Shown: piece by piece, positions 1 to 64,000 of the stretch
How positions within the stretch are numbered: position 1 is the first letter of the stretch
How the letters are laid out: each line of letters begins with the position of its first letter
Assembly (NCBI GenBank): GCA_015064635.1
Contig: SVRV01000005.1
Location: 32,858-96,857 of the forward strand
Source: Oscillospiraceae bacterium
GTDB lineage: Bacteria; Bacillota; Clostridia; Oscillospirales; SIG627
Length of the DNA: 64,000 nucleotides
Direction: 5' to 3'
The notes under the pieces: generated by a model
What the model was told of the DNA's origin: nothing
The model's database searches: none
The model's input: only the letters and a program-made list of their open reading frames with translations
Translations under genes and position numbers: made by a program

Positions 1-549
1 AAGCACTTTGTCGGTAAACACTTTGGTTCCCTCGGGTGTGTAGTAGTGTACCGCATCAGAATGCGCACTATCAGTTAAAGTAAGCGAGGTGGCATAAAGG
101 TCATTCACCTCAAATCCGTGTTCCTTGACGATTTCAACTGCCGCTGCGTTATATGCTTCGATTTCCTCATTATAGCGTTTAAAGTCACGGCTCATCTTTT
201 CGGATTGCACACTTGTTGATGTGGCAAATATAACCTTTGCATTGGGATATATCTTCTTTATTCTGACACATATTCTGTCTATGTAATACTTATAGAATTC
301 AATAGGCGTATGAGGGTCCTCTCCAAAAAGCCTGAGGCAATCCCAAAGTCCCGCATTCCAATGCAAAACATCTATTTTTTCGGCACCACCCGACAAAGCG
401 CTGTACTCATGAAGGTTTCTGAGCAAATATGCCGCAAATCTGCAATTCTCTTCAGGGAAATACACATTTGCAATCCCTTCAAGAGTCTTTTTTACCGAGC
501 TATCATATCCTCTGCGGATAGAATCTCCAAGCAGCAATACATTTTTCAT
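1..549 (-). CDS. SGNH/GDSL-family hydrolase (C-terminal part runs off the window edge)
   Basis: Own reverse translation from ATG at 549: MKNVLLLGDSIRRGYD...HWNAGLWD...DSAHSDAVHYYTPEG. It shows the GDS, N and DxxH blocks of SGNH hydrolases. The frame is open to base 1. Not in the ORF track because no stop lies in the window. Confidence 0.6.
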   Translation of the reverse strand, partial: MKNVLLLGDSIRRGYDSSVKKTLEGIANVYFPEENCRFAAYLLRNLHEYSALSGGAEKIDVLHWNAGLWDCLRLFGEDPHTPIEFYKYYIDRICVRIKKIYPNAKVIFATSTSVQSEKMSRDFKRYNEEIEAYNAAAVEIVKEHGFEVNDLYATSLTLTDSAHSDAVHYYTPEGTKVFTDKVL

Positions 550-551
550 AT

Positions 552-1256
552 TTATACCCCCATTTCTTTTACAAGCAATTCAAACATCACCTTATATCCA
601 TCGTCGTTCGGATGGAGTCCGTCTCTAAGAAGTGTTTCGAAGAAAATATTCTCTTTTTCACAATACTCCAAAAACAAATCGTACAAGCTGATAAAAGCAA
701 ATCCGCATTCCTTTTGTGCCTTCTTGTACAGAGCATCTATCGTACCGGTTTGAATTATTCTCCAATAATTTTCCCCATCCTCATAATCATTTGCCTTTGA
801 TGCGGGAATATTTGCGACGAATATCACCTTGATGTTCGCATCGGTGAATTTTTTGTTCAGTTTGAGGATATTCGAATAAAACGTGTCGCTGATTTCCTCT
901 CGTGTAGGTTTTTTATCAACTTCATTGAAAAATTTATGGCGGTTGTTTGTTCCAATGGTGCATATTACAATATCATCATCCTTATCGACAAGGATATCAA
1001 AATTTTCTATTATATACTCTATTGTTGTACCGCTGCAGCCATTATTCACAACGGTACAATTATACTTTTCTTCCATATACTCACGGAAAAGCTTTGCCCA
1101 ACAATAACCCTTCGTGTTACGACGAAAGCCTTTTATAAATTCTTCTCCGTCCTGCTTATAATCAGTACCACCCGAGCCATGTGTTATGGAGTCTCCCAAA
1201 AGCTTGATATTTACTTTCTTCCCTCTTTCAAGTAAATTTCTCAGCATTTCAATCAT
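552..1256 (-). CDS. SGNH/GDSL-family hydrolase (lipase/acylhydrolase-like)
   Basis: 234-aa ORF with LLGDSITHGSGG (block I), GTNN (block III) and DGLHPND (block V). Confidence 0.8.
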   Translation of the reverse strand: MIEMLRNLLERGKKVNIKLLGDSITHGSGGTDYKQDGEEFIKGFRRNTKGYCWAKLFREYMEEKYNCTVVNNGCSGTTIEYIIENFDILVDKDDDIVICTIGTNNRHKFFNEVDKKPTREEISDTFYSNILKLNKKFTDANIKVIFVANIPASKANDYEDGENYWRIIQTGTIDALYKKAQKECGFAFISLYDLFLEYCEKENIFFETLLRDGLHPNDDGYKVMFELLVKEMGV

Positions 1257-1329
1257 CTTTCTATTCTCCTATCAATTTTTACAAGTATACCACTGTCAAT
1301 CTATATCATAGATAAAAGCTCTGTGATTC

Positions 1330-1890
1330 CTATTTCAGCTTCAAGCCATCACTAAACGCTTTTCCGACTATATCACCGATTTTTCGATATGTATGATATA
1401 TCGGGTCGTATGTAATAGGGCTGAATTTATTCAAATCAATTTTACCGTTGTCGTCAAGAATTCTCTCATCTGCCAAAACATTTACGATTTCTCCAACAAG
1501 TCTGCAGTCTTCTTCATCGTAGCCTATAAGCTTGCATTCAAGCGTCATGGGAAGCTCCTCAAAAATCGGCGCATTTACATGCTCACTCCTTGTAACATGC
1601 CAGCCTGTTTTTTCTATTTTATCAGGTTCTTTATTGCCGGAAACAATACCTACATAGTCACAAGCCACAACGTTTTCCGCATCAGCAACGCTCACAGTAA
1701 ACGCACCCGATTTCACAACATTCTTTGCGGTCTTGTGCCCGTCATCAATACAAATAGAAATCTGTGTTTCCTCACTGATACCGCCCCATGCGGCATTCAT
1801 TGCATTTGCTTTTCCGTTTTCGTCGTATGTGCCGATAATCAACACCGGCATCGGATATAAAATAGCTTTCGCTCCAAAGCTTTTTCTCAT
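1330..1890 (-). CDS. Flavin reductase-like FMN-binding protein
   Basis: 186-aa ORF. The N-terminus PMPVLIIGTYDENGKANAMNAAWGG is typical of the flavin reductase/flavoredoxin split-barrel family. ATGA overlap with the upstream gene. Confidence 0.7.
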   Translation of the reverse strand: MRKSFGAKAILYPMPVLIIGTYDENGKANAMNAAWGGISEETQISICIDDGHKTAKNVVKSGAFTVSVADAENVVACDYVGIVSGNKEPDKIEKTGWHVTRSEHVNAPIFEELPMTLECKLIGYDEEDCRLVGEIVNVLADERILDDNGKIDLNKFSPITYDPIYHTYRKIGDIVGKAFSDGLKLK

Positions 1891-2237
1891 AACCTTTCAC
1901 TCCATTCGCTTTCCTTGAATCCAACTAAAACAAAATCTTTTCCAATCACGATTGGACGTTTAACAAGCATCCCGTCTGTTGCGAGAAGTTTTAATTGCTC
2001 ATCTTCCGACATTGTAGGAAGCTTGGACTTAAGTTCCATTGACTTATACAAAAGCCCGGAGGTGTTAAAGAATTTTTTCAAGGGCAGTCCACTCATCTTG
2101 TACCAGGCATTAAGTTCCTCCAAGCTGGGATTTGCTTCCTTTATGTCACGAAGTGTATGCTCAATCTTGTTGTCATCAAGCCACTTTTTCGCCTTCTGAC
2201 AGGTCGTGCATTTGGGGTAACAAATAAATTCAATCAT
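1887..2237 (-). CDS. ArsC/Spx/YffB-family thioredoxin-fold protein
   Basis: 116 aa. N-terminal CPKCTTC...KWL...DIKE pattern and a size typical of the ArsC/Spx family. Confidence 0.7.
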   Translation of the reverse strand: MIEFICYPKCTTCQKAKKWLDDNKIEHTLRDIKEANPSLEELNAWYKMSGLPLKKFFNTSGLLYKSMELKSKLPTMSEDEQLKLLATDGMLVKRPIVIGKDFVLVGFKESEWSERL

Positions 2238-2247
2238 GATTTTTCTC

Positions 2248-3012
2248 CTAAATATAAAGTTTGTTCGGCTTTATCCCACCGCAGCGGTCACGAAGTCGCT
2301 CTTCTAAAGCCGATGTGACCTCGGGAGAATTGTGCCTTGCCTTCACGGGACATACACTTACGCAATGCATACACGAAAAGCACCTGTCTGTATCCACGGT
2401 CTTGACGTTTTCCATAGGTATAGCGTTCACAGGACACTCAATAGCGCATTTCTTACAGTTGACACAAGCATCATCAACCACAAGGCTCATACTCGATGCC
2501 TTGAAATCCTTGTATGGACGGTTGCCCGGAAACTCGGGAGCTGTCACATCTCCACATTTAAGCTTTTCACAAATTTTCTTTGCAAATGCTTCAAGCACTT
2601 CCCTGTCATCATCATTTGGTCTTCCGCTGCCGTACATACGCACAAGTGAATGCTCGGCTACCGCCTCAATTCCCGCAATTACATTAAATCCAACCGATAC
2701 AGCGAGGTCATACAATTCAACCAGAGTATCATCAATGGCACGGTTTCCGAATACCGCAACCAAAGCCACTCTTGCTTCGTTGGCTTTAAATTCCTTTATT
2801 TTTTCACACGCATTTTGAGGAACTCTTCCTCCAAATGCGGGTACGGAAATAATGCAAACATCCTCTTTAGCAAAAGCCTTGTTAAAATCGCCTTTCTTTA
2901 AAAGGTCAATTTCTTCAAAGCTCTCCGATATCGCACCGGATATAATATCCGAAACCTTTTTGGTGCCACCCGTCGGGCTGAAATAAACGCTATATATTGG
3001 CATTTTTATCAT
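2248..3012 (-). CDS. Flavodoxin-like domain fused to a 2x[4Fe-4S] ferredoxin domain (EFR1-type)
   Basis: The N-terminus YFSPTGGTKK is flavodoxin-like. The C-terminus carries CVNCKKCAIECP and CFSCMHCVSVCP motifs. Confidence 0.7.
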   Translation of the reverse strand: MIKMPIYSVYFSPTGGTKKVSDIISGAISESFEEIDLLKKGDFNKAFAKEDVCIISVPAFGGRVPQNACEKIKEFKANEARVALVAVFGNRAIDDTLVELYDLAVSVGFNVIAGIEAVAEHSLVRMYGSGRPNDDDREVLEAFAKKICEKLKCGDVTAPEFPGNRPYKDFKASSMSLVVDDACVNCKKCAIECPVNAIPMENVKTVDTDRCFSCMHCVSVCPVKARHNSPEVTSALEERLRDRCGGIKPNKLYI

Positions 3013-3116
3013 CCTCCAAAATCTCTGCGAAAATACTTACCAATGACATTATATCACGAACTCAAGATTATTGAAAGTGTGTTTTGAAAAAATACAAAAT
3101 TTATTATCCAACTAAT

Positions 3117-3149
3117 GTCAAAAAAGGGCTCGGAATAATCCGAACCCTT
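3117..3149 (-). terminator. Rho-independent terminator after rubrerythrin
   Basis: On the minus strand, GGGTTCGGA-TTAT-TCCGAGCCC is followed by TTTTTTG. Confidence 0.7.
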
Positions 3150-3166
3150 GAATTTTTAGTGTTTTA

Positions 3167-3754
3167 TTACTTGAAATATCTCTTAAGAAGTCCTTCAAGA
3201 CCACGTCCATGACGAGCTTCGTCTCTTGCCATCTCATGAACTGTATCGTGGATAGCGTCGAGTCCGTTCTTCTTAGCGCAGGAAGCGAGGTCGAACTTGC
3301 CCTGTGTTGCACCATACTCACAGTCAACTCTCCACTTGAGGTTGTCCTTTGTGGTAGCCTTCATGTTGGGCTCAAGGTCCTCTCCGAGGAGTTCTGCAAA
3401 CTTAGCTGCGTGCTCTGCTTCTTCAAAAGCTGCCTTTTCCCAGTAAAGACCGATTTCGGGATATCCTTCTCTATGTGCTATTCTTGCCATGCAGAGATAC
3501 ATACCAACTTCAGCGCACTCGCCGTTGAAATTAGCCATGAGCTGCTCGAAAATGTACTTCTTATCTTCTTCTGAAATGTCAGGATTATTCTTTACTGTCT
3601 TGCCATATACGCCATACTCGTGCTCAGCCGCAAGAGCTGCGCCTTCTTCCATTACCTTAAACTTGCTTGCGGGCACCTTGCATACAGGGCACTTATCGGG
3701 AGCAGCATCTCCCTCGTGAACATAACCGCATACTGAACATACAAACTTTGCCAT
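3167..3754 (-). CDS. rbr: Reverse rubrerythrin (N-terminal rubredoxin domain plus ferritin-like diiron domain)
   Basis: CSVCGYV...CPVCKVP rubredoxin motif at the N-terminus, followed by the EGECAE...EEAEHA...EARH diiron ligand pattern. Confidence 0.85.
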
Positions 3755-3780
3755 AACCTTTTTTCTCCTTTAAATAAATA

Positions 3781-4224
3781 TTATTTTAAATTTTCAATGA
3801 TATCGAGGGATGACACCTCGGGGTCTGTGATACTTCTCACTGTAACGGATTTTAACATATCTGTAAGCGCTTCGTTTATAGCGGCAAATGCTATGTGCAT
3901 TTTACATCCCATCTTGTTAGTTCCGTTTCGTGAGCAGGGGTGGTCATCTGAGAGACATTTTGAAATGCTCACTTCCCCTTCGATTGCTTCAATTATTTTG
4001 CATACCGTCAGCTTTTCGGGATTACTCACTAACATGTAACCCCCTACAGCACCCTGCTGTGAGTCTACTATGCCTTTTGCTTTGAGTTTTCTCAATACCT
4101 TGAGCGCTATTGCTTTACTTATAGCAACCTTGCCTGCTATACTCTCCGCATCAAGCATCCCGTCCGTTTCATCAAGAACACAGCATATACGGATTGCATA
4201 ATCTGATTCCTGTGTTACTTTCAT
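3781..4224 (-). CDS. Rrf2-family transcriptional regulator (three-Cys, probable Fe-S sensing)
   Basis: MKVTQESDYAIRI... winged HTH, 147 aa, with a C-x6-C-x10-C cluster (CLSDDHPCSRNGTNKMGC). Confidence 0.85.
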   Translation of the reverse strand: MKVTQESDYAIRICCVLDETDGMLDAESIAGKVAISKAIALKVLRKLKAKGIVDSQQGAVGGYMLVSNPEKLTVCKIIEAIEGEVSISKCLSDDHPCSRNGTNKMGCKMHIAFAAINEALTDMLKSVTVRSITDPEVSSLDIIENLK

Positions 4225-4247
4225 GGACTTTCTCCATTTCTTTTATC

Positions 4248-4266
4248 GTGTACCTTTTTGGTACAC
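4248..4266. promoter_or_regulatory. 7-5-7 inverted repeat GTGTACC-TTTTT-GGTACAC, candidate Rrf2 operator
   Basis: Perfect palindrome immediately downstream of the predicted -10 of the rrf2-rbr promoter and 24 nt upstream of the rrf2 ATG. Confidence 0.45.
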
Positions 4267-4270
4267 TTTA

Positions 4271-4298
4271 ATTATACACAAAAAAAGGTATTTGTCAA
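4271..4298 (-). promoter_or_regulatory. Sigma-A type promoter for rrf2-rubrerythrin
   Basis: Minus strand: TTGACA (4298-4293), 16-nt spacer, TATAAT (4276-4271). Confidence 0.55.
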
Positions 4299-4307
4299 TA
4301 CCTTTTT
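4280..4307 (-). terminator. Rho-independent terminator after the GT2-LtaS gene
   Basis: Minus strand: AAGGTAT-TGACAA-ATACCTT followed by a T7 run. It overlaps the -35 of the rrf2 promoter. Confidence 0.7.
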
Positions 4308-7300
4308 TTAATCTTTTTTTATTTTTTTAAAATAATCGTATTTCAGCGTAAGATCATTCCTTGTTATAAGGGAATTTACGACCTCGTTGTGAGCTTCGAT
4401 GTACGCTTTATCTACCTCACTATCCACAGCTACGGCGCCAAGCTCTACATAATTTTCTCCGTCATACCACGAATAGTCACTGAAAAACGCATACCCTTTG
4501 TATGAGGGATCAAAGATGTCGTTTCCAATATAATATCCGTCCTGATACTCGATTCCGAAAAGATTGAGCAGGGTTGGAAGAATATCAAGTTGCGAATTTG
4601 TTTTTTCTACAACCTCACCCTGAATATCCTTTGACCAAATTAGGAAAGGAGTATGATTTATCAAATTATTGTGTGTCGTCTTATGCTTATCAAGAATTGA
4701 TTTATCATTGAGAGTATACAGATAATGGTCGGCAAAAGCAACTATTACGGTATTATCCGAAAGTCCGTTATCCTCAAGTGCCTGCATAAGAAGTCCGATC
4801 ATATCATCGGTCTCGGTAGCATAAAGACGAGCTACATCCTCTTCCGTGTACTCCTCCGGGTTAACCTCTTCGCCGTAAAGCTTTTGAGACAAAGCCTCAC
4901 CTGTTTTGCTATCCATTGAAAAAGGGGTATGAGGAGTATAGGTAATGATGTAATTCAAAAACGGCTTGTCCTGAAGAAACATATTGCTGTAAAATGTTTC
5001 ATTATTTATAAGCTCCGTATCCAGATACAAGGCACCGTCATTATATTTGCAGTCGTCTATCAGGCTGTAATAGTTATCGTATCCCCAATTTTTATAATTC
5101 AGCTCTCTCATATAATACTCTCCCGTATTCATATGGAAAGCATTTGCGACGTATCCACGTTCCTTAAAAAGCTTGGGAAGTGTTTTGGGGAAAGAATTAT
5201 TATTGAAGAGATATGCGTTTTTTGAATAAGATACAGGCGTTAAAAATCCGGTAGAAACCGCAAATTCAGAATTGAAGGTAGAGCCTCCGCCGTTGTAATA
5301 GGAATAATGGTCATCAAACACAAACGAATTCTCTGTCAATGCAGTAAAATTCGGCATATCGTTTTCGTTAAACAACCATGAATCTATTCCTTCAAGCTGA
5401 AGAATTATAAGGTTCTTTCCTTCAAAGATTCCTGTATAATCATTTTTTTCGTGATTGGTCAACTCCGAATAGGAATTCTCCAAGAACTCTGCTTCGTGTG
5501 CATCTATTTCATTATCTTCGTTTGTCAAGGTCTTCCATGCGTCTCTTGCAGTGTATTCGAAAAGTCCGCATATTTTGATACTCTTGTTTGCATCGCCGAA
5601 GGATTCATAAACGTTTCGGGGATTGCGCCAGGTATCCCACTCCAATGCGCTGTTCGCACTTCCGTAAAGCACAGGAGTCGCAAAGCGCAACAACATGAAA
5701 GAGGAAATGGAAACGAGAATAAGTTTCCAATTAGTTTTTTTACTTCTTGGGAATTTCACCACAGCGACAATACCCAGCACCAGGGCAATACCGAATAGCA
5801 CATATGAATACAAGGAAGAATTCTTTACCGTATCCCAAATATATGCCGCTCCTTCTTCCACAGAACCCAAAAGTTTGAAATTAAAGAAGAAACCTGTATA
5901 CGGATAATAAACAAGGTGCGTTGTGTAAACAGTGAAAAAAAGAGCAAAGAATACTCCGTAAAGTATCTGTCCGATTCTACCCTTTAAAAACGTAGAAATG
6001 CACACAACAAAGGCTATCCACAAGGCAGAAAACAGAAGGCTTGGAATTACTGCCTTCCACTGGAAATAGTTTATTCCCAGTGACATAATACGAATAGTCA
6101 CATCCATAAAAACAAAAGGCAGCACCAAAAATAAAATCTTGGTTGTTATTTTTTTATTATTTTTTTTTACCGTTTCTTTTTTTGAGGATTTTTCTATATT
6201 CTCAATCGTAATCTTACTCGTGTGAGGAATAGGCTTCCATTCGACTTTTTTAAACAGAGCAACATATGTTGTCCATCTTCCTATTATATCAAAAACAGGC
6301 CAGGTAATCGAATATAAAATCTTTTTACGAAGAGGCATTTTTATAATGCGGTTTCTTTCGGTAAAAAGAACGTACGCCGCCATAAACATATGCTTAATAT
6401 GGTAATTAATACGACTGAGCAAATTCCACAACACAACCACTCCAACAGTAGTGACCATAGCGGTAAAGCCCGGTGTCATATTTATGGGATTTGTTCCAAA
6501 AATCCACGAGAGAGCTCTTGTAAGAATGTTCTTTGCAGGGTCGAGTAAAACCCAATCGGTAATGCCATTTGTGTAGCTGAAGCAAGCTCCGATGATAATG
6601 GGAACAATAAGCCAAAGGAATACCTTTACAACAGCAGACGGGAAACAATGCACCAAAACGTCATAGGACGCAAATCTCTGTCTTATACCCTCAACAAAAC
6701 GCTTCTTCGTCATAGGTTCTTTTTTGGTTTTGTCCTTGTAGCAATTGCCTACAAATATATTCTTGAAAAGATATGGACCTATCTCAACAAAGGCAAGAAG
6801 GTGTCCCTTTGACCAGCGCAGTCTCTGTCGGAGTGCCACCTTAAGGCTTGTTGGCTGTTCATCGTAGAACATTGCGGCATCGCAATAGGATATGGGATAT
6901 CCGTGTGCTACCGCATCGGCTGTAAATGCGCGGTCTTCCGTAAGGGAGGTATAATTCCAACCGTCCTTCACAAGCTCGTTTGCGAATAAGAAGCCTGTTC
7001 CTTGAATGTTTGTAGCAAGTCGTAATACTGATCTTGCTCTGTGTCTTATTCTTATTGTACGAAGCCAATGTATTGCATAGCTGAAAGCTATCCAATTTTC
7101 GTCAAAGTTCTTGGTGTTTCGGTATGAGGTGATTATCTTTTCTCCCTCGTCAAACGCCTCGTTCATCCTTGATACGTAATCGGGGCTTAGAAGGTTGTCC
7201 GCATCAAACACAAAATATCCTTCATATGCTTCGATTCCGTAATCCTTTTTTATGTTTTCAAACAAGAACTGAAGGGCAAATCCCTTTGTTCTGCGCTCGC

Positions 7301-7646
7301 TATCAAATCTTTCGTAGCAAACAGCACCCTTTTCTCTGACTATTTCAGCCGTTTTATCGGTGCAGTTGTCGGCTACTACAAATACATCTATATATTCACT
7401 CGGATAGTCCTGATTCTTTATACTGTCAAGCAGGTTTCCTATAACCTTTTCTTCATTTCGTGCCGCTATTACTATTGCGTATTTATGTAATTTGTCGGTG
7501 GGCTTAAACTTTCTTGTGATGAAAAAACCCATCACTGTATATATTACAAAGTGTGCTGTCAATTTACCAACTATGAATAAAATAATTCCTCTGACCACGG
7601 CAGAAGCTTCATAAATAGAAGCAATCGCCTCAATCACAGTTTCCAA
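4308..7646 (-). CDS. Fusion protein: processive family-2 glycosyltransferase (synthase-type) plus a polytopic membrane region plus an LtaS/sulfatase-like phosphotransferase domain
   Basis: 1112 aa. N-terminal half: VADN (D93), FDAD (148-150), TED (236-238) and QRLRW (274-278; nt 6813-6827). A Lys-rich linker lies around aa 483-503, followed by about 5 TM helices. C-terminal half: LQLEGIDSW...GGGSTFNSEF (Thr790, nt 5277-5279)...FADHY, typical of the LtaS/alkaline-phosphatase superfamily. Confidence 0.8.
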   Translation of the reverse strand: METVIEAIASIYEASAVVRGIILFIVGKLTAHFVIYTVMGFFITRKFKPTDKLHKYAIVIAARNEEKVIGNLLDSIKNQDYPSEYIDVFVVADNCTDKTAEIVREKGAVCYERFDSERRTKGFALQFLFENIKKDYGIEAYEGYFVFDADNLLSPDYVSRMNEAFDEGEKIITSYRNTKNFDENWIAFSYAIHWLRTIRIRHRARSVLRLATNIQGTGFLFANELVKDGWNYTSLTEDRAFTADAVAHGYPISYCDAAMFYDEQPTSLKVALRQRLRWSKGHLLAFVEIGPYLFKNIFVGNCYKDKTKKEPMTKKRFVEGIRQRFASYDVLVHCFPSAVVKVFLWLIVPIIIGACFSYTNGITDWVLLDPAKNILTRALSWIFGTNPINMTPGFTAMVTTVGVVVLWNLLSRINYHIKHMFMAAYVLFTERNRIIKMPLRKKILYSITWPVFDIIGRWTTYVALFKKVEWKPIPHTSKITIENIEKSSKKETVKKNNKKITTKILFLVLPFVFMDVTIRIMSLGINYFQWKAVIPSLLFSALWIAFVVCISTFLKGRIGQILYGVFFALFFTVYTTHLVYYPYTGFFFNFKLLGSVEEGAAYIWDTVKNSSLYSYVLFGIALVLGIVAVVKFPRSKKTNWKLILVSISSFMLLRFATPVLYGSANSALEWDTWRNPRNVYESFGDANKSIKICGLFEYTARDAWKTLTNEDNEIDAHEAEFLENSYSELTNHEKNDYTGIFEGKNLIILQLEGIDSWLFNENDMPNFTALTENSFVFDDHYSYYNGGGSTFNSEFAVSTGFLTPVSYSKNAYLFNNNSFPKTLPKLFKERGYVANAFHMNTGEYYMRELNYKNWGYDNYYSLIDDCKYNDGALYLDTELINNETFYSNMFLQDKPFLNYIITYTPHTPFSMDSKTGEALSQKLYGEEVNPEEYTEEDVARLYATETDDMIGLLMQALEDNGLSDNTVIVAFADHYLYTLNDKSILDKHKTTHNNLINHTPFLIWSKDIQGEVVEKTNSQLDILPTLLNLFGIEYQDGYYIGNDIFDPSYKGYAFFSDYSWYDGENYVELGAVAVDSEVDKAYIEAHNEVVNSLITRNDLTLKYDYFKKIKKD

Positions 7647-7701
7647 ATTCGCACCTCCTCATATAAAATCTATTTCATAAATAAACATTTTTTGACTACT
7701 T

Positions 7702-7730
7702 ATAATAACATGTAAAAAACATTTTGTCAA
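7702..7730 (-). promoter_or_regulatory. Candidate sigma-A promoter for the GT2-LtaS gene
   Basis: Minus strand: TTGACA (7730-7725), 17 nt, TATTAT (7707-7702). Confidence 0.45.
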
Positions 7731-7800
7731 GTAAAGCCCGTAAAAAGGGAAATATTGATAATTTTATCATTTTGATTCCCTCAGTATTTGTAAAATAGTA

Positions 7801-7831
7801 CAAAAAATGAGCTGTCATACGAGACAGCTCA
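7801..7831 (-). terminator. Rho-independent terminator after the GH39-like gene
   Basis: 9-bp stem TGAGCTGTC/GACAGCTCA with a 6-nt loop, then a T-run on the minus strand. Confidence 0.75.
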
Positions 7832-7843
7832 CTTGATGGTTTA

Positions 7844-9190
7844 TTATTCAAATTCAATAAAGGCAATCGACTGACAGGGACCGAGGTTCACCTTAAATTC
7901 TTTTTCCGGCGTTTTGTCAGCAAAAAGTGTAGGGAAACAAGGAGATGTATCCGAATGCATTTTATAAAATTTCATGGAATCAAATTTTTCGACCCCCTTG
8001 AAATTGATAGTAATTTCTGTGTTAATATGTTCCTTCTCCATATTACATATCATGACACCCGCCTTCTTACCATTTGTTGCAGCGCAGACAGCTACGGGTG
8101 ATTTCTCGTCAAATGCACCGCTTTCAACCTCTGTCCCAAGCTTATAAAGCTTACCAAACATTTCAAACGGGAAGAAATCGGCAAGGGGTGCTTTTTCCAT
8201 GCTGACCAGACAGTTGAACAACGTTGTTCTTCTCAGGTCATAATACATCATCATATCAACAAGGCTCTTCTGTCCTGCAATAAGTGCTATGCCGGTCTCT
8301 GCCGACACCTGAAGACTATGACGCTCATAATGTCCCTTGAAATATCCGTTATGCCATTCGTCAAGTATTATTTCAGCCTCCTTGAATCCCATAGAGTCAA
8401 GCCAAGCGCGAGTACCGTTGTTATATTCATAAAGGTCTCTCGGGTCATTCAGGTACCTATGATACGAAAAGAAGTCAAGGGGTGCCTTTGTCTTTTCGTC
8501 GGTTATATATTTAAAGAAAGCATATGTAAAGTCACGACAATACTCATGGCGTTCGGTAAGCTCTTCCACAAAAAGATAATTGGTATTTGTCGCAGCAAAT
8601 CCACCTATCTTTATTTTATCACCAAAGCATTTTTTCAAATGATTTGCAGTCACGCTGTAAAGCTCAAAGTACTGTTCCCACGTACCCGTCCACATATTGT
8701 GGTTTTTTCCTTCGGGTTCATTCCAGATTTCCCAATATTCTATACCGTAATAAAAACCATTCGCCCAGCCTTCGTTGTAATGACGAATTATATGCTCACA
8801 TACTCTTGCCCATTTACCCGCATCCTTTGGAGGATGGATATAAAGAGGATTCGGAGTATGGTCAATAGATTCACCAAGTCGGTAAAAAGGCTTGCCGCCC
8901 GCTTCTATAATGCCTTTAAGGCAAATATCCGTTGCCCAGAAATTATAGGATTCCGGAAGATTTTCATCGGCATCAAAATTCGGGAATATACAGTGTATAT
9001 CAACAAGCTGGTCGCAACCATAAGGACCGTCTGTATCATGCAGACGGGAGTACGGGATTGCCATCTGTCTGTAATAGTTAGATATATCCCAGCCGCCCAT
9101 CATGCCCTGAACCGGCTGATTGTTAACTGCGTGAATAGGTTTTATTTTTCCTTTTTTAATGTCAAAATTGATATTAATGTCGTATGTCAT
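7844..9190 (-). CDS. Clan GH-A glycoside hydrolase, GH39-like
   Basis: 448 aa, no signal peptide. IHAVNNQP, SRLHD and YWEIWNEPEG (acid/base Glu context) resemble GH39 beta-xylosidase/iduronidase-type enzymes. The family assignment is by motif only. Confidence 0.55.
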   Translation of the reverse strand: MTYDININFDIKKGKIKPIHAVNNQPVQGMMGGWDISNYYRQMAIPYSRLHDTDGPYGCDQLVDIHCIFPNFDADENLPESYNFWATDICLKGIIEAGGKPFYRLGESIDHTPNPLYIHPPKDAGKWARVCEHIIRHYNEGWANGFYYGIEYWEIWNEPEGKNHNMWTGTWEQYFELYSVTANHLKKCFGDKIKIGGFAATNTNYLFVEELTERHEYCRDFTYAFFKYITDEKTKAPLDFFSYHRYLNDPRDLYEYNNGTRAWLDSMGFKEAEIILDEWHNGYFKGHYERHSLQVSAETGIALIAGQKSLVDMMMYYDLRRTTLFNCLVSMEKAPLADFFPFEMFGKLYKLGTEVESGAFDEKSPVAVCAATNGKKAGVMICNMEKEHINTEITINFKGVEKFDSMKFYKMHSDTSPCFPTLFADKTPEKEFKVNLGPCQSIAFIEFE

Positions 9191-9290
9191 TTTTCACACC
9201 ATCCTTTATGGTTATGATAAGGCATTTTAAAAGTTATGTCAACCCCTTTTTGCCCACAAAAGCAATTTTTATAAAACAAAAAGCAAAAAT

Positions 9291-9341
9291 CACAAAAAGC
9301 CCCTCAAAATCTCGAAGCAAAGCTCCGAAATTTGAAGGGCT
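9291..9341 (-). terminator. Imperfect long hairpin plus T-run, probable terminator after the abrB-like gene
   Basis: Minus strand: AGCCCTTCAAATTTCGGAGC...GCTTCGAGATTTTGAGGGGCT followed by TTTTTGTGATTTTT. Confidence 0.45.
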
Positions 9342-9358
9342 GTCTTTAAAATTGTGTT

Positions 9359-9607
9359 TTAGTTTGGTATTTTAGATATTTCTCTTATACAATTAATACA
9401 AATAGTCTTTGACTGATGCTTTGTGAGAGCTGTCTGAGCACCGCAAAAGATACAAGCAGGCGTGTTTTTTTGCAAAACAATTTTCTCACCCTCTATATCC
9501 ATTCTAAGAAGGTCACCCGACTTTATATCAAGCTCATTTCTGAATTCAATGGGTACAACTATTCTGCCGAGTTCATCTATGGCACGTACATTTCCTTTTG
9601 TTCTCAT
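9359..9607 (-). CDS. AbrB/MazE/SpoVT-family DNA-binding protein with a C-terminal Cys4 zinc-ribbon-like tail
   Basis: RAIDELGRIVVPIEFRNELDIKSGD swapped-hairpin motif, and a C-terminal CIFCG-x15-CINC. Start moved to ATG 9607 (GAGGTG 6 nt upstream) rather than the GTG at 9616. Confidence 0.7.
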   Translation of the reverse strand: MRTKGNVRAIDELGRIVVPIEFRNELDIKSGDLLRMDIEGEKIVLQKNTPACIFCGAQTALTKHQSKTICINCIREISKIPN

Positions 9608-9695
9608 TATTCTCACCTCGACACAATGATAACATATCTTTCAACCAATGTCAACATTAATTTACAGTTTTTACCAATTTACAACAAAATTACCT

Positions 9696-10472
9696 TTAAA
9701 GCACTATTGTATCACCGCAGTAAAGATAATTCAGCTTCGTCATATACGATTTCATAAATCTGTATTGCTCCTCACCCGTACAATGGCAAGTATAAAAATG
9801 AGTGTCAAACGAATTTAAATACATTGCATATTTTTCAAGATTTTCATCAAGAGGAAGTTTTGAATAATGAAAGCCTCCGACAATAGCATCGGGATGAAAC
9901 CATTCGGCAATATCCATAATTCCCTTGTGCGAGCATCCGCTGATAAGCACACGATTCCCCTTCTCCTCAATGAGCAAATATTGCTCGTGGCGAAAATCAT
10001 CGGGTATGTATTCTCCCTGTTCTTTCAATGTCAGACCAAAGCTTCCAAGGTCATGATTCTTCTTTTTGCCGTTGCAAGAGTAGAGAGTTAACCCTTTTGC
10101 TATTTCGCATATATCATCTGTATACACCAGTCTATCGCATTTTTCAAGAGAAACATCGAGACCGATATACTTCTCCGTACCGTTATAGTGAGGTTCAAAG
10201 GCATATTTGCTGATATAAACAGGTGCTTTTTCATTAATCCGTAGGAAGCTTTTCAAGCCTCCTCCATGGTCATAGTGACCGTGGGAAAGTACTGCCACGT
10301 CCACGCCCGAGAGGTCAATCCCCATTACTTTGGCATTATCGGCAAAAGCATCGGTTTGCCCCATATCAAAAAGTAGAGTTTGATTTTCGGTTTCAATATA
10401 GAGCGACAATCCGTGTTCGGCTTTTATACCGTCTTTATTTGATATATTTTCTACTAAAGCTGTTATTTTCAT
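9696..10472 (-). CDS. MBL-fold metallo-hydrolase
   Basis: 258 aa with the LSHGHYDHGGG (HxHxDH) motif. Confidence 0.8.
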   Translation of the reverse strand: MKITALVENISNKDGIKAEHGLSLYIETENQTLLFDMGQTDAFADNAKVMGIDLSGVDVAVLSHGHYDHGGGLKSFLRINEKAPVYISKYAFEPHYNGTEKYIGLDVSLEKCDRLVYTDDICEIAKGLTLYSCNGKKKNHDLGSFGLTLKEQGEYIPDDFRHEQYLLIEEKGNRVLISGCSHKGIMDIAEWFHPDAIVGGFHYSKLPLDENLEKYAMYLNSFDTHFYTCHCTGEEQYRFMKSYMTKLNYLYCGDTIVL

Positions 10473-10522
10473 ATTATTACAAGTTTAGCCGAAGAGAGTC
10501 TCCCCTCTTCGGCTATTGATTA

Positions 10523-11656
10523 TTAGTCTATAACCTCTACGGTCTTATTGTAGAAGGACTTGAGTGCGGCTGTAGCCATTGTATGAGAAAGAACTGTTTC
10601 TTCGGGTGTAAAGAGACCGAAGGGTACTTCAACACCTGAATATTCAAGCATAAACGCCGCAATCTGCTGCTGAATTGCATCTGTAAAGCCAAACTCAAAG
10701 ATAGGTCCTGTTATTGTGGGTATCATAGGCTTATATCCGATGATAATTCTGTTCCATGACTGCTCCTTGCCCCATGAAGATGTGTAATGGAAAGCATTTG
10801 CATCGTCACTTGTGAACTTAGCACTGCACTCTGTGCCATAGATCTCAAAGAACCAACGGTTTGTTGAACCGGGAGCCATTCTCTTTGTCTCAAATGTCAT
10901 GGGAATTTCATCACCGTCTGCATTGAGAGTTGTAGCGAAGATAGTACAGTTGTCAAATGTATCACAAACTGCCATACCTCCCTTGCCGTCGGGACGCTCC
11001 TTGACGATGTTGCTGAAGTGCGCTCTTACTGTCTTGGGCTTAAAGCCGAGACGGAAAGGAACGTGCTGAGTGTGGATGCCGAGGTCTCCAAGACAACCGT
11101 ATTCACCGTTGAACTTAACCATTCTCTTCCAGTTGATAGGCTTGTTTACATCCATATCACTGCAATGATTGAATCCGCAATGAATTTCAAGAATCTTACC
11201 GAACTTGCCTTCCTTGTACCAGTTTATCATAGTCTGCATTGCGGGATAATAAGGAAATTCGCTGCAGCAACGTACAAATGTGTTGGGATTCTCCTTGATA
11301 GCTTCCATAATATGAGCATTCGCTTCCTTGTCTATACCAAAGGGCTTTTCGCCAAGGAGAGCTTTGCCGCTCTTGATAATATCAATGTAGAACTGTTCAT
11401 GGAGATTATGAGGAACTGCACAATAAATTGCATCAATATCGTCCTTGTCAAGGAGCTCCTTATAGTCTGCAACCGAATACTTTATTTCAGGAAAATTCTT
11501 ATGGAACCATTCCATTTCCTTGGGAACAACCGAGCAAATACCGACGATTTCGGGACGGGGTACATCGTCTGTAAGATGACACCAACGAGCTGCGGCTGAA
11601 GCAAATTCTCTTGCCATAAGTCCGCATCCGATGAGACCGAATCTAACTGTTTTCAT
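10523..11656 (-). CDS. Gfo/Idh/MocA-family NAD(P)-dependent oxidoreductase
   Basis: MKTVRFGLIGCGLMAREF Rossmann N-terminus and an EKP motif (LLGEKPF). Start set at ATG 11656 (AAAGGA RBS). The longer track ORF reads into an intergenic repeat. Confidence 0.85.
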   Translation of the reverse strand: MKTVRFGLIGCGLMAREFASAAARWCHLTDDVPRPEIVGICSVVPKEMEWFHKNFPEIKYSVADYKELLDKDDIDAIYCAVPHNLHEQFYIDIIKSGKALLGEKPFGIDKEANAHIMEAIKENPNTFVRCCSEFPYYPAMQTMINWYKEGKFGKILEIHCGFNHCSDMDVNKPINWKRMVKFNGEYGCLGDLGIHTQHVPFRLGFKPKTVRAHFSNIVKERPDGKGGMAVCDTFDNCTIFATTLNADGDEIPMTFETKRMAPGSTNRWFFEIYGTECSAKFTSDDANAFHYTSSWGKEQSWNRIIIGYKPMIPTITGPIFEFGFTDAIQQQIAAFMLEYSGVEVPFGLFTPEETVLSHTMATAALKSFYNKTVEVID

Positions 11657-11674
11657 AATTATAATCCTTTCTGA

Positions 11675-11742
11675 CAGGGCTCTGCCCTGAAACTCGCATA
11701 GAAACTTTTTGTAAAATATTTCTATGAACTTCAAAAACTTTT
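11675..11742 (+). repeat. Copy 1 of a ~68-nt two-hairpin intergenic repeat
   Basis: CAGGGCTCTGCCCTGAAACTCGCATAGAAACTTTTTGTAAAATATTTCTATGAACTTCAAAAACTTT. It matches 33991-34057 in the same orientation, about 59 of 68 positions by eye. Confidence 0.7.
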
Positions 11743-11778
11743 ATGTTTATTTTTTCATCCGAATTTCTTGTGATTATA

Positions 11779-11811
11779 TAAAAAGCAGTTGCAGAAAGCT
11801 CTGCAACTGCC
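11779..11811 (-). terminator. Rho-independent terminator after the aminotransferase gene
   Basis: Minus strand: GCAGTTGCAG-AGCTTT-CTGCAACTGC followed by TTTTTA. Confidence 0.75.
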
Positions 11812-11823
11812 TTAAGTCATAGA

Positions 11824-13194
11824 TTAATATCCGAAGTGCTTTTCAGTTTCAGCAACTGCTTCTTCGATGATATCAAGACCCTTGAGAGCTGCTTCGTCAT
11901 CGAGGATCATAGGAGGAGACATACGGAGGATGTGTCCTGAGGGAACCCAAGCAAGACCCTTTTCGAATGCCTTCTGATAAATCATAGTACCTGCTTCAGC
12001 GAAAGGCTCCTTGGTATTTCTGTCCTTAACAACTTCGATAGCCTGGAGACAACCGATAGCACGAACATCACCGATGATGGGATGTCTGTCCATCATTTCC
12101 TTCATTCTCTTAAGCATGATTTCGCCAAGGTGAGCCGAACGCTCATTGAGGTTTTCTTCCTCGATAACCTTGATTGACTCAAGAGCTGCTGCACAAGCCA
12201 TGGGGTTTCCGCCGTAGCTTGAAGAAGCTGAAATCTTTTCAATAGCGGGAGCAAGCTTGTCGGAAACTGCAAGAGCTGTTACGGGGAATCCGTTACCGAA
12301 GCCCTTACCGAGTGTTGTGATGTCCGCTGTAACGTTCCAGTGATCCATAGCAAGGTACTTACCTGTTCTTGCCATACAGTTAAGAACTTCGTCAGCGAAG
12401 AGAAGGATATCTCTCTTGTCGCAAAGAGCACGAAGTGCGGGAAGGAAGTCTGCGGGAGGAATGATTGAACCGCCCCAACCCTGAACGGGTTCAAGGACGA
12501 TAGCTGCAACGTTCTTACCGCCGGAAGCGCAAGCGTTGTCAAGCATACCTTCGATCATGTGAATGTAAGGTGTTGAATCCTTCCAAGCCTCCTCGGGTGT
12601 TCTGCCGAAGAAGTCACGGTAGGGATTGGGTCTGGGAACAAGCATGAAACCGGGAGCTCTCATGTGTGTGTCGGGGCCTACTACCGCAAGAGAGTTAGCA
12701 CCGTAGGTCTTACCGTGGAAATCTCTGAAGAAAGAGATAAATTCCTGCTTGCCTGTTGCTGCTCTTGCACAACGGAGACCTGCTTCAACAGCTGTCGTAC
12801 CTGAATCGTAGAACTGGAATCCTGCGAAACGTCCGCCGGTGATCTCATGAAGCTTTTCAACAAGTTCCATCTTTACCTTTGTAGTAAAGTCGTGGCAGTT
12901 CATAAGATTCTTTGCGTGATGTGCAACTGCTTCGCTGATCTTGGGATGGCAGTGACCGAGACCTGTTACGTAGATACCTGATGAGAAGTCAAGGTATGTA
13001 TTACCGTCAACGTCTGTAAGTGTGTAGCCAAAGCCCTTATCAAATGTTACGGGGAAAAGTTTAACCTGGCTGGAATAGCCCTTCATGTACTTAGCGCATC
13101 TCTCATGGTACTCAACTGACTTAGGACCGGGAACAGTCTCTGTTACAATGTGAGGAACCTGAGTAAGATCCATTGATGCCCAATTTTTGCTCAT
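11824..13194 (-). CDS. Class-III (omega) PLP-dependent aminotransferase
   Basis: 456 aa. Contains SGTTAVEAGLR, LFADEV and TLGKGFGNG (Schiff-base Lys context), typical of the GABA/ornithine-aminotransferase family. Confidence 0.85.
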   Translation of the reverse strand: MSKNWASMDLTQVPHIVTETVPGPKSVEYHERCAKYMKGYSSQVKLFPVTFDKGFGYTLTDVDGNTYLDFSSGIYVTGLGHCHPKISEAVAHHAKNLMNCHDFTTKVKMELVEKLHEITGGRFAGFQFYDSGTTAVEAGLRCARAATGKQEFISFFRDFHGKTYGANSLAVVGPDTHMRAPGFMLVPRPNPYRDFFGRTPEEAWKDSTPYIHMIEGMLDNACASGGKNVAAIVLEPVQGWGGSIIPPADFLPALRALCDKRDILLFADEVLNCMARTGKYLAMDHWNVTADITTLGKGFGNGFPVTALAVSDKLAPAIEKISASSSYGGNPMACAAALESIKVIEEENLNERSAHLGEIMLKRMKEMMDRHPIIGDVRAIGCLQAIEVVKDRNTKEPFAEAGTMIYQKAFEKGLAWVPSGHILRMSPPMILDDEAALKGLDIIEEAVAETEKHFGY

Positions 13195-13382
13195 ATGTAT
13201 TTACCTCTTTCTTAATATTTGTCGGCGACCGCAGTCACCCATTTTTTACTTACGATATGATTATACACACAACTTGCAATTCTGTCAAGAGGTTTTTATG
13301 AATTTCTTTCGATTTATTTTCGTTTTGTTTTCGTTTCTTTTGCTTTTGATATAAATATTTCACATAAATATTCAATTTCCTC

Positions 13383-13411
13383 TTGAAAATCTCATATTTG
13401 TGTGATATAAT
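13383..13411 (+). promoter_or_regulatory. Sigma-A type promoter of the aro operon leader
   Basis: TTGAAA (13383-13388), 17-nt spacer, TATAAT (13406-13411). Confidence 0.6.
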
Positions 13412-13440
13412 ACTTCTATAATTTATTTAGGAGAAGTCCC

Positions 13441-13506
13441 ATGTATAAGTCATTGGCGACAACAGCATACCGATTTTATTATTACTTTACCGTAAAAATC
13501 AGGTAA
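13441..13506 (+). CDS. Candidate 21-aa Tyr/Phe-rich leader peptide (MYKSLATTAYRFYYYFTVKIR)
   Basis: ATG lies 7 nt after AGGAGA (13429-13434). 5 Tyr and 2 Phe in total, with 6 of 7 consecutive codons aromatic (13468-13488). Sits between the promoter and an intrinsic terminator upstream of aroF. Confidence 0.5.
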   Translation: MYKSLATTAYRFYYYFTVKIR

Positions 13507-13555
13507 GGTCTTTCGGTTGTGCTCTTATACGGGATATTTTATAATTTCGAATTTT

Positions 13556-13591
13556 CCCCGTAGCCGACCGGCTACGGTTTTTTTATTTTTT
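13556..13591 (+). terminator. Intrinsic terminator in the aro leader (attenuator)
   Basis: CCGTAGCC-GACC-GGCTACGG followed by TTTTTTTATTTTTT, 22 nt before the aroF ATG. Confidence 0.75.
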
Positions 13592-13612
13592 ATGAAAAGA
13601 GGCTAATTTATT

Positions 13613-14626
13613 ATGATAGTAATTTTAAAACAAAACCCCAACGAAAGCCAGGTAGCACACCTTAAAACATGGCTCGAAGGAAAAGGAATTACAGTGCATG
13701 AAAGTGTCGGTGACTCTCATGTCATTCTGGGACTTGTCGGTGACACCTCAAAGCTGGACAAAGACCTTATATCAGCGCTGGACATCGTTGAAGACGTAAA
13801 GCGTGTTCAGGAGCCTTATAAAAACGCAAACAGAAAATTCCACGCCGAGGACACGGTCATTCATGTGGGCAACACACAGATAGGTGGCGGAACACTCACT
13901 TTGATGGCGGGACCGTGCTCAATCGAAACCGAAGAGCAGATAATAGGAGTTGCAAAAGCAGTTAAGGCTGCAGGTGCTACAATCCTCCGAGGAGGCGCTT
14001 TCAAACCCCGTACATCACCTTACGCATTTCAAGGGATGGGAGCGGACGGAATTGAGCTTTTGAAGCTTGCAAAAAAGGAGACAGGCCTTCCCATCATTAC
14101 AGAAATAATGGAAATATCACAGCTTACCCTCTTTGATGACGTTGACATTATTCAGGTTGGTACAAGAAATATGCAGAACTTCAACCTTCTCCGTGAGCTC
14201 GGACGTCAGAATAAACCAGTAATGCTCAAGCGAGGAATGTCGGCAACCTATGAAGAATGGCTTATGAGTGCCGAATACATTATGGCATCGGGAAACGAAA
14301 AAATCATTCTTTGCGAAAGAGGAATACGCACCTTTGAAACACACACAAGAAACACTCTTGACATTGCCGCAATTCCCGTATTGAAAAAGCTGTCTCACTT
14401 TCCCGTTATCATCGACCCAAGCCATGCAACGGGTAAATCAGCATTGGTAGAGTCTTTGTCCATGGCAGCTGTGGCAGGCGGTGCGGACGGTATTATGATA
14501 GAGGTGCACAATGACCCCGAGCATGCCCTTTGCGACGGTCCTCAATCTATCCGTCCGGAGCAATTCGCAAAAATCTCCGCAAAGCTCTGTGCCTTGCACG
14601 GCTTTATGAAAACAATGGAGGACTAA
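13613..14626 (+). CDS. aroF: 3-deoxy-7-phosphoheptulonate (DAHP) synthase, type I-beta with an N-terminal ferredoxin-like regulatory domain
   Basis: 337 aa. The core LMAGPCSIE...GGAFKPRTSPY...DPSH is typical of KDO8PS-like DAHPS. A ~70-aa N-terminal extension resembles that of the Thermotoga enzyme. Confidence 0.9.
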   Translation: MIVILKQNPNESQVAHLKTWLEGKGITVHESVGDSHVILGLVGDTSKLDKDLISALDIVEDVKRVQEPYKNANRKFHAEDTVIHVGNTQIGGGTLTLMAGPCSIETEEQIIGVAKAVKAAGATILRGGAFKPRTSPYAFQGMGADGIELLKLAKKETGLPIITEIMEISQLTLFDDVDIIQVGTRNMQNFNLLRELGRQNKPVMLKRGMSATYEEWLMSAEYIMASGNEKIILCERGIRTFETHTRNTLDIAAIPVLKKLSHFPVIIDPSHATGKSALVESLSMAAVAGGADGIMIEVHNDPEHALCDGPQSIRPEQFAKISAKLCALHGFMKTMED

Positions 14627-14627
14627 A

Positions 14628-15464
14628 ATGAATATCGGTATAGTGGGACTCGGCCTTATGGGCGGTTCAATGGCAAAGTCAATAAAAACCAAAACGGGAC
14701 ACAGCGTTTTTGCAAAAGATACAAATGACGAAACAATGCTTATGGCAAATCTGACAGGCGCATTGGACGGTGAGCTTGATGAAAAAACGCTTCCGATGTG
14801 CGACATTGTCTTCCTTGCTTTAAGACCCGGCATTGCAATAAAATGGCTGGAAGCAAATGCAGACAATATTTCTAAAAGAGCTACCGTTGTTGACTTTTGC
14901 GGTGTAAAGAGAAACGTAACACGAAAAATGCGCGCTATCGCAGACAGCAAAGAATTCTCCTACATCGGAGGTCACCCCATGGCAGGCAAGGAGCGAGGCG
15001 GCTTCAAAAATTCAACACCTGACCTTTATGTCGGGGCTTCTATGATACTCACACCCGACGACAAAACTTTTCCCGAGCTTCTTGAGGAGCTTTCAAGTTT
15101 GTTTTACGATGTAGGTTTTTCAAGAGTTGTATATTCAACCCCCGAAGAGCATGACAGAATAATTGCTTACACCTCTCAGCTTGCACATATTGTATCAAGT
15201 GCATATATAAAATCTCCCGAAGCACAGCGACAAAGAGGCTTTTCTGCGGGAAGTTTTAGAGACATGACAAGAGTTGCATATCTTGATGAGGATATGTGGA
15301 CAGAACTGTTTTTGGAAAATTCCGATTATTTAACATATGAGCTTGACGTTCTTATTGACAGCTTAAACGAATACAAAAAAGCATTGCACGAGGGTGACAG
15401 AAACACTCTCAATTCCCTTCTCCGTGAAGGAAAAGAGTGCAAAATAAAGGCAGGCGGAAATTAA
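14628..15464 (+). CDS. tyrA: Prephenate dehydrogenase
   Basis: IGIVGLGLMGGS Rossmann N-terminus and GGHPMAGKE catalytic motif. Confidence 0.85.
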   Translation: MNIGIVGLGLMGGSMAKSIKTKTGHSVFAKDTNDETMLMANLTGALDGELDEKTLPMCDIVFLALRPGIAIKWLEANADNISKRATVVDFCGVKRNVTRKMRAIADSKEFSYIGGHPMAGKERGGFKNSTPDLYVGASMILTPDDKTFPELLEELSSLFYDVGFSRVVYSTPEEHDRIIAYTSQLAHIVSSAYIKSPEAQRQRGFSAGSFRDMTRVAYLDEDMWTELFLENSDYLTYELDVLIDSLNEYKKALHEGDRNTLNSLLREGKECKIKAGGN

Positions 15465-16534
15465 TGACAGAAATCAAAATAAACGTTCCGGACTCGTACA
15501 AGGTATACATTGGCAAGGGTATTCTCAAAAACTGTGCGGACATTTTAAAAGACAATAATATAGACGGTAAGCTTGTGGTTGTAAGTGATTCCAACGTCGC
15601 ACCTCTTTATCTCGATGTTGTGATAAATTCCTTGAAAGAGGCCGGATACGATGTATCCCACTTCATCTTCAAAGCAGGTGAGGAATCAAAGAACATCAAT
15701 ACTCTGTCCGATATTCTGGAATTCTTTGCCGAAAGCGGACTCACAAGACGCGATACCGTCATCGCTCTCGGCGGCGGTGTCACAGGCGATATGACAGGCT
15801 TTGCGGCAGGTACGTACATGAGGGGTATTTCCTACGTTCAGATACCAACGACACTTTTGGCGTGCGTTGATTCTTCGGTAGGTGGAAAGACTGCAATAGA
15901 CCTCAAGGCAGGAAAAAACCTTGCAGGACTTTTCATTCAACCGAAAGCCGTGATATGCGACACCGACACGCTGTCCACTCTCCCCGACTCGGTGTACTCT
16001 GACGGTATGGCAGAAGTAATCAAAACAGCGATTCTCAGCGATAAGGAGCTCTTTGAGGCACTTGAAAAGAAAGCTCCCCGTGAAAACGATGAATACGTTA
16101 TCGCAAAATGCGTTGAATATAAAGGAAAAATAGTTGCGGAAGACGAATTTGAGCTGGGTGTGCGAAAGCTTTTGAATTTGGGACACACTCCCGCCCATTC
16201 AATCGAAAAGCTCAGCAAATATACAATTCCCCACGGACATGCTGTTGGCATGGGGCTTTGCATTATGACACGTTCGGCATGTGCGGAGGGGTTAATTGAC
16301 GAGGAGTTAAAGGACAGAATAATCGCTTTGACAGAAAGATACGGTCTTTCGTCAAAATCCCCGTATTCCCCAAAAGAGCTTGCCGATGCTGCTTTCTACG
16401 ATAAAAAGAGAAGCGGTAATACCATAAGTGTAATAAAGATAAGAGCCTTAGGCGACTGCTTCACGGAAAAGTGCGGCATGGACGAAATTGAAGGAATATT
16501 TTCAAGAGGTAATGCCAATGGATGTAAGAATTAA
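15464..16534 (+). CDS. aroB: 3-dehydroquinate synthase
   Basis: GGGVTGDMTGFAA, PTTLLACVDSSVGGKT and NLGHTPAHSIE motifs. The ATG overlaps the tyrA TAA. Confidence 0.9.
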   Translation: MTEIKINVPDSYKVYIGKGILKNCADILKDNNIDGKLVVVSDSNVAPLYLDVVINSLKEAGYDVSHFIFKAGEESKNINTLSDILEFFAESGLTRRDTVIALGGGVTGDMTGFAAGTYMRGISYVQIPTTLLACVDSSVGGKTAIDLKAGKNLAGLFIQPKAVICDTDTLSTLPDSVYSDGMAEVIKTAILSDKELFEALEKKAPRENDEYVIAKCVEYKGKIVAEDEFELGVRKLLNLGHTPAHSIEKLSKYTIPHGHAVGMGLCIMTRSACAEGLIDEELKDRIIALTERYGLSSKSPYSPKELADAAFYDKKRSGNTISVIKIRALGDCFTEKCGMDEIEGIFSRGNANGCKN

Positions 16535-17750
16535 GCCCTCCACGCTTTCGGGAAGCATAACGGCAATACCTTCAAAATCCGATGCACACAGATTACTAAT
16601 TGCTTCACTTCTCTCGGATGAAAGCACCGAAATATATCTCCCCTCCAGCTCGGTTGACATTGACACAACGGTCATGTGTATCAAAGCACTGGGTGCCGAG
16701 GTTACAAAAAACGGAGATACTCTTTTGATAAAAAAAGGAAGCAGTGTAAACGGCGTTACGCTGGATTGTTCCGAGAGCGGCTCTACCTTCAGATTCATGG
16801 TGCCCGTGGCATCGGTGCTGTGTGATAAGGTATCATTTGTGGGACACGGAAGACTTCCCGACAGACCTATCAAGGAGTTACTTGACGCTTTAAGGAAAAA
16901 CGGTGCGGATTTTTCCTCCGACAGACTTCCTTTTACCAAGATAGGAAAACTGACAAGCGGTATATTTGAGCTGCCCGGAAATGTAAGCTCGCAGTATATT
17001 ACGGGACTGCTTTTTGCACTTCCCCTACTCGACGGTGACTCGGAGATACGTCTTACCACAAAGCTTGAATCCTCGGCGTACATAGACATTACGCTGTGGG
17101 CGCTCAAGCGTTTTGGTATCGAAATAAAAAAAGACGGAAGCTCCTTCTTCATTAAGGGTAATCAAAAATATATTTCGCCAAAGGAACTCAAGGTTGACGG
17201 AGACTGGTCAAACGCGTCATACTTTTTGGCATCGGGCGCAACAGTTGAGGGACTTGATATTAATTCTCCTCAAGGCGACAAAAAAATACTTGATGTGTTT
17301 GAAAAAATGGGTGCTGAAATAAACCGTGACAGTGGAATAAGCGTTGATACATCAAAGCTTTCGGGATGTGAAATCGACATTTCCGAAATTCCCGACACCT
17401 TCCCTACCCTTGCGGTAATGGCAACTCGTGCAGAAGGAGTCACAAGGTTTGTGGGCGGTGCAAGACTCAGAATAAAGGAAAGCGACCGCATAGAAACAAC
17501 GGCGAAGCTGCTTGGTGCACTGGGAGGCACAGTACATATATACGATGACGGTATGGACGTGGTCGGAGGCGTGCTTCACGGCGGTGAGGTTGACGGTGCG
17601 GGAGACCACAGAATAGTAATGGCGGCGGCAATTGCAGGTACGTTTGCAACGGGAGACGTCATCATACATGGTGCCGAAGCGGTATCGAAATCCTATCCGT
17701 CATTCTTTGAAGATTTTGAAAAGCTTGGAGGTAAATACCATGTCATCTGA
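16518..17750 (+). CDS. aroA: 3-phosphoshikimate 1-carboxyvinyltransferase (EPSP synthase)
   Basis: PSKSDAHRLLI, GSTFRFM, LPDRPI, KESDRI and DHRIVMAAAIA motifs. Start chosen 8 nt after AGAGG. Confidence 0.9.
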   Translation: MDVRIKPSTLSGSITAIPSKSDAHRLLIASLLSDESTEIYLPSSSVDIDTTVMCIKALGAEVTKNGDTLLIKKGSSVNGVTLDCSESGSTFRFMVPVASVLCDKVSFVGHGRLPDRPIKELLDALRKNGADFSSDRLPFTKIGKLTSGIFELPGNVSSQYITGLLFALPLLDGDSEIRLTTKLESSAYIDITLWALKRFGIEIKKDGSSFFIKGNQKYISPKELKVDGDWSNASYFLASGATVEGLDINSPQGDKKILDVFEKMGAEINRDSGISVDTSKLSGCEIDISEIPDTFPTLAVMATRAEGVTRFVGGARLRIKESDRIETTAKLLGALGGTVHIYDDGMDVVGGVLHGGEVDGAGDHRIVMAAAIAGTFATGDVIIHGAEAVSKSYPSFFEDFEKLGGKYHVI

Positions 17751-18816
17751 ATTCGGAAATAAAATAAAGATATCGGTATTCGGTCAGTCTCACGGTGAAT
17801 CAATAGGTGTTGTCATAAACGGTCTTCCCTCGGGAGAGGCTATTGATTTCAATGAGCTTCAAACCTTTATGGAGCGCCGCAGAGGTGGAAAAAACGCCTT
17901 TTCGACTAAGAGAAGCGAAGCGGATATCCCCGAATTTGTATCGGGAATAGCCAACGGAAAAACCTGCGGTATGCCACTTTGCGCCATTATAAGAAATGGT
18001 GACAAAAGGTCATCCGATTACTCCGAGCTGCTTGACAAACCCCGTCCCGGGCACGCTGATTACACTGCTTTTGTCAAATGGTCGGGCAACGCAGATATGC
18101 GTGGCGGCGGACATTTCTCAGGTAGACTCACAGCCCCCTTGTGTATTGCGGGCGGTATTGCTAAGCAGATACTTGCAAGGCGTGGAATTTATGTGGGCGC
18201 TCACCTTGACTCGGTTGCGGGAATCCGTGACAAGCGCTTTGAAATGACCGACGGAAGAGAACTTTTTGAAGAAATTGCCACAAAGGATTTCCCCGTAATT
18301 GATACAGTTGCGGGAGAACAAATGAAAGCTGCCATAATATCGGCATCGGGTGAGCTTGATTCTGTCGGAGGAGTTATTGAATGTATGGTAACGGGAATGC
18401 CTGCAGGCATAGGTGAGCCAATGTTTGACGGTGTGGAAAACCGACTTGCTTCAGCCCTTTTCGGAATCCCCGCTGTGAAGGGTGTGGAGTTCGGACGCGG
18501 ATTTGAGACTGCACTTCTCAAAGGCTCTGAAAACAATGACCCATACATTATTGAAAACGGTGAGATCAAAACAGCAACAAACAATGCAGGCGGAATACTT
18601 GGAGGAATCACAAACGGTGCACCGGTTGTCGTGAGGACAGCAATAAAGCCGACTCCGTCAATTTCACGAGAGCAGGACACTGTAAGCCTTTCCGAAATGA
18701 CTGCCCAAAAGCTTGTTGTAAAGGGACGTCATGACCCATGCATTGCACAAAGAGCGGTACCCGTAGTTGAAGCTGTAACCGCTGCGGTGTTGCTGGATAT
18801 GCTTATTGGAGGTTAA
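17740..18816 (+). CDS. aroC: Chorismate synthase
   Basis: FGQSHGESIG, RPGHADY, SGRLTAP and GRHDPC motifs. Overlaps the aroA end by 11 nt. Confidence 0.9.
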   Translation: MSSEFGNKIKISVFGQSHGESIGVVINGLPSGEAIDFNELQTFMERRRGGKNAFSTKRSEADIPEFVSGIANGKTCGMPLCAIIRNGDKRSSDYSELLDKPRPGHADYTAFVKWSGNADMRGGGHFSGRLTAPLCIAGGIAKQILARRGIYVGAHLDSVAGIRDKRFEMTDGRELFEEIATKDFPVIDTVAGEQMKAAIISASGELDSVGGVIECMVTGMPAGIGEPMFDGVENRLASALFGIPAVKGVEFGRGFETALLKGSENNDPYIIENGEIKTATNNAGGILGGITNGAPVVVRTAIKPTPSISREQDTVSLSEMTAQKLVVKGRHDPCIAQRAVPVVEAVTAAVLLDMLIGG

Positions 18817-18817
18817 T

Positions 18818-19954
18818 ATGGATATTAAAGAAACCAGAGCAAGAATAGACGAGGTAAATAATAAAATACTTGAGCTTTTCCTTGAGAGAATGGATTTGTC
18901 CGAGGAGGTTGTCAGATACAAAATCGAACACGGACTCCCCATTGTAAACAGAGAAAGAGAGCGTGAAATTCTACGTGAGGTAAAAGAAAAAGCGGGCGAC
19001 CGTGAGGAATATGCCTATCAGCTTTTCGTAAAGCTGATGGAGTTATCAAAGGCATCACAGCGTGAAATAATGTCGGGTGACACAAAAATAAAGGGCGAGA
19101 TTGAAAAGGCACTGCTACCTGCAGACAAGACCTTCCCGAAAATCGGCACTGTTGCATGTCAGGGCGTTGAGGGAGCCAATTCGCAAATTGCCGCCGACAA
19201 GCTTTTACCGAGAGGCGACATTATGTTCGTCAAGACCTTTGAAGCTGTATTCGATGCGGTTGAATCGGGATTTTCACAGTTTGGTGTTCTGCCCATTGAG
19301 AATAACACTCACGGTTCGGTAAGAAAGGTTTATGAGCTTTTACAAAAGAAGCACTTCCACATTGTCCGCTCAACCTCTCTTAATATTCGTCACGAGCTTC
19401 TTGTAAAGCCGGGCACCGAGCTTTCCGACATAAAGGTTGTCCGCTCACACGAGCAAGCTATCGGACAATGTCAGAAATTCCTGTCCACACTGGGAAAGAA
19501 TGTTATAATTGAGCCTTGTCCCAATACCGCCATGGCGGCAAAGGATGTTTCCCTCTCCGACGGAAGCATTGCGGCTATTGCAAGTCACGATTGTGCGGAG
19601 CTTTACGGGCTTTCAATACTCCGTGATGACATTCAGGACAGCGACAACAACTACACAAAATTCATTCTCATAGAAAAAGACCTTTCCATATACGCGGGAG
19701 CAAACCGAATAAGCCTTATTCTCGCAACCCCAAACAAGCCGGGTGCTCTCAGTGATATTCTTAATATGTTCTCATCCCACGGCGTGAATATGGTTAAGCT
19801 CGAAAGCTGTCCCGTCACAGGCAGAAATTTTGAGTTCATCTTCTATATTGAGCTTGATGCATCGGTAAGAGACAGCGGTGTCCTTCCCATGCTCGAGGAG
19901 CTTGAGCGTACCTGCGACGGCTTCACCTTCCTCGGTAACTATCCTGTGGTATGA
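18818..19954 (+). CDS. pheA: Bifunctional chorismate mutase / prephenate dehydratase with a C-terminal ACT domain
   Basis: N-terminal AroQ-type CM helix pattern (RIDEVNNKILELFLERMDLSEEV), a PDT core (PIENNTHGSV) and an ACT-like tail (NKPGALSDIL). GGAGG RBS. Confidence 0.85.
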   Translation: MDIKETRARIDEVNNKILELFLERMDLSEEVVRYKIEHGLPIVNREREREILREVKEKAGDREEYAYQLFVKLMELSKASQREIMSGDTKIKGEIEKALLPADKTFPKIGTVACQGVEGANSQIAADKLLPRGDIMFVKTFEAVFDAVESGFSQFGVLPIENNTHGSVRKVYELLQKKHFHIVRSTSLNIRHELLVKPGTELSDIKVVRSHEQAIGQCQKFLSTLGKNVIIEPCPNTAMAAKDVSLSDGSIAAIASHDCAELYGLSILRDDIQDSDNNYTKFILIEKDLSIYAGANRISLILATPNKPGALSDILNMFSSHGVNMVKLESCPVTGRNFEFIFYIELDASVRDSGVLPMLEELERTCDGFTFLGNYPVV

Positions 19955-21186
19955 AGTACTACGGACTTATCGGCAGACACCTCTCTCACAGCTATTCCCG
20001 TATGATTCATGTGGAAATGGGATGCAAGGAGTACTGCCATACAGAGCTTGAGCCTGAGAAGATTGCAGATTTTTTCAAGACTCATGAAATAGGCGGAATG
20101 AATGTGACCATCCCCTATAAAAAAGAAGTGTTACCCTATCTTGACAATATTTCCGAGGACGCCCGTGAGATTGGATGTGTAAATACAATCATCAGCGAAA
20201 ACGGACGTCTTGTCGGACACAATACAGATGCCTACGGCTTCCTTTGGATGGCGAAAAACGCAGGCATTGAAATGAAGGGCAAAAAGGTCGTCATCTTCGG
20301 CGGAGGCGGTGCTCAGCTTGCTGTAAGACGTGCCGCAAGTGTAGCAGGTGCAAGAGAGATAATTACCGTTTCACGAAGCGGTGAGGACAACTACGAAAAT
20401 CTGGACAGGCACGCAGATGCCGAAATACTTGTAAACGCAACTCCCGTGGGCATGTATCCCACCCCCGACGGACAGATAGTTGACCTTGACCTTTTCCCCG
20501 GCTGCGAGGGAGTGCTGGACCTTATATACAACCCCTTCCGCACAAATCTTCTGATTCAGGCTGAGGAAAAAGGAATCCCCTTTGCCAACGGACTTGCAAT
20601 GCTTGTGGCTCAGGCAAAAAAAGCGGAGGAATATTTTAAGGGGGAAAGCATCGACGAGAGTGAAATTCTCAGGATAATGAGAATAATTGCGGGAAACACC
20701 CGTAACATTGTTCTTATCGGTATGCCCGGCTCGGGCAAGAGCACAGCAGGGCGACTCCTCTCGGAGCTTTCGGGCAAGGAAATCATTGACACCGATGACG
20801 AAATTGTAAAGGCGACGGGTATGTCTATTCCCGAAATATTTGAAAAGGGTGGCGAGACTCTTTTCAGGCAATACGAAAGTGAAGCTGTAAAAAAGGCTTG
20901 TGATGGCTTTGGCAGAATAATTATCACCGGAGGCGGTGCGGTAAAGACCGAAGCGAATTTCCTGCCTTTGAAGAGAGGCGGAAGAATATATCATCTTGAA
21001 AGAGACATCACAAGTCTTCCCAGAGACGGCAGACCTCTTTCAAAAAATGCCGACCTTGAGGAGATGTACCGTCAGCGACTTCCCATGTACACACGTTTCA
21101 GAGATGCGGTGATAGATGTAAAAGAAAATGCAGATGAAACAGCCGAAATGATTTGGAGGGATTTTTGTGAAAATTCTTGTAATTAA
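19951..21186 (+). CDS. aroE: Fused shikimate dehydrogenase (AroE) and shikimate kinase (AroK)
   Basis: N-terminal half: SHSYS, NVTIPYK and NTD motifs. C-terminal ~170 aa: Walker A GMPGSGKST plus DTDDEI. ATGA overlap with pheA. Confidence 0.85.
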   Translation: MKYYGLIGRHLSHSYSRMIHVEMGCKEYCHTELEPEKIADFFKTHEIGGMNVTIPYKKEVLPYLDNISEDAREIGCVNTIISENGRLVGHNTDAYGFLWMAKNAGIEMKGKKVVIFGGGGAQLAVRRAASVAGAREIITVSRSGEDNYENLDRHADAEILVNATPVGMYPTPDGQIVDLDLFPGCEGVLDLIYNPFRTNLLIQAEEKGIPFANGLAMLVAQAKKAEEYFKGESIDESEILRIMRIIAGNTRNIVLIGMPGSGKSTAGRLLSELSGKEIIDTDDEIVKATGMSIPEIFEKGGETLFRQYESEAVKKACDGFGRIIITGGGAVKTEANFLPLKRGGRIYHLERDITSLPRDGRPLSKNADLEEMYRQRLPMYTRFRDAVIDVKENADETAEMIWRDFCENSCN

Positions 21187-21592
21187 CGGACCCAATATTA
21201 ACATGCTTGGCATCCGTGAGCCCGAAATATACGGCAAGGGAACACTTCGTGACCTTGAAAAAATGATAAGTGAAAAAGCAGACTCGCTTGGCGTTGAGGT
21301 TGAGTTTTTCCAGTCAAATCACGAAGGTGCTTTGGTTGACAAAATTCAGGAAGCCTACCAAAAGATAGACGGCATTGTCATAAACCCAGCCGCCTACACT
21401 CACACAAGCGTAGCAATCCTTGATGCGGTAAAGGCTGTGGGAATTCCAACCGTCGAGGTGCATATATCCGACCCCGACACAAGAGAGGAATTTCGCAAAA
21501 TATCCTATATCCGCAAGGCATGCATCGCTACCGTTAAGGGGAAAGGGTTTGCAGGATATCTTGAGGCAATGGATATATTGGTTAGCAGGTAA
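21167..21592 (+). CDS. aroQ: Type II 3-dehydroquinate dehydratase
   Basis: ILVINGPNINMLGIREPEIYG, SNHEG and NPAAYTHTSVA. GTG start after GGAGGG. Confidence 0.9.
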   Translation: MKILVINGPNINMLGIREPEIYGKGTLRDLEKMISEKADSLGVEVEFFQSNHEGALVDKIQEAYQKIDGIVINPAAYTHTSVAILDAVKAVGIPTVEVHISDPDTREEFRKISYIRKACIATVKGKGFAGYLEAMDILVSR

Positions 21593-21613
21593 GTTTTTTG
21601 TTTTTTTTATAAA

Positions 21614-21651
21614 AGAGGGAGGAGACTTTTTTGAAAAAGTCCCCTCCCTCT
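21614..21651. terminator. Long hairpin after the aro operon (terminator-like)
   Basis: AGAGGGAGGAGACTTTTT..AAAAAGTCCCCTCCCTCT forms 16 bp with one mismatch. Only a short T-tract follows on the plus strand (TTT); the minus strand has TTTTATAAAAAAAA. Confidence 0.45.
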
Positions 21652-21707
21652 TTACTCCCTCCCGAAAAACAAACTAAAACGAACTCATGTGTCAACACAT
21701 TAAATTT

Positions 21708-21740
21708 TATGCCGCATCAAAGTCTCCCTGATGCGGCATA
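21708..21740. terminator. 11-bp hairpin next to the esterase gene stop (terminator-like, no clear U-tract)
   Basis: TATGCCGCATC-(11 nt)-GATGCGGCATA. Confidence 0.4.
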
Positions 21741-21744
21741 AATC

Positions 21745-22758
21745 TTATTTGTTTTCCATTATCGCCTCGGCGATTCTCTTTGAAAGTACGGTTTTGGTCT
21801 GAGGATGGATATCATCTGTCTCGCAAATGTCTTTTGAAATAACAGTTTTGACATTATGTGTCATTTCCTGAATCTTCATCTGTGCCGCCTGAATCCTTCT
21901 CCAGCCATCGTTATCTCTGTACCAATCATCTGTGAAATAGTCGTGGAGCTGTACTACATAGAAAGGAAGGTCACCGTCTCCAAAGTCCTCTCTCCATTTC
22001 TTGATAAGGGCTTCAAGCTCAAGGTGATACACCTCCGACTCGGGCCCTACGGCATCCGATTCACCCTGATACCAGATAACACCGTTTAATTGATACGGAA
22101 ATACCTGACGGAATTGCTTTTCGTACAACGCTCCGAACTTATTCCATTTCTGATATTCTGGCATTGTGTGTCCCACAGCCTTTTTATCAATGGGGATATT
22201 TATTCCTATACTCTCGAATGTTCCCTCGGGTACCCAGCTTTCGATTATTGATGCCCCCTGACTGCAGCTTATCATACCAACTGCAATATTCTTCTTTTCC
22301 GAGATTTCCTTTCCTGCAAGGTAGCCTATCGCTGTCCAATCGTAGACAGTATCGCTTTCAGCCTTCACCCAACCGCTATCGAGGGCAAAAAGTCCGTTGG
22401 CGGTTATTTTATCCACAAAGAAGCCTCGCAGCAAATCTATTGACTTGTGCTCCTCCTTGGGAGTGTTGGTATCCTTGAGCTTAAGCTCGATATTTGACTG
22501 TCCCGCACAGAGGTACACCTCTCCCACATAGATATTGTCAATAACCGACTCGCCCTCATCCGATACAAGCTTCATAGTATAAGGTCCGCCATAGGTCATT
22601 GCGGGGAATGTGGTTGACCATTTACCATCGGTTGCGACAACTTTATTTATCTGTCCTGCAAATTCAACGCTTCCCTCTCCGTCACCTGTACCATAGACAA
22701 GCAAAGTCTTACCTGCGGGAAGAACTGCGTTTGACGAGAATATTTTATTGAATTTCAT
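21745..22758 (-). CDS. Sialate O-acetylesterase-like carbohydrate esterase (SGNH, DUF303-type)
   Basis: CAGQSNIE, WYQGESD and DDIHP motifs. 337 aa. Confidence 0.7.
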   Translation of the reverse strand: MKFNKIFSSNAVLPAGKTLLVYGTGDGEGSVEFAGQINKVVATDGKWSTTFPAMTYGGPYTMKLVSDEGESVIDNIYVGEVYLCAGQSNIELKLKDTNTPKEEHKSIDLLRGFFVDKITANGLFALDSGWVKAESDTVYDWTAIGYLAGKEISEKKNIAVGMISCSQGASIIESWVPEGTFESIGINIPIDKKAVGHTMPEYQKWNKFGALYEKQFRQVFPYQLNGVIWYQGESDAVGPESEVYHLELEALIKKWREDFGDGDLPFYVVQLHDYFTDDWYRDNDGWRRIQAAQMKIQEMTHNVKTVISKDICETDDIHPQTKTVLSKRIAEAIMENK

Positions 22759-22770
22759 AACTATCTCCTT

Positions 22771-24450
22771 TTATTTATGCTTTTTGAGAATAAAATCCTT
22801 AATACTGATTGTGTCGTCACAAACGGGTGTCACAAATTTGAATGTATAAATACCCTTTTCCTTGATATCAACATCCACAAGCGGTGCTTCCTTGAAATTT
22901 GTGTATCCGCCCGTAATGATAATGTTATCACCCTTGGCAAGCTCTTTTCCGTTGTTGTCGAAAACCGCTCCGACAAATGACGCATTGCCCACGGAAGCAC
23001 TTGACAAAAACGCTCTGTACTTGCCTGCTTTTTCAAGCTCCGCCGTAAATTCAAATTCGGTCTCCCAGCCGCCTGCAATCATAACAAAGTTACCGTAGTT
23101 TGTTCTGTCTCCGTTGAACTTGGCATCTGCCGAAATGTTATATACAAAAGTACCGTCATCGTCGAATTCAGCATCCTCAAACCTTGGAGCAAGAGTTGAA
23201 AAATCAACCGTAACAGAATTTGTACCCTCTACATACCAGGGTGTTACAGGGGTTATCTTAATCGACCAATTGGTTGCGGGGGTAAGATTTGAAATATTAT
23301 ACTTGAAATAATCGCTCTTGTTTTCTATAAAATAGTCGGTGAGCATTTTACTTGTCTTTTCAAGCCTACCTTCCGTCTTGTTGAAAAGCTCCGCAATGTA
23401 ATATGCACCCACGCTGTCCTCACCCTCGGCACTCTGACGCGGAGTGGGCAAAAACAAGGTTGCACCTGTCTCCGAAACGCTTCTGACCTCGATTCTGTCA
23501 CCGTCTGCAAAATAAGGAGGACTGCTCAGTTCACGTCTTTTATTGGTGTACTTATAAATACTTGTGTCGGGGTTTTCCTTGCCCCTTTCCCCTATCATTG
23601 CAGGGATATCAAGCACCCAATCTCCACCCTCAAGGTACTTTGGAGATGAGGCTGAAACGTAAAAACGCTTGATTGTGACTTTATTTGTATCGGTGTCAAC
23701 ATTCATCATAATAGCCTGACACGGCCAGTTACGGTGTCTGTCGGTGGTGTAAGGAGTCTTCGCTCCGTTACCGCCCATTATGGAGCTGGTATAAACAAAA
23801 GTAGTGCCACCGGGAATCTGTAAAATTGTCTGTGGGTCAGAGGAAGGAAAGTGCATATGACCGCTGAACATGACAAGTCTCGGCTCATGCTTTAAAAAGC
23901 TTTCAAGCCTTTCTGAATAAAAATCGTAGGGCTCACTTCCGTAAAGAGTGTTATCCACGGGCTCATGCACAAAAAGGAATACAGGCTTCACAGGGTCGGC
24001 ATTAAGTGCTTTCGTAACGCTCTCTATAATGAAATCCTCCTGCTCCTTTGAAAGGTCATTGGCATAGGAGTAGGGACCCGCCGTGATGAAATGATAGCCG
24101 TCTATAACTGTCACGTTTTCGGGAGTTAGTCCCGTTTCCTCACGGAATACACGCTTTGCAAGGTCACACACCTCGGGCTTCATATTGTGAAGGGGAAATT
24201 CGTGATTTCCCATGGCAAAAATAAGACGCCCCGAGCTTTTGAGCTCTTGAAGCCTTTCATTTGAGTTTATCATGGCGTATGTCTGGGCAGAAGGCATCGA
24301 CTCGCTCGTTGGGAGATATACTATATCGCCAACCATTATAAGAGAATCAAGGCTCTTGCCGTTATTAGAGAGCTCATATATATTATTGATGACATTTTCA
24401 AAGTCACCCTTACTGTTGTGCAGATCCGAAAAAATACCGAATGTAAGCAT
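22771..24450 (-). CDS. Calcineurin-like metallophosphoesterase with C-terminal beta-sandwich (CBM/Ig-like) domains
   Basis: The SDLH, GDIV, GNHE, VHEP and GHMH metal-ligand motifs occur in order. 559 aa. Confidence 0.7.
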   Translation of the reverse strand: MLTFGIFSDLHNSKGDFENVINNIYELSNNGKSLDSLIMVGDIVYLPTSESMPSAQTYAMINSNERLQELKSSGRLIFAMGNHEFPLHNMKPEVCDLAKRVFREETGLTPENVTVIDGYHFITAGPYSYANDLSKEQEDFIIESVTKALNADPVKPVFLFVHEPVDNTLYGSEPYDFYSERLESFLKHEPRLVMFSGHMHFPSSDPQTILQIPGGTTFVYTSSIMGGNGAKTPYTTDRHRNWPCQAIMMNVDTDTNKVTIKRFYVSASSPKYLEGGDWVLDIPAMIGERGKENPDTSIYKYTNKRRELSSPPYFADGDRIEVRSVSETGATLFLPTPRQSAEGEDSVGAYYIAELFNKTEGRLEKTSKMLTDYFIENKSDYFKYNISNLTPATNWSIKITPVTPWYVEGTNSVTVDFSTLAPRFEDAEFDDDGTFVYNISADAKFNGDRTNYGNFVMIAGGWETEFEFTAELEKAGKYRAFLSSASVGNASFVGAVFDNNGKELAKGDNIIITGGYTNFKEAPLVDVDIKEKGIYTFKFVTPVCDDTISIKDFILKKHK

Positions 24451-24523
24451 AATATTTATCCTTCCTTACCTTTTTTGAGATTATAGCATATGCGGTTGTA
24501 TTTTAAAAGTACTTTCTTAAAAA

Positions 24524-25441
24524 TCAATGCAAATTTTCTTTGACCTTTTGCACAAATTCCCTGTCATAGTGATTAAGTCTGTATGATTTTCTGAATATCA
24601 TCAAATCACAATAAGAATTATCGGGAATATCGCAATGAATCTCAGCAAGGTTATTCTTTTCGATGTGCTTTTTTGAAACGGGAGACGTAAAAGCATACGT
24701 TTCGGGGCACGAACGCAAAATACGGGTACGTGTATCTCTGTCAAAAACCGCTATTGTCTTACGGTTTGCGTTAAACTCAATTGTACTTCTTACCTCGGCG
24801 ATGGGAAGATACGGAACTATATAATCACCTTCGATTATCTCACAGTAGGACTCAAGGCTCTGCATTGTTATACGCTTCATATCCGCAATGGGACTGTCCT
24901 TTGAAACAAGAAGCACATAAGGTCCTGTGTGTATAGGCTCATAGCCCAGCCCTCTGTCATCTATTTCACGAAGGAAATACTTCTCATGCTCAGTTCTGAA
25001 ACGGATAAAAGCGATATCGTTTACGCTGTCGCATACATTTTTTATTGCTCTCACGGCATTTGTCTCACGGTATGTCAGATTCATCGTTATATCAAAGTCG
25101 ATGCAGTTCAAGAAATCGTCAAAGGCATAAGAATAGCATCCCGCTCTCGGTACGGAAACAAGAAAGTCCTGTTTTCCCACCACAGACGGCTTCATTGCCA
25201 TTTCCATCTCCTCAAGCTTGGAGAGAACCGATCTTGCACCCGCAAGAAAATCCGCACCCTTATCGGTTGCAATAACTCCCTTTGCAGTACGGTTGAAAAG
25301 TGCACAGCCAACGCTGTCCTCAAGCTCCTTGAGCGCTCGGCTGAGCTGAGGCTGAGTCATATACAGATTTTTTGCCGCCTTGGAAATTGAACCTGTGCTC
25401 TCTATTTCAAGTGCGTATCTTAAATGCATGAGATTATACAT
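24524..25441 (-). CDS. LysR-family transcriptional regulator
   Basis: N-terminal HTH LRYALEIESTGSISKAAKNLYMTQPQLSRALKELE. 305 aa. Confidence 0.85.
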   Translation of the reverse strand: MYNLMHLRYALEIESTGSISKAAKNLYMTQPQLSRALKELEDSVGCALFNRTAKGVIATDKGADFLAGARSVLSKLEEMEMAMKPSVVGKQDFLVSVPRAGCYSYAFDDFLNCIDFDITMNLTYRETNAVRAIKNVCDSVNDIAFIRFRTEHEKYFLREIDDRGLGYEPIHTGPYVLLVSKDSPIADMKRITMQSLESYCEIIEGDYIVPYLPIAEVRSTIEFNANRKTIAVFDRDTRTRILRSCPETYAFTSPVSKKHIEKNNLAEIHCDIPDNSYCDLMIFRKSYRLNHYDREFVQKVKENLH

Positions 25442-25502
25442 TTTTCTTGCTCCTTTAGTATTGATATATCAATTTTAACATATCTTTCCTGATTTTGCAA
25501 GA

Positions 25503-25534
25503 GAAAAATATCCCATGCCATAACGCATGGGATA
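25503..25534 (-). terminator. Rho-independent terminator after the 645-aa gene
   Basis: TATCCCATGC-(6 nt)-GCATGGGATA, then ATTTTTCTC on the minus strand. Confidence 0.7.
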
Positions 25535-25540
25535 TAATGA

Positions 25541-27478
25541 TTATTTCAAGAAAAGTATTACAGGGTTAAGAGTGTAAGCCGGCTCATCAAGCTCAAGCAC
25601 ACCGTCATGGGACTTAAATTCAACATTTTCCCTCTCACCGTCAGGAGTAAGCTTTTCGATTTTGCTCACAGGCTTTTCAGAAACGAGAGTAATATTCTCA
25701 ATGGGGTCAAAGCCAATATTGAAGAACGCAACAAATGTTTCGCCGTTTGGAGCGTCAGCCGCTTTGAGATAAACCTCGGCATCGTCGGGATAGTATACGG
25801 GAAGATTACCCGTTTCCTTGAGCAGGCGGATAAACTGTGCCTTTCTTGATTCGTTAAGGAATGAGAATGCCTCAGTGTAAACAAAGTTTGCCTTAGCCGA
25901 GCCCGAGAAGGTAATTACTGTACCGCCAAGTGAGTTCTTGTAGAGTACACTTCCGGGGAAAAGCGGTACTTCTGTCTTTCCATCGGGGATATTATATACC
26001 ATGGATTCAATACGGGCATCGGAAACAGGCACAAGCTCCATTCCCGCAACCTGATTACCAACCTTCTTGTTGGTAGCGCAAATTCGTTCTGTAGAGCGTG
26101 TTGCTCCATTCCATTCACGGATATCGACGCCGAGATACTCACCGAGTCCTCTGTCACAAAGATTCTTTGTAGCAAATCCGTCAAGAACAAGTGTACCCGA
26201 GAGCATTTCCTTTATTTCGTCATCGGTAAAGTTTTCCGTACCGTCTCTTTCAAGGAAGGCTGCGCCTCCCATTTCTGCCGAGTAATACACAGGCAATCCA
26301 AGTCTTTCAAGAACGCACTTTACCCAGTCATTCAAAGCGCTGGATTTGTCATATCCGTTGAAGCAATAATCGGGTACTGTTGAAAGAGGAGCACGGCAAC
26401 CCTTCCATTTAAGGGTAGGAACGATTTCGGCAAGCTTATCGTAAAACTTGGTATACTTGCCAAGGAGTTTTCTGTATGCCTTGCCTGAATTGGGCTCAAA
26501 TTCCGCAAGTCTTGTTATCCAATGCTTTGCACCGCTGATGCCTTCAAGGATAGTACCTGTATAATGGGAATGAAGTGATTGAGCGCCTGTGCTGTAACGG
26601 TTCTGAGGACAGGTATCTGTCTCTGCAAGGAAGTAGTCCACCTTGCCCTGAGCTCTCATTACAGTTACCTCTATTGCCGCACGCTGATATGCAACGGTGA
26701 GATATCTTGCGCCCATGGGTGAATAGTTGCCGTTGTTAACACGGACTATTACGGGGTTTCCCTCTCCTGCAAGAATATTGGCAATCTCTGCCGCGCCCTC
26801 GGCTGAAATGCCGCAGGTACAGTAAATTCCCTGCATCTTCTTGTCAACCATGTCAATGCCCTCACGCATTGCACGGGCAGATTCGATAAGTGAATCAATC
26901 TGAGTCTTAACGTATATATCTGTTATACGCTTGTCCTCGGCACTCTTGCCATTGCGGACAGCTTCAAGAATTCTCTCTCTTGTAAGAGGCGCGCCGTTGA
27001 GCTTCTCAATCGCCTTCATATGGTCGGGACAAACACATCCGATATAAGATCTCTGAATGAGACGGAAGTCGTCGTCTATCATTATAACCTCGGGCTTTGC
27101 TTCGGTAAGAACCTTAAGGCTATGGCGTATGTAATCCTGGAATCCCTTGTCGTAAGGACAGGTTGTGTATTTCTTTTCGTTGTCTGTAAGACCGATGAGC
27201 TGCTGAAAAGGCGGATAGGCTGAAAGCTTGTATCCATGTCCGATGGAGCACTGAACAAGGATTCCGCATTTGAGTCCCATCTCGTGGAGTCGATCTCTGA
27301 AAATTACATATTTTTCCACCTGCTGCTCTGCCTTGGGTATTACGGGGTCTCCCTCGGGAACAAGCTTGAACATAAAGAGTGCAAGGTCAGCCGCACCCAC
27401 TTCGTACTGCTGTTTTATATCAAGACAAACCTCTTCAAGATGTTCAACATCCAAGGGCATTATTGAATAGCGATGCAT
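25541..27478 (-). CDS. Conserved hypothetical cytoplasmic protein, 645 aa (function not recognised)
   Basis: Long ORF with a GGAGG RBS. No signal peptide, no TM segment and no motif I can assign. Confidence 0.6.
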   Translation of the reverse strand: MHRYSIMPLDVEHLEEVCLDIKQQYEVGAADLALFMFKLVPEGDPVIPKAEQQVEKYVIFRDRLHEMGLKCGILVQCSIGHGYKLSAYPPFQQLIGLTDNEKKYTTCPYDKGFQDYIRHSLKVLTEAKPEVIMIDDDFRLIQRSYIGCVCPDHMKAIEKLNGAPLTRERILEAVRNGKSAEDKRITDIYVKTQIDSLIESARAMREGIDMVDKKMQGIYCTCGISAEGAAEIANILAGEGNPVIVRVNNGNYSPMGARYLTVAYQRAAIEVTVMRAQGKVDYFLAETDTCPQNRYSTGAQSLHSHYTGTILEGISGAKHWITRLAEFEPNSGKAYRKLLGKYTKFYDKLAEIVPTLKWKGCRAPLSTVPDYCFNGYDKSSALNDWVKCVLERLGLPVYYSAEMGGAAFLERDGTENFTDDEIKEMLSGTLVLDGFATKNLCDRGLGEYLGVDIREWNGATRSTERICATNKKVGNQVAGMELVPVSDARIESMVYNIPDGKTEVPLFPGSVLYKNSLGGTVITFSGSAKANFVYTEAFSFLNESRKAQFIRLLKETGNLPVYYPDDAEVYLKAADAPNGETFVAFFNIGFDPIENITLVSEKPVSKIEKLTPDGERENVEFKSHDGVLELDEPAYTLNPVILFLK

Positions 27479-27592
27479 AATTTTTCCTCCAAAATTTTAT
27501 TACAGTTCAATTCTACATTTTATCCGTTAAAAAGTCAAGCGGTTATTGACATTTTACATAAATTTGATATACTGTTTTAGAGGTGAAAATAC

Positions 27593-28714
27593 ATGAAAAT
27601 TGTAATAGCAATAGATTCGTTCAAGGGAAGTCTGTCCTCTGTTCAAGCGGGTAGAGCTGCAAGTGAAGGTATAAAGAAAATATACCCCGATGCAAAATAT
27701 GTAATCTGCCCCATTGCCGACGGTGGTGAGGGAACTGTAGATGCTCTAACAGACGGCATGGGTGGCAAAATAGAAAAGGTCGAGGTTACAGGTCCGCTCA
27801 TGGAAAAGGTAATGGCTTGTTACGGAGTAATAGGCAATACAGCCGTTATGGAAATGGCGGCAGCGGCGGGTATCACTCTTGTACCTGATGAAAAAAAGAA
27901 TCCCCTTTACACAATCACCTACGGCGTTGGCGAGATGATAAAGGATGCGATAAAGCGCGGCTGCCGCAATTTTATTATGGGTATAGGCGGCAGTGCCACA
28001 AACGATGGCGGTGTGGGAATGCTCACAGCTCTCGGAGTTAAATTTCTTGATGGGGATAACAAGGAAATCCCCCTGGGTGCAATAGGACTAAAGAAACTTT
28101 CAAAAATTGACAAATCAGGTCTTCTCCCCGAGCTTTCCGAATGTACCTTCAACATTGCCTGCGACGTTACAAATCCCCTTTGCGGTGACCTTGGCTGCTC
28201 TGCTATTTACGGCCCTCAGAAGGGGGCGACCTCAGAGATGATACGGGACATAGACTTGTGGCTTGAAAACTACGCCGCACTTTCGGGCGGTGACAAAAAC
28301 GCTCCGGGAGCCGGTGCTGCCGGTGGTATGGGATACGCATTTATGACATACCTTGGTGGAAAGCTTCAAAACGGAATTGAACTGATACTCCGTGAAACGG
28401 GTATTGAAAATCACATAAAGGATGCGGATTTTGTTATAACCGGTGAAGGCAGACTCGACTCACAGACGGTTATGGGAAAAGCACCCATAGGTGTGGCTAA
28501 AATTGCAAAGAAATACGGAATTCCCGTCATTGCCTTCTCGGGGTGCGTGACAAAGGATGCGATATCTTGTAACGAGCATGGAATTGATGCCTTTTTCCCG
28601 ATTTTAAGAAGTGTGGTGTCCCTTGAGGAAGCACTTGACGAGGACAGTGCGTATACCAATTTAAGTGATACTGCGGAGCAGGTTTTCAGGATTATTTCTA
28701 TATACAAAAAGTGA
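27593..28714 (+). CDS. glxK: Glycerate kinase
   Basis: IAIDSFKGSLSS, DGGEGT, TGEGRLDSQT and GKAPIGVA are family signatures. Confidence 0.9.
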   Translation: MKIVIAIDSFKGSLSSVQAGRAASEGIKKIYPDAKYVICPIADGGEGTVDALTDGMGGKIEKVEVTGPLMEKVMACYGVIGNTAVMEMAAAAGITLVPDEKKNPLYTITYGVGEMIKDAIKRGCRNFIMGIGGSATNDGGVGMLTALGVKFLDGDNKEIPLGAIGLKKLSKIDKSGLLPELSECTFNIACDVTNPLCGDLGCSAIYGPQKGATSEMIRDIDLWLENYAALSGGDKNAPGAGAAGGMGYAFMTYLGGKLQNGIELILRETGIENHIKDADFVITGEGRLDSQTVMGKAPIGVAKIAKKYGIPVIAFSGCVTKDAISCNEHGIDAFFPILRSVVSLEEALDEDSAYTNLSDTAEQVFRIISIYKK

Positions 28715-28735
28715 AGGCGTAAACCTTCACTTTTT
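28706..28735. terminator. Bidirectional hairpin shared by the convergent glxK and yjbR-like genes
   Basis: AAAAGTGAAGG-CGTAAA-CCTTCACTTTT spans both stop codons. Confidence 0.6.
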
Positions 28736-29389
28736 CTTTACACACAAATAGCTTTCGTCAATAAGTGAGCATATAAATTCTGTTTTTAATGTGCCGTCAA
28801 GAATGACGGTATACCAATGCTTTTTATTCATATGATAGGCTGGGAATATTCCTTGAAGCTTCAAGAGTTCCTCAACTCTTTCAGGAGAGGCTTTGAGATT
28901 TATAATTTCTGCCTTTTTGTCTCCTTGGAGTCCAAGCTTTGACCTTGACACCGTGAGAAGTGCGGCATACCATTTTTTATTATCCTGCCTCCGCCATATG
29001 GCGTTATCCGGAGTATCCTCCCAAAGATACTCAAGCGCATCCCCGTATTTTTCACTCACATATTTTATCAGTTCCTTTGCTTGCTCCTCGGCAAAAGTAT
29101 CTCTGTCAAAGCAATTTTCAAATATATCCTCAAGGAGCTTTTCGTGCCTTTCTCTCACAAGTCCCACAAAGCTTCCGAGAGCAGATGGTACTATATGAAG
29201 AACATACTCCTCACCGCTGAAATCGTCCGTCAGCTTTGTCATAAGTCTACTATGTGAAATTTCAACTCTTGCTGTCATTTGTATTTCGGGAATCCTTCTT
29301 ACATAAACAAAAACTTTTTCATTTTTTACAAATCCGAATTCAAGGAGCTTTTCTTCATTTATTTGTTTTTCTAAATTCATTTCAAACAT
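28727..29389 (-). CDS. MmcQ/YjbR-family protein with an N-terminal extension
   Basis: The C-terminal half (YLWEDTPDNAIWRRQDNKKWYAALLTV...KKHWYTVILDG) matches the YjbR fold family. Confidence 0.7.
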   Translation of the reverse strand: MFEMNLEKQINEEKLLEFGFVKNEKVFVYVRRIPEIQMTARVEISHSRLMTKLTDDFSGEEYVLHIVPSALGSFVGLVRERHEKLLEDIFENCFDRDTFAEEQAKELIKYVSEKYGDALEYLWEDTPDNAIWRRQDNKKWYAALLTVSRSKLGLQGDKKAEIINLKASPERVEELLKLQGIFPAYHMNKKHWYTVILDGTLKTEFICSLIDESYLCVKKK

Positions 29390-29404
29390 TTTTTGTTTTC
29401 CTTT

Positions 29405-30262
29405 TCAGTGGGATAGTATATCGGGGCACCGTTTGAGCTCACCGGGTGTAATTCCTTTATATTTTTTGAAAGCTTTATTAAAATTGACCGTGTTATTGAA
29501 TCCGCAAAGAAGTGCGATATCCAGCATAGTTGTTCCCCTGCCCGATGTGCGAATAAGGTGCACTGCCTTTTCAACACGCTTCACGGTAATGTAATCCCAA
29601 AGAGATATACCGTTCATCTCCTTGAAAATGTGAGAAAAGTAATTGGGGCTGAGTCCCGCAATATCCGAAAGTCCTTTCAATGTCAGCTCCTCATCAAGGT
29701 GCTTATCTATAAAATTACAGACGTTCAAAATATCCTGAGAGGAGTTCTTTTTGTCGGCTACCGAAAGATATGAATGATTTCTTAAAAGGTCAATGAGCAT
29801 CAAATCAAGATGTGCTTTCACCGCTACGGAATAGTTACTTTCTCCGCCGAGGAGTTCTTCTTTTATTGTGTTATGATGAAAGCGAAGTGTTTCGGCTCTG
29901 TCCGAGAGAATACGGTTTGAAAACTCGGGTGAATGGTAAAAGCAAAAATTCACATAACTGTTTGAAAAATCGTCCGAAAGATAGCGAGGCTCAAAGTGAA
30001 GATTCGTAATGGACAGCTCTCCGTCTGTTTCGGTAATACAATGTATTTCGTTTGATGAAAATACAAAGACATCCCCTTCCTCCATTGGATAGACGGCACT
30101 TTCTGTGGTGTATACCCCACTTCCTCCGTTGACCACAGTTATTTCAAAGCGGGTGTGAGAGTGCTTCACATACGGGCGTTGCTTTAAGTCAACGTCTATC
30201 GTCCACATTTTTAAAAGCGGTACTCCGTTTTCGAGCAAGAGCTCACCTATGGCGCGTGACAT
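29405..30262 (-). CDS. AraC-family transcriptional regulator (cupin sensor plus HTH)
   Basis: N-terminal cupin (HSHTRFEITVV) and C-terminal AraC HTH (NYFSHIFKE...GFNNTVNFNKAFKK). Divergent from the operon starting at 30378. Confidence 0.85.
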   Translation of the reverse strand: MSRAIGELLLENGVPLLKMWTIDVDLKQRPYVKHSHTRFEITVVNGGSGVYTTESAVYPMEEGDVFVFSSNEIHCITETDGELSITNLHFEPRYLSDDFSNSYVNFCFYHSPEFSNRILSDRAETLRFHHNTIKEELLGGESNYSVAVKAHLDLMLIDLLRNHSYLSVADKKNSSQDILNVCNFIDKHLDEELTLKGLSDIAGLSPNYFSHIFKEMNGISLWDYITVKRVEKAVHLIRTSGRGTTMLDIALLCGFNNTVNFNKAFKKYKGITPGELKRCPDILSH

Positions 30263-30377
30263 AATTCCTCCAAATCGTAATATAGTTTATAAAAATCTTA
30301 ATATTGTTGTAGAAATATCGAAATAAATGTTATATTATTATAGTACAATAAAAGAAATGTAAAGTCAAGGAGAAATT

Positions 30378-31715
30378 ATGAATTACAATTCAAATCCAAC
30401 AGATTTAAAAATTACGGATATGCGCTTCGTGGACATTGACGGCGCACCCAAAAGATGTACCATTCTTCGAATAGACACAAATCAGGGAATCAGCGGTTAC
30501 GGAGAAGTCCGTGATGCGTCCTCTAAAACATATGCCCTTATGCTTAAAAGCAGAATACTTGGCGAAAACCCTTGTAATGTTGACAAGATTTTCCGAAAGA
30601 TTAAGCAGTTCGGCGGTCACTCCCGTCAGGGCGGCGGTGTTTCGGGAATCGAAATTGCCCTCTGGGACCTTGCGGGTAAGGCTTACGGTGTGCCCTTGTA
30701 TCAGCTTCTCGGCGGTAAATTCCGTGATGAGATAAGAGTATACTGCGACACCGACGTTGAAGGTAAGCACGGCGGTCACGAAATGGGACTTGCTCTCAAG
30801 CGCCGTATGGATATGGGCTTTACCTTCCTCAAGATGGACCTTGGCATCGGACTCCTACTTGATGAGCCCGGCACCCTCAATGCGCCTCTCGGCTTCATTG
30901 ACGACATGAAGAAATACGCTTCCCACATTCTCAACGTGCAGGGCGGAAGCGTTACAGCCGACATGGTAAGGCATCAGAAGAGCTATTCCATTGTCACAAC
31001 TGCACATCCCCACACAGGTATTCATCTCACCGAAAAGGGACTTGATTACCTTGAAAACTATGTAAAGGAAGCACGTGAGGTCATCGGCTACGATGTACCC
31101 TTGGCGGTTGACCATTTCGGTCACATCTGCGTTGAGGACTGCATACGCTTCGCAAGAAGAATGGAGCCATACAACCTTGCGTGGATTGAGGACATGGTGC
31201 CCTGGATGTACACAGACCAATATGTAAGACTGAGAAACTCTACCACAATTCCCGTATGTACGGGAGAGGACATCTACTTGAAGGAAGGCTTTGAGACGCT
31301 CATCAAGGCGGGCGGTGTATCGGTTATTCACCCCGACATACTCACCTGCGGAGGTGCTCTGGAGCTTAAAAAGATAGCCGACATTGCGGATGAGCACGGT
31401 GTTGCGGTGGCTGTACATATGGCTGAAAGCCCCGTGGCATGTCTTGCGGCTGTTCACACAGCGGCGGCGATGCACAATGTTCTGGCACTTGAATATCATT
31501 CGGTAGACGTACCCTGGTGGGCAGATATGGTAACAGGGATCAAGAATCCCATATTTGAAAACGGCTTTATCAAGGTTCCCGAAAAGCCCGGTCTCGGCTT
31601 TGACGATCTCAACGAAGAGGTTTTACGCGAGCACATCAACCCCAATATCCCCGGCTACTTCGAGCCGACAGACGAATGGAACAAGGAATTCTCCAACGAC
31701 AGAATCTGGAGCTGA
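30378..31715 (+). CDS. Enolase-superfamily (mandelate racemase/muconate lactonising family) acid-sugar dehydratase-like protein
   Basis: GYGEVRD, ALWDLAGKAYGVPLYQLLGG, AVDHFGH, WIED and TGED metal-ligand pattern. 445 aa. Confidence 0.8.
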   Translation: MNYNSNPTDLKITDMRFVDIDGAPKRCTILRIDTNQGISGYGEVRDASSKTYALMLKSRILGENPCNVDKIFRKIKQFGGHSRQGGGVSGIEIALWDLAGKAYGVPLYQLLGGKFRDEIRVYCDTDVEGKHGGHEMGLALKRRMDMGFTFLKMDLGIGLLLDEPGTLNAPLGFIDDMKKYASHILNVQGGSVTADMVRHQKSYSIVTTAHPHTGIHLTEKGLDYLENYVKEAREVIGYDVPLAVDHFGHICVEDCIRFARRMEPYNLAWIEDMVPWMYTDQYVRLRNSTTIPVCTGEDIYLKEGFETLIKAGGVSVIHPDILTCGGALELKKIADIADEHGVAVAVHMAESPVACLAAVHTAAAMHNVLALEYHSVDVPWWADMVTGIKNPIFENGFIKVPEKPGLGFDDLNEEVLREHINPNIPGYFEPTDEWNKEFSNDRIWS

Positions 31716-31720
31716 TTATT

Positions 31721-33058
31721 ATGAGTGAAAGAAGAAGGGTTTTAGACTTATTCGAGCAGCAAAAAGAAGAAACCAAAAAAAGAGTCAATGACGGAATAGA
31801 AAAATACCGAAAGGCAAATGCAACCATAACCGTCACGAATAAGTATGGCACACCCGTAAAAAATGCTGAAATAATCGTAAACCAAATAAAGCACGAATTC
31901 AAATACGGTGCTAATTTGTTTATGCTTGACGAACTTGAAACAGAAGAAAAGAACGAGCTGTACAAAAAACATATGAGCGCCTTCGGTAACATAGCCACGC
32001 TTCCCTTTTATTGGGATTCCACCGAGCCTGAAAAAGGAAAGACAAGATATGCCAAGGATAGCGTTAAGCTCTATCGCAGACCGCCCATAGATTTATGCAT
32101 GGAATTTTGCGAAAAGCACGGAATCGAACCAAGGGAGCACGCTCTGGCATACGATCACTTTTTCCCTAAATGGCTTTATGATGCATCAATTGATGAAATC
32201 AAAGAGGCGTTGGAGAAGCGATACCGTGAGATTTCAGAAAGATATGCGAAAAAAATTCCCACCATTGAAGTAACCAACGAAATGGAATGGGATAGGGGTG
32301 CCACAGCGCTTTACGATGATCCCGATTACGTACTTTGGTGCTTTAAATTAGCCGAAAAGTATTTCCCTGACAATCAGCTTGTCATCAACGAGCATACACG
32401 AAGTGCCTGGGCTGACAAGTGCCGTACAACAGACAAGTATTACGCCTACACCGAAGCAAATCTGCTCAAGGGTGCAAAAATTGACGCCATCGGTATGCAA
32501 TACCATATGTTCTGTCGCAGAGAGGATGAATACGATTACACAAGGCTGTATTACAACCCCGAAAATCTGTACAGACATATGGACCTTTATGCAAATTTAG
32601 GCAAGCCCTTGCAGATTACCGAAATCACAGTCCCCGCGTATTCGTGGGATGCTGAGGACGAGGCAATCCAGGCTGAAATTATTGAACACTTATACAAAAT
32701 ATGGTTCAGCCATCCGAGTGTTGAGCAGATCGTTTACTGGAATATGGTAGACGGCTATGCATACGTTGCCGATCCCGATCCCGAGAAAATAAAGAGAAGT
32801 CAGGGAGATATGACACTTGGCGAAAACTACTATTACGGCGGACTTTTAAGGTTTGATATGTCACCAAAGCCTGCATATCATACTATAAAAAATCTTTTTG
32901 ACAAGGTTTGGCGCACCAACGAAAGTCTTATATCGGACGATAGCGGCAAAGCCAAATTCAGAGGCTTCTGCGGTGAGTACGAGGTTACCGTCAACGGCAA
33001 AAAGCACGTTGTCAATTTAAGTAAAAACACGGACAATAATTTTATAATGGAGATTTAA
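31721..33058 (+). CDS. GH10-like (clan GH-A) glycoside hydrolase, paralog 1, cytoplasmic
   Basis: EVTNEME (acid/base) and QITEITVP (nucleophile) contexts, FKYGANLF, and an N-terminal ~55-aa beta-sandwich-like segment. The family call is by motif only. Confidence 0.55.
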   Translation: MSERRRVLDLFEQQKEETKKRVNDGIEKYRKANATITVTNKYGTPVKNAEIIVNQIKHEFKYGANLFMLDELETEEKNELYKKHMSAFGNIATLPFYWDSTEPEKGKTRYAKDSVKLYRRPPIDLCMEFCEKHGIEPREHALAYDHFFPKWLYDASIDEIKEALEKRYREISERYAKKIPTIEVTNEMEWDRGATALYDDPDYVLWCFKLAEKYFPDNQLVINEHTRSAWADKCRTTDKYYAYTEANLLKGAKIDAIGMQYHMFCRREDEYDYTRLYYNPENLYRHMDLYANLGKPLQITEITVPAYSWDAEDEAIQAEIIEHLYKIWFSHPSVEQIVYWNMVDGYAYVADPDPEKIKRSQGDMTLGENYYYGGLLRFDMSPKPAYHTIKNLFDKVWRTNESLISDDSGKAKFRGFCGEYEVTVNGKKHVVNLSKNTDNNFIMEI

Positions 33059-33060
33059 TT

Positions 33061-33975
33061 ATGCATTTTAACGACAGAGATAATATAATAGCACTCACCC
33101 CTTTATGGAAAGGCGAGCGACTCCCCGACGGCAGACCCAAGGTTGCGGACAAATACCTTGACGCCCTTTACAAGATGACACTTGAGGAGGTATGGAAGCC
33201 CATATTTGTGCTTGGCTACGAGCATCAGTTTGTGGGCGGCGGCGAGCATCCCTTACATACTCTCCACAACGATGACAGAAAGCTTGTAGGACGTGCCGTT
33301 ACTTGCGCCTACTGCCCTACCCGTCCCGACCTTCATGAGGTACAGTTCAACAGAGGTGCAGAGGACGGAAGAAAGGGCAACTACAATCAATGGGTTATTG
33401 ATAATCTTATGGAGCGTGATGTTGTTGTCTGCGATATGTACGATAAAATTTACAAGGGCACGTTCCTGGGCGGTAATCTTACCACAGCACTTCAAAAGCA
33501 CACAAAGACAGGCGGTGCGGTAATTTGGGGCGGTATCCGTGACGTTGAGCAGATGAAGAAAGTGCCCGATGTTCAGGTATATTACAGAGGCATTGACCCC
33601 ACGCCCATTCGTGAGTTTGTAATGAAGAGCTACAATGACATCACCAATTTCGGCGGTGCGGTATGTCTCCCCGGTGACGTAGTATTCGGTGCGGGCGGCG
33701 GTGTACTCTTTATCCCCTCTCACCTTGTTGCAGACGTTGTTGAGGGTGCGGCAAAGACTCACGTTAAGGATGATTTCGGCTTTGAAATGATTTGTCAGGG
33801 CAAGTTCACCACAGCGCAGATTGACAAGAACACCTGGTCGGAGGAGATGCTTGATATGCTCCTTGACTGGATAAAGAATGACCCCAGAGGCGAGGAGTAC
33901 CGTGACCTTGACTGGTCAAAGGAATACGACCTTGCACGCAACGGCGACCCCAACGATACACAAACGGCACTTTGA
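33061..33975 (+). CDS. RraA/HMG-aldolase-family protein (extended, 304 aa)
   Basis: The GGNLTTALQKHTKTGGAVIWGGIRDVEQ core is typical of the RraA / 4-hydroxy-4-methyl-2-oxoglutarate aldolase fold. Confidence 0.65.
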   Translation: MHFNDRDNIIALTPLWKGERLPDGRPKVADKYLDALYKMTLEEVWKPIFVLGYEHQFVGGGEHPLHTLHNDDRKLVGRAVTCAYCPTRPDLHEVQFNRGAEDGRKGNYNQWVIDNLMERDVVVCDMYDKIYKGTFLGGNLTTALQKHTKTGGAVIWGGIRDVEQMKKVPDVQVYYRGIDPTPIREFVMKSYNDITNFGGAVCLPGDVVFGAGGGVLFIPSHLVADVVEGAAKTHVKDDFGFEMICQGKFTTAQIDKNTWSEEMLDMLLDWIKNDPRGEEYRDLDWSKEYDLARNGDPNDTQTAL

Positions 33976-33990
33976 TTGATTAATTTATAA

Positions 33991-34057
33991 CAGGGCTCTG
34001 CTCTGAAACCCGCTAAGAAACTTTTTGTAAAAAGTTTCTTAGAACTTCAAAAACTTT
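33991..34057 (+). repeat. Copy 2 of the ~68-nt two-hairpin intergenic repeat
   Basis: CAGGGCTCTGCTCTGAAACCCGCTAAGAAACTTTTTGTAAAAAGTTTCTTAGAACTTCAAAAACTTT. It contains a perfect 30-nt palindrome (34013-34042). Confidence 0.7.
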
Positions 34058-34074
34058 AATAAAAAGGGACATTT

Positions 34075-35055
34075 ATGAAAGAATTTCTTGAAAAATTGCT
34101 TGTTGACGGCAAGGTGAAAAATATTGCTGTGAAAGTCGGCATAGGAGACATTGTTATTGACGAGTGTTATCTGTCTTCGGAAGAAAGTATTAATGAATAT
34201 ACTCTTTTTGATATGGCTTCCGTTACAAAAATACTTGCTACCACATCTCTCATATTCATCGCACTTGACCGCGGACTTATATCACTTGACGACAAAGCTT
34301 CAAGCTTTTTCAATTGTGAGGACAGAGGCATCACGATACGGCATCTGCTTACGCACACTACTGGTGTAGGACACAGAAATCTATGTTTACCGAATTACAA
34401 CTATGACAACATCGCCGAAAGAATCCTCTCTATGCCTTTTGAAATACCTGTTGGTACAGATGTTATTTACAGCTGTCCTGCTTTTATAGTACTTGGAAAA
34501 ATATCAGAAAAGCTGCTGGGTGACAGACTTGACAGGCTTTTCAACAACCTTGTGGCAAAGCCACTTGAAATGAATCGCACATCTTTTTTGCCATTGAGAC
34601 GCGACAACATCGTAAACAGCAACCCCGAGGAAAGCGGACGAGGAAAGGTCAACGACTACAACTGCTCATTTCTCGGCGGTGTTGCGGGTAATGCCGGAGT
34701 ATTCTCATGTATGGCAGATATGACCGGATTTGCACATATGCTTCTGAATAAAGGCGGTAACATATATTCGGATAAGGTTTTTAACCTCGCAAAAAAGAAT
34801 TACACAGCCAATATGTCAGAATCCCGCGGACTTGGTTTTTTATATGTTGACAAAAGATATAAGCAGACCGGAGATTTGTTCCCCGAGGGAGCAATAGGTC
34901 ATTGTGGACACACAGGTCAGTCGGTTTTTGTTGACACAGACAGCGGCTTGTATGTTATAATATTAAGTGATGCTACACGTTACACAAGTGATTACGATAC
35001 AGTAATGAAAATGAGAGAAGAAATACATAACGAAATAAGAAAAGCAATAAAATGA
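34075..35055 (+). CDS. Serine hydrolase, beta-lactamase/esterase family (class C-like)
   Basis: SVTK (SxxK) nucleophile motif, an HTG box (GHCGHTGQS). 326 aa, no signal peptide. Confidence 0.8.
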   Translation: MKEFLEKLLVDGKVKNIAVKVGIGDIVIDECYLSSEESINEYTLFDMASVTKILATTSLIFIALDRGLISLDDKASSFFNCEDRGITIRHLLTHTTGVGHRNLCLPNYNYDNIAERILSMPFEIPVGTDVIYSCPAFIVLGKISEKLLGDRLDRLFNNLVAKPLEMNRTSFLPLRRDNIVNSNPEESGRGKVNDYNCSFLGGVAGNAGVFSCMADMTGFAHMLLNKGGNIYSDKVFNLAKKNYTANMSESRGLGFLYVDKRYKQTGDLFPEGAIGHCGHTGQSVFVDTDSGLYVIILSDATRYTSDYDTVMKMREEIHNEIRKAIK

Positions 35056-36410
35056 ATATCAAGGAATTAAGAGAGCTTTATTTCAAGGCTTATAACAATA
35101 ACAAGGACTATGTTGACAACCGCGTTGCCGACGGCATTGAAAAGCACCGCAAGGGTACTTGTCGTATACGTTTCACCGATGAAAGCGGCACTCCCCTCGC
35201 AGGTAAAAAGGTAAGGCTCACACAGAAAAGCCACGATTTCAAGCATGGTGCAAACATTTTTATGCTTGACGAATTTGAAAAAGAAGAGGATAATAAGGAG
35301 TACAGAAGATTTTTCAAGGAGCATTTCAACCTTGCAACAGTTCCCTTCTATTGGGGCGACCTTGAGCCCGAGGAGGGAAAACCGCGCTATACCACCGACT
35401 CTCCCAAGATTTACCGCAGACCGTCCCCCGACCTTTGCTTTGACTACTGTGAGGAAAACGGAATTCTGCCAAAGCTTCACTGTCTCGTATATGAGCCATA
35501 CACCCCCGATTGGCTGAAGCACAGATCTCTTAATGAGATAAAGGCAAAGTATGAGGAGCGATTTCGCCAAATTTCCGAGCGTTATTCGGGAAGACTATAT
35601 GAAATCGAAGTCATAAACGAGGTTTTCAATCTTCAGTTCTTTGAGGATAGAAGTGCTTTGAGTAAGCAAAGAGATTTAGTTGAATGGTCCTTTGAGACCG
35701 CCCAAAAATATTTCCCAAATGAAGTATTGATGATAAATGAGGGCAACCCCATACAAAAGCTTGCCCGAGAGGACTGGAGAGCACATTACTTTTTGACGGT
35801 GGAAAACGCACTGCTTCACGGTGCGGAAATTGACAAAATCGGTTTGCAGAATCATCAGTTTATAGGTGTCAATGCAAAGACACCCGAAATGTACGAAAAG
35901 GATTTTTCAAACCAAGTGAGAATGGAGCTCAATGACGTTATGTCTTATTTCAAGGGGCTTGACGTGATATCGGAGCTTGGACTTCCCTTGGAACTTACGG
36001 AAGTAACAATCCCCACCCTTGGTGAAGGACTTGAAGCGGAGGAGCTTCAGGCAGACGTCCTCCGTCTTTGGTATTCAATCTGGTTTTCACACCCATCCGT
36101 TGATGGGATAGTGTACTGGAACACCGTTGACGGATACGCTCATGTTGTGGATGACGGCAAGAGATACTGGAACGAAAACAACTGTCGGGCAGGTCTATGG
36201 CATCACGACCTCACACCCAAGAAGTCGGCTGAAATGCTGAAAAAGCTATTCACTAAAGAGTGGCACACAGAAGCCGAGCTTGTAACCGATGAAAACGGAT
36301 ATATAGGCTTACGTGGCTTCTATGGTGAATATGAGGCAGAAATCGACGGACACGTATGTAATTTTGAAATACACAAAAACGATAATAAAGAATGGAAATT
36401 TATGATATAA
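35052..36410 (+). CDS. GH10-like glycoside hydrolase, paralog 2
   Basis: 452 aa with EVINEVF and ELTEVTIP catalytic contexts. ATGA overlap with the upstream gene. Confidence 0.55.
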   Translation: MNIKELRELYFKAYNNNKDYVDNRVADGIEKHRKGTCRIRFTDESGTPLAGKKVRLTQKSHDFKHGANIFMLDEFEKEEDNKEYRRFFKEHFNLATVPFYWGDLEPEEGKPRYTTDSPKIYRRPSPDLCFDYCEENGILPKLHCLVYEPYTPDWLKHRSLNEIKAKYEERFRQISERYSGRLYEIEVINEVFNLQFFEDRSALSKQRDLVEWSFETAQKYFPNEVLMINEGNPIQKLAREDWRAHYFLTVENALLHGAEIDKIGLQNHQFIGVNAKTPEMYEKDFSNQVRMELNDVMSYFKGLDVISELGLPLELTEVTIPTLGEGLEAEELQADVLRLWYSIWFSHPSVDGIVYWNTVDGYAHVVDDGKRYWNENNCRAGLWHHDLTPKKSAEMLKKLFTKEWHTEAELVTDENGYIGLRGFYGEYEAEIDGHVCNFEIHKNDNKEWKFMI

Positions 36411-36420
36411 GGAGTAAAAA

Positions 36421-37779
36421 ATGAATATTAAAGAATTAAGAGAGATTTATTTCAAGGCTTATAACGATAATAAAGATTACGTTGACACACGAATCAATGA
36501 CGGTATTGAAAAGCACCGCAAGGGTGCATGCCGTGTGCGTTTTACCGATGATAACGGCAATCCCCTGGCAGGTAAAAAAGTAAAGGTTACACAGAAAACC
36601 CACGATTTCAAGTATGGCGCAAACATTTTTATGCTTGACGAATTCAAGGAAGAGGAATACAATAAGGAGTACAGAAGATTCTTCAAGGAGCACTTCAATC
36701 TTGCAACAGTTCCCTTCTACTGGGGTGACCTTGAGCCCGAGGAGGGCAAACCCCGCTATCCCGCAGACAGCCCGAAGATCTACCGCAGACCCGCTCCTGA
36801 CCTTTGCGTTGACTACTGCGAGGAGAACGGCATCATGCCGAAGCTTCATTGTCTTGTATACGATAAATTCATTCCCAAGTGGCTTCATGACCGTCCCCTT
36901 GACGAGGTAAAGGCAAAATATGAAGAACGTTTCCGCCAGATTGCAGAGCGTTATTCAGGCAGAATGTTCGAATTCGAGGTTATAAACGAGGTACTTTGTG
37001 AGGAGCATTGGCCTTATAAGAGCGTGCTCAGTGAGGAAAGAGACATTATCGAGTGGTCATTTGAGACAGCGCGCAAATACTTCCCTGATGAGGTGCTTGT
37101 AATAAACGAAGCAAACCCCATACAAAAGCTTGCCCGTGAGGATTACAGAACGCCGTATTTTATGATGGTAGAAAATGCACTTTTAAACGGTGCGGAAATT
37201 GACAAGATAGGCTTGCAGAACCACTTCTTCGCAGGTGCAGGATGTCAGACACCCGAGGAGTATGAAAGAGACCTCAACAGCGATGGCTGGATAAAGATGA
37301 ACGACCCTGTAGCTTACTTCAAGGGACTTGACGTTATGGCGGAGCTTGGTCTCCCCCTTGAGCTTACCGAAGTTACAGTACCCACCTTCGGGGACAGCGT
37401 AGAGGCTGAGGAGCTTCAGGCAGATATGCTGGCTCTTTGGTACTCGGTTTGGTTCTCACATCCCGCAGTTGACTCGGTTGTTTATTGGAACACGGTTGAC
37501 GGATATGCATATGTTGTTGAAGACGGCTCACGTGTATGGAACGAAAACAACTGCCGCGGAGGACTCTGGCATCACGATTTGACTCCTAAGAAGTCGGCAG
37601 ATATGCTCAAAGCGCTCTTTGGTGAAAAGTGGCATACCGACCTTGAACTTGTGACAGATAAGAACGGCTACATAGATTTCCGTGGCTTCTTTGGTGAATA
37701 CGAGGGTGAAATTGACGGTATGGAATTTGATTTTGAACTCCACAAAAATGATAATAACAGATGGGAAATAATAGCATGA
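36421..37779 (+). CDS. GH10-like glycoside hydrolase, paralog 3
   Basis: 452 aa, collinear with paralog 2 along its full length (roughly three quarters identical by eye). Confidence 0.55.
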   Translation: MNIKELREIYFKAYNDNKDYVDTRINDGIEKHRKGACRVRFTDDNGNPLAGKKVKVTQKTHDFKYGANIFMLDEFKEEEYNKEYRRFFKEHFNLATVPFYWGDLEPEEGKPRYPADSPKIYRRPAPDLCVDYCEENGIMPKLHCLVYDKFIPKWLHDRPLDEVKAKYEERFRQIAERYSGRMFEFEVINEVLCEEHWPYKSVLSEERDIIEWSFETARKYFPDEVLVINEANPIQKLAREDYRTPYFMMVENALLNGAEIDKIGLQNHFFAGAGCQTPEEYERDLNSDGWIKMNDPVAYFKGLDVMAELGLPLELTEVTVPTFGDSVEAEELQADMLALWYSVWFSHPAVDSVVYWNTVDGYAYVVEDGSRVWNENNCRGGLWHHDLTPKKSADMLKALFGEKWHTDLELVTDKNGYIDFRGFFGEYEGEIDGMEFDFELHKNDNNRWEIIA

Positions 37780-38504
37780 AAACAGCGCTTGTTACAGGCT
37801 CTTCCAGAGGAATCGGAAGTGCAATAGCAAAGAGACTTGCATCGGACGGATACAAGGTTATCATACACTGTGCGGGTAATATTGCAAAAGCCGAAGAAGT
37901 AAAGAACGAAATAACAAAAAACGGTGGTACAGCCGAGGTGATAAAAGCAAACCTTTGCAATACCGACGAAACAAAGGCTCTTATAAAAGAGGTGGGTAAG
38001 GTTGATGTGCTTGTGCTGAATGCTTCACTTCAGTACAGAAATCCCTGGCAGAGTATCACCCTTGATGAGTGCTACGAACAATTAAACTGCAATTTTGTTT
38101 CCTCTCTCCTTCTCATTCAAGGTCTTGTGGGACATATGAAGGAGCAGAAATGGGGCAGGATAATCACAATAGGCTCGGTACAGGAGGCAAAGCCCCATCC
38201 CGACATGCTGGTTTATTCCTCCTCAAAGGCGGCTCAGACGAATATGATGAAATCACTCTCACTCCAGCTTGCGGGAGACGGAATCACAGTAAATAATGTT
38301 GCCCCGGGCGTTATATACACCGACAGAAATGTGGAGGCTCTTTCGGATGCAGAATATGCCCAAAAGGTTGTTTCCTCCATCCCCACAGGCTTTTACGGAA
38401 TGCCCGAGGACTGTGCAGGGATAGTGAGTCTCTTATGCTCGGATGATGGCAGATATATCACGGGACAAAGCATTTATGTTGACGGAGGAAAAAGCGTACA
38501 ATGA
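37776..38504 (+). CDS. Short-chain dehydrogenase/reductase (SDR)
   Basis: TGSSRGIGSAIA cofactor motif and YSSSK catalytic motif. The ATG overlaps the upstream TGA. Confidence 0.85.
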   Translation: MKTALVTGSSRGIGSAIAKRLASDGYKVIIHCAGNIAKAEEVKNEITKNGGTAEVIKANLCNTDETKALIKEVGKVDVLVLNASLQYRNPWQSITLDECYEQLNCNFVSSLLLIQGLVGHMKEQKWGRIITIGSVQEAKPHPDMLVYSSSKAAQTNMMKSLSLQLAGDGITVNNVAPGVIYTDRNVEALSDAEYAQKVVSSIPTGFYGMPEDCAGIVSLLCSDDGRYITGQSIYVDGGKSVQ

Positions 38505-39169
38505 AAGTAACACCCATAGGACAAAGCGGATACATTGTAAAATCGGGAAAAAGCGAGATAGTTATTGACCCCTATCTTTCAAACAGCGTATTCAAGGTGT
38601 CTGGCAAGGAAAGAATGATACCCGCCCCAATTGACCCGAAAACCATCAAATGCGATGCGGTAATTTGCACTCATAATCACCTTGACCACCTTGACCCCGA
38701 CACAGTTTCGGAAATTCACGAAAATCAGTTTTACATCACCACAGCCGAGGGTGTGGAAAAGCTGAAGACTCTCGGCAGAAGCAATGCGGTTTACCTCCCT
38801 GTGGGGGACAGCATCAATGTGGGCGATTTTAAGATAACCGCTGTATTTGCACTTCACTCCTGTGAGGCGATGGGAGTTATCGTTGAAGCCGAGGGCAAAA
38901 AGCTGTATTTCAGCGGTGACACCCTCTTTGATGAAAGGCTTTTTGAAATTGCAAACTACAAGCCCGACGTAACCTTTATTTGCATCAACGGTAAGCTTGG
39001 AAACATGAATGTGAATGAAGCACTTATCACGGCAAAGAAAATAGGCGCGAAAACAAATATCCCCACCCATTATGATATGTTTGCATCAAACACCGAAAAT
39101 CCCCTTCTCTTTTCAAAAAATATAGAAGGAAGCCTGGTGCTTGAAGCGGGAAACGAATACGAGTTTTAA
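38501..39169 (+). CDS. MBL-fold metallo-hydrolase (UlaG/lactonase-like)
   Basis: CTHNHLDHLD (HxHxDH) motif. 222 aa. ATGA overlap with the SDR gene. Confidence 0.75.
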   Translation: MKVTPIGQSGYIVKSGKSEIVIDPYLSNSVFKVSGKERMIPAPIDPKTIKCDAVICTHNHLDHLDPDTVSEIHENQFYITTAEGVEKLKTLGRSNAVYLPVGDSINVGDFKITAVFALHSCEAMGVIVEAEGKKLYFSGDTLFDERLFEIANYKPDVTFICINGKLGNMNVNEALITAKKIGAKTNIPTHYDMFASNTENPLLFSKNIEGSLVLEAGNEYEF

Positions 39170-39174
39170 ACAAA

Positions 39175-39217
39175 GCAAAAAAATAATCTAACCAAAGTCG
39201 GTTAGATTATTTTTTTG
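39175..39217. terminator. Bidirectional rho-independent terminator
   Basis: AAATAATCTAACC-AAAGTC-GGTTAGATTATTT flanked by A- and T-runs, between convergent genes. Confidence 0.75.
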
Positions 39218-39226
39218 CTTTGTTTA

Positions 39227-39442
39227 TTAGCCAAGAATGTCTCCAAGTGCTTCCTTAGCGTTTTCGGCAGCAACCTTACCTACTTCCTCAAGAAGATGTA
39301 CCTGACAGTATTCACCGTCAACTTCAACACCTGTCTCATTTTCTACTGCAGGCTCATCACATGTATCGCACTTACCGTCGTCACATGCAGTGAAAGCAAG
39401 AAGCATCATAAGAACGAGAAGAATTGAAAGAAACTTTTTCAT
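39227..39442 (-). CDS. Small Cys-rich lipoprotein (71 aa)
   Basis: Signal peptide plus lipobox LAFTAC. The mature part has CDTC...YCQVH. Paralogous to 47520-47714. Confidence 0.65.
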   Translation of the reverse strand: MKKFLSILLVLMMLLAFTACDDGKCDTCDEPAVENETGVEVDGEYCQVHLLEEVGKVAAENAKEALGDILG

Positions 39443-39502
39443 TTTTTCACCTCCTTAATTTTATCATCGTACCAAAATAATAGTACATTATTAGTATAAA
39501 CG

Positions 39503-39541
39503 AAAAATATTAGTATGTCAATGTTTTTTACTAATATTTTT
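39503..39541. promoter_or_regulatory. Perfect 13-nt inverted repeat AAAAATATTAGTA-N13-TACTAATATTTTT, candidate XRE operator
   Basis: Lies in the divergent promoter region between the lipoprotein and XRE genes. It abuts TGTATAAT (39541-39548). Extra TATTAGTA / TACTAATA half-sites are at 39489 and 39559. Confidence 0.5.
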
Positions 39542-39599
39542 GTATAATTATCAATAGATACTAATATAATACTACAAAAAGCAAGTGAGGTGAAAAGGA

Positions 39600-39872
39600 A
39601 TGAACCGAATCCGTGATTTAAGAGAGGATAGAGACCTCAGACAGATTGATGTTGCCAATGCAACGGGAATAGACCAGAAAACACTGTCGAATTACGAAAC
39701 AGGTAAAACAAATCCCGACAGCTTTGCGATTATTGCCCTTGCAAACTTTTTTAATGTAAGCACAGATTATCTTCTCGGAGAAACTTCCTCCAATATAAAA
39801 GATAAGGAATCCATACTAAAAGCACTGGAAAAAATTGAAAAAGAAATAAAAGACATTAAAAGGCATATATAG
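39600..39872 (+). CDS. XRE-family helix-turn-helix transcriptional regulator
   Basis: IRDLREDRDLRQIDVANATGIDQKTLSNYETGK...LANFFNVSTDYLLG is a classic Cro/C1 HTH. 90 aa. Confidence 0.85.
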   Translation: MNRIRDLREDRDLRQIDVANATGIDQKTLSNYETGKTNPDSFAIIALANFFNVSTDYLLGETSSNIKDKESILKALEKIEKEIKDIKRHI

Positions 39873-39977
39873 ATTCATTATTAGTCTTCACCGATTATTA
39901 TAGGGGATAGATATAATTTCGCATAGCAGAAGCCCTTTTATGTAACTATTTTGGCTATGTAGTTTTTTTGACAGACT

Positions 39978-40014
39978 GAAACAAACTAACCATTTTAAAC
40001 GGTTAGTTTGTTTT
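39978..40014 (+). terminator. Rho-independent terminator after the XRE gene
   Basis: 13-bp stem AAACAAACTAACC/GGTTAGTTTGTTT with a 9-nt loop, T-rich 3' side. Confidence 0.7.
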
Positions 40015-40022
40015 GGCATATG

Positions 40023-40051
40023 TTGACATCCTGAAAAAAATAATATATAAT
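40023..40051 (+). promoter_or_regulatory. Consensus sigma-A promoter for the SLH-SBP gene
   Basis: TTGACA (40023-40028), 17 nt, TATAAT (40046-40051). Confidence 0.6.
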
Positions 40052-40094
40052 TGTTATAGTATATAATTATTATAGAATAAAAGGAGATATGAAC

Positions 40095-42041
40095 ATGAAA
40101 AGAATATTATCGCTTGTACTTGCGTTTATTATTTGTTTTTCGTGCCTTCCACTTATTTCATCGGCAAAAGATGATATTCCCTTCGAGGATATACCAAATA
40201 ACGCATGGTACGAAGAAGACCTGGAATACGCTTACAATCTCGGACTTATCAACGGCAAGAATAACCCGAATACATTTTTGCCCAACGATAATATGACATA
40301 TGCCGAGGTCATTAAGCTTGCCGCATGTATGCATCAGCTTTACACAACAAAGGAAATAACTCTTACTAATGCTCCTGGCATTTGGTATAACTCTTACGTT
40401 GACTACTGTAAAAAGGAAAATATAATTCAAAAGGATTATCCCTATTCTGAATATGCCACAAGAGCAGGCTATATGGAAATATTTGCAAACGCTTTACCCA
40501 CAAATGCTCTTGCGCCGAAAAACTATCTCCCCGAAGGCTTTGTAGCCGATGTTTCTCCCTCGGATGAATACAGCAACGCTGTATACACTCTCTACCGCGC
40601 GGGAATTGTTGGCGGCGTCGATGAAACTCACAACTGTGCACCCGACACCAACATAAAACGATGCGAGGTCGTTACAATCCTTTCACGAATGATGGACAAG
40701 ACCAAGAGAATCAAAATCGGTGAGTCCGCAACCGATGTAAAGTGGGATTTCGGTGGAAAAACTCTCAGGATTTTGTGTCACAATGACGGAGCGGAATTCC
40801 TTCCTCAAAGCAGTAGTCTCAACAAAGGCGACCTTATTGTTGATGCACTTGCAAAAAGAAACGAAGAGGTTTGTAGTAACCTTAATATAAAAATTGAGCT
40901 CGTTTATCAATATGGTTTGTTAAATCTTGAAACCTATGCCACAAAAACAATTATGTCGGGTCAAGACGAATTTGATCTCATTTATTCTCACGCTCCTACC
41001 CTCGGTGGACTTGTGACGAAGAATTTATTTCTGAACTGGTACGATGTACCTTATGTAGACTTTTCTAAGCCGTGGTGGTCAAGCTCCAATGCAGGTGACC
41101 TCACCTACAACGGAACATGTCTCCTTGCTATATCCGATTTTAATCTCTCCTCAATAACCTCAAGTACTGTCATAGCCTTCAACAAAAAGCTTGCCGAAAA
41201 GAACGGCTGGGGTAACCTTTACGAAACGGTACTTTCGGGAAATTGGACCTTTGATGAAATGTATAAGCTGATCAAGGAAGGTTGGACAGATTCAGATAAA
41301 ACAGGAGACCGCTCTGCGGATGATACCTTTGCGGCAGCCTTTCCCGTAGATTCCACCTGTAATGCATGGCTTTGGGCATCGGGAAACAGAGCAGTCATGA
41401 AGGACGAAGACGATGTTCCGCAAATATCCATAAACACACCTTCTATGTCCGAGCTTATTTACAAGCTTAATGACCTCTATTATAACACCTCAGGGGTAGC
41501 ATCAAATAACATTGACAGCTTCAATGCAACAAAGCTCTTTAACTCAGGAAATACCGCAATGATAACTGTGAGACTTGACGATATTATATCGGGTAGAATT
41601 TCACTTCCCGAAGGAGATATCGGTTTTCTTCCATATCCGAAATATGACAGTGAGACAAACTACAGTCCATATGCAACAGAATACAGTACATATGTATGCA
41701 GTGAATTCAACTGTCTTGCAATTCCCAAAACGGCAAATAACCTTGAGATGATAGGTGTTGCTGTAGAAGCACTTTCCGCAAAATCACACGAAATAGTGCT
41801 TCCTGCAATATATGCTTCCCTTTGCGATGATGAAGAGGAAAAGAATGTGCTTAATACAATCATAGAAAAACGTGTATTTGATTTCGGATATATTTATGAC
41901 AACTGGCAAGGATTTGCGCTGACCATTCAGACAATGCTCTCAAAAAAAGATGTAAGCTTTCAGGCATACTATCAAACCCAATACAGCAATGCAAGACTCC
42001 AGTATATAAAGGTGAAAAAAATCCACGAAAAAGCACAATAA
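40095..42041 (+). CDS. Secreted protein: two SLH-like cell-wall-binding repeats fused to an ABC-type extracellular solute-binding domain
   Basis: Signal peptide MKRILSLVLAFIICFSCLPLISSA. SLH-like FEDIPNNAWYEEDLEYAYNLGLINGK...MTYAEVIKL and a second repeat. The remaining ~430 aa resemble large family-1 sugar SBPs (DFGGKTLRIL...). Start placed at the second ATG (8 nt from GGAG). Confidence 0.6.
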   Translation: MKRILSLVLAFIICFSCLPLISSAKDDIPFEDIPNNAWYEEDLEYAYNLGLINGKNNPNTFLPNDNMTYAEVIKLAACMHQLYTTKEITLTNAPGIWYNSYVDYCKKENIIQKDYPYSEYATRAGYMEIFANALPTNALAPKNYLPEGFVADVSPSDEYSNAVYTLYRAGIVGGVDETHNCAPDTNIKRCEVVTILSRMMDKTKRIKIGESATDVKWDFGGKTLRILCHNDGAEFLPQSSSLNKGDLIVDALAKRNEEVCSNLNIKIELVYQYGLLNLETYATKTIMSGQDEFDLIYSHAPTLGGLVTKNLFLNWYDVPYVDFSKPWWSSSNAGDLTYNGTCLLAISDFNLSSITSSTVIAFNKKLAEKNGWGNLYETVLSGNWTFDEMYKLIKEGWTDSDKTGDRSADDTFAAAFPVDSTCNAWLWASGNRAVMKDEDDVPQISINTPSMSELIYKLNDLYYNTSGVASNNIDSFNATKLFNSGNTAMITVRLDDIISGRISLPEGDIGFLPYPKYDSETNYSPYATEYSTYVCSEFNCLAIPKTANNLEMIGVAVEALSAKSHEIVLPAIYASLCDDEEEKNVLNTIIEKRVFDFGYIYDNWQGFALTIQTMLSKKDVSFQAYYQTQYSNARLQYIKVKKIHEKAQ

Positions 42042-42059
42042 AGTGTGTCGGATTACTGA

Positions 42060-42099
42060 AAAAAGGATGTAGCAAAAACTGCTACATCCTTCTTTTTTT
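42060..42099. terminator. Bidirectional rho-independent terminator
   Basis: AAGGATGTAGC-AAAAACT-GCTACATCCTT followed by CTTTTTTT, with an A-run upstream. Confidence 0.75.
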
Positions 42100-43264
42100 A
42101 ATCCTTGCATCCGTTACAATCCTTACATGTATTGCAATCTCTTATTGTTCCCTCTGCCATTTTATATTCGTTTTCTCTCATACCGGGGTACTTTTCATCA
42201 AGATATTCCTCACGGTATGGATTTACACCCTCGGAAACCTTTTCGGGCTTATTGGGAAGTAACCAGCTCTTCTTTTTATAGAAGGGATTATGGAAGGTAT
42301 TCTCTATTTTGCGGCTCTTTTCAAGAGCATTCATACACGCTCTGATACAGCCTCTTGCACCGCAAATAGCAAAATATCCCGTATGAGAAAGTATATAGTT
42401 GTAATAATCCATTACATTATTGGTTTCAGGCTTTCTTGACCATTTGGCAGTGGCAAGAGAATAGCATAAAATATATGCTTCCTCCTCTGTCATTTCACTG
42501 TTCCTTACGTCAAACGCCATATTGGGAAACTCCTTCTTATGGAAGGGAGAGCACTCGTTGTTAAAGCCGTGGTGAGTAAGAGTACATCTGCCCATACGGA
42601 CGTCACCGTACCATATCTTCTTTTCACCGAAATCAACTTCAACACGCTTGGTCTCGTCCTTTACGTTTGGTACTGCGTCACCGGGACATTCTCTTGCACA
42701 AGCGCCGCAATGGATGCAGATGTCACCGGTGTCAAGAATGGGGTCGGGCTCAAGTTCGCAATCAGTGAATATCAGTCCGAGTCTTACTCTCGGTCCGAAT
42801 TTTTTAGTAAGGAACACCTTTGAAAAGCCAACCTCACCAAGACCGCAACCCGCCGCAATAAGTCTGACACTGCACACAACATCCGAAGGTACTTTATCGG
42901 GGCCCACAGGCTCTTTGGTCACTCCGTTACCCTCGGGCACTGCCGGATAATGTGCCACCGCTTCCCATCCGTGGTCCTCTATAAAGCAACAAAGCTCATA
43001 AGATTTTTTGGGACGGAAAAGAGTATTGAGCTTGTTATAGGAATAGAAGGTATAGTTATGCCAATGTGTTCCCTCTTCGATTCCTCTGTATGTACCACGG
43101 GGGATACGCATGGCAACCGCAATTACCGATTTTGCCTCGGGGAAATATGTAGACGGATTCATGAGTAATGGAGCATTTTTGAATCTCTCAATATTGCCTA
43201 TTGCAATACAATCAATACCAAGCTCCGCCGCCTTGTCCTTTATCATTTGAGAAGTAAGCTTCAT
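42098..43264 (-). CDS. QueG/reductive-dehalogenase-superfamily Fe-S protein, paralog B, with a Cys-rich C-terminal tail
   Basis: N-terminus LGIDCIAIGNIERF. GLGEVGFSKVFLTKKFGPRVRLGLIFTD then CIHCGACARECP (nt 42683-42718). The tail is RDCNTCKDCNGCKD. Start uncertain: ATG 43264 (RBS AGAGGTGG) or GTG 43282. Confidence 0.6.
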   Translation of the reverse strand: MKLTSQMIKDKAAELGIDCIAIGNIERFKNAPLLMNPSTYFPEAKSVIAVAMRIPRGTYRGIEEGTHWHNYTFYSYNKLNTLFRPKKSYELCCFIEDHGWEAVAHYPAVPEGNGVTKEPVGPDKVPSDVVCSVRLIAAGCGLGEVGFSKVFLTKKFGPRVRLGLIFTDCELEPDPILDTGDICIHCGACARECPGDAVPNVKDETKRVEVDFGEKKIWYGDVRMGRCTLTHHGFNNECSPFHKKEFPNMAFDVRNSEMTEEEAYILCYSLATAKWSRKPETNNVMDYYNYILSHTGYFAICGARGCIRACMNALEKSRKIENTFHNPFYKKKSWLLPNKPEKVSEGVNPYREEYLDEKYPGMRENEYKMAEGTIRDCNTCKDCNGCKD

Positions 43265-43278
43265 ACCTGCCACCTCTA

Positions 43279-44181
43279 TCACTTCTTTGCGGCAACAAAA
43301 GTGCCACCTAAAACAACGTCTTCTTTATCCTCAGCCCATTTTCCTCTTTCGTCCAAAGCCCATGCGCTGCGCTTTCTGAAAGAATTCTCGAAGACATTTC
43401 CTACGAGTTCGTTTTCTTCAAGATGTGCAAGGCAGGTTCTGTTGCAAAGAGCCGCTACTCTGTCGGGTTTGCCCTTGGGTGAGAGTCGGTTAACGCAGGC
43501 ACCGTTCTTGCAGGAATTACACTTGTCATAGTCTATTTTGGCAACCGTCATCTTCTTGCCGCATATCTCAATTTCCTCGGTTTCTGTCTTGCTTATAGCA
43601 CCGAGAGGACAAATGTCCGCACACTTTCCGCACTTATCGCATATGCTTCTTTCAAGAATGGGAGTAGGCTCAAGCTCGGCGTCTGTTATTATCATATGGA
43701 AACGCTGACGTGATCCGTATTTTTCAGAGAGCGGAATTCCCGAAAAGCCGATTTCACAAAGACCGCACGCAACTGCGGCATAGTTAAAGTCGGGGAACAC
43801 GTTGGGCGCAGGACGACCCGGTTCAACCGAAACACCCGTGGGTGCTAATTCGGAAGGATTGGGAAAAAGGGGGACTGCTTCCCAGCCCTCGTCCTCTATT
43901 GCATTTACAAGTCCGTATGTAGCAAGCGAAAGAAAATCATCCTCAAGCCATCTGACACCGAAGCATGAATAATCCTGGAAATTTGTGCCCTCTTCAACAC
44001 CTCTGAGCGCACCTCTGCAAACACGCTTTCCAACCATAATAACAGTCTTACCCTCGGGAAAGATTGAAAAAGGATTGAGAGCGGGGGCAAGTCCGTCAAA
44101 TCTTTCCTTATTTGCAAAGCCGATAAGGTCAATCCCCTCACGCTTTACAGCTTCTTTTATTTTATTCATAAGTTCTGACAT
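43279..44181 (-). CDS. QueG/reductive-dehalogenase-superfamily Fe-S protein, paralog A
   Basis: REGIDLIGFANKERF...CGLCEIGFSGIPLSEKYGSRQRFHMIITD...CDKCGKCADICP (nt 43606-43641), collinear with B. subtilis QueG as I recall it. A second, non-canonical Cys cluster is CNSCKNGAC...CNRTC. Confidence 0.6.
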   Translation of the reverse strand: MSELMNKIKEAVKREGIDLIGFANKERFDGLAPALNPFSIFPEGKTVIMVGKRVCRGALRGVEEGTNFQDYSCFGVRWLEDDFLSLATYGLVNAIEDEGWEAVPLFPNPSELAPTGVSVEPGRPAPNVFPDFNYAAVACGLCEIGFSGIPLSEKYGSRQRFHMIITDAELEPTPILERSICDKCGKCADICPLGAISKTETEEIEICGKKMTVAKIDYDKCNSCKNGACVNRLSPKGKPDRVAALCNRTCLAHLEENELVGNVFENSFRKRSAWALDERGKWAEDKEDVVLGGTFVAAKK

Positions 44182-44345
44182 AATTTTTTCCTTTCTGTCA
44201 AAAAAGTTTTTCTGTTAGCATTATAGTACTACATAGATTATTTTGCAATAATAAAACGAAATAAGATTTTAACTTTTCGATACTTGATTAAAATGAAATT
44301 TTGTGTTACAATATTAAAAAACAAGGCATAAGGAGGGCGAAACAA

Positions 44346-45140
44346 TTGTATTTTCCCGATGAAATGCCAATAAAAAGATTTATTGTATTAATTAACAATT
44401 ACGAAAAAACGCAACCTATAACGGTTGCGTCCGGACATTTTCACTCTATCACATTCAGAATGTCAGGAAAAAAAGTAATAACCGATGAAAACGGAAAGGT
44501 TATGGCATCCGAAAAAGGAAGTATAACATATATTCCAAAAAATATCGGGTACATCAGCGATACCCCCGAGGGCGGAACTATGTATTCCCTGCATTTTGAA
44601 TTGGAACACGAAGACCCCAAAGCCGAAGCTTTTGTTTTTACACCAAAAAGACTGTCCACATCAATTTTTGAAAATGCCTTCAGGAGTTTGTGCGAGAGCT
44701 ACAATATATCCTCACCCCATAATTATGACTGTATGGCACATCTGTACAGCCTTTTGGCATTGATAAAAAAAGAAACCGAGCAAACCTCTAATATTATCAT
44801 CTCAAAACGTATGTCACTGGCAAAAGAAACAATTGACAAAGGGTTTGCCGACACAACACTGACTGTAGAAAATCTTACAAAAGCTTCAGGTGTCAGCGAA
44901 GCATATTTCAGACGTGAGTTCAAGGCATGCTTCGGCACATCTCCCATTGATTATATTCGCAAAATAAGAATTGAAAATGCCAAACTGCTCTTACGTTCAG
45001 GGCTTTATTCGGTGAGCGAAACAGCGATTGAAAGCGGATTTGACAGTATCAGCTATTTTTCAACCACCTTTAAAAAGCTTTGTGGTATCACCCCCACCGA
45101 ATACGCATCAAAAATGAGAAAAAACAAGGAGTTACCATGA
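44346..45140 (+). CDS. AraC-family transcriptional regulator
   Basis: C-terminal AraC HTH (EAYFRREFKACFGTSPIDYIRKIRIENAKLLL...GFDSISYFSTTFKK). Start tentatively TTG 44346 (8 nt after AAGGAGGG), with ATG 44364 as the alternative. Confidence 0.8.
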   Translation: MYFPDEMPIKRFIVLINNYEKTQPITVASGHFHSITFRMSGKKVITDENGKVMASEKGSITYIPKNIGYISDTPEGGTMYSLHFELEHEDPKAEAFVFTPKRLSTSIFENAFRSLCESYNISSPHNYDCMAHLYSLLALIKKETEQTSNIIISKRMSLAKETIDKGFADTTLTVENLTKASGVSEAYFRREFKACFGTSPIDYIRKIRIENAKLLLRSGLYSVSETAIESGFDSISYFSTTFKKLCGITPTEYASKMRKNKELP

Positions 45141-45700
45141 CATATTACGATAAAAACACGGTAAAGCTCTCCCACGAGCACATGAGATGCCATATCGAAA
45201 AAGGAAATATTGTAATTGATGCAACCGCAGGCAGAGGAAGAGACACTCTTTTTCTTTCCGAGCTCGTGGGAGAGGACGGGCATGTGTATGCCTTTGACAT
45301 CCAGGAGGAGGCAATAGAGTCCACAAAGGCCCTTATGGAGGAAAACGGAAAACACAACTACACCCTTATTCTTGACTCCCATGTGAATATGAGGGAGCAT
45401 GTAAAAAATGCCAAAGCCGTTGTGTTCAATCTCGGATTCTTGCCCGGCGGTGACCACAGCATATTTTCACACGGAGACACAAGCATAAAGGCGATTGAAG
45501 CCGCACTTGACATAATAGACGAGGACGGATTTGTCTCTGTTTGCGTTTATCACGGAGGTGACACGGGTTTTGAGGAAAGAGACACGGTGCTTGACTATCT
45601 TGAAAAGCTCGACCAAAAGAAATATACCGTAATGCTTCAATCCTTTCACAACAGACAAGGCTATCCCCCGCTTTTTGTGATTATTGAAAAAAACAGATAA
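45137..45700 (+). CDS. Class I SAM-dependent methyltransferase, YtqB/MnmM-like
   Basis: VIDATAGRGRDTLFLSELVGEDGHVYAFDIQEEAI and GYLPGGDH-like (NLGFLPGGDH) signatures of the PF06962-type family. ATGA overlap with araC. Confidence 0.7.
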   Translation: MTYYDKNTVKLSHEHMRCHIEKGNIVIDATAGRGRDTLFLSELVGEDGHVYAFDIQEEAIESTKALMEENGKHNYTLILDSHVNMREHVKNAKAVVFNLGFLPGGDHSIFSHGDTSIKAIEAALDIIDEDGFVSVCVYHGGDTGFEERDTVLDYLEKLDQKKYTVMLQSFHNRQGYPPLFVIIEKNR

Positions 45701-45703
45701 AGA

Positions 45704-45746
45704 ATCGGCTGTTAAAAATCTCTGACAGAAATTTTTAACAGCCGAT
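45704..45746. terminator. Bidirectional terminator hairpin (16-bp stem)
   Basis: ATCGGCTGTTAAAAAT-(11 nt)-ATTTTTAACAGCCGAT between convergent genes. Confidence 0.75.
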
Positions 45747-45750
45747 ATTA

Positions 45751-46641
45751 TTATGCTTTTTTACTTTTCTTCATATCAAATACGGCAATCAATAAGCTTG
45801 CCAGAATTACAAGCAACGTACCGATAACAGTTCGGCTGTTGCTTGGATCACCAAATAAAACTATACCCACAATTACAGCGGTTATCGGCTCAAGTGTGCC
45901 GAGAATAGATGCCTTTTCGCTGCCTATTATGAACGTACCCTGCTGGAAGAGAACAACTGCTCCCGTTGTGATAAGAATAGCAAAGAGAAGGCAAAGCCCC
46001 CATCCCTTAAGTGTCTCGGGAAGAGCTATCTGCTTGGTAATGAGGCAATATAGGAACATCATGACTGCACTTGCCGCAGCAATATAAAAGCTGAAAAGGA
46101 AGCCTTTTATTTCCTTATACTTGAAATGAGGAAGTATAATTACATAAAGTGCAAAGGCTACACCCGAAAGGAGCGCCCAGATACAACCCTCAAGCTCTAT
46201 GGAAAGTGAGGGGTCATAGAACATGGCGATACCGGAAACACAAACAATAACGCTTATTACATTTCCCCACTTTGGCCTTTGCCTGTAGAAAATAATATTT
46301 CCTATTACAACAACTGCGGGATATACGAAATGCAAAACGGTTGCCGTACCGGATGCTATCGTCTTATAAGAGGTAAAAAGCAAAAGAGGGGTAACACAGC
46401 ATCCGAGGGCTGCAATCATCGATATAGAAGGCAATGCCGACGGTTTAATTTTAAGAGTTTTGTTTTGAAGGAATCCGAGTATGGCAAGTGACGGTAACGC
46501 CAAAAAATTACGCAGAAAAACAAGCGTTGCGGGATTTACTCCGTCCTCATAAATATACTTTGACATAAGAGGCATACAGCCATAAATAACGGCACTGCAG
46601 ATAACCATAAGATATCCGCTGAGCACTTTTGATTTCTTCAT
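45751..46641 (-). CDS. DMT-superfamily (EamA-like) transporter
   Basis: About 10 predicted TM helices in two EamA-like halves. Start set at ATG 46641 (AAAGGAAG RBS). Confidence 0.8.
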   Translation of the reverse strand: MKKSKVLSGYLMVICSAVIYGCMPLMSKYIYEDGVNPATLVFLRNFLALPSLAILGFLQNKTLKIKPSALPSISMIAALGCCVTPLLLFTSYKTIASGTATVLHFVYPAVVVIGNIIFYRQRPKWGNVISVIVCVSGIAMFYDPSLSIELEGCIWALLSGVAFALYVIILPHFKYKEIKGFLFSFYIAAASAVMMFLYCLITKQIALPETLKGWGLCLLFAILITTGAVVLFQQGTFIIGSEKASILGTLEPITAVIVGIVLFGDPSNSRTVIGTLLVILASLLIAVFDMKKSKKA

Positions 46642-46754
46642 ATTGCACTTCCTTTCACAATGACGATTCATTATAGCAAATATATTCATTTTTTTCAAGT
46701 ATATTGACATTTATTTTTGTTTGTAATAAAATTAAACAAAAGGAGATATTACAG

Positions 46755-47465
46755 ATGAAACATGTTATTTGCTATTTAGTTCTTGTTCTCGAAATTTTAT
46801 TTATCTCTTGCGGCGATAACGAAACCGTAAAAAATAATGTCACCAAGCCTTTGGAAGAAACAAGTAATATGACAGTCAGCGAAAAAGTCCCCGAACCAAT
46901 CTCGGTCTCCCCTCTCGCAAGCGAAGATTTTCTCCTGCCTTTTGACAAATTTTCATGGGAACGTGAATTTGCGCCGGAGTATGTCATGATACATTTTACA
47001 AGTGCAGTGATGGTAGACAAAGAAGACCCCTATAACATAGATAAAGTAAAAAATATTTTTGAAGAGCTTGAAGTAAGCATAAATTACATAATTGACCGAA
47101 ACGGCGATATTCGTTGCTATATTCCCGAATACAGAGCTGCTTGGCATGCAGGCAAAGGATCATACAAAGGTATCGAAAAGCTGACCGACGCCATGAACAG
47201 ATATTCAATCGGAATCGAGCTTGTGGCAATGGGCTCATTGAAGGATATGTCCGTATATATGAGTGAAGAGGAATATTTTTCTCTCGACCAAAATTTAATG
47301 GGTTTCACCGACGAGCAATACGCCTCTCTTAAGCTACTTGTGGAGGATATTTGTGAAAGAAACCATATTCCGTTTGACAGAGAACACGTGATAGGACATT
47401 GCGAATATAAAAAAGAAAAAACCGATCCGGGTGAGCTTTTTGATTGGAATAGAATATTTGACTAA
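46755..47465 (+). CDS. N-acetylmuramoyl-L-alanine amidase (Amidase_2/PGRP fold), lipoprotein
   Basis: Lipobox LFISCG. Contains VMIHFTS, AAWHAG and HCEY..K.DPG motifs. Confidence 0.8.
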   Translation: MKHVICYLVLVLEILFISCGDNETVKNNVTKPLEETSNMTVSEKVPEPISVSPLASEDFLLPFDKFSWEREFAPEYVMIHFTSAVMVDKEDPYNIDKVKNIFEELEVSINYIIDRNGDIRCYIPEYRAAWHAGKGSYKGIEKLTDAMNRYSIGIELVAMGSLKDMSVYMSEEEYFSLDQNLMGFTDEQYASLKLLVEDICERNHIPFDREHVIGHCEYKKEKTDPGELFDWNRIFD

Positions 47466-47506
47466 AAAAATTGAGCAGAATCGTTTTGATTCTGCTCAAA
47501 TCTTTT
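47464..47506. terminator. Bidirectional rho-independent terminator
   Basis: TTGAGCAGAATC-GTTTT-GATTCTGCTCAA flanked by an A7 run and a T-rich run. Confidence 0.75.
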
Positions 47507-47519
47507 ATACTTTTATAAA

Positions 47520-47714
47520 TTATTCCATGCCTAAATAAGCTTTGCCTATATCAGCAAGACCTCTGCAAGTTTCGCAAAGATATGCTGAATCACCTGCAAT
47601 CTCGTACTTTTCTACATCGTCTGTTGAACCGCAGGTTTCGCATTCTTTCTTTGCACAAGAAGCAAAAGTTAAAGCTACTGCAAGAATACTCATAAGAATA
47701 ACTAATTTTTTCAT
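47520..47714 (-). CDS. Small Cys-rich lipoprotein (64 aa), paralog of 39227-39442
   Basis: MKKLVILMSILAVALTFASC lipobox, then CETCG...YLCETC. AAGGAGG RBS. Confidence 0.65.
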   Translation of the reverse strand: MKKLVILMSILAVALTFASCAKKECETCGSTDDVEKYEIAGDSAYLCETCRGLADIGKAYLGME

Positions 47715-47873
47715 TTTTGAATTCCTCCTTAAAATATTGTGAGTAAATTGTAACACATTTTTTAACAAATGTCAAACGTTTTAAACAAAAAAATACAAAA
47801 AATCAAAATAATTTTATTATTTTATGTTGAATGTGCACTGATATTAGTAATTATTTTTACACAAATTTACAAA

Positions 47874-48590
47874 TCATTTCAACAAGCATTCGGTTTTTTC
47901 GCAAAACTGTGTATAGTTATCAATTGTTATATAGTTAAAATCCGATGAATATACAGATTCATCGTTACCACCCATTCCGTAATCGTCACCGATATACACG
48001 ACCTCTTCATGGGAAAAGCCATGCTCCTTGCAATAGCGGTCGAGAGCGTAATATTTATTATACGGACGGGGTGCCATATCAAATGAGGAAGAGCCTCCGA
48101 CAAACACGAAATAATCTAAAAAGGCTTCAACCACTTCGGGATATATTTTACGTCTCTTTTGTCTATCGGGGTCAAAAGCAAGCTTATCCTCCTGCAAAGC
48201 CTTTGTGCCGAGAATAGGAAAGGTTACACAGCCGGAAGGATGAAACTCAACGCATTCCCCTCTGTACTCTGTAAATCCGTACTTTTCTCTCATCTTATTT
48301 ATTATTTCGGTTGTTTTTTCTCTGTCGCAATCTACAATATCGTCTCTCACAATTCTCATTTTGCCGTCTTTGTATTCGCCGTATTGCATACCGTAGTTTC
48401 CGATTATATCAATTGGAAATCCTTCAAGCTGATTGAAAATTCTCATAACCTGACCCGCTCCAACCATAAGAAGCTTGTATTTTTTGCCAAGCGCTTCAAG
48501 TCTTTCCCTATGTTTTTCCTCAAGCGGGGTTTTGTGTTGAGTAAGTGTTCCGTCGAGATCCATTGCTACAAGCTTTATATTTTCGTACAT
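47874..48590 (-). CDS. HAD-superfamily hydrolase (Cof/IIB-type phosphatase)
   Basis: VAMDLDGTLT motif I, GDDYGMGGND motif IV. Start at ATG 48590 with an AAGGAG RBS. Confidence 0.8.
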   Translation of the reverse strand: MYENIKLVAMDLDGTLTQHKTPLEEKHRERLEALGKKYKLLMVGAGQVMRIFNQLEGFPIDIIGNYGMQYGEYKDGKMRIVRDDIVDCDREKTTEIINKMREKYGFTEYRGECVEFHPSGCVTFPILGTKALQEDKLAFDPDRQKRRKIYPEVVEAFLDYFVFVGGSSSFDMAPRPYNKYYALDRYCKEHGFSHEEVVYIGDDYGMGGNDESVYSSDFNYITIDNYTQFCEKTECLLK

Positions 48591-48738
48591 AACCTTTTCT
48601 CCTTGACTTTTATACAACGATATGATAAAATATCAATCAACAAAAATCAACATTTTGCCAACATATTGCATAAACAATGACAATTTCACGTTTTTACAGG
48701 CAAACTCAATCAACAATTTACAAGAGGAAGAACAAACC

Positions 48739-49491
48739 ATGTTAAACCGCGAACGAGAGCAGGAAATACTTAATATATTAAAATCCGAAAAAGGCTTTGT
48801 CACCGTAAAGCATCTTTGCGAAGCACTTTTTGCAAGCGAATCAAGTATAAGACGTGATTTGAAGGCACTTGAAAAAAGAGGTCAAATAAAGCGAAGCTAC
48901 GGAGGTGCATCACTTGAAGTCAGTGCATCGGACATCGTCACCTTCGGCAACCGTACACGTCAAAACACAGAAGCAAAGCGTGCAATAGCAAAAAAAGCGG
49001 CAGCTCTGATTAATGACGGAGATTTGATTTTTTTAGACCAATCATCTACCTCTTTTTACGTTGCGGCAGAAATCGTTGACAAAAGCTCTGTTACCGTCAT
49101 TACAAACAATATAGAAATTATGATATTACTTTCAAAATCAGGAGTAAAAGTTATTTCATCCGGCGGCTTCTTGAGTGACAGCAACCGTAATTGTCTTATC
49201 GGAGGTGAGGCACAGCGCACCTTTGATAATGCATATGCTGATATCTTGTTCTTTTCGGTAAAAGCCTTGTCGGAAAATGGTGATGTTACCGATTGCTCAA
49301 CCGAGGAAATAGCGGTAAGAAACTCTATGTTAAAAAACTCGGCAAAAAAAGTATTGCTGTGTGACAGTTCAAAGTTTGGCAAAAAAGCTGTGTTCCGTCA
49401 GTGTACCCTTAAGGACGTTGATATTCTCATATCTGAAGGAGAAGCTGCTAACAAATATTTAAAGGACTTTGACAATATAGTTACATTTTAA
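48739..49491 (+). CDS. DeoR/GlpR-family transcriptional regulator
   Basis: REQEILNILKSEKGFVTVKHLCEALFASESSIRRDLKALE HTH plus a DeoR C-terminal sensor domain. Confidence 0.85.
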   Translation: MLNREREQEILNILKSEKGFVTVKHLCEALFASESSIRRDLKALEKRGQIKRSYGGASLEVSASDIVTFGNRTRQNTEAKRAIAKKAAALINDGDLIFLDQSSTSFYVAAEIVDKSSVTVITNNIEIMILLSKSGVKVISSGGFLSDSNRNCLIGGEAQRTFDNAYADILFFSVKALSENGDVTDCSTEEIAVRNSMLKNSAKKVLLCDSSKFGKKAVFRQCTLKDVDILISEGEAANKYLKDFDNIVTF

Positions 49492-49529
49492 TGATGCATT
49501 TGCTTTTTTAAAAAACTGTGTAAAAATAT

Positions 49530-49587
49530 TGAACCGGCACGTAAAAGTTAGCTCAAAACACTAACTATTAATGTCGGTTCATTTTTC
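49530..49587. terminator. Compound hairpin terminator between convergent genes
   Basis: 10-bp outer stem TGAACCGGCA/TGTCGGTTCA enclosing an inner hairpin. TTTTTC follows on the plus strand, and the minus strand has a T-run too. Confidence 0.6.
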
Positions 49588-49590
49588 TAT

Positions 49591-51114
49591 TTATATTTCA
49601 TTACAGGAGTCAACGTTTTTAAGTATCAGTTTTTCACCGTCATAGCCTGAAAATTCGACATTTTCCAGCACAAGCTCGGATACGTTTTCGGCATAAAGTG
49701 CCTGCTTTGCAACAAGCTTACACCCATCCGACATAGCAGCAAGGCCGGGAGATACTTCTTCCCGTGTGAAGGATATTTTGACATTTTTAAGTTTAATGCT
49801 CTTTATAGGCTGTTCCGGCAAGCCGTCAAAATAACAACCTGCATGACACGCCCCTACAGCATTTATATTCTCAAACACAAAACTGTCAAGAAACGGAGTG
49901 CGGTCATCAATCTCAAGAGGAGACCTCGACTGAACATATTCACTGTGTCCGTCTACATCACAAAAATAAAACATATTCATAACAAAGGGTGTTTTTACAT
50001 CTCGCATTTCTACATTTTTAAATACAAGATTGCTTATTACTGCCATTTTTCCTCTGCCGCGCCTTGTTTTTATCCTCAGCCCCCTATCGGTAGACGTCAT
50101 AAGACAATTCTCTGCAACAACATTTTTAACACCGCCGCTCATTTCACTTCCTATGACAACACCACCGTGACCCGAATCAAGATGGCAATTGCGTACAGTT
50201 ATATTAATACAAGGCTTTTTCACCTTCATTGCCAATTCGTATTTACACGACTTTAATGCAATACAGTCATCTCCGACATGTATGTTTACACCGATAATAT
50301 CAACTCCGTCACAGCTTTCGGGGTCAATTCCATCGGTATTCGGTGAATCCGATGGATTTTTGATGCTTATATTAAGAAGCTTTACATTCTTTGAAAACAA
50401 AGGATGCACAGTCCAGGAATAGCTGTTTTGCACTGTCACGCCTTCAATTACAACGCTGTCCGAGTTGACGATTTGAATCGTTCTGGGGCGCCATGCAATT
50501 CTCTTGGTCTTGGGGTCTCGCCACCAATCGCCGTGTTGTGCATCTGCATCTATTACACCTTCGCCGGTAATGGCTACATTTGATGCTCCGGATATATTTA
50601 TAAGGGAAGCAAACGACGCCTCTGCCTCACCTTCCCAGGACGTAAGATACACGCCGTCACCAACGCAAGACGGAAGCACAGGATATCTTTTGCGGTCGTT
50701 GACACCAAGTATCACCGCACCTTTGTCAAGATATACCGTTATATTACTTTTTATAAACAGTGACGAGCTTCGGTAAACACCTTTTCCAAAATATACAGTT
50801 GCACCTTCGGGCGCTGTATTCAAAGCAGTTTGTATGCACATTGTATCGTCATAAAAACCGTCACCGATTACTCCGTGGAAACGAACATCCACAAACGCAC
50901 TTTCCTTTGCGGTGGTAAACGTAACCCTTTCGCCGTTTGCCTGCACAGTGTATTCGGTATCGGGATTGAGTGAATACACTGAAAATACGTTTTCCTTGCA
51001 AGCCTTCACCTTCACCCCGTCAAGTAAAACATCATATTCATATGGCGCATAATATGGTGTTGAAAAATCCATTTCAAAAACTGCACTTCTGTTAGTTGCA
51101 CATATAAGCTTCAT
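49591..51114 (-). CDS. Glycoside hydrolase family 28 (polygalacturonase-like)
   Basis: NTDGIDP, GDDCIALKS, GHGGVVIGSE and RIKT are the four GH28 signature blocks. Start at ATG 51114 after GGAGG. Confidence 0.85.
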   Translation of the reverse strand: MKLICATNRSAVFEMDFSTPYYAPYEYDVLLDGVKVKACKENVFSVYSLNPDTEYTVQANGERVTFTTAKESAFVDVRFHGVIGDGFYDDTMCIQTALNTAPEGATVYFGKGVYRSSSLFIKSNITVYLDKGAVILGVNDRKRYPVLPSCVGDGVYLTSWEGEAEASFASLINISGASNVAITGEGVIDADAQHGDWWRDPKTKRIAWRPRTIQIVNSDSVVIEGVTVQNSYSWTVHPLFSKNVKLLNISIKNPSDSPNTDGIDPESCDGVDIIGVNIHVGDDCIALKSCKYELAMKVKKPCINITVRNCHLDSGHGGVVIGSEMSGGVKNVVAENCLMTSTDRGLRIKTRRGRGKMAVISNLVFKNVEMRDVKTPFVMNMFYFCDVDGHSEYVQSRSPLEIDDRTPFLDSFVFENINAVGACHAGCYFDGLPEQPIKSIKLKNVKISFTREEVSPGLAAMSDGCKLVAKQALYAENVSELVLENVEFSGYDGEKLILKNVDSCNEI

Positions 51115-51185
51115 TATTTCATCCTCCAAAATTCCATGTTTATTCTATCACAGCATCATCACTTTTGCAACCGCTTTCAAAAAAC

Positions 51186-51214
51186 TTGACAAATAAATTA
51201 AAAGAAGGTATAAT
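51186..51214 (+). promoter_or_regulatory. Consensus sigma-A promoter
   Basis: TTGACA (51186-51191), 17 nt, TATAAT (51209-51214). Confidence 0.6.
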
Positions 51215-51246
51215 ATCTTGGATTTTGAAGATACGAGGTACAAATA

Positions 51247-52515
51247 ATGGAAAATATATTTTCGGGACTTGGCATTGATGACAGTGTTTTCGAATTAGGC
51301 GAAGAAGTGCTTGAAAGAATACGTCCCAGATTTAATGAAATAGATAAGGTTTCTGAATACAATCAGGCAAAAGTACTTTTGGCAATGCAGAAAAACCAAG
51401 TCAGTGCTACATGCTTTGCAGGTACAACGGGATACGGCTACGACGACATTGGCAGAGATACACTTGAAAGGGTTTATGCCGATATATTCCATACCGAAGC
51501 GGCATTGGTTCGTCCACAGATAACCTGCGGCACACATGCTCTTGCCACAGCTCTTTCCGCAAACCTCCTTCCCGGAGATGAGCTTCTCTCCCCCGTTGGC
51601 AGACCTTATGATACACTTGAAGAGGTTATAGGAATACGTGAGTCAAAATGCTCTCTCAAGGAGTATGGCGTAAGCTACCGTGAGGTAGAGCTTACCGAAG
51701 ACGGAGGCTTTGACTTTGACGGTATCAAGGCTGCTATAAATAAAAAAACCAAGCTTGTAACAATCCAGCGTTCAAAGGGATATAAAACACGTCCAACCTT
51801 CTCTGTTGAACAGATTGGCACTCTCATTTCATTCGTTAAAAGCATTAAGCCCGATATCATTTGCATGGTAGACAATTGCTACGGAGAATTCGTTGAAAAG
51901 ATTGAGCCTTCTGATGTAGGTGCTGACATGACAGTTGGCTCACTTATAAAGAATCCCGGAGGAGGTCTTGCCCCCATAGGCGGTTACATTGTAGGAAAGG
52001 CAGAATGTATTGAGCGCTGTGCCTACCGTCTCAGCGCCCCAGGACTCGGACAGGAGGTAGGTGCAAACCTCGGAGTAATGACCAGCCTTTATGAAGGGCT
52101 TTTCCTTGCACCGACAGTTGTGGCTTCTGCTCTTAAAGGTGCGATTTTTGCAGCAAATATATATGAAGGACTGGGATTCAAGGTGATTCCCGACAGTAAG
52201 GAATCCCGTCATGATATAATTCAAGCTGTTGAGCTTGGCTCACCAGAACGTATGAAAGCGTTCTGTCACGGCATTCAAGCTGCGGCTCCCGTTGACAGCT
52301 TCGCAATTCCCGAACCTTGGCCGATGCCCGGATATGACAATGACGTTATTATGGCGGCAGGTGCTTTTATTCAAGGCTCATCAATTGAGCTTTCCGCCGA
52401 CGGTCCTATTCGTGAACCATATGCAGTATACTTCCAGGGCGGTCTTACCTGGGCACATGCAAAGCTCGGTATTCTTATGTCCCTGCAAAAATTAAAGGAT
52501 GCAAATCTTATATAA
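51247..52515 (+). CDS. YnbB / aluminium-resistance-family PLP enzyme (methionine gamma-lyase-like fold)
   Basis: The family-typical N-terminus ...FNEIDKVSEYNQAKVLLAMQKNQVSATCFAGTTGYGYDDIGRDTLE... 422 aa. Confidence 0.8.
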   Translation: MENIFSGLGIDDSVFELGEEVLERIRPRFNEIDKVSEYNQAKVLLAMQKNQVSATCFAGTTGYGYDDIGRDTLERVYADIFHTEAALVRPQITCGTHALATALSANLLPGDELLSPVGRPYDTLEEVIGIRESKCSLKEYGVSYREVELTEDGGFDFDGIKAAINKKTKLVTIQRSKGYKTRPTFSVEQIGTLISFVKSIKPDIICMVDNCYGEFVEKIEPSDVGADMTVGSLIKNPGGGLAPIGGYIVGKAECIERCAYRLSAPGLGQEVGANLGVMTSLYEGLFLAPTVVASALKGAIFAANIYEGLGFKVIPDSKESRHDIIQAVELGSPERMKAFCHGIQAAAPVDSFAIPEPWPMPGYDNDVIMAAGAFIQGSSIELSADGPIREPYAVYFQGGLTWAHAKLGILMSLQKLKDANLI

Positions 52516-52546
52516 AAAGTATTCTACAACAGATACACCTAATAAA

Positions 52547-52591
52547 CAAAACGGCTATAAAAAGCTCATATGAGTTTTTTATAGCCGTTTT
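52547..52591. terminator. Bidirectional long hairpin terminator
   Basis: AAAACGGCTATAAAAAGCTC-ATAT-GAGTTTTTTATAGCCGTTTT. Confidence 0.75.
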
Positions 52592-53116
52592 TCATTCCTC
52601 TGTTTCTTCTTTGAATACGGATTTACTTTGTATTACCAATGCTATATAGTAGAGTAACGCACCGAGAATAATGGGTGAGACATCAAATATTCCCGAATGG
52701 ATAACCTCCTTGGTAAAAATATTATAGCTTACCAATTTCATCACCGGCAACGCAACTGCATCGGCAATCAGAATAAGTGCCAGTGTCTTTATTTCCGATG
52801 TAACACTTCCAAGAGAAATTGTCTTGGAGAACTTCAAAAACATTCTTCTTGCAACTGTGAGTATAACAAAAGCAAATAAATTCTTAAATATGCTGATACC
52901 GAGCTCATACAGACAAAGAGCGTTATTGTCAATATCGGTTATAAAAGGAAGATACAGCTTCACAGTGCTGAAAAAAGAATGAAGCTTGCCAGGCATAAGC
53001 GCTTGCCACATAAAGCAAATTGTTTCACACACGATAATCGTTACGATAGCAGCAATAAGAACCCGTGATAGCTTTGCAAACTTTTCGCTATATCCCTTTA
53101 ATCTTTCCAAACTCAT
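52592..53116 (-). CDS. Hypothetical integral membrane protein
   Basis: About 5 hydrophobic segments. ATGA overlap with the upstream oxidoreductase gene. No recognisable motif. Confidence 0.55.
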   Translation of the reverse strand: MSLERLKGYSEKFAKLSRVLIAAIVTIIVCETICFMWQALMPGKLHSFFSTVKLYLPFITDIDNNALCLYELGISIFKNLFAFVILTVARRMFLKFSKTISLGSVTSEIKTLALILIADAVALPVMKLVSYNIFTKEVIHSGIFDVSPIILGALLYYIALVIQSKSVFKEETEE

Positions 53117-54702
53117 TTTATATTCTTCCTTTTTAACATTTTTTCCGCACACATCATACCGTCTACGGCAGATGATATAATACCGCCTGCATATCCTGCT
53201 CCTTCTCCTGCAGGATAAATCCCCTTTACAGATGCCTCTGAATTGTCATCACGAACTATTCTGACGGGAGAAGTAGTTCTGGTTTCGGGACCTGTGAGAA
53301 GGGCATCGGGATAATAGTATCCCTTTTTCCATTCGCACATTTCCTTTATTCCCCTACGAAGTGTATCACATACATAATCCGGCAAATATAAATCCGGAGA
53401 CAACGGAACCGTTGCAGGACGATATGTTGGCAGAACACTTTTTGGCGCAGTTGCATCCATATGAGAGAGAAAATCCTCAAGACGAATGGTCGGTGCAGCG
53501 TATTTCCCGCCTGCAAGCTCAAAAGCTCGTCTTTCTATTCTTCTTTGATACTCAATACCCGCAAGCGGATGAGAAGAGCCGAAATCCTCGGGAGTAACGC
53601 TTACAAGCAGAGCTGTATTTGCGTTTTCTCCGTCTCTTGCAAACTCGCTCATTCCATTTGTGCAAATCCCACCATTTTCAGATGATGCAGGCACCACATA
53701 ACCTCCGGGACACATACAGAAGGTATACAAGCTTCTTTGATTGTCAAGATGCGTTACCATTTTATAATCTGCCGCACCAAGCTTTTTGGCAAATTCGGCA
53801 TCTCCGTACTCTATTTCGTCAATAAGACCTTGAGGATGCTCTATTCTCACACCTACTCCAAAGCCTTTCGCTTCCATATCTATACCTGAATCGTAAAGAT
53901 ACTCATAGGTATCCCTCGCACTGTGTCCAATCGCAAGAATAACGTTATCGGTGTCAATAAAATGCTCACCGTCACCGCTTTCGTAATATACACCGGAAAT
54001 CTTTTCTTCGCTCACGCTGATTCTTGTCATTTTGGCTTGAAAATGAATTTCCGCACCAAGTGATATTATTTTCTTTCTTAAATTCACTATTACCTCATGA
54101 AGCACATCACTTCCTACATGAGGCTTTTCAAGATAAAGTATGCTGTCACTTGCACCTGCTGATACAAATTCTTGAAGTATTTTTCTCTTTCTTGAATCCT
54201 TATATCCAACCTTCAGCTTTCCGTCAGAAAATGCTCCTGCACCGCCTTCTCCAAACTGAATGTTGGATTCCGTGTCAAGCACCGCATTTTTTGCAAAGCT
54301 CTCCACTTTGGCAATGCGCCTGTCGGTAGCTTCTCCTCTTTCGAGGATTATGGGACGTGCACCTGCTTCTGCCAAAACAAGTGAAGCAAAAATACCTGCA
54401 GGTCCGAAACCTACAACAACCGGACGCTTTTCAAGTGCAGCTTTCTCCACACAATAGTTTGTATCTTCAAATATGCTCACGCCTTTTTTCCTGAGCACAA
54501 GAGCACATTTTTTCTCGACCTCTCCGTCAAGCTCACAAAGAGCTGTGATTTTGAAGTGCATATCGGGTTTTACCAATTCTCGTTGGTCAAGAATTATTTT
54601 CTTTGCACTTTCTTTTTCAATTCTCAAACGTTGGCACACTTCGTTTTCAAGCATTTCTTTTGTGTAATCGAGAGGAAGGATTATGTTTACAATTTTCAGC
54701 AT
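53113..54702 (-). CDS. NAD(P)/FAD-dependent oxidoreductase (COG2509-type)
   Basis: VVGFGPAGIFASLVLAEAG dinucleotide fold. 529 aa. C-terminal GIYPAGEGAGYAGGI motif. Confidence 0.75.
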   Translation of the reverse strand: MLKIVNIILPLDYTKEMLENEVCQRLRIEKESAKKIILDQRELVKPDMHFKITALCELDGEVEKKCALVLRKKGVSIFEDTNYCVEKAALEKRPVVVGFGPAGIFASLVLAEAGARPIILERGEATDRRIAKVESFAKNAVLDTESNIQFGEGGAGAFSDGKLKVGYKDSRKRKILQEFVSAGASDSILYLEKPHVGSDVLHEVIVNLRKKIISLGAEIHFQAKMTRISVSEEKISGVYYESGDGEHFIDTDNVILAIGHSARDTYEYLYDSGIDMEAKGFGVGVRIEHPQGLIDEIEYGDAEFAKKLGAADYKMVTHLDNQRSLYTFCMCPGGYVVPASSENGGICTNGMSEFARDGENANTALLVSVTPEDFGSSHPLAGIEYQRRIERRAFELAGGKYAAPTIRLEDFLSHMDATAPKSVLPTYRPATVPLSPDLYLPDYVCDTLRRGIKEMCEWKKGYYYPDALLTGPETRTTSPVRIVRDDNSEASVKGIYPAGEGAGYAGGIISSAVDGMMCAEKMLKRKNIK

Positions 54703-54769
54703 ATGTTATCCTCGGTAAATTTACTATCAATTATTATACAACAAACAAATAATATAATCAATACAAATG

Positions 54770-54799
54770 GCAAAAAAATAAAGTTCCTGTCGGAACTTC
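54770..54799 (-). terminator. Rho-independent terminator after the rpsP-KH genes
   Basis: Minus strand: AAGTTCC-GACA-GGAACTT followed by TATTTTTTT. Confidence 0.7.
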
Positions 54800-54803
54800 A
54801 TTT

Positions 54804-55031
54804 TCAGATGATATCAACAACAATGTGTTGATTGTTTTTGGTTGAAGAAGCTTTCATTACTGTACGGATATTCTTTGCGATTCTTCCGCCCTTACCTATT
54901 ACCTTACCCATATCTTCGGGAGCAACAGAAAGTTCAAGATGGAGTACATCGCCATCCATACGCTCGTTTACACGAACTTCTTCAGGCTTGTCAACAATTG
55001 CACTTGCAATGTCGATAAGAATCTTTTTCAA
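54804..55031 (-). CDS. KH-domain RNA-binding protein (YlqC-like)
   Basis: 75 aa with the VGKVIGKGGRIAKNIRTV GxxG KH motif. TTG start after GGAGGG. Conserved position after rpsP. Confidence 0.85.
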   Translation of the reverse strand: MKKILIDIASAIVDKPEEVRVNERMDGDVLHLELSVAPEDMGKVIGKGGRIAKNIRTVMKASSTKNNQHIVVDII

Positions 55032-55047
55032 AACTGTCCCTCCAAGC

Positions 55048-55293
55048 TTAGTCGATTGCTCCGCTCTTCTTCAAGAGACTCTTTGCTGTTTCAGTGGGCT
55101 GAGCACCGCTTGCTATCCACTTCTTTGCTGCTTCAACATCAATGTTGATCTCTGCGGGATTTGTCATAGGATTGTAGTAACCAATCTCTTCGATAAATCT
55201 TCCGTCTCTGGGAGATCTTGAATCTGCAACAACTACACGGTAAAAGGGAGCCTTCTTTGCACCCATTCTTCTGAGTCTGATTTTAACTGCCAT
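55048..55293 (-). CDS. rpsP: 30S ribosomal protein S16
   Basis: [42 protein letters not shown]. Confidence 0.95.
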
Positions 55294-55342
55294 TACTTTC
55301 ACCTCCAAGATAAATTTTTATTTATATTATTATTATAATATA

Positions 55343-56674
55343 CTAAAATCCAAAGGGCAGTTTTCTGCCGAATTTCTTTTTCGAACCACCTGTAAACTGC
55401 TTCATAAGCTGTTTTGTCTGATCAAACTGCTTGAGAAGTCTGTTTATCTGTTCAACGGTAGTTCCACTTCCTGCCGCTATTCTCTTTTTCCTTGCAGAAT
55501 TGAGAATATCGGGGTTATCTCTTTCCTCCTGAGTCATGGAAAGGATGATCGCCTGCTGTCTTGCAAGCTGCTTCTCATCGACCTTGACATCCTTCATTGC
55601 GCTTTGCTTCACGCCGGGTATCATGCCGATAAGCTGCTCAATATTACCCATATTCTTTATCTGATTGAACTGGTCAAGATAATCCGATAAAGTAAATGTC
55701 TGTGAGCGAAGCTTCTTTTCAAGCTCTTGAGCCTTCTTTTCGTCAAATGCCTCTTGAGCCTTTTCAATAAGAGAAAGCACATCTCCCATGCCGAGTATTC
55801 TCGACGCCATTCTTTCAGGGTGGAATGGCTCTATATTGTCAAGCTTTTCGCCTGTTCCTATATACTTGATAGGCTTTCCTGTTACGTGTCTTACGGAAAG
55901 TGCGGCACCGCCTCGTGTATCGCCGTCCATCTTTGTAAGAATAACGCCCGTTACGTCAAGCAGTGAGTTGAAATGCTCCGCAACGTTTACAGCGTCCTGA
56001 CCGAGCATTGCATCAATAACAAGAAGTATTTCCGTAGGATTTACCTCTGCCTTGATATTCTCAAGCTCCTTCATCAACACCTCATCGATATGCAAACGTC
56101 CTGCAGTATCAATGAAAACTATATCAATTCCTTCACGTTCAGCAAGCTTAACGCCTTCTTTTGCTATCTTAACCGGGTCATTTGAGCCTTCGTTAGAATA
56201 CACCTTAACTCCAACCTGCTCTCCCACTACATGAAGCTGCTTTATAGCGGCGGGACGGTAAACGTCGCAGGCAACAAGCAACGATGTCTTACCCTGCTTT
56301 TTCATAAGTCCCGCAAGCTTTGCCGCGTGAGTTGTCTTACCTGCACCCTGCAAACCGCACATCATAATAATCGTAGGCGGCTTTGATGCTATCTGAAGCT
56401 TTTCGTGCTTTTCGCCCATGATGGCGCAAAGCTCTTCATTTACTATCTTTACTATCTGCTGTGCCGGCATAAGACTTTCAAGCACTTCACTGCCGACTGC
56501 ACGCTCGGAAACCTTTGCAATAAATGCTTTAACTACCTTGAAGTTTACATCCGCCTCAAGCAGTGCCAGCTTTATTTCACGCATGCCTTCCTTTACATCG
56601 GACTCGGTAAGCTTACCCTTGTTTCTGAATTTTTTAAAGGCATCCGATATTTTATCTGTTAGACTCTGAAACAT
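55343..56674 (-). CDS. ffh: Signal recognition particle protein Ffh
   Basis: GLQGAGKTT, DTAGR and TKMDGD GTPase motifs with a Met-rich M domain. Confidence 0.95.
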   Translation of the reverse strand: MFQSLTDKISDAFKKFRNKGKLTESDVKEGMREIKLALLEADVNFKVVKAFIAKVSERAVGSEVLESLMPAQQIVKIVNEELCAIMGEKHEKLQIASKPPTIIMMCGLQGAGKTTHAAKLAGLMKKQGKTSLLVACDVYRPAAIKQLHVVGEQVGVKVYSNEGSNDPVKIAKEGVKLAEREGIDIVFIDTAGRLHIDEVLMKELENIKAEVNPTEILLVIDAMLGQDAVNVAEHFNSLLDVTGVILTKMDGDTRGGAALSVRHVTGKPIKYIGTGEKLDNIEPFHPERMASRILGMGDVLSLIEKAQEAFDEKKAQELEKKLRSQTFTLSDYLDQFNQIKNMGNIEQLIGMIPGVKQSAMKDVKVDEKQLARQQAIILSMTQEERDNPDILNSARKKRIAAGSGTTVEQINRLLKQFDQTKQLMKQFTGGSKKKFGRKLPFGF

Positions 56675-56700
56675 TTAACTTACCTCCTCTGTGTAAAATA

Positions 56701-57006
56701 TCAAGAAATAATCTCTTTGATTTTCAGCGAAATATCAGGATTGCTCTCGGATATTCCGTCAGCAAGCGCTGTCAGAGAATCCTGCATTCGTTTTACGTGA
56801 AGTGCATTCTCAAGTTCCTCCAGCTCATCGCAGGTGCGTTTGAGAAGCTCACGCACTCCCTGCCTCGTTGTGCCTGTATGCTCGGCTATTTCGGACAAAG
56901 ATAAATCCTGCCAATAAGACAGTTCAAAAACAGTTCTTTTCTTTTCGCTGATAAGAGGTGCATAAACATCGTACAAAAGACAAACAGTGAAATCTCTTTC
57001 CTTCAT
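56701..57006 (-). CDS. ylxM: YlxM/p13-family putative DNA-binding protein (UPF0122)
   Basis: LLYDVYAPLISEKKRTVFELSYWQDLSLSEIAEHTGTTRQGV. Conserved position upstream of ffh. Confidence 0.85.
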   Translation of the reverse strand: MKERDFTVCLLYDVYAPLISEKKRTVFELSYWQDLSLSEIAEHTGTTRQGVRELLKRTCDELEELENALHVKRMQDSLTALADGISESNPDISLKIKEIIS

Positions 57007-57092
57007 ATTTGTCGCACCTCCCAAGGTGTAAACATTTTTTCTTTACACCTCGAGTATTTTACACTATGTTTTGTTTTTTGTCAATAGTTTTT

Positions 57093-58001
57093 TTAATTTT
57101 TTTCCCAGTCTTTGTGATTTTTCAGTATTTCCCACAGAGAAAGATAGCTTTCGTGACGTGTTCGAGGTAAAATGCCCTGAGTTATCTTTTCTATGACGGC
57201 ACAACCTTCCTCCTTGGTATGTGTGCATTTGGTGTAGCGGCACTCGGTAGCAAGCTCTCTGTATTCGGGAAAGGCGTACACAAGCTCCTCTTTCTTCATA
57301 AAGCGAAATCTGTCGAAATCAAGGAGAGTGAATCCGGGAGTATCCACATAGTATGTATCTTCTCCCATTTTATAAAGAGTAGTACTTCTCGTTGTGTTTT
57401 TTCCTCTTCTTGTTTTCTGGCTGATATCTCCCGTTTCAAGATGAAGCTCGGGGAAAAGTGCGTTTATCACGGTGCTTTTTCCGACTCCCGACGGACCGGT
57501 AAAAACCGAAATACCACCCTTGGCAAAAGGTAAAAGCTTTTCTCTTACTTCCTCTGTGTCGTTTGCTGCCGAAAGCATTACTACTTCATATCCGCAATCG
57601 GTATATGTTTTATACATCATTTCCGCCGTTTCGGAATCAGCTATATCCTTTTTATTGAATACAATAACCGTTTTTATTCCCGCATGTGCCGCAATTGCGG
57701 TAAGCTTATCAATTGCCAGAAAATTCGGATTGGGAGAAGCGAGTGCGAATACTGCAAACAAAGTATCTATATTTGCAACCTCGGGACGGATGAGTACATT
57801 CTTTCTTTCAAGGACACGGGTAACAAGACCGATATCATCTCTTCCCTTCTTTTCTCCGTCCTTCTGAAATTCAACCATATCCCCCGCAACCACAACGAGA
57901 CCGCTGTGACGAAAGCTTCCTTTGGCGACACAACGATAATGCTCTCCTTCGCACTCAACCGTATATACTCCGCCTACGCAAGAAATTATCCTTCCTATCA
58001 T
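57093..58001 (-). CDS. rsgA: Ribosome small-subunit-dependent GTPase A
   Basis: Circularly permuted GTPase (NKKD...GPSGVGKST) with a C-terminal Zn cluster C..C.H....C. Confidence 0.9.
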   Translation of the reverse strand: MIGRIISCVGGVYTVECEGEHYRCVAKGSFRHSGLVVVAGDMVEFQKDGEKKGRDDIGLVTRVLERKNVLIRPEVANIDTLFAVFALASPNPNFLAIDKLTAIAAHAGIKTVIVFNKKDIADSETAEMMYKTYTDCGYEVVMLSAANDTEEVREKLLPFAKGGISVFTGPSGVGKSTVINALFPELHLETGDISQKTRRGKNTTRSTTLYKMGEDTYYVDTPGFTLLDFDRFRFMKKEELVYAFPEYRELATECRYTKCTHTKEEGCAVIEKITQGILPRTRHESYLSLWEILKNHKDWEKN

Positions 58002-58051
58002 TTTTACCTCTTTAAAAATGGCAAGGGGTCAATGCCTCTTGCCATTTAAAA

Positions 58052-60283
58052 TCATACTCTTTTTATGGGACCGTTGGGTTTTGTATCCTCAGGCTTGGAC
58101 TCCTCGGCTTTCGGTTCCTCGGGCTTTGGTTCTTCCGGAGTCGGTTCCTCAGGCTTCGGTTCCTCAGGCTTGGGCTCCTCAGGCTTCGGTTCCTCGGGTT
58201 TGGGCTCCTCCGGCTTGGGGTCAGTGGGTACGGGTATAATGGGTGTCGGCTCTTCTTCTATCGGTTCATCCGGATGAATCGGAGCAATCACCTCTGGCAC
58301 CTCAGGCTCGGGAGTCTTAGTTATTCCCTTTCCTACACTGATAATAATTTCGCCTGTATAATCAATCGGTATGGGCTCTCCTGCCTCAATACTTTGCTCT
58401 GTTACAAGTCCTACTTCAGCCTCGGTCTTTGATTCTACATAGCTTACCTTTATACCGTTGGATTCAATATCATACATAGCAGTTTTCGCTTCATTTATAT
58501 GTAACCCAACAACTGTGGGCATATACAAATAAAGTTCCATAGCCGAACTGCTTGAAAGACCTCTTCCGTCACTTACGTAGAGAACTATTTCATCACAAAA
58601 TTCAGGACTTACGATAGTGTAGGGAGTGATACTCTGACCTACAACTGTTCCAAGACTTGCAGAATCGGTAACCACAACGCATTTTACATCAAAATCACTG
58701 AGCTCAACCAACGCCTGACCCTTTGTTTTTCCTATAACCTTTGGCATTGATATAACATTTTTAAGCTTACGTCCCGAACTGACGTACAGTGTAACACCTT
58801 CATCGGTATTCAGTTCCTCGCCTGCTTCGGGAACTGTTTTATACACATATCCTTCAAGCACGGTTTCGTGAGACGCCTTTTCAATAACGATGTTGCCTGT
58901 ACCAAAGCCAAGCTTAATCAAAGCTGTTTTTGCCTCGGCAATAGTCATCATTGTATAATCACCCAAAACTATTCTTTCGGGCGTGGGGTTTACATAAAGT
59001 GTAAGATGTGCGGTTCCTTTAGAGCCTCTTACCTTTTTGATTTCTCCTATAGCGGGATCGGTACCATGAATCTCACCGTAAGCATACTCGTCATTGGTCT
59101 TTTCGTAGCTCACTTCAATCTCAAAGCCCATGTCTTCGAGTTCTTTCTTTAATTCTTCCGTATACTCTGCGCCACGCAAAGATTCGCCGGCGACCTCAGA
59201 GGGAACAGTCAGTATTTTTTCCTGCTCCTTTTCACTTGTTGCGGGATTGAGAAGTGAAACAAGAACGATTATTCCCGTTGTAATAAGAACAGCAAAGAAA
59301 GATAAAATCATTCCCAATGCAATGGGAAAAACTGTTATCTGTGCCTTACCTCCCGTTGACGGCTTACCTTTTCCCTGTACTTTTTTACCGTCAGGCTGTA
59401 CGGGTGGTTTCGGCTTATCGGAAAAGACTGTCATCGGAGATTCCTTGAGTATTCTGATGGCACGAAGCATGGATTTTGCAGACTTGAATCTGTCCTGCGG
59501 TGCCTTTGACATTGCCTTGAGGATTACCTGTTCAACGCCCTTTGGAAGTCCAAGTGCAACCTCGGTAGGCTTTTGAGGCTCATCGCTTATCTGCATCATA
59601 GCAACCGAAACAGGCGCTTCCGCATCAAAGGGAAGCTTTCCTGTAAACATTTCATAAAGCACTACACCAACCGAATAGATGTCCGAATAGGTTCCGGTCT
59701 CCTTACCGCTTGCCTGCTCGGGGCTGATATAATACACTGTACCGAGTGCCTTATCAGACATGGATATGGTTTCGCTTCCGGGAGCTCTTGCTATTCCGAA
59801 ATCTGTAACCTTAAGCTTTCCGTCAGGCAGAACTATCATATTGTGAGGCTTGATATCTCGATGTATAACACCCTTTTCGTGGGCGTGTTCAAGCGCTAAA
59901 AGTATCTGTTCGGCAAAGCTCAAGGATTCCTCAAGAGTAAGAGCGTTATTCTTCTCCTCCATATACTCCTTGAGAGTCTTTCCGTCAGCAAGCTCCATAA
60001 CTATATATTTTAAATCTCCGTCAAGAGACATACCGTAAACCTTTACGATATTCTCGTGAGACAACATAGAAATGGCTCTTGATTCATTAATAAAACACTT
60101 TACAGCATAGCTGTCAGCATCGGAACACTCCTTCAAAACCTTAACGGCAACCGTTTTTCCGTTTTTCAGGTCCTCCGCTTTGAAAACGACAGACATTCCG
60201 CCAATGCCAACAATGGCGACCAGCTTATATCTGTTGTCAATAGTCTGACCAATAAGCTTCTCGAATTTATCGTTAGTGCTCAT
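58052..60283 (-). CDS. prkC: Ser/Thr protein kinase with extracellular PASTA repeats and a PEEPK-repeat tail
   Basis: Hanks kinase motifs (VAVK, HRDIKPHN, DFG, SPEQ), one TM segment and PASTA-like repeats. Start at ATG 60283 after GGAGG. Confidence 0.9.
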   Translation of the reverse strand: MSTNDKFEKLIGQTIDNRYKLVAIVGIGGMSVVFKAEDLKNGKTVAVKVLKECSDADSYAVKCFINESRAISMLSHENIVKVYGMSLDGDLKYIVMELADGKTLKEYMEEKNNALTLEESLSFAEQILLALEHAHEKGVIHRDIKPHNMIVLPDGKLKVTDFGIARAPGSETISMSDKALGTVYYISPEQASGKETGTYSDIYSVGVVLYEMFTGKLPFDAEAPVSVAMMQISDEPQKPTEVALGLPKGVEQVILKAMSKAPQDRFKSAKSMLRAIRILKESPMTVFSDKPKPPVQPDGKKVQGKGKPSTGGKAQITVFPIALGMILSFFAVLITTGIIVLVSLLNPATSEKEQEKILTVPSEVAGESLRGAEYTEELKKELEDMGFEIEVSYEKTNDEYAYGEIHGTDPAIGEIKKVRGSKGTAHLTLYVNPTPERIVLGDYTMMTIAEAKTALIKLGFGTGNIVIEKASHETVLEGYVYKTVPEAGEELNTDEGVTLYVSSGRKLKNVISMPKVIGKTKGQALVELSDFDVKCVVVTDSASLGTVVGQSITPYTIVSPEFCDEIVLYVSDGRGLSSSSAMELYLYMPTVVGLHINEAKTAMYDIESNGIKVSYVESKTEAEVGLVTEQSIEAGEPIPIDYTGEIIISVGKGITKTPEPEVPEVIAPIHPDEPIEEEPTPIIPVPTDPKPEEPKPEEPKPEEPKPEEPKPEEPTPEEPKPEEPKAEESKPEDTKPNGPIKRV
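58080..58225 (-). repeat. Coding 15-nt tandem repeat (about 9 units) giving (PEEPK)n
   Basis: GGTTCCTCAGGCTTC/GGCTCCTCAGGCTTG units are visible on the plus strand. They translate to PKPEEPKPEEPKPEEPKPEEPKPEEPTPEEPKPEEPKAEE. Confidence 0.8.
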
Positions 60284-61055
60284 TATTTCCTCCGTCATTT
60301 TGTTTTTCTGTATCAATAAGTATCACAGTTATGTTATCCGAACCGCCTTTGGAATTGGCAAAGTCTACGAAATCCTCTGCCTTTTCTGCTATCGGCTTAT
60401 CGGAAGATATGATCTTGGTAAACTCTTCTTCGTCAAAATAATTTGACATACCGTCACTGCACACAAAGTAACATCCCGGCTGTGTCACCGAATGACATAC
60501 ATCACACTCCACCCTGCTTGAAACTCCAAGTGCTCTTAAGATAACATTTCTGTTAGGATGCGTCTGAGCCTCTTCCTTTGTTATTTTTCCATCGTTTATA
60601 AGAGCCTGAACAAAGGAATGGTCTACCGTGAGCTGCTTTGCCTCATTGCCGCTTATATGATACACACGGCTGTCACCTACATTAAAGGTCCACATCATAT
60701 CTCCGTCAATAATACATCCGGAAAGGGTTGTTCCCATGCCCGAAAGACTTTTGTCGGAGCAGGACATTTCATACACCTTTTTATTAGCTTCATCCGAAGC
60801 CTCACAAATAGCACGGTCTGTCTTTATTATTATCTCTGCGCTGTCGGTTATACTGCTTTTTATTTCACGAAGTTTGGGCACTATACTGCTCATAAAGCAT
60901 TTACAGGCAACACGGCTGGCAACTTCGCCCGCATTGGCTCCGCCCATACCGTCACAGACAAGAGCAACAGCTATCCCGTCGAATACATCAACGCTGAAAT
61001 TGTCTTCGTTTAAGCTTCTTTTCTTTCCGACATCACTTATTCCAAATACCTGCAT
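60273..61055 (-). CDS. stp: PP2C-family Ser/Thr phosphatase
   Basis: SDVGKKRSLNEDNF, CDGMGG and GGSDNITV motifs. Confidence 0.9.
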   Translation of the reverse strand: MQVFGISDVGKKRSLNEDNFSVDVFDGIAVALVCDGMGGANAGEVASRVACKCFMSSIVPKLREIKSSITDSAEIIIKTDRAICEASDEANKKVYEMSCSDKSLSGMGTTLSGCIIDGDMMWTFNVGDSRVYHISGNEAKQLTVDHSFVQALINDGKITKEEAQTHPNRNVILRALGVSSRVECDVCHSVTQPGCYFVCSDGMSNYFDEEEFTKIISSDKPIAEKAEDFVDFANSKGGSDNITVILIDTEKQNDGGNNEH

Positions 61056-61070
61056 ATCCCAAACCTCCTT

Positions 61071-62123
61071 TTATTCATTAGTTTTAATGTGGTCATTCCT
61101 GAGCTGTCCGCACGCTGCATCTATATCAGAACCGAGTTTTCTGCGTACTGTCGCATTTATTTTACTATCATTTAGTGTTTTTGTAAAGAGATTAATCGAG
61201 TTTTTTGTTGATTTTTTGAAATTTTTCTCTTTTATTGTGTTAACCGGGATAAGATTTACATGGCACATTATGCCTTTCAGCCTTTTTGCCAGCTCTTTAG
61301 CATGCTCCACCGAATCGTTCACACCGTCTATCAATGCGTACTCAAAGGAAATCCTTCTTCCGCAAATCTTTTGATATTCACGACACGCCGAGAGCAGCTC
61401 TTCTATATTATATTTGCGATTTATCGGCATATTCTCGCTACGTATCTTATCATTCGGTGCGTGCAGAGAAATTGAAAGAGTGATGGGAAGCTCCTCTTTT
61501 GCAAGCTTCATTATACCGGGCACCACTCCGCAGGTTGACAGAGAAATATGCCTATAACCTATTTCAAGTCCTCTTTTATCATTTACAAGATTTAAAAATT
61601 TAATTACGTTATCGTAATTGTCAAGAGGCTCTCCGATTCCCATCAAAACAATGTTTGAAACTCTAAAGCCTTCTTCGGACATATGCTCTCTTGTAACCGT
61701 CTCAATTTGAGAAAGTATTTCGGATGGCTCAAGACTCCTCACAAATCCGTTCTTTGTAGATGCGCAAAAGGCACATCCCATTCGGCATCCCACCTGAGTA
61801 GAAACGCAAACTGTATTTCCATGCTCATATCTCATCAAAACCGTTTCTATCATATTTCCGTCACTCATACAAAGAAGATACTTTTCTGTACCGTCTATTT
61901 TTGAAACAAGCTTTGAAATAATTTCGGGCGCGGTTATAACATATCTTTCCGAAAGCGTCTGCGCAAGAGAGGCAGATATATCAGACATATCAAAGAATGA
62001 AGTTTTTAGCTTTTGAAAAAGCTGACGGTATAGCTGACCTGCACGGAATTTCGGCAGACCCATTTCAATTATATCAGCCTCAAGTTCTTCATACGTCATG
62101 CTTTTTATGTCTTTTCTGTCCAT
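61071..62123 (-). CDS. rlmN: 23S rRNA/tRNA (adenine-C2)-methyltransferase, radical SAM
   Basis: CVSTQVGCRMGCAFCAST radical-SAM cluster, MGIGEPL, and C-terminal DIDAACGQL. Confidence 0.9.
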   Translation of the reverse strand: MDRKDIKSMTYEELEADIIEMGLPKFRAGQLYRQLFQKLKTSFFDMSDISASLAQTLSERYVITAPEIISKLVSKIDGTEKYLLCMSDGNMIETVLMRYEHGNTVCVSTQVGCRMGCAFCASTKNGFVRSLEPSEILSQIETVTREHMSEEGFRVSNIVLMGIGEPLDNYDNVIKFLNLVNDKRGLEIGYRHISLSTCGVVPGIMKLAKEELPITLSISLHAPNDKIRSENMPINRKYNIEELLSACREYQKICGRRISFEYALIDGVNDSVEHAKELAKRLKGIMCHVNLIPVNTIKEKNFKKSTKNSINLFTKTLNDSKINATVRRKLGSDIDAACGQLRNDHIKTNE

Positions 62124-62130
62124 AATTATA

Positions 62131-63387
62131 CTAATCCTTTATTATCAAATCACAAAAGAATCCGTCTTCCCACAAGTCAGTGGGAAATGATGTTCTCGGA
62201 AATCCTTCGGCTCTGTGAAATCCTTTATGTGTTTTTAAAAATTCGTCTGTTATTTTTTCATTTTCCTCGGGGTTAAGTGTGCAGGTCGAATACATAAGCC
62301 TACCGCCTTTTTTCAAATACTCCGATGAAGCGTTAAGAATATTCAATTGAATCTCGGGAAGCCTTTCTATATCGCTCAAATTTTTGTATTTAATATCCGG
62401 CTTCTTGGCAATTATACCAAGTCCCGAGCAAGGCACGTCGCATATAACCGCATCAGCACAGCCCTTCAAATCTTCACGTGGCTTTGTAGCGTTAAGCTCG
62501 GCGGTTTCGATAATATCTATTCCAAGTCTTTTTGCTCCCTTTGTAACAAGAGAAAGCTTATTTGCGTGAAGGTCAAAAGAATATATCTTCCCTTTGTTTT
62601 GCATATCAATTGCTGCAGAAAAGCTTTTTCCACCCGGGCAAGAGCAAGTATCTATGACGGTCTCACCGGGAGAGAGCTTCAACGCACTGACAGCATACCT
62701 GGAATTTGAACCTTGAATGAAAAATTTTCCCTCATCAAATCCGTAAAGCGCTTCTGCATTTCCCGATGTATATATGATATCGGGCAAATTGGGATGTACA
62801 TGACCTTCTATATGCTCCAGAATTTCCTCCGCCGTGCATTTTAAGGTGTTTACTCTGAGAGTAAGCGGAGGATTCACCGAAAATCCCTTCAAGATTTCAA
62901 CGGTCTTCTCTTCTCCGTAGCCTTTTGTCCATATATCAATTATGTATTGCGGAACAGAGTACTTTATTTGAAGCGGTGCATTTTCCATCTGCTCCTGCAA
63001 CAAAGCTTTATTTTTTGCCACATTTCTCAAAACTGCATTGACGTAAGATTTTGATTTGTGAGAAACAAGTTTAACCGATTCGTCACACGCCGAAAATGCA
63101 GGAATCCTGTCCATGTACATTATCTGATATATTCCAAGCCTGAGTGAAATAAGAGTGTCCGCATCAAGCTCCTCTACGGGAAGTTTTGAATATTTATCTA
63201 TAATCCAATCAAGTGTTATGCTTTTTTCTATGACACCGTAAACAAGTGCCGTATAAAGAGCTTTGTCCCTTTGCTCAAGAGATACTCTTGATAAGTTTGT
63301 AAGTACTTCAAGATTTGAATATTTACCGTCCTTGAAGCACTTTTTCAAGCTTTCAAAGGAAAGCTCTCTGGGCGTTTTGATTTTCAT
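62131..63387 (-). CDS. rsmB: 16S rRNA (cytosine967-C5)-methyltransferase
   Basis: NusB-like N-terminus, DTCSCPGGKS, DVPCSGLG and YSTCT motifs. Confidence 0.9.
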   Translation of the reverse strand: MKIKTPRELSFESLKKCFKDGKYSNLEVLTNLSRVSLEQRDKALYTALVYGVIEKSITLDWIIDKYSKLPVEELDADTLISLRLGIYQIMYMDRIPAFSACDESVKLVSHKSKSYVNAVLRNVAKNKALLQEQMENAPLQIKYSVPQYIIDIWTKGYGEEKTVEILKGFSVNPPLTLRVNTLKCTAEEILEHIEGHVHPNLPDIIYTSGNAEALYGFDEGKFFIQGSNSRYAVSALKLSPGETVIDTCSCPGGKSFSAAIDMQNKGKIYSFDLHANKLSLVTKGAKRLGIDIIETAELNATKPREDLKGCADAVICDVPCSGLGIIAKKPDIKYKNLSDIERLPEIQLNILNASSEYLKKGGRLMYSTCTLNPEENEKITDEFLKTHKGFHRAEGFPRTSFPTDLWEDGFFCDLIIKD

Positions 63388-63396
63388 AAAAATTCC

Positions 63397-64000
63397 TTAA
63401 TCGTCTCTACGGTTTACCAACATATAAAGTCTGAGCAGGTTCGCAAGTGAAGAAGCAAGTGCCGCAACATAAGTCATTGCCGCCGCAGAAAGCACCTTTC
63501 GTGCACTTTTAATTTCATCCCCTACAAGAATACCTTCTGTTTCAAGACAGTTAAGTGCTCGGGATGAAGCATTGAACTCAACGGGAAGTGTAACAAGCTG
63601 GAACACCGCCGCAAGTCCGAAAAGTGCCACTCCTATATATGCCAAGTCAAGTGCTCCAAGTATAAGTCCTAAAAGAACGAGAGGCATAGCAAGGTTTGAG
63701 CCTATCTGACAAACGGGGACTATTGCCGTTCTTATTTTAATTGGAAAATATCCTGTTGCATGCTGAACTGCATGACCTGCCTCGTGTGCCGCAACTCCAA
63801 GAGCAGCAACAGATGTGGAGTCATACACTTCCTCGGAAAGTCTTATTACGTTTGCCTTTGGGTCATAATGGTCTGTAAGCTTTCCGCTCACCTTTTCCAC
63901 ACGGACATCATAAACACCGCCTGCGTGGAGCACAGCCATTGCACATTCCGCACCTGTTCGTCCGTGAACGTTTTTGATTTTTGAATATTTCTTAAAGGTT
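63397..64000 (-). CDS. YugP-family zinc metallopeptidase (N-terminus outside the window)
   Basis: AAHEAGHAVQH zincin motif. The frame stays open upstream of the track ORF to base 64000 (TFKKYSKIKNVHGRTGAECA...). Confidence 0.8.
   Translation of the reverse strand, partial: TFKKYSKIKNVHGRTGAECAMAVLHAGGVYDVRVEKVSGKLTDHYDPKANVIRLSEEVYDSTSVAALGVAAHEAGHAVQHATGYFPIKIRTAIVPVCQIGSNLAMPLVLLGLILGALDLAYIGVALFGLAAVFQLVTLPVEFNASSRALNCLETEGILVGDEIKSARKVLSAAAMTYVAALASSLANLLRLYMLVNRRDD

Follow-up and report, generated by a model that had tools for sequence, protein, structure and literature searches.

The window analysed here, a stretch of 64,000 nucleotides from an Oscillospiraceae bacterium (GCA_015064635.1, SVRV01000005.1:32858-96857), carries at 4308..7646 on the minus strand a gene that, judged by comparison with its relatives, is a rare fused variant of a two-gene module widespread in gut Firmicutes, composed of a membrane glycosyltransferase of family GT2 and an LtaS-like enzyme. 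By analogy with known synthase-transferase systems, we suggest that the product may be a self-contained accessory two-step glycopolymer enzyme, in which the GT2 half would make and export a glycan and the LtaS-like half would add glycerol-phosphate (GroP) derived from phosphatidylglycerol (PG) on the outside, and we give this reading an even chance of being correct.

An earlier note on this DNA had described a single polypeptide of 1112 residues, and the reading frame is indeed complete: it has zero internal stops, opens on a TTG codon at 7646-7644 (minus strand) with a ribosome-binding site, GAGGAGG (7654..7660, minus strand), 7 nt to its 5' side, and closes on TAA at 4310-4308. The motifs and coordinates quoted in that note (D93, DAD, TED, QRLRW, GGGSTFNSEF, T790, FADHY, and a Lys-rich linker at about residues 483-503) were all correct on rechecking. 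Its claim that the gene has its own promoter and terminator survives for the first element and falls for the second. A promoter-like site (TTGACA-17 nt-TATTAT with a TG extension, 7702..7730, minus strand) agrees with the consensus at 11 of 12 positions and is assigned by consensus match only; the AT-rich hairpin and T-run directly 3' of the stop codon (4280..4307, minus strand) belong to the resident locus, hold the -35 of the promoter of the downstream Rrf2 gene as well, and are found at the empty site of relatives, so this hairpin did not arrive with the fusion gene. A terminator-like hairpin of 12 pairs with a T-run (7805..7834, minus strand), which ends the upstream GH39 gene, sits within DNA that the empty sites lack.

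On motifs and modeled fold, the N-terminal half (residues 1-480) is assigned to the membrane GT2 enzymes of the synthase class. Pfam places Glyco_tranf_2_3 at residues 55-281 (E, 1e-23) and Glyco_trans_2_3 at 147-349, and the motifs D93 (in ADNCTD), D148 and D150 (DAD, 148-150), T236-E237-D238, and Q274-R-L-R-W278 (nt 6813-6827), the last as QxxRW, are invariant across 29 relatives. A predicted N-terminal transmembrane (TM) helix (residues ~20-43; 7518..7589, minus strand), followed by TRKFKPTDKLHK in a positive-inside arrangement, leads into the predicted cytoplasmic GT-A catalytic domain (residues 55-285; 6792..7484, minus strand), which is delimited by Pfam, motifs, and relatives. Two further TM helices (residues 337-360 and 394-429; 6360..6638, minus strand) with a short external loop, placed like the first by hydropathy, charge, and AF2, precede a predicted cytoplasmic K/R-rich tail (6207..6359, minus strand) made up of an amphipathic helix (residues 439-465) and an invariant F..V.WKPIPH motif (residues 465-475) that sits right before the fusion junction. 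Foldseek searches with the full-length model returned the hyaluronan synthases (HAS) of a Chlorella virus and of Xenopus (HAS1) with E values of 4e-13 to 1e-12, over 489-547 aligned columns at a TMt of 0.45-0.54, and BcsA with an E value of 1e-11; a model of the GT2 half alone gave the same ranking, with polyprenyl-phosphate transferases of the GtrB type far behind (E, ~5e-3). Equivalog cut-offs were not reached for PgaC/IcaA (TIGR03937, 41 versus 422 bits), NodC (TIGR04242, 22 versus 550 bits), CelA (TIGR03030, 19 versus 699 bits), or EpsU (NF041865, 99 versus 700 bits). With three clear TM helices and amphipathic helices, the module has fewer TM segments than BcsA or hyaluronan synthase, and a closed translocation channel within one protomer is therefore not evident.

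The C-terminal half comprises a predicted five-TM domain (residues 498-661; 5664..6155, minus strand; hydropathy, charge, and AF2), whose TM3 and TM4 are separated by an external helix, and a predicted extracytoplasmic domain of the alkaline-phosphatase/sulfatase fold (residues 662-1112; 4311..5663, minus strand), on which Pfam (Sulfatase at 762-1032; E, 6e-32), phmmer (E, 6e-21 to 4e-16 against the LtaS and LtaP ectodomains of Listeria, Bacillus subtilis, and Staphylococcus aureus), and Foldseek (TMt of 0.75 to LtaS ectodomains) converge. In the alignment to LtaS, residues E255, T300, H347, R356, H416, D475, and H476 of the S. aureus enzyme correspond to E752, T790, H838, R847, H906, D973, and H974, which supplies the catalytic nucleophile (T790, nt 5277-5279, within GGGSTFNSEF at 786-795), the Mn2+ ligands (E752, D973, and H974, the last two at nt 4725-4730 within FADHY, 971-975), and the GroP-binding residues (H838, R847, and H906). 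This set is invariant in 50 family sequences with identity down to 27%, and the position of LtaS W354 is held by Tyr845, which is likewise invariant in the family. The processive-type GT2 plus LtaS-like architecture proposed earlier is thus upheld in agreement by the HMM scan, the alignment to solved LtaS structures, and the fold search, and the residue-level alignment revealed no loss of catalytic residues; the LtaS-like half keeps an intact catalytic set of the GroP type, from which activity is predicted. The score for LtaS proper did not reach the equivalog cut-off (NF053595, 119.9 versus 970 bits), nor did that for OpgB phosphoglycerol transferase I (NF009027, 19 versus 572 bits, with a match limited to residues 946-1036); GacH structures were absent from the sequence matches, and PDB entries 9fmv and 9b8v (BcsA-BcsG) were among the fold matches. 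Because the module aligns to LtaS/LtaP, keeps the GroP-binding residues, and has no BcsG- or EptA-type families among the Pfam and NCBIfam hits of the fusion protein, glycerol-phosphate is the most likely headgroup to be transferred, ahead of phosphoethanolamine (pEtN).

The halves are joined by a variable Lys-rich linker (residues 481-497; 6156..6206, minus strand), recognized as the fusion junction by alignment with split relatives, whose GT2 stop codon and LtaS-like start map to this same region; AF2 pLDDT is <50 at residues 490-497. The segment from 430 to 497 is rich in K and R (21 K+R within 412-503), the ectodomain is acidic (74 D+E versus 33 K+R), and hydropathy, charge, and the AF2 helices are consistent with a predicted topology in which the GT2 domain and linker are cytoplasmic and the LtaS-like ectodomain lies outside, as anticipated in the earlier note and as charge and helix count also predict. 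The full-length AF2 model has a pTM of 0.55, and the placement of the two modules relative to each other is therefore unreliable in it.

It had been pointed out that the two activities belong to separate proteins in known systems; this stands, with the addition that this family itself occurs widely as a split pair and only rarely as a fusion. The GT2 and LtaS-like families are adjacent in essentially all of the 80 species-level loci recovered. In Clostridia the pair is co-directional, and the two genes either overlap by 14-89 nt or lie 4-73 nt apart; in Bacilli it is convergent, or co-directional with a conserved TM mini-ORF of 61-64 codons in between. The fused form accounts for 3 of the 51 co-directional species-level loci. 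Fusions occur in the window, in P0003-P0007, and in L010/L013/L015. On a maximum-likelihood tree, the distribution of fused and split forms needs at least three changes of state, and fusion would, by this sequence-based reconstruction, have arisen independently at least three to four times. Elsewhere, in P0249, the GT2 family is the same but its fusion partner comes from another branch of the LtaS family, and P0248 joins YfhO to a 41%-identical LtaS-like module. Record titles of pair carriers include Roseburia, Agathobacter, Faecalimonas, Coprococcus, and MAGs of Oscillospiraceae and Erysipelotrichaceae type; a single one of the partner proteins has index entries in 264 blocks of the sequence collection. 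The database names of the pair proteins are only "glycosyltransferase" or "sulfatase-like hydrolase/transferase," and our literature search found no paper on the pair or its fusion.

Since the genes overlap or abut in most relatives, a one-base error could fuse them, and the window gene might be an assembly or sequencing artefact in which a lost stop codon or frameshift joined two neighbors, or else a decaying pseudogene. We consider this extremely improbable: the identical 1112-residue protein is recorded from several contigs of two sources, fused homologues of 55-73% identity come from independent assemblies and each have a variable linker of their own (20-35 residues), and the GT2 and LtaS motif sets are both intact in every one of them. 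We take the fusion to be genuine. Repeated fusion leads us to argue that the two enzymes work jointly on one surface polymer. The two modules might instead act on different substrates and be joined only for co-expression or co-localization, the LtaS-like half serving, for example, a lipid-binding or regulatory role like that of PbgA/YejM; this non-transferase LtaS-fold protein is, at full length, a structural match (~670 aligned columns in Foldseek), and the genome also contains a GT2 paralogue of 87% identity that stands alone, with no adjoining LtaS-like partner. We think this improbable, given that the complete LtaS catalytic set is invariant across the family, that adjacency outlasts changes of orientation, and that fusion recurs with two LtaS-family branches, a pattern difficult to account for unless the two share a pathway.

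The fusion gene is accessory and not part of the core envelope machinery of its genus. In two genomes of the same genus the site is empty, GH39 directly adjoining Rrf2-rubrerythrin with no gene between them, and by comparison the window copy is a single-gene insertion of ~3.5 kb; a split GT2/LtaS-like pair occurs in only 2 of 15 congeners, and the module is absent from the other 13. Two or three other LtaS-family paralogues are retained in each of the 16 genomes of the genus, and every fusion-bearing genome also has a second, stand-alone GT2 paralogue. Of the four LtaS-family proteins in the genome of the window, the fusion is the best match to the NCBI LtaS model (120 bits, versus 49, 32, and no match), the three others being the genus-wide paralogues.

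These comparisons bear on a second explanation, which we regard as somewhat unlikely, namely an LTA-like pathway in one protein, whose GT2 would make, and perhaps flip, a glycolipid or short lipid-linked primer on which the LtaS half would polymerize poly-GroP from PG. In that case YpfP/UgtP and LtaA would be replaced by the GT2, and the C-terminal half would act as a genuine LTA synthase, which we likewise hold to be somewhat unlikely. The genome's best LtaS score speaks for it, as do the nearest solved relatives, which are the polymerizing LtaS and the primase LtaP, and the MGDG_synth domain of UgtP/YpfP type was not found in the genome. YfhO enzymes glycosylate poly-GroP LTA, and both the top score among the four LtaS-family proteins and the YfhO fusion in P0248 point towards a teichoic-acid-like polymerase more than a decorating enzyme, and so count against the two-step scheme that we favor. 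Against an LTA-like pathway, the module is missing from most congeners and from the empty sites while the three other LtaS paralogues are conserved genus-wide, DltD was not found in the genus, and the score lies far under the equivalog cut-off. Moreover, the QxxRW acceptor-binding signature and the HAS/BcsA-like fold are those of polymer synthases and not of glycolipid-anchor synthases, the known examples of which belong to GT28 or GT4.

In the two-step glycopolymer scheme that we favor, the HAS/cellulose-synthase-like GT2 would build a glycan from a cytoplasmic nucleotide-sugar and move it across the membrane, a step in which the stand-alone GT2 paralogue may assist. Thr790 would then attack PG at the Mn2+ site (E752, D973, and H974), freeing diacylglycerol and forming a Thr-glycerol-phosphate intermediate, from which sn-glycerol-1-phosphate would be handed to the glycan as it emerges, either as isolated substituents or as a short chain. 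We infer for this scheme the processivity of the GT2, its export function and the identity of its sugar, together with PG as the donor and the GT2 product as the acceptor of the LtaS-like module. Single GroP transfer and polymerization cannot be separated by sequence.

Physical coupling would also be explained if the GT2 made the donor and not the acceptor. It would then glycosylate the glycerol headgroup of PG (or build a short glycan there) to provide an outer-leaflet donor for the LtaS half and a type II/III-LTA-like product, which we judge distinctly improbable, and the LtaS-type module would polymerize or transfer glycosyl-glycerol-phosphate units, a step that we rate no higher. Obligate pairing and repeated fusion fit this route. 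Glycosyl-GroP LTAs whose biosynthesis is unknown have been described for Clostridium innocuum, and the pair occurs in MAGs labeled Bacilli, one of them labeled Erysipelotrichaceae; the pneumococcal type 3 GT2 synthase has been reported to start on PG. However, the route is purely inferential and is not singled out by residues or comparisons, the GroP pocket shows the residue conservation of enzymes whose donor is plain PG, and a glycosylated donor would be unprecedented, as we know of no LtaS that uses one. A broader proposal, that the pair, with the fusion as the key to reading it, is unrecognized machinery for a new class of GroP-containing lipoglycan or complex (type II/III-like) LTA in dominant gut Firmicutes, strikes us as a long shot, and so does its mechanism, in which the GT2 builds one or more sugars on the PG headgroup and delivers them across the membrane for the LtaS half to polymerize or transfer as glycosyl-GroP; part of the translocation path might there be formed by the TM domain of the LtaS half.

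That two enzymes act as one machine can hardly be argued more strongly from sequence by itself than through their repeated, independent covalent fusion, and the pair is carried by very many gut Clostridia and Bacilli. Should its product be a GroP-bearing surface glycan or an LTA-like polymer, abundant commensals would have in it a candidate molecule facing the host, as an immune ligand, phage receptor, or charge modifier, and the principle of a synthase plus a phospholipid-headgroup transferase, represented in Proteobacteria by pEtN-cellulose and the OPGs, would reach Gram-positive-type envelopes. The single-polypeptide form is handy for expression, biochemistry, and cryo-EM because its stoichiometry is fixed and it does not depend on a partner gene of the locus.

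Among known systems, BcsA-BcsG of E. coli combines a processive membrane GT2 with a five-TM transferase of the alkaline-phosphatase fold, which moves a phospholipid headgroup onto the nascent polymer on the outer side of the membrane, and the fusion resembles it in joining a processive-type GT2 to a five-TM module of that fold; BcsA and BcsG are physically associated, BcsA placing three copies of BcsG beside the nascent polymer (PMC11379886). Between its TM3 and TM4, BcsG carries interface helices, and the AF2 model of the fusion likewise has a helix (590-608) between these two segments. The proposed logic is that of BcsA-BcsG and of OpgH-OpgB, transposed to one polypeptide with 1:1 stoichiometry and an LtaS-type transferase. 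The three BcsG copies are recruited by the N-terminal domain of BcsA, whereas the link in the fusion is covalent; BcsG is a pEtN transferase whose nucleophile is Ser, whereas the fusion, of LtaS type, has Thr in that role together with the residues that bind GroP. Unlike BcsA-BcsG, the fusion lacks a PilZ domain, BcsB, and outer-membrane components, its host is a Gram-positive-type Firmicute, and its GT2 (~480 residues, three clear TM helices) is much smaller than BcsA. The LtaS and LtaP enzymes of S. aureus, B. subtilis, and L. monocytogenes share with the fusion five N-terminal TM helices and an extracellular sulfatase-fold domain and are the best sequence and fold matches of its C-terminal half, with the catalytic, Mn2+, and GroP residues kept and W354 replaced by Tyr. 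They differ in that identity is ~22%, with 120 bits set against a 970-bit cut-off, in that the fusion family is always paired or fused with a QxxRW GT2 and canonical LtaS is not, and in that the fusion is accessory in its genus. OPG receives phospholipid headgroups from OpgB and OpgE (PMC3818809), and streptococcal rhamnan receives GroP from GacH (bioRxiv 10.1101/337519); in OpgH-OpgB and GacH/SccH, as proposed here, an LtaS-superfamily enzyme adds PG-derived GroP to a glycan, which for OPG comes from a membrane GT2. These are separate proteins, their genes often unlinked, in contrast to the one polypeptide of the fusion, and the GacH acceptor comes from an ABC-transporter-dependent pathway, not from a synthase. 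Finally, class I HAS, PgaC-IcaA, and NodC resemble the GT2 half in size (~420-500 residues), in the N-terminal TM helix and cytoplasmic GT-A domain, and in the D, DxD, (T)ED, and QxxRW motifs with C-terminal TM and interface helices. The fusion is without a deacetylase or porin partner, and the TM mini-protein of 61-64 residues that follows the GT2 in Bacilli recalls IcaD/PgaD.

The gene at 4308-7646 on the minus strand is a single uninterrupted open reading frame of 1112 codons, beginning at a TTG codon (7646-7644) with GAGGAGG 7 nt upstream, so that the continuous one-polypeptide fusion described in the earlier note is borne out; a search for riboswitches and other RNA elements upstream of the gene found none, the sole match being sub-threshold and due to chance. 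The Pfam scan recovered both of the anticipated domain types, with three overlapping GT2 models at residues 55-349 and the Sulfatase model at residues 762-1032. The leading NCBIfam matches were the Gram-positive LtaS model (residues 545-1078; 119.9 bits, or 120 when rounded, against a cut-off of 970) and the GT2 model EpsU (residues 49-283; 98.9 bits, or 99, against 700), and the models for PgaC/IcaA (41 bits against 422), NodC (22 against 550), OpgB (19 against 572), and CelA (19 against 699) also scored below their cut-offs. The protein is thus a member of both superfamilies and of no curated equivalog among those tested. A literature search covering LtaS-GT2 fusions or operons, complex LTA biosynthesis, and clostridial synthases returned no paper on the pair or the architecture, and the concern that this might be an already characterized enzyme family was not substantiated. 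The Romboutsia synthase RiGT2 (PMC10374906) is of the BcsA-like PilZ type and has no bearing on the question.

All of the catalytic motifs in the earlier note were reproduced at their original coordinates, namely, D93, DAD at residues 148-150, TED at 236-238, QRLRW at 274-278, GGGSTFNSEF at 786-795 (including T790), and FADHY at 971-975. In an alignment with 29 GT2 relatives (60-86% identity), D93, D148, D150, T236, E237, D238, Q274, R275, R277, and W278 were invariant, as was a C-terminal F..V.WKPIPH motif situated just before the junction. When phmmer aligned the fusion protein with LtaS and LtaP ectodomains of known structure (S. aureus, B. subtilis, and L. monocytogenes; E 6e-21 to 4e-16), S. 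aureus LtaS residues E255, T300, H347, W354, R356, H416, D475, and H476 fell opposite its E752, T790, H838, Y845, R847, H906, D973, and H974, respectively, and all of the latter were invariant in 50 LtaS-like relatives with identities down to 27%. Judged by these residues, the LtaS-type module appears to have everything needed to take glycerol-phosphate (GroP) from phosphatidylglycerol on the outer side of the membrane.

The same layout emerges from hydropathy, from K/R counts, and from the helices predicted by AlphaFold2 for the full-length protein (mean pLDDT 85.7; pTM 0.55, too low to say how the two TM bundles pack): TM1 (residues ~20-43), followed by TRKFKPTDKLHK, leads into a GT-A domain predicted to be cytoplasmic, a long interface helix carrying QRLRW, the two GT2-module TM helices (337-360 and 394-429), an amphipathic helix (439-465), and a tail and linker rich in K/R (residues 412-503 contain 21 K+R); the LtaS-like half contributes five TM helices (498-661), the third and fourth of which are separated by an external helix, and a C-terminal acidic ectodomain. 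The GT2 domain is therefore predicted to lie inside and the LtaS-like domain outside, the topology required of LtaS and the one previously proposed. Searching PDB sequences with a GT2-family profile gave just short N-terminal or motif-level matches, so a fold search was required. With the full-length model, Foldseek matched the LtaS and LtaP ectodomains in the PDB (TMt 0.71-0.75), Chlorella-virus and Xenopus hyaluronan synthases (E 4e-13 to 1e-12 over 489-547 aligned columns; TMt up to 0.54), BcsA, and full-length PbgA/YejM. A GT2-only AlphaFold model was of low confidence (pLDDT 63.5), making its TM-scores unusable, and it served solely to rank the matches; their order was the same as that for the full-length model, with GtrB-type polyprenyl-phosphate transferases far behind. 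By motifs and modeled fold, the GT2 half probably belongs to the synthase kind, in which a glycan is elongated at the cytoplasmic face and passed through the membrane.

A word-indexed search found five other fused proteins (1113-1139 aa; 55-73% identity) and hundreds of stand-alone LtaS-like proteins (~630 aa; 53-61% identity to the C-terminal half), and the GT2 half as a query retrieved hundreds of ~500-aa proteins (60-70% identity); the database names of both protein groups are generic. A GT2 gene lay immediately upstream, overlapping or 28 nt away, of all three stand-alone LtaS-like genes chosen at random. In a survey of 80 loci, with one genome taken per species, the two families were neighbors in nearly every case: the pair is co-directional in Clostridia (37 loci on the maximum-likelihood tree), with overlaps of 14-89 nt or gaps of 4-73 nt when the first in-frame start codon is taken, convergent in "Bacilli" MAGs (22 loci), and co-directional in other Bacilli, with a conserved 61-64-aa single-TM ORF (MKEYIDQIFYEGLG...) between the genes. 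Since the close family has no full-length fused member in a 50%-identity representative library, species-level loci were used to estimate how often fusion occurs, and the fused state was present at only 3 of 51 co-directional loci. Fusion is the uncommon state of a widespread gene pair, and the database search proposed in the earlier note yielded both fused relatives and a split pair common in Clostridia and Bacilli.

The Bacilli mini-ORF, whose TM helix is C-terminal, begins either at the GT2 stop codon or 1 nt beyond it, ahead of the LtaS-like gene (L051, L053, L054, L055, L059, L060, L065-L068, and L076; e.g., L054:5485-5673); it matched no Pfam family, and its likeness to IcaD/PgaD is hence limited to position and size. 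Convergent pairs at L064, L069, L072, L075, and L077 cluster with Bacilli sequences, yet their MAGs are labeled Muribaculaceae or Paludibacteraceae (Bacteroidota), which points to mis-binning or inter-phylum transfer; the LtaS-like gene of L072 falls into two alignment pieces and may carry a frameshift.

When the concatenated halves are placed on a maximum-likelihood tree, no fewer than three changes are needed to account for the fused state: the window protein, P0003, L010, and L015 form one clade (SH-aLRT 95), P0006 falls outside that starred clade (the fork that places it is drawn open), and L013 is sister to the split locus L047 (SH-aLRT 100). A further protein, P0249 (1253 aa), pairs a GT2 of 57% identity with a module from another branch of the LtaS family and has intact nucleophile and metal motifs. 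An assembly artifact is a very unlikely explanation of the fusion, because the linkers of the fused proteins vary in length and sequence, every one of these proteins retains both motif sets, and the identical 1112-aa protein is recorded on several contigs from two sources; the diverged fused homologues and independent assemblies likewise speak for a genuine fusion. That the pairing persists through three gene arrangements, and that fusion arose independently at least three or four times, is an argument for the two enzymes operating as a single machine on one substrate stream. The representative library also contains other fusions of these families, in which the LtaS-like module is joined to YfhO (GT-C; P0248, 1467 aa) or Acyl_transf_3 (P0329, 990 aa) and the same GT2 is joined to CofD (P0325, 1007 aa) or DUF218 (P0342, 631 aa).

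The fusion gene has no conserved neighbors, four fused loci of other genomes lying in four unrelated contexts. Two genomes of the same genus have an empty site, where the orthologous GH39 gene (87-88% identical) lies directly beside the Rrf2 (79-83%) and rubrerythrin (97-98%) genes, and the spacer of ~115-185 nt holds the same AT-rich hairpin and promoter as are found after the fusion gene. The gene had been credited with its own promoter and terminator; the promoter stands as a putative one, and the hairpin after the gene, being present at the empty sites too, is not its own. The fusion gene, together with its own promoter and a terminator that now serves GH39, thus constitutes an insertion or deletion polymorphism of one gene, ~3.5 kb in length. 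The Rrf2 regulator and rubrerythrin form a unit at 3167-4298 (minus strand) with a perfect TTGACA-16-TATAAT promoter, the -35 element of which sits in the loop of the hairpin, and a 7-5-7 palindrome (4248-4266) lies just downstream; this whole element is conserved at both empty sites. GH39-family genes adjoin a GT2/LtaS-like unit in three genomes (window 7844-9190, minus strand; L006:7996-10636; G033:C5:11405-13928), in two of which a further step along from the pair there are two GH39 genes in a row. The adjacency may be due to chance, given the many GH39 paralogues in the genus and the presence of the window GH39 at the empty site; these points and its lack of a signal peptide or TM segment led us to reject a PslG-like polymer hydrolase role for it at this locus.

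A close relative of the fusion occurs in just 2 of 15 congeners, in both as a split adjacent pair, and no other fusion was seen within the family among 51 genomes. Two or three other LtaS-family paralogues are kept in all 16 genus genomes and are the core ones of the genus. In the window genome, these lie at C45:~9968-12085, C36:~108361-110370 (~11.5 kb past the window end), and C23:~122132-124225; they are multi-TM proteins of ~670-705 aa, of types conserved across the genus, with intact GxGT nucleophile motifs, share only ~28% identity with the C-terminal half of the fusion where the two can be aligned at all, and score 49 bits, 32 bits, and no match with the LtaS model, versus 120 bits for the fusion protein. 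The same genome has a stand-alone GT2 paralogue outside the window (P0122; C5:3008-4498, minus strand; 497 aa), on a contig other than that of the fusion, which matches the N-terminal half at 87% identity at both the protein and the DNA level, with some 100-nt stretches of DNA reaching up to 98%; no LtaS-like gene adjoins it, and it is flanked on one side by an ORF (at least 1126 aa) containing SLH-like sequence and on the other by a 980-aa open frame in convergent orientation. A second stand-alone GT2 was found in all three other checkable fusion-bearing genomes (L023 with L015, L026 with L010, and L046 with P0006), and two GT2 genes stand beside one LtaS-like gene at split loci L018, L019, L020, L052, L063, and L085. 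A third Glyco_tranf_2_3-type GT2 of the window genome lies at C50:59783-60343 (minus strand), in a 492-aa open frame.

The accessory distribution of the fusion gene, like the synthase character of its GT2, weighs against the main alternative reading, an accessory LTA-like route in which GT2 would make a lipid-linked primer and the C-terminal half would polymerize GroP; with the relative closeness of the C-terminal module to true LtaS and the existence of the YfhO fusion in its favor, we regard this route as possible but rather unlikely. A more speculative variant, in which GT2 would glycosylate phosphatidylglycerol itself and the LtaS-like half would transfer glycosyl-GroP units, seems to us improbable. 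The absence of a UgtP-type MGDG_synth domain from the window genome and of DltD from the genus does not separate these functional readings.

The simplest mechanism would be one in which a glycan made by the synthase is glycerol-phosphorylated co-synthetically, and we give it about an even chance: the GT2 half would elongate the glycan on the cytoplasmic side and then move it through the membrane, and the LtaS-type half would take GroP from phosphatidylglycerol outside and add it to the glycan during synthesis. Precedents are provided by BcsA-BcsG, in which three 5-TM alkaline-phosphatase-fold transferases are held beside nascent cellulose (PMC11379886), by OpgH with OpgB and OpgE for glycan decoration (PMC3818809), and by GacH for GroP addition (bioRxiv 10.1101/337519). 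In this proposed scheme, the fusion protein would work in the manner of BcsA-BcsG and OpgH-OpgB but differs from them in having an LtaS-type transferase, in belonging to a Gram-positive-type envelope, and, at the window locus, in being a single chain.

Follow-up and report, generated by a model that had tools for sequence, protein, structure and literature searches.

The DNA upstream of aroF in an Oscillospiraceae bacterium very probably specifies a ribosome-mediated (leader-peptide) transcription attenuator, a reading to which we assign a probability of roughly 85% and which would make expression of a shikimate/Phe/Tyr operon depend on the availability of charged tRNA-Tyr and tRNA-Phe. The locus lies in a stretch of 64,000 nucleotides, which as a whole we call the window. 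Its leader combines the hallmarks of a classical attenuator: an ORF led by a Shine-Dalgarno (SD) sequence near the promoter, a cluster of pathway codons, upkeep of the reading frame, an intrinsic terminator, an antiterminator exclusive with that terminator, and a 1:2 hairpin that in turn excludes the antiterminator and overlaps the putative regulatory codons.

Anatomy of the aroF leader and operon

The promoter, read from the window sequence, has a -35 element (TTGAAA, 13383-13388), a 17-nt spacer, and a -10 element (TATAAT, 13406-13411) that is extended (TGaTATAAT, 13403-13411). It scored 11/12 plus TG in a promoter scan, and, as read by eye, a promoter occupies this position in related loci L001 and L003 too. 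Transcription probably starts at ~13418-13420 and would yield a leader RNA of ~160 nt, in which one hairpin, called P1 here, precedes the terminator. The encoded peptide contains five Tyr, two Phe, and no Trp residues, and codons 10-16 (13468-13488), the putative regulatory Tyr/Phe codons, read Y-R-F-Y-Y-Y-F, with six of the seven consecutive codons aromatic. The TAA that ends the ORF, at 13504, falls within the GGTAAGG of the 3' upper arm of P1. A first-pass annotation had proposed this promoter, the 21-codon ORF with its residue counts, the aromatic run, and an aroF ATG at 13613, all of which we found in the sequence. It had also placed AGGAGA 7 nt before the leader ATG; the motif is present, but the spacing is 6 nt. 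Across both strands of the window (128 kb), a short ORF with an SD, an ATG, and at least five aromatic codons in seven occurs once, as the aroF leader. The window contains no second copy of the leader, no other amino-acid leader ORF, and no other operon for amino-acid biosynthesis.

The ORFs that follow the leader correspond to the shikimate, Phe, and Tyr genes listed in the first-pass annotation, and NCBIfam found no trp genes in the operon, again as had been claimed. The products of the operon are Phe and Tyr, and Trp codons are nearly absent from the leaders just as trp genes are absent from the operon. The terminator ends before the ribosome-binding site and ATG of aroF and sequesters neither.

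Table 1. Features of the aroF leader and operon in the window. Several operon start codons are uncertain.
Feature	Positions	Strand	Basis
sigma-70-type promoter	13383-13411	+	sequence; promoter scan
leader SD, AGGAGA	13429-13434	+	6 nt upstream of leader ATG
leader peptide ORF, 21 codons + TAA: MYKSLATTAYRFYYYFTVKIR	13441-13506	+	sequence; homologous leaders
hairpin P1 (regions 1:2, anti-antiterminator)	13464-13523	+	folding; covariation
antiterminator (regions 2:3)	13515-13569	+	folding; family covariation
intrinsic terminator (regions 3:4)	13558-13591	+	sequence; terminator scan; folding; covariation
aroF RBS AAAGAGG (13596-13602) + ATG (13613)	13596-13615	+	sequence
regulated operon, 8 ORFs	13613-21592	+	NCBIfam; tightly packed same-strand ORFs
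aroF	13613-14626	+	NCBIfam
tyrA	14628-15464	+	NCBIfam
aroB	about 15437-16534	+	NCBIfam
aroA	about 16488-17750	+	NCBIfam
aroC	about 17632-18816	+	NCBIfam
pheA, chorismate mutase/prephenate dehydratase	18806-19954	+	NCBIfam
aroE-aroK fusion	19951-21186	+	NCBIfam
aroQ	21167-21592	+	NCBIfam

Three alternative RNA helices were predicted in the leader. P1, with a folding energy of -18.4 kcal/mol in the window, consists of a lower stem (13464-13473 with 13513-13523) and an upper stem (13484-13491 with 13502-13509), and its 5' arm is made of the aromatic codons. The upper-stem pairing of ACTTTACC with GGTAAGGT, noted by eye in the first-pass annotation, is a helix of the minimum-free-energy fold of the leader, which has a z-score of -4.6 and was equaled in stability by none of 200 shuffled sequences. 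The terminator, recovered by a terminator scan as well as from the sequence, has an 8-bp GC-rich stem closed by the loop GACC (CCGTAGCC-GACC-GGCTACGG, 13558-13577) and a U-run of T7-A-T6 (13578-13591), as described before. In the antiterminator, GGUUG.GCU.....ACGGG (13515-13533) pairs with CCCGUAGCCGACC (13557-13569) in a helix of 13 bp that takes up the entire 5' arm and loop of the terminator. With a ribosome over the aromatic codons, antiterminator and terminator are iso-energetic in the window (-15.0 versus -14.9 kcal/mol).

The second competing pairing suggested originally was TACGGG with CCCGTA. These 6 bp do form, as part of the longer antiterminator, but alone amount to -6.9 kcal/mol and are not exclusive with P1; in the window this short helix is possible in both states. 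The segment that discriminates is the extension GGUUG.GCU (13515-13523), which is common to the antiterminator and the 3' lower arm of P1.

Conservation among Clostridia

Of 160 related loci, 158 carry a homologous leader immediately before aroF: every one of the 80 from metagenomes and 78 of the 80 from species-representative genomes. They come from the Oscillospiraceae, Acutalibacteraceae, and Christensenellales and span two orders of Clostridia. One of them, L017, is from a cultured strain, Oscillibacter valericigenes Sjm18-20. The element is always on the same strand as aroF and 17-62 nt upstream of it. When an nhmmer profile of the family, as defined by alignment A1, was built without the window and its closest relatives, it matched the window once, at 13460-13584 (E=1.3e-5). 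Secondary nhmmer matches in the loci were all on the minus strand and reflected the palindromic terminator; none was an extra copy of the leader.

Detailed counts were made on 78 aligned leaders. In about 70 of the 78 species, the P1 segment GCUUUACC...GGUAAGGC is nearly invariant, and the AroF proteins of these species are only 70-85% identical to that of the window. The 21-codon form of the ORF found in the window is shared by L001, L003, and the cut-off L002; a metagenome scan for closer relatives gave none with more than 77% AroF identity, so this short-ORF variant is defined by the window, L001, and L003.

The leader ORF as a translated frame

Multiple features of the alignment indicate that the leader ORF is kept as a translated frame. 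First, a start codon (ATG, GTG, or TTG) occupies the aligned column in 74 of 78 leaders, preceded in 71 of 78 by an SD-like motif. Second, start codon and hairpin are separated by one of six distances between 39 and 54 nt, every one a multiple of 3, and the P1 loop is 6, 9, or 12 nt long in 74 of 78 leaders. Third, frame 0 is free of stop codons in all 78 leaders; frames +1 and +2 contain stops in 58 and 62 of them, respectively. Finally, each leader has 5-11 Phe and Tyr codons (mean 8.5), Phe and Tyr make up 26.5% of leader residues, and Trp accounts for 8 of 2497. The aromatic columns vary among TAC, TAT, TTT, and TTC, with T fixed at position 1, A or T at position 2, and T or C at position 3, and codons in the unpaired P1 loop are 67-88% Phe/Tyr. 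As the first-pass annotation had suggested should be checked, a Tyr/Phe-rich ORF is retained in relatives, with both synonymous and Tyr-Phe exchanges.

In most family members, the ORF spans the entire 1:2 hairpin, including region 2. In the window clade, a P1 loop of 10 nt brings the TAA of the conserved GGTAAGG into frame, and the peptide loses its C-terminal third. Whether the loop length is a multiple of 3 thus explains the two ORF-length variants, with the stop codon inside the hairpin or beyond it.

This frame shift bears on what the ORF is kept for. Across many species, the consensus ...AEYRYFSFTYFYGKAYFGLAE... looks conserved in amino acids, as might be expected of a functional Tyr/Phe-rich micropeptide whose small gene is merely ended by the hairpin and terminator. 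We consider that explanation very unlikely. The C-terminal half is conserved as RNA, and the window clade reads it in another frame or past the stop; covariation in the stems alters the encoded residues, for example from FT/GK to FA/SK or FI/DK and others; the N-terminus is highly variable (entropy about 1.3-1.5 bits at each of the three positions of a codon); and the constant placement just upstream of aroF on the same strand also speaks against an independent small gene. The residue-changing covariation and the frame shift of the window clade together indicate that selection is not on the peptide sequence.

Covariation of the helices

Covariation among the 78 leaders supports all three predicted helices, although the aligned sequences are related, so the counts that follow are of sequences and not of independent events. 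Pairing amounts to 98.7% in the P1 upper stem, where 5 of 8 pairs show compensatory changes, and to 80.8% in the lower stem, where 6 of 10 do; the corresponding values for the family terminator are 95.6% and 11 of 11. P1 and terminator together show compensatory changes in 22 of 29 pairs and 91.4% of cells paired, compared to 30-52% in slid-partner controls, and none of 500 shuffles matched the real value. The family equivalent of the antiterminator, CGGUUUGGCUG with CAGCCAAACCG, is 90.3% paired versus 16-51% in slid controls. A structure exclusive with the terminator, which the first-pass annotation had recommended looking for, is thereby found and backed by covariation.

An anti-antiterminator, antiterminator, and terminator are also the architecture used by protein-dependent attenuators. 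This likeness, together with the striking conservation of GCUUUACC...GGUAAGGC in species with AroF identities to the window of only 70-85%, would fit a switch operated by a trans-acting factor, in which a protein of the PyrR or TRAP kind, or else a small ligand, binds P1 when Phe/Tyr is abundant and stabilizes the anti-antiterminator, the ORF being incidental or secondary. Several observations make such a switch decidedly unlikely. It would hardly account for the start codon and SD, the frame-preserving indels, the stop-free frame 0 in 78 of 78 leaders, or the T-[A/T]-[T/C] pattern that extends even into the unpaired loop. Moreover, unlike a ligand pocket, the internal and apical loops of P1 vary synonymously and in length; no repeated (G/U)AG triplets of the TRAP type were seen when the leader was read by eye; and no riboswitch or protein-binding leader in Rfam matched. 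The conservation of GGUAAGG can be rationalized by its pairing with a UUU (Phe) codon that is functionally fixed. It is unlikely, too, that attenuation operates and the nearly invariant P1 (GCUUUACC/GGUAAGGC plus CGGUUUGGCUG) also binds a protein or metabolite. If it did, the operon would integrate Tyr/Phe stalling with another signal, for instance Trp, chorismate, or a global regulator, and the leaders would form an uncatalogued dual-signal family across at least two orders of gut Clostridia.

Ribosome position and the predicted switch

In the attenuation model, transcription would proceed from about 13418, and a ribosome would load on the leader ORF of 21 codons. With ample Tyr-tRNA and Phe-tRNA, it would traverse codons 10-16, reach the TAA at 13504, and depart, whereupon region 1, the aromatic codons, would pair with region 2 to form P1. 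Because P1 leaves the 5' arm of the terminator free, the terminator hairpin and U-run would then form and stop transcription before aroF. A shortage of either charged tRNA would be expected to stall the ribosome on Y-R-F-Y-Y-Y-F, where it would cover region 1; region 2 (13515-13533) would pair with the 5' arm and loop of the terminator (13557-13569) as they emerge, and the resulting antiterminator would block the terminator and allow RNA polymerase to read into aroF.

Folding of nascent RNA around a ribosome footprint is consistent with this model. In the window, the antiterminator is the minimum-free-energy structure with footprints on codons 10, 12, 14, 15, and 16; with the footprint on codon 13, another fold has the minimum free energy, and the antiterminator is reduced to its 6-bp part. 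When the ribosome sits at the stop codon of the window leader, no more of region 2 than its first bases is masked. Taking region 1 out of the fold gives the terminator of the window a base-pair probability of 0.55 and the antiterminator one of 0.39-0.43. For the family, in nascent-RNA folds ending at the terminator loop, the 5' arm of the terminator is sequestered for 87% of footprints on Phe/Tyr codons versus 19% of footprints on the stop codon. Without a ribosome, nascent folds pair this arm in 44 of 78 leaders, a figure from a crude model that does not cleanly separate the states.

The family terminator is so stable that equilibrium folds of the complete leader contain it nearly always, also when region 1 is masked; stepping a footprint over each codon in such folds likewise gave the terminator almost everywhere. 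Equilibrium folds are thus uninformative about a kinetic switch, and the nascent-RNA folds were used in their place. On these calculations, which favor the terminator at equilibrium, the predicted switch would have to be kinetic, with the order of folding during transcription presumably setting the outcome.

The same equilibrium folds could be read as a sign that nothing switches, and that a chance ORF, in an AT/T-rich 5' UTR where TTT and TAT codons are common, simply precedes a constitutive or partial terminator. Comparative data contradict this reading, which we regard as highly improbable: the element is kept in 158 of 160 loci, it bears frame-specific signatures and a covarying antiterminator, and the window has no second such ORF in its 128 kb.

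Searches against Rfam

In Firmicutes, aromatic amino-acid genes are usually under T-box control, and the leader might be a divergent T-box or some other riboswitch for tRNA or an amino acid. This possibility is effectively refuted, and we give it almost no weight. No T-box matched positions 13150-13700 even at E<=10, no Rfam model matched the window or 20 relatives at gathering level, and a leader with a single hairpin before its terminator lacks the specifier-loop and T-box-sequence architecture. The remark in the first-pass annotation that no T-box consensus was visible is borne out by these scans, in which no T-box or riboswitch model reached its gathering threshold. Exchanges between T-boxes and leader peptides have been discussed (PMC2965389).

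Five Rfam matches appeared at E<=10, and none was to Phe_leader, Trp_leader, His_leader, or another proteobacterial leader family. The best was to the trpB motif (RF04312), whose gathering threshold is 59 bits and which scored 24 (E=0.5); it lay mostly on the terminator and matched the P1 part poorly, and we rejected it. The uORFC-13-1 motif, discussed below, had no match in the Rfam 15 search. The aroF leader family itself is absent from Rfam 15, so genome annotation at present shows nothing in these 5' UTRs or may list the leader as a hypothetical small protein.

Relationship to known attenuators

In the class of E. coli pheL, trpL, and hisL, a short ORF with an SD contains successive codons for the end product of the pathway and overlaps region 1, and alternative 1:2, 2:3, and 3:4 hairpins control an intrinsic terminator before the first structural gene. 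The logic of the E. coli pheL-pheA leader (Rfam Phe_leader) and of the trpL and hisL leaders of Proteobacteria is the same as that proposed for the Clostridia aroF leader (pheL, PMC3082878; leader-peptide mechanism, PMC9413887). The aroF leader differs from this class in having no sequence or model similarity to it, in the predicted sensing of both Tyr and Phe by way of mixed codons, in ORFs that mostly run through the whole 1:2 hairpin, and in its clostridial hosts. It also precedes the whole common shikimate pathway and both terminal branches, rather than pheA alone.

Closer in position is C. glutamicum aroR, a Phe-Tyr-Phe leader before the DAHP synthase gene of the aroF operon, which acts by ribosome-mediated attenuation (Neshat et al., 2014, as summarized in PMC11802643; PMC4046766; PMC3890552). 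It has been studied by experiment and responds to Phe limitation but reportedly not to Tyr. Both leaders place aromatic codons upstream of a DAHP synthase gene; compared by description, aroR has three regulatory codons versus 5-11 here, occurs in Actinobacteria, and governs an operon of different content.

A second relevant case is uORFC-13-1 of Acholeplasma aroF, a predicted uORF that comes with a promoter, an RBS, and a start codon, contains one or more Phe codons, and sits right before an intrinsic terminator (Brewer et al., 2021, PMC8632094). It is described as limited to Acholeplasma and environmental sequences (24 representatives), and its U-run encodes at least one Phe (PMC8632094). Like ours, this element joins a uORF to a terminator ahead of aroF, and its host lineage is related to Firmicutes; the two elements may themselves be related. 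By description, the Clostridia family differs in its at least 158 members, its Tyr/Phe run, and its conserved GCUUUACC/GGUAAGGC hairpin.

Within Firmicutes, His leaders are known from the B. cereus group, Peptostreptococcaceae, and Erysipelotrichales (PMC2965389, PMC9413887), and there classical attenuation replaces T-boxes in some lineages, including Eubacteriales; these leaders serve another amino acid and other operons and are unrelated in sequence. The trpB motif combines a hairpin and terminator in 5' UTRs of Firmicute amino-acid-related genes (Narunsky et al., 2024, PMC11109978), but it is a riboswitch candidate with no defined uORF.

The first-pass annotation had presented leader-peptide attenuation as unusual for a Firmicute. 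Our results support the attenuator reading, but precedents exist both in Firmicutes and upstream of aroF, so the novelty was somewhat overstated; with pheL, aroR-aroF, and the Acholeplasma uORF as examples of the mechanism, the Clostridia leaders would be a new sequence family of a known kind. A literature search, of incomplete coverage and thus leaving absence unproven, found no account of the Tyr/Phe leader of aroF in Oscillospiraceae or other Clostridia. At least 158 loci, many from human or animal gut, would join the short list of classical attenuators in Firmicutes. The resulting model is testable: Oscillibacter, Dysosmobacter, and Christensenella, which are among the abundant Clostridia of the gut, would control the shikimate/Phe/Tyr pathway by one switch that responds to two amino acids. 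The two ORF-length variants, in turn, offer a natural experiment on how much weight the position of the stop codon carries in attenuation.

Parts of the aroF leader

The first-pass annotation had read a promoter, an SD sequence and short ORF with an aromatic codon run, and a terminator hairpin upstream of aroF as a candidate ribosome-mediated attenuator. All of these parts were found in the sequence (see the table), except that the SD sequence lies 6 nt rather than 7 nt before the leader ATG. The -10 element of the promoter is extended (TGaTATAAT), and this 11/12 match plus TG ranked second among promoter-like sites in a 10-kb scan. The fold of 13418-13600 was more stable than those of shuffled sequences (z = -4.6; equalled by 0 of 200 shuffles) and contained the ACTTTACC/GGTAAGGT helix claimed earlier. 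Among short ORFs with an SD sequence and ATG on both strands of the whole window, the aroF leader alone had at least five aromatic codons in seven. NCBIfam agreed with the earlier reading of the operon and found no trp genes within it.

Features of the aroF leader, its operon and neighbouring regions (window positions)
Feature	Position	Strand	Detail
Promoter of aroF	-35 13383-13388; -10 13406-13411	+	TTGAAA, 17 nt, TATAAT
Leader SD	13429-13434	+	AGGAGA
Leader ORF	13441-13506	+	MYKSLATTAYRFYYYFTVKIR*
Aromatic run	13468-13488	+	Codons 10-16, Y-R-F-Y-Y-Y-F
P1 hairpin	13464-13523	+	-18.4 kcal/mol
Terminator	13558-13577	+	CCGTAGCC-GACC-GGCTACGG, then T7-A-T6; -14.9 kcal/mol; also picked up by terminator scan
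aroF RBS	13596-13602	+	AAAGAGG, 3' of terminator
aroF start	13613	+
aro operon	13613-21592		aroF, tyrA, aroB, aroA, aroC, pheA (chorismate mutase/prephenate dehydratase), aroE-aroK fusion, aroQ
aroE-aroK fusion	19951-21186		Shikimate dehydrogenase and shikimate kinase in one 411-aa ORF
Class-III aminotransferase gene	11824-13194	-	Divergent
Consensus promoter	13260-13288	-	TTGACA, 17 nt, TATAAT; 12/12
T-rich region	13298-13380		Phased T-tracts (TTTCTTTCGATTTATTTTCGTTTTGTTTTCGTTTCTTTTGCTTTTG), just 5' of aroF -35
Possible mini-ORF	13298-13354		Phe/Leu-rich, MNFFRFIFVLFSFLLLLI
Hairpin after aroQ	21706-21742		17 bp, perfect
SASA-family esterase gene	21745-22758	-	Convergent
Glycoside hydrolase family 10 ORFs	31676-33058; 35052-36410; 36421-37779		Three paralogues, ~450 aa
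ORF-poor region	39170-40088		~920 nt; 5' of 650-aa SLH-domain protein

A leader family in two orders of Clostridia

An AroF scan of species-representative genomes gave 80 loci (top identity 85%) from uncultured Eubacteriales, Oscillibacter, Dysosmobacter, Colidextribacter, Acutalibacteraceae and Christensenellales, which span two orders of Clostridia (NCBI taxonomy). Nearly all carried a short Tyr/Phe-rich ORF 90-200 nt 5' of aroF, with the peptide consensus M..IAR.AEYRYFSFTYFYGKAYFGLAE..., and all 80 further loci from a metagenome scan (identity ≤77%) had a leader 17-62 nt before aroF. A leader profile matched 158 of the 160 loci, once in each; of the exceptions, L002 was cut off and L061 lacked a leader. 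The 21-codon leader of the window is common to two related loci, L001 and L003 (versions MKRFLRATEYRFYYYFTSSIR and MKNILRAIDYRFYFYFTLNTR). A profile built without these three recovered the window leader (E = 1.3e-5) with no other match in 64 kb, and the window element is thus a member of the family. Two loci depart from the usual spacing or content: L061, which is an Oscillibacter MAG, shows none within the 200 nt of upstream sequence present, and in L053 (2186-2368) an insertion between attenuator and gene places the leader ~140 nt farther from aroF than usual, with the terminator ending 140 nt before the ATG.

An alignment of 78 leaders (A1) bore out conservation of the small Tyr/Phe ORF with synonymous variation, and several of its features do not fit an untranslated RNA. 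First, 71 leaders have ATG in the start column, two have GTG and one has TTG, and an SD-like motif precedes the start in 71/78. Second, the distance from start codon to conserved hairpin takes six values between 39 and 54 nt, every one a multiple of 3, and the loop of this hairpin measures 6, 9 or 12 nt in 74/78. Third, between the start codon and the hairpin 3' arm, stops occur in frame 0 in none of the 78 leaders, in frame +1 in 58 and in frame +2 in 62. Finally, codons at aromatic columns are a mix of TAC, TAT, TTT and TTC (41 TAC, 29 TAT and 6 TTT in one column; 57 TTT and 14 TTC in another); entropy rises from near zero at the first codon position through a low value at the second (A/T) to a higher one at the third (T/C). 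Phe and Tyr account for 26.5% of leader residues, with 5-11 in each leader and a mean of 8.5; Trp accounts for 8 of 2497 residues; and three loop codons that are free of pairing constraint are still 67-88% Phe/Tyr.

The apparent conservation of 'GKAYFGLAE' could suggest a functional micropeptide. However, the leader N-terminus is freely variable, compensatory stem changes substitute other amino acids (FT/GK to FA/SK, FI/DK and others), and a 10-nt loop in the clade of the window moves the ORF into another frame, where it stops at the TAA within conserved GGTAAGG. The stem changes and the frame shift place this conservation at the RNA level and, with the variable N-terminus, do not fit a functional micropeptide. 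As judged from sequence, the pattern is that expected of a regulatory leader peptide. In a lineage of three loci (L056, L149, L151; leader MIGRSFIAEYFYFSYYFYAKVFSVWLKS), the upper hairpin is in a shifted register, with ACUUUAGC/GCUAAAGU replacing GCUUUACC/GGUAAGGC; the stem has been rebuilt and the Tyr/Phe run retained.

Mutually exclusive helices

RNAalifold recovered the upper hairpin and the terminator. A model comprising the terminator and both the lower and upper stems of P1, the anti-antiterminator hairpin, had 91.4% of cells paired and compensatory changes at 22/29 pairs; 0/500 shuffles reached this value, and slid controls gave 30-52%. Pairing was 98.7% in the upper stem, 95.6% in the terminator, where 11/11 pairs covaried, and 80.8% in the lower stem. 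The family antiterminator, derived by eye and then pair-counted, joins CGGUUUGGCUG in the P1 3' lower arm to CAGCCAAACCG in the terminator 5' arm plus loop, and was 90.3% paired compared to 16-51% in slid controls, with compensatory changes at 4/11 pairs. A fold that competes with the terminator is therefore present across the family, and because region 2 can pair with 1 or 3 and region 3 with 2 or 4, the layout is the classical four-region one.

Rfam 15 gave no gathering-level match anywhere in the window, nor in 20 related loci except for one tRNA, and permissive mode gave no T-box or amino-acid leader family over 13150-13700, in accord with the earlier view that no T-box is present. The best permissive match, to the trpB motif, a riboswitch candidate (PMC11109978), fell below the threshold (24 versus 59 bits; E = 0.5), covered mainly the terminator and was rejected.

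We folded the window leader with a 28-nt ribosome footprint and with the nascent RNA truncated at the terminator loop. With the footprint on codon 10, 12, 14, 15 or 16, the minimum-free-energy fold was a 13-bp antiterminator (-15.0 kcal/mol) pairing 13515-13519, 13521-13523 and 13529-13533 with 13557-13569; on codon 13 the fold differed, and the antiterminator was reduced to a 6-bp part. With region 1 absent and the terminator 3' arm present, antiterminator and terminator were nearly equal (pair probabilities ~0.4 and 0.55). The TACGGG/CCCGTA helix, proposed earlier as a competing pairing, does form as the inner part of the antiterminator, but alone it contributes only -6.9 kcal/mol and can coexist with P1; discrimination comes from GGUUG.GCU, a segment shared with P1. 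When the leader was folded at full length, the SD/start region (13430-13440, GGAGAAGUCCC) paired with GGGAU...UUUUCC at ~13531-13557 in the minimum-free-energy structure. This pairing, which has no visible conservation in relatives, could switch off leader translation after transcription.

Predicted kinetic control

Equilibrium folds of complete leaders gave the terminator at almost every ribosome position, and antitermination would therefore have to be kinetic, as in the E. coli trp attenuator, where region 2 captures region 3 before synthesis of region 4. In a nascent-RNA proxy, the terminator 5' arm was sequestered for 87% of Phe/Tyr-codon footprints versus 19% of stop-codon footprints; without a ribosome the proxy was ambiguous, with this arm paired in 44/78. 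Because the ORF continues through region 2 in most members, an unstalled ribosome would clear region 2, allowing P1 to re-form in its wake. The window differs in that the leader stop lies inside P1: a terminating ribosome covers just the 5' end of region 2, and P1 would have to re-form after its release for termination to occur. Ribosome stalling, kinetic folding and the response to amino-acid supply are all inferred.

Relation to known leaders

In Proteobacteria, attenuation by a leader peptide is the textbook mechanism, as the first-pass annotation stated; the contrast it drew with Firmicutes is somewhat too sharp, as precedents there and for aroF are already reported. One report places His leaders in the B. 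cereus group (PMC2965389), and another extends them to Peptostreptococcaceae and Erysipelotrichales (PMC9413887). In Acholeplasma, the predicted motif uORFC-13-1, an aroF uORF, combines Phe codon(s) with a terminator (PMC8632094), and the C. glutamicum aroR leader (Phe-Tyr-Phe), 5' of aroF, has been studied experimentally (PMC11802643, PMC4046766, PMC3890552). We found no description of the Oscillospiraceae/Christensenellales aroF leader family in a literature coverage that is incomplete and does not prove absence, and the family is absent from Rfam 15.

The conserved frame, covarying helices and predicted alternative folds support the ribosome-mediated attenuator interpretation, and the aroF leaders form a large new sequence family within a well-known class of regulators. 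Particular to this family are a probable mixed sensing of Tyr and Phe, apparent control of the entire common pathway together with the two terminal branches, an ORF that spans the whole anti-antiterminator in most members, and a naturally occurring short-ORF variant, exemplified by the window.

Neighbouring features

The perfect consensus promoter at 13260-13288 faces the aminotransferase gene and points opposite to that of aroF, giving a 420-nt intergenic region with two back-to-back promoters. A second leader is a less likely reading of the T-tracts than an UP-element or bent DNA, because they lie upstream of the predicted promoter. The hairpin between aroQ and the esterase gene is probably a bidirectional terminator closing the aro operon. 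The region at 39170-40088 has no ORF of at least 110 aa and no Rfam match. Near the glycoside hydrolase family 10 ORFs are an enolase-superfamily gene, an RraA-like aldolase, a beta-lactamase-fold protein and AraC regulators, and this neighbourhood resembles a cluster for xylan or uronate utilisation.
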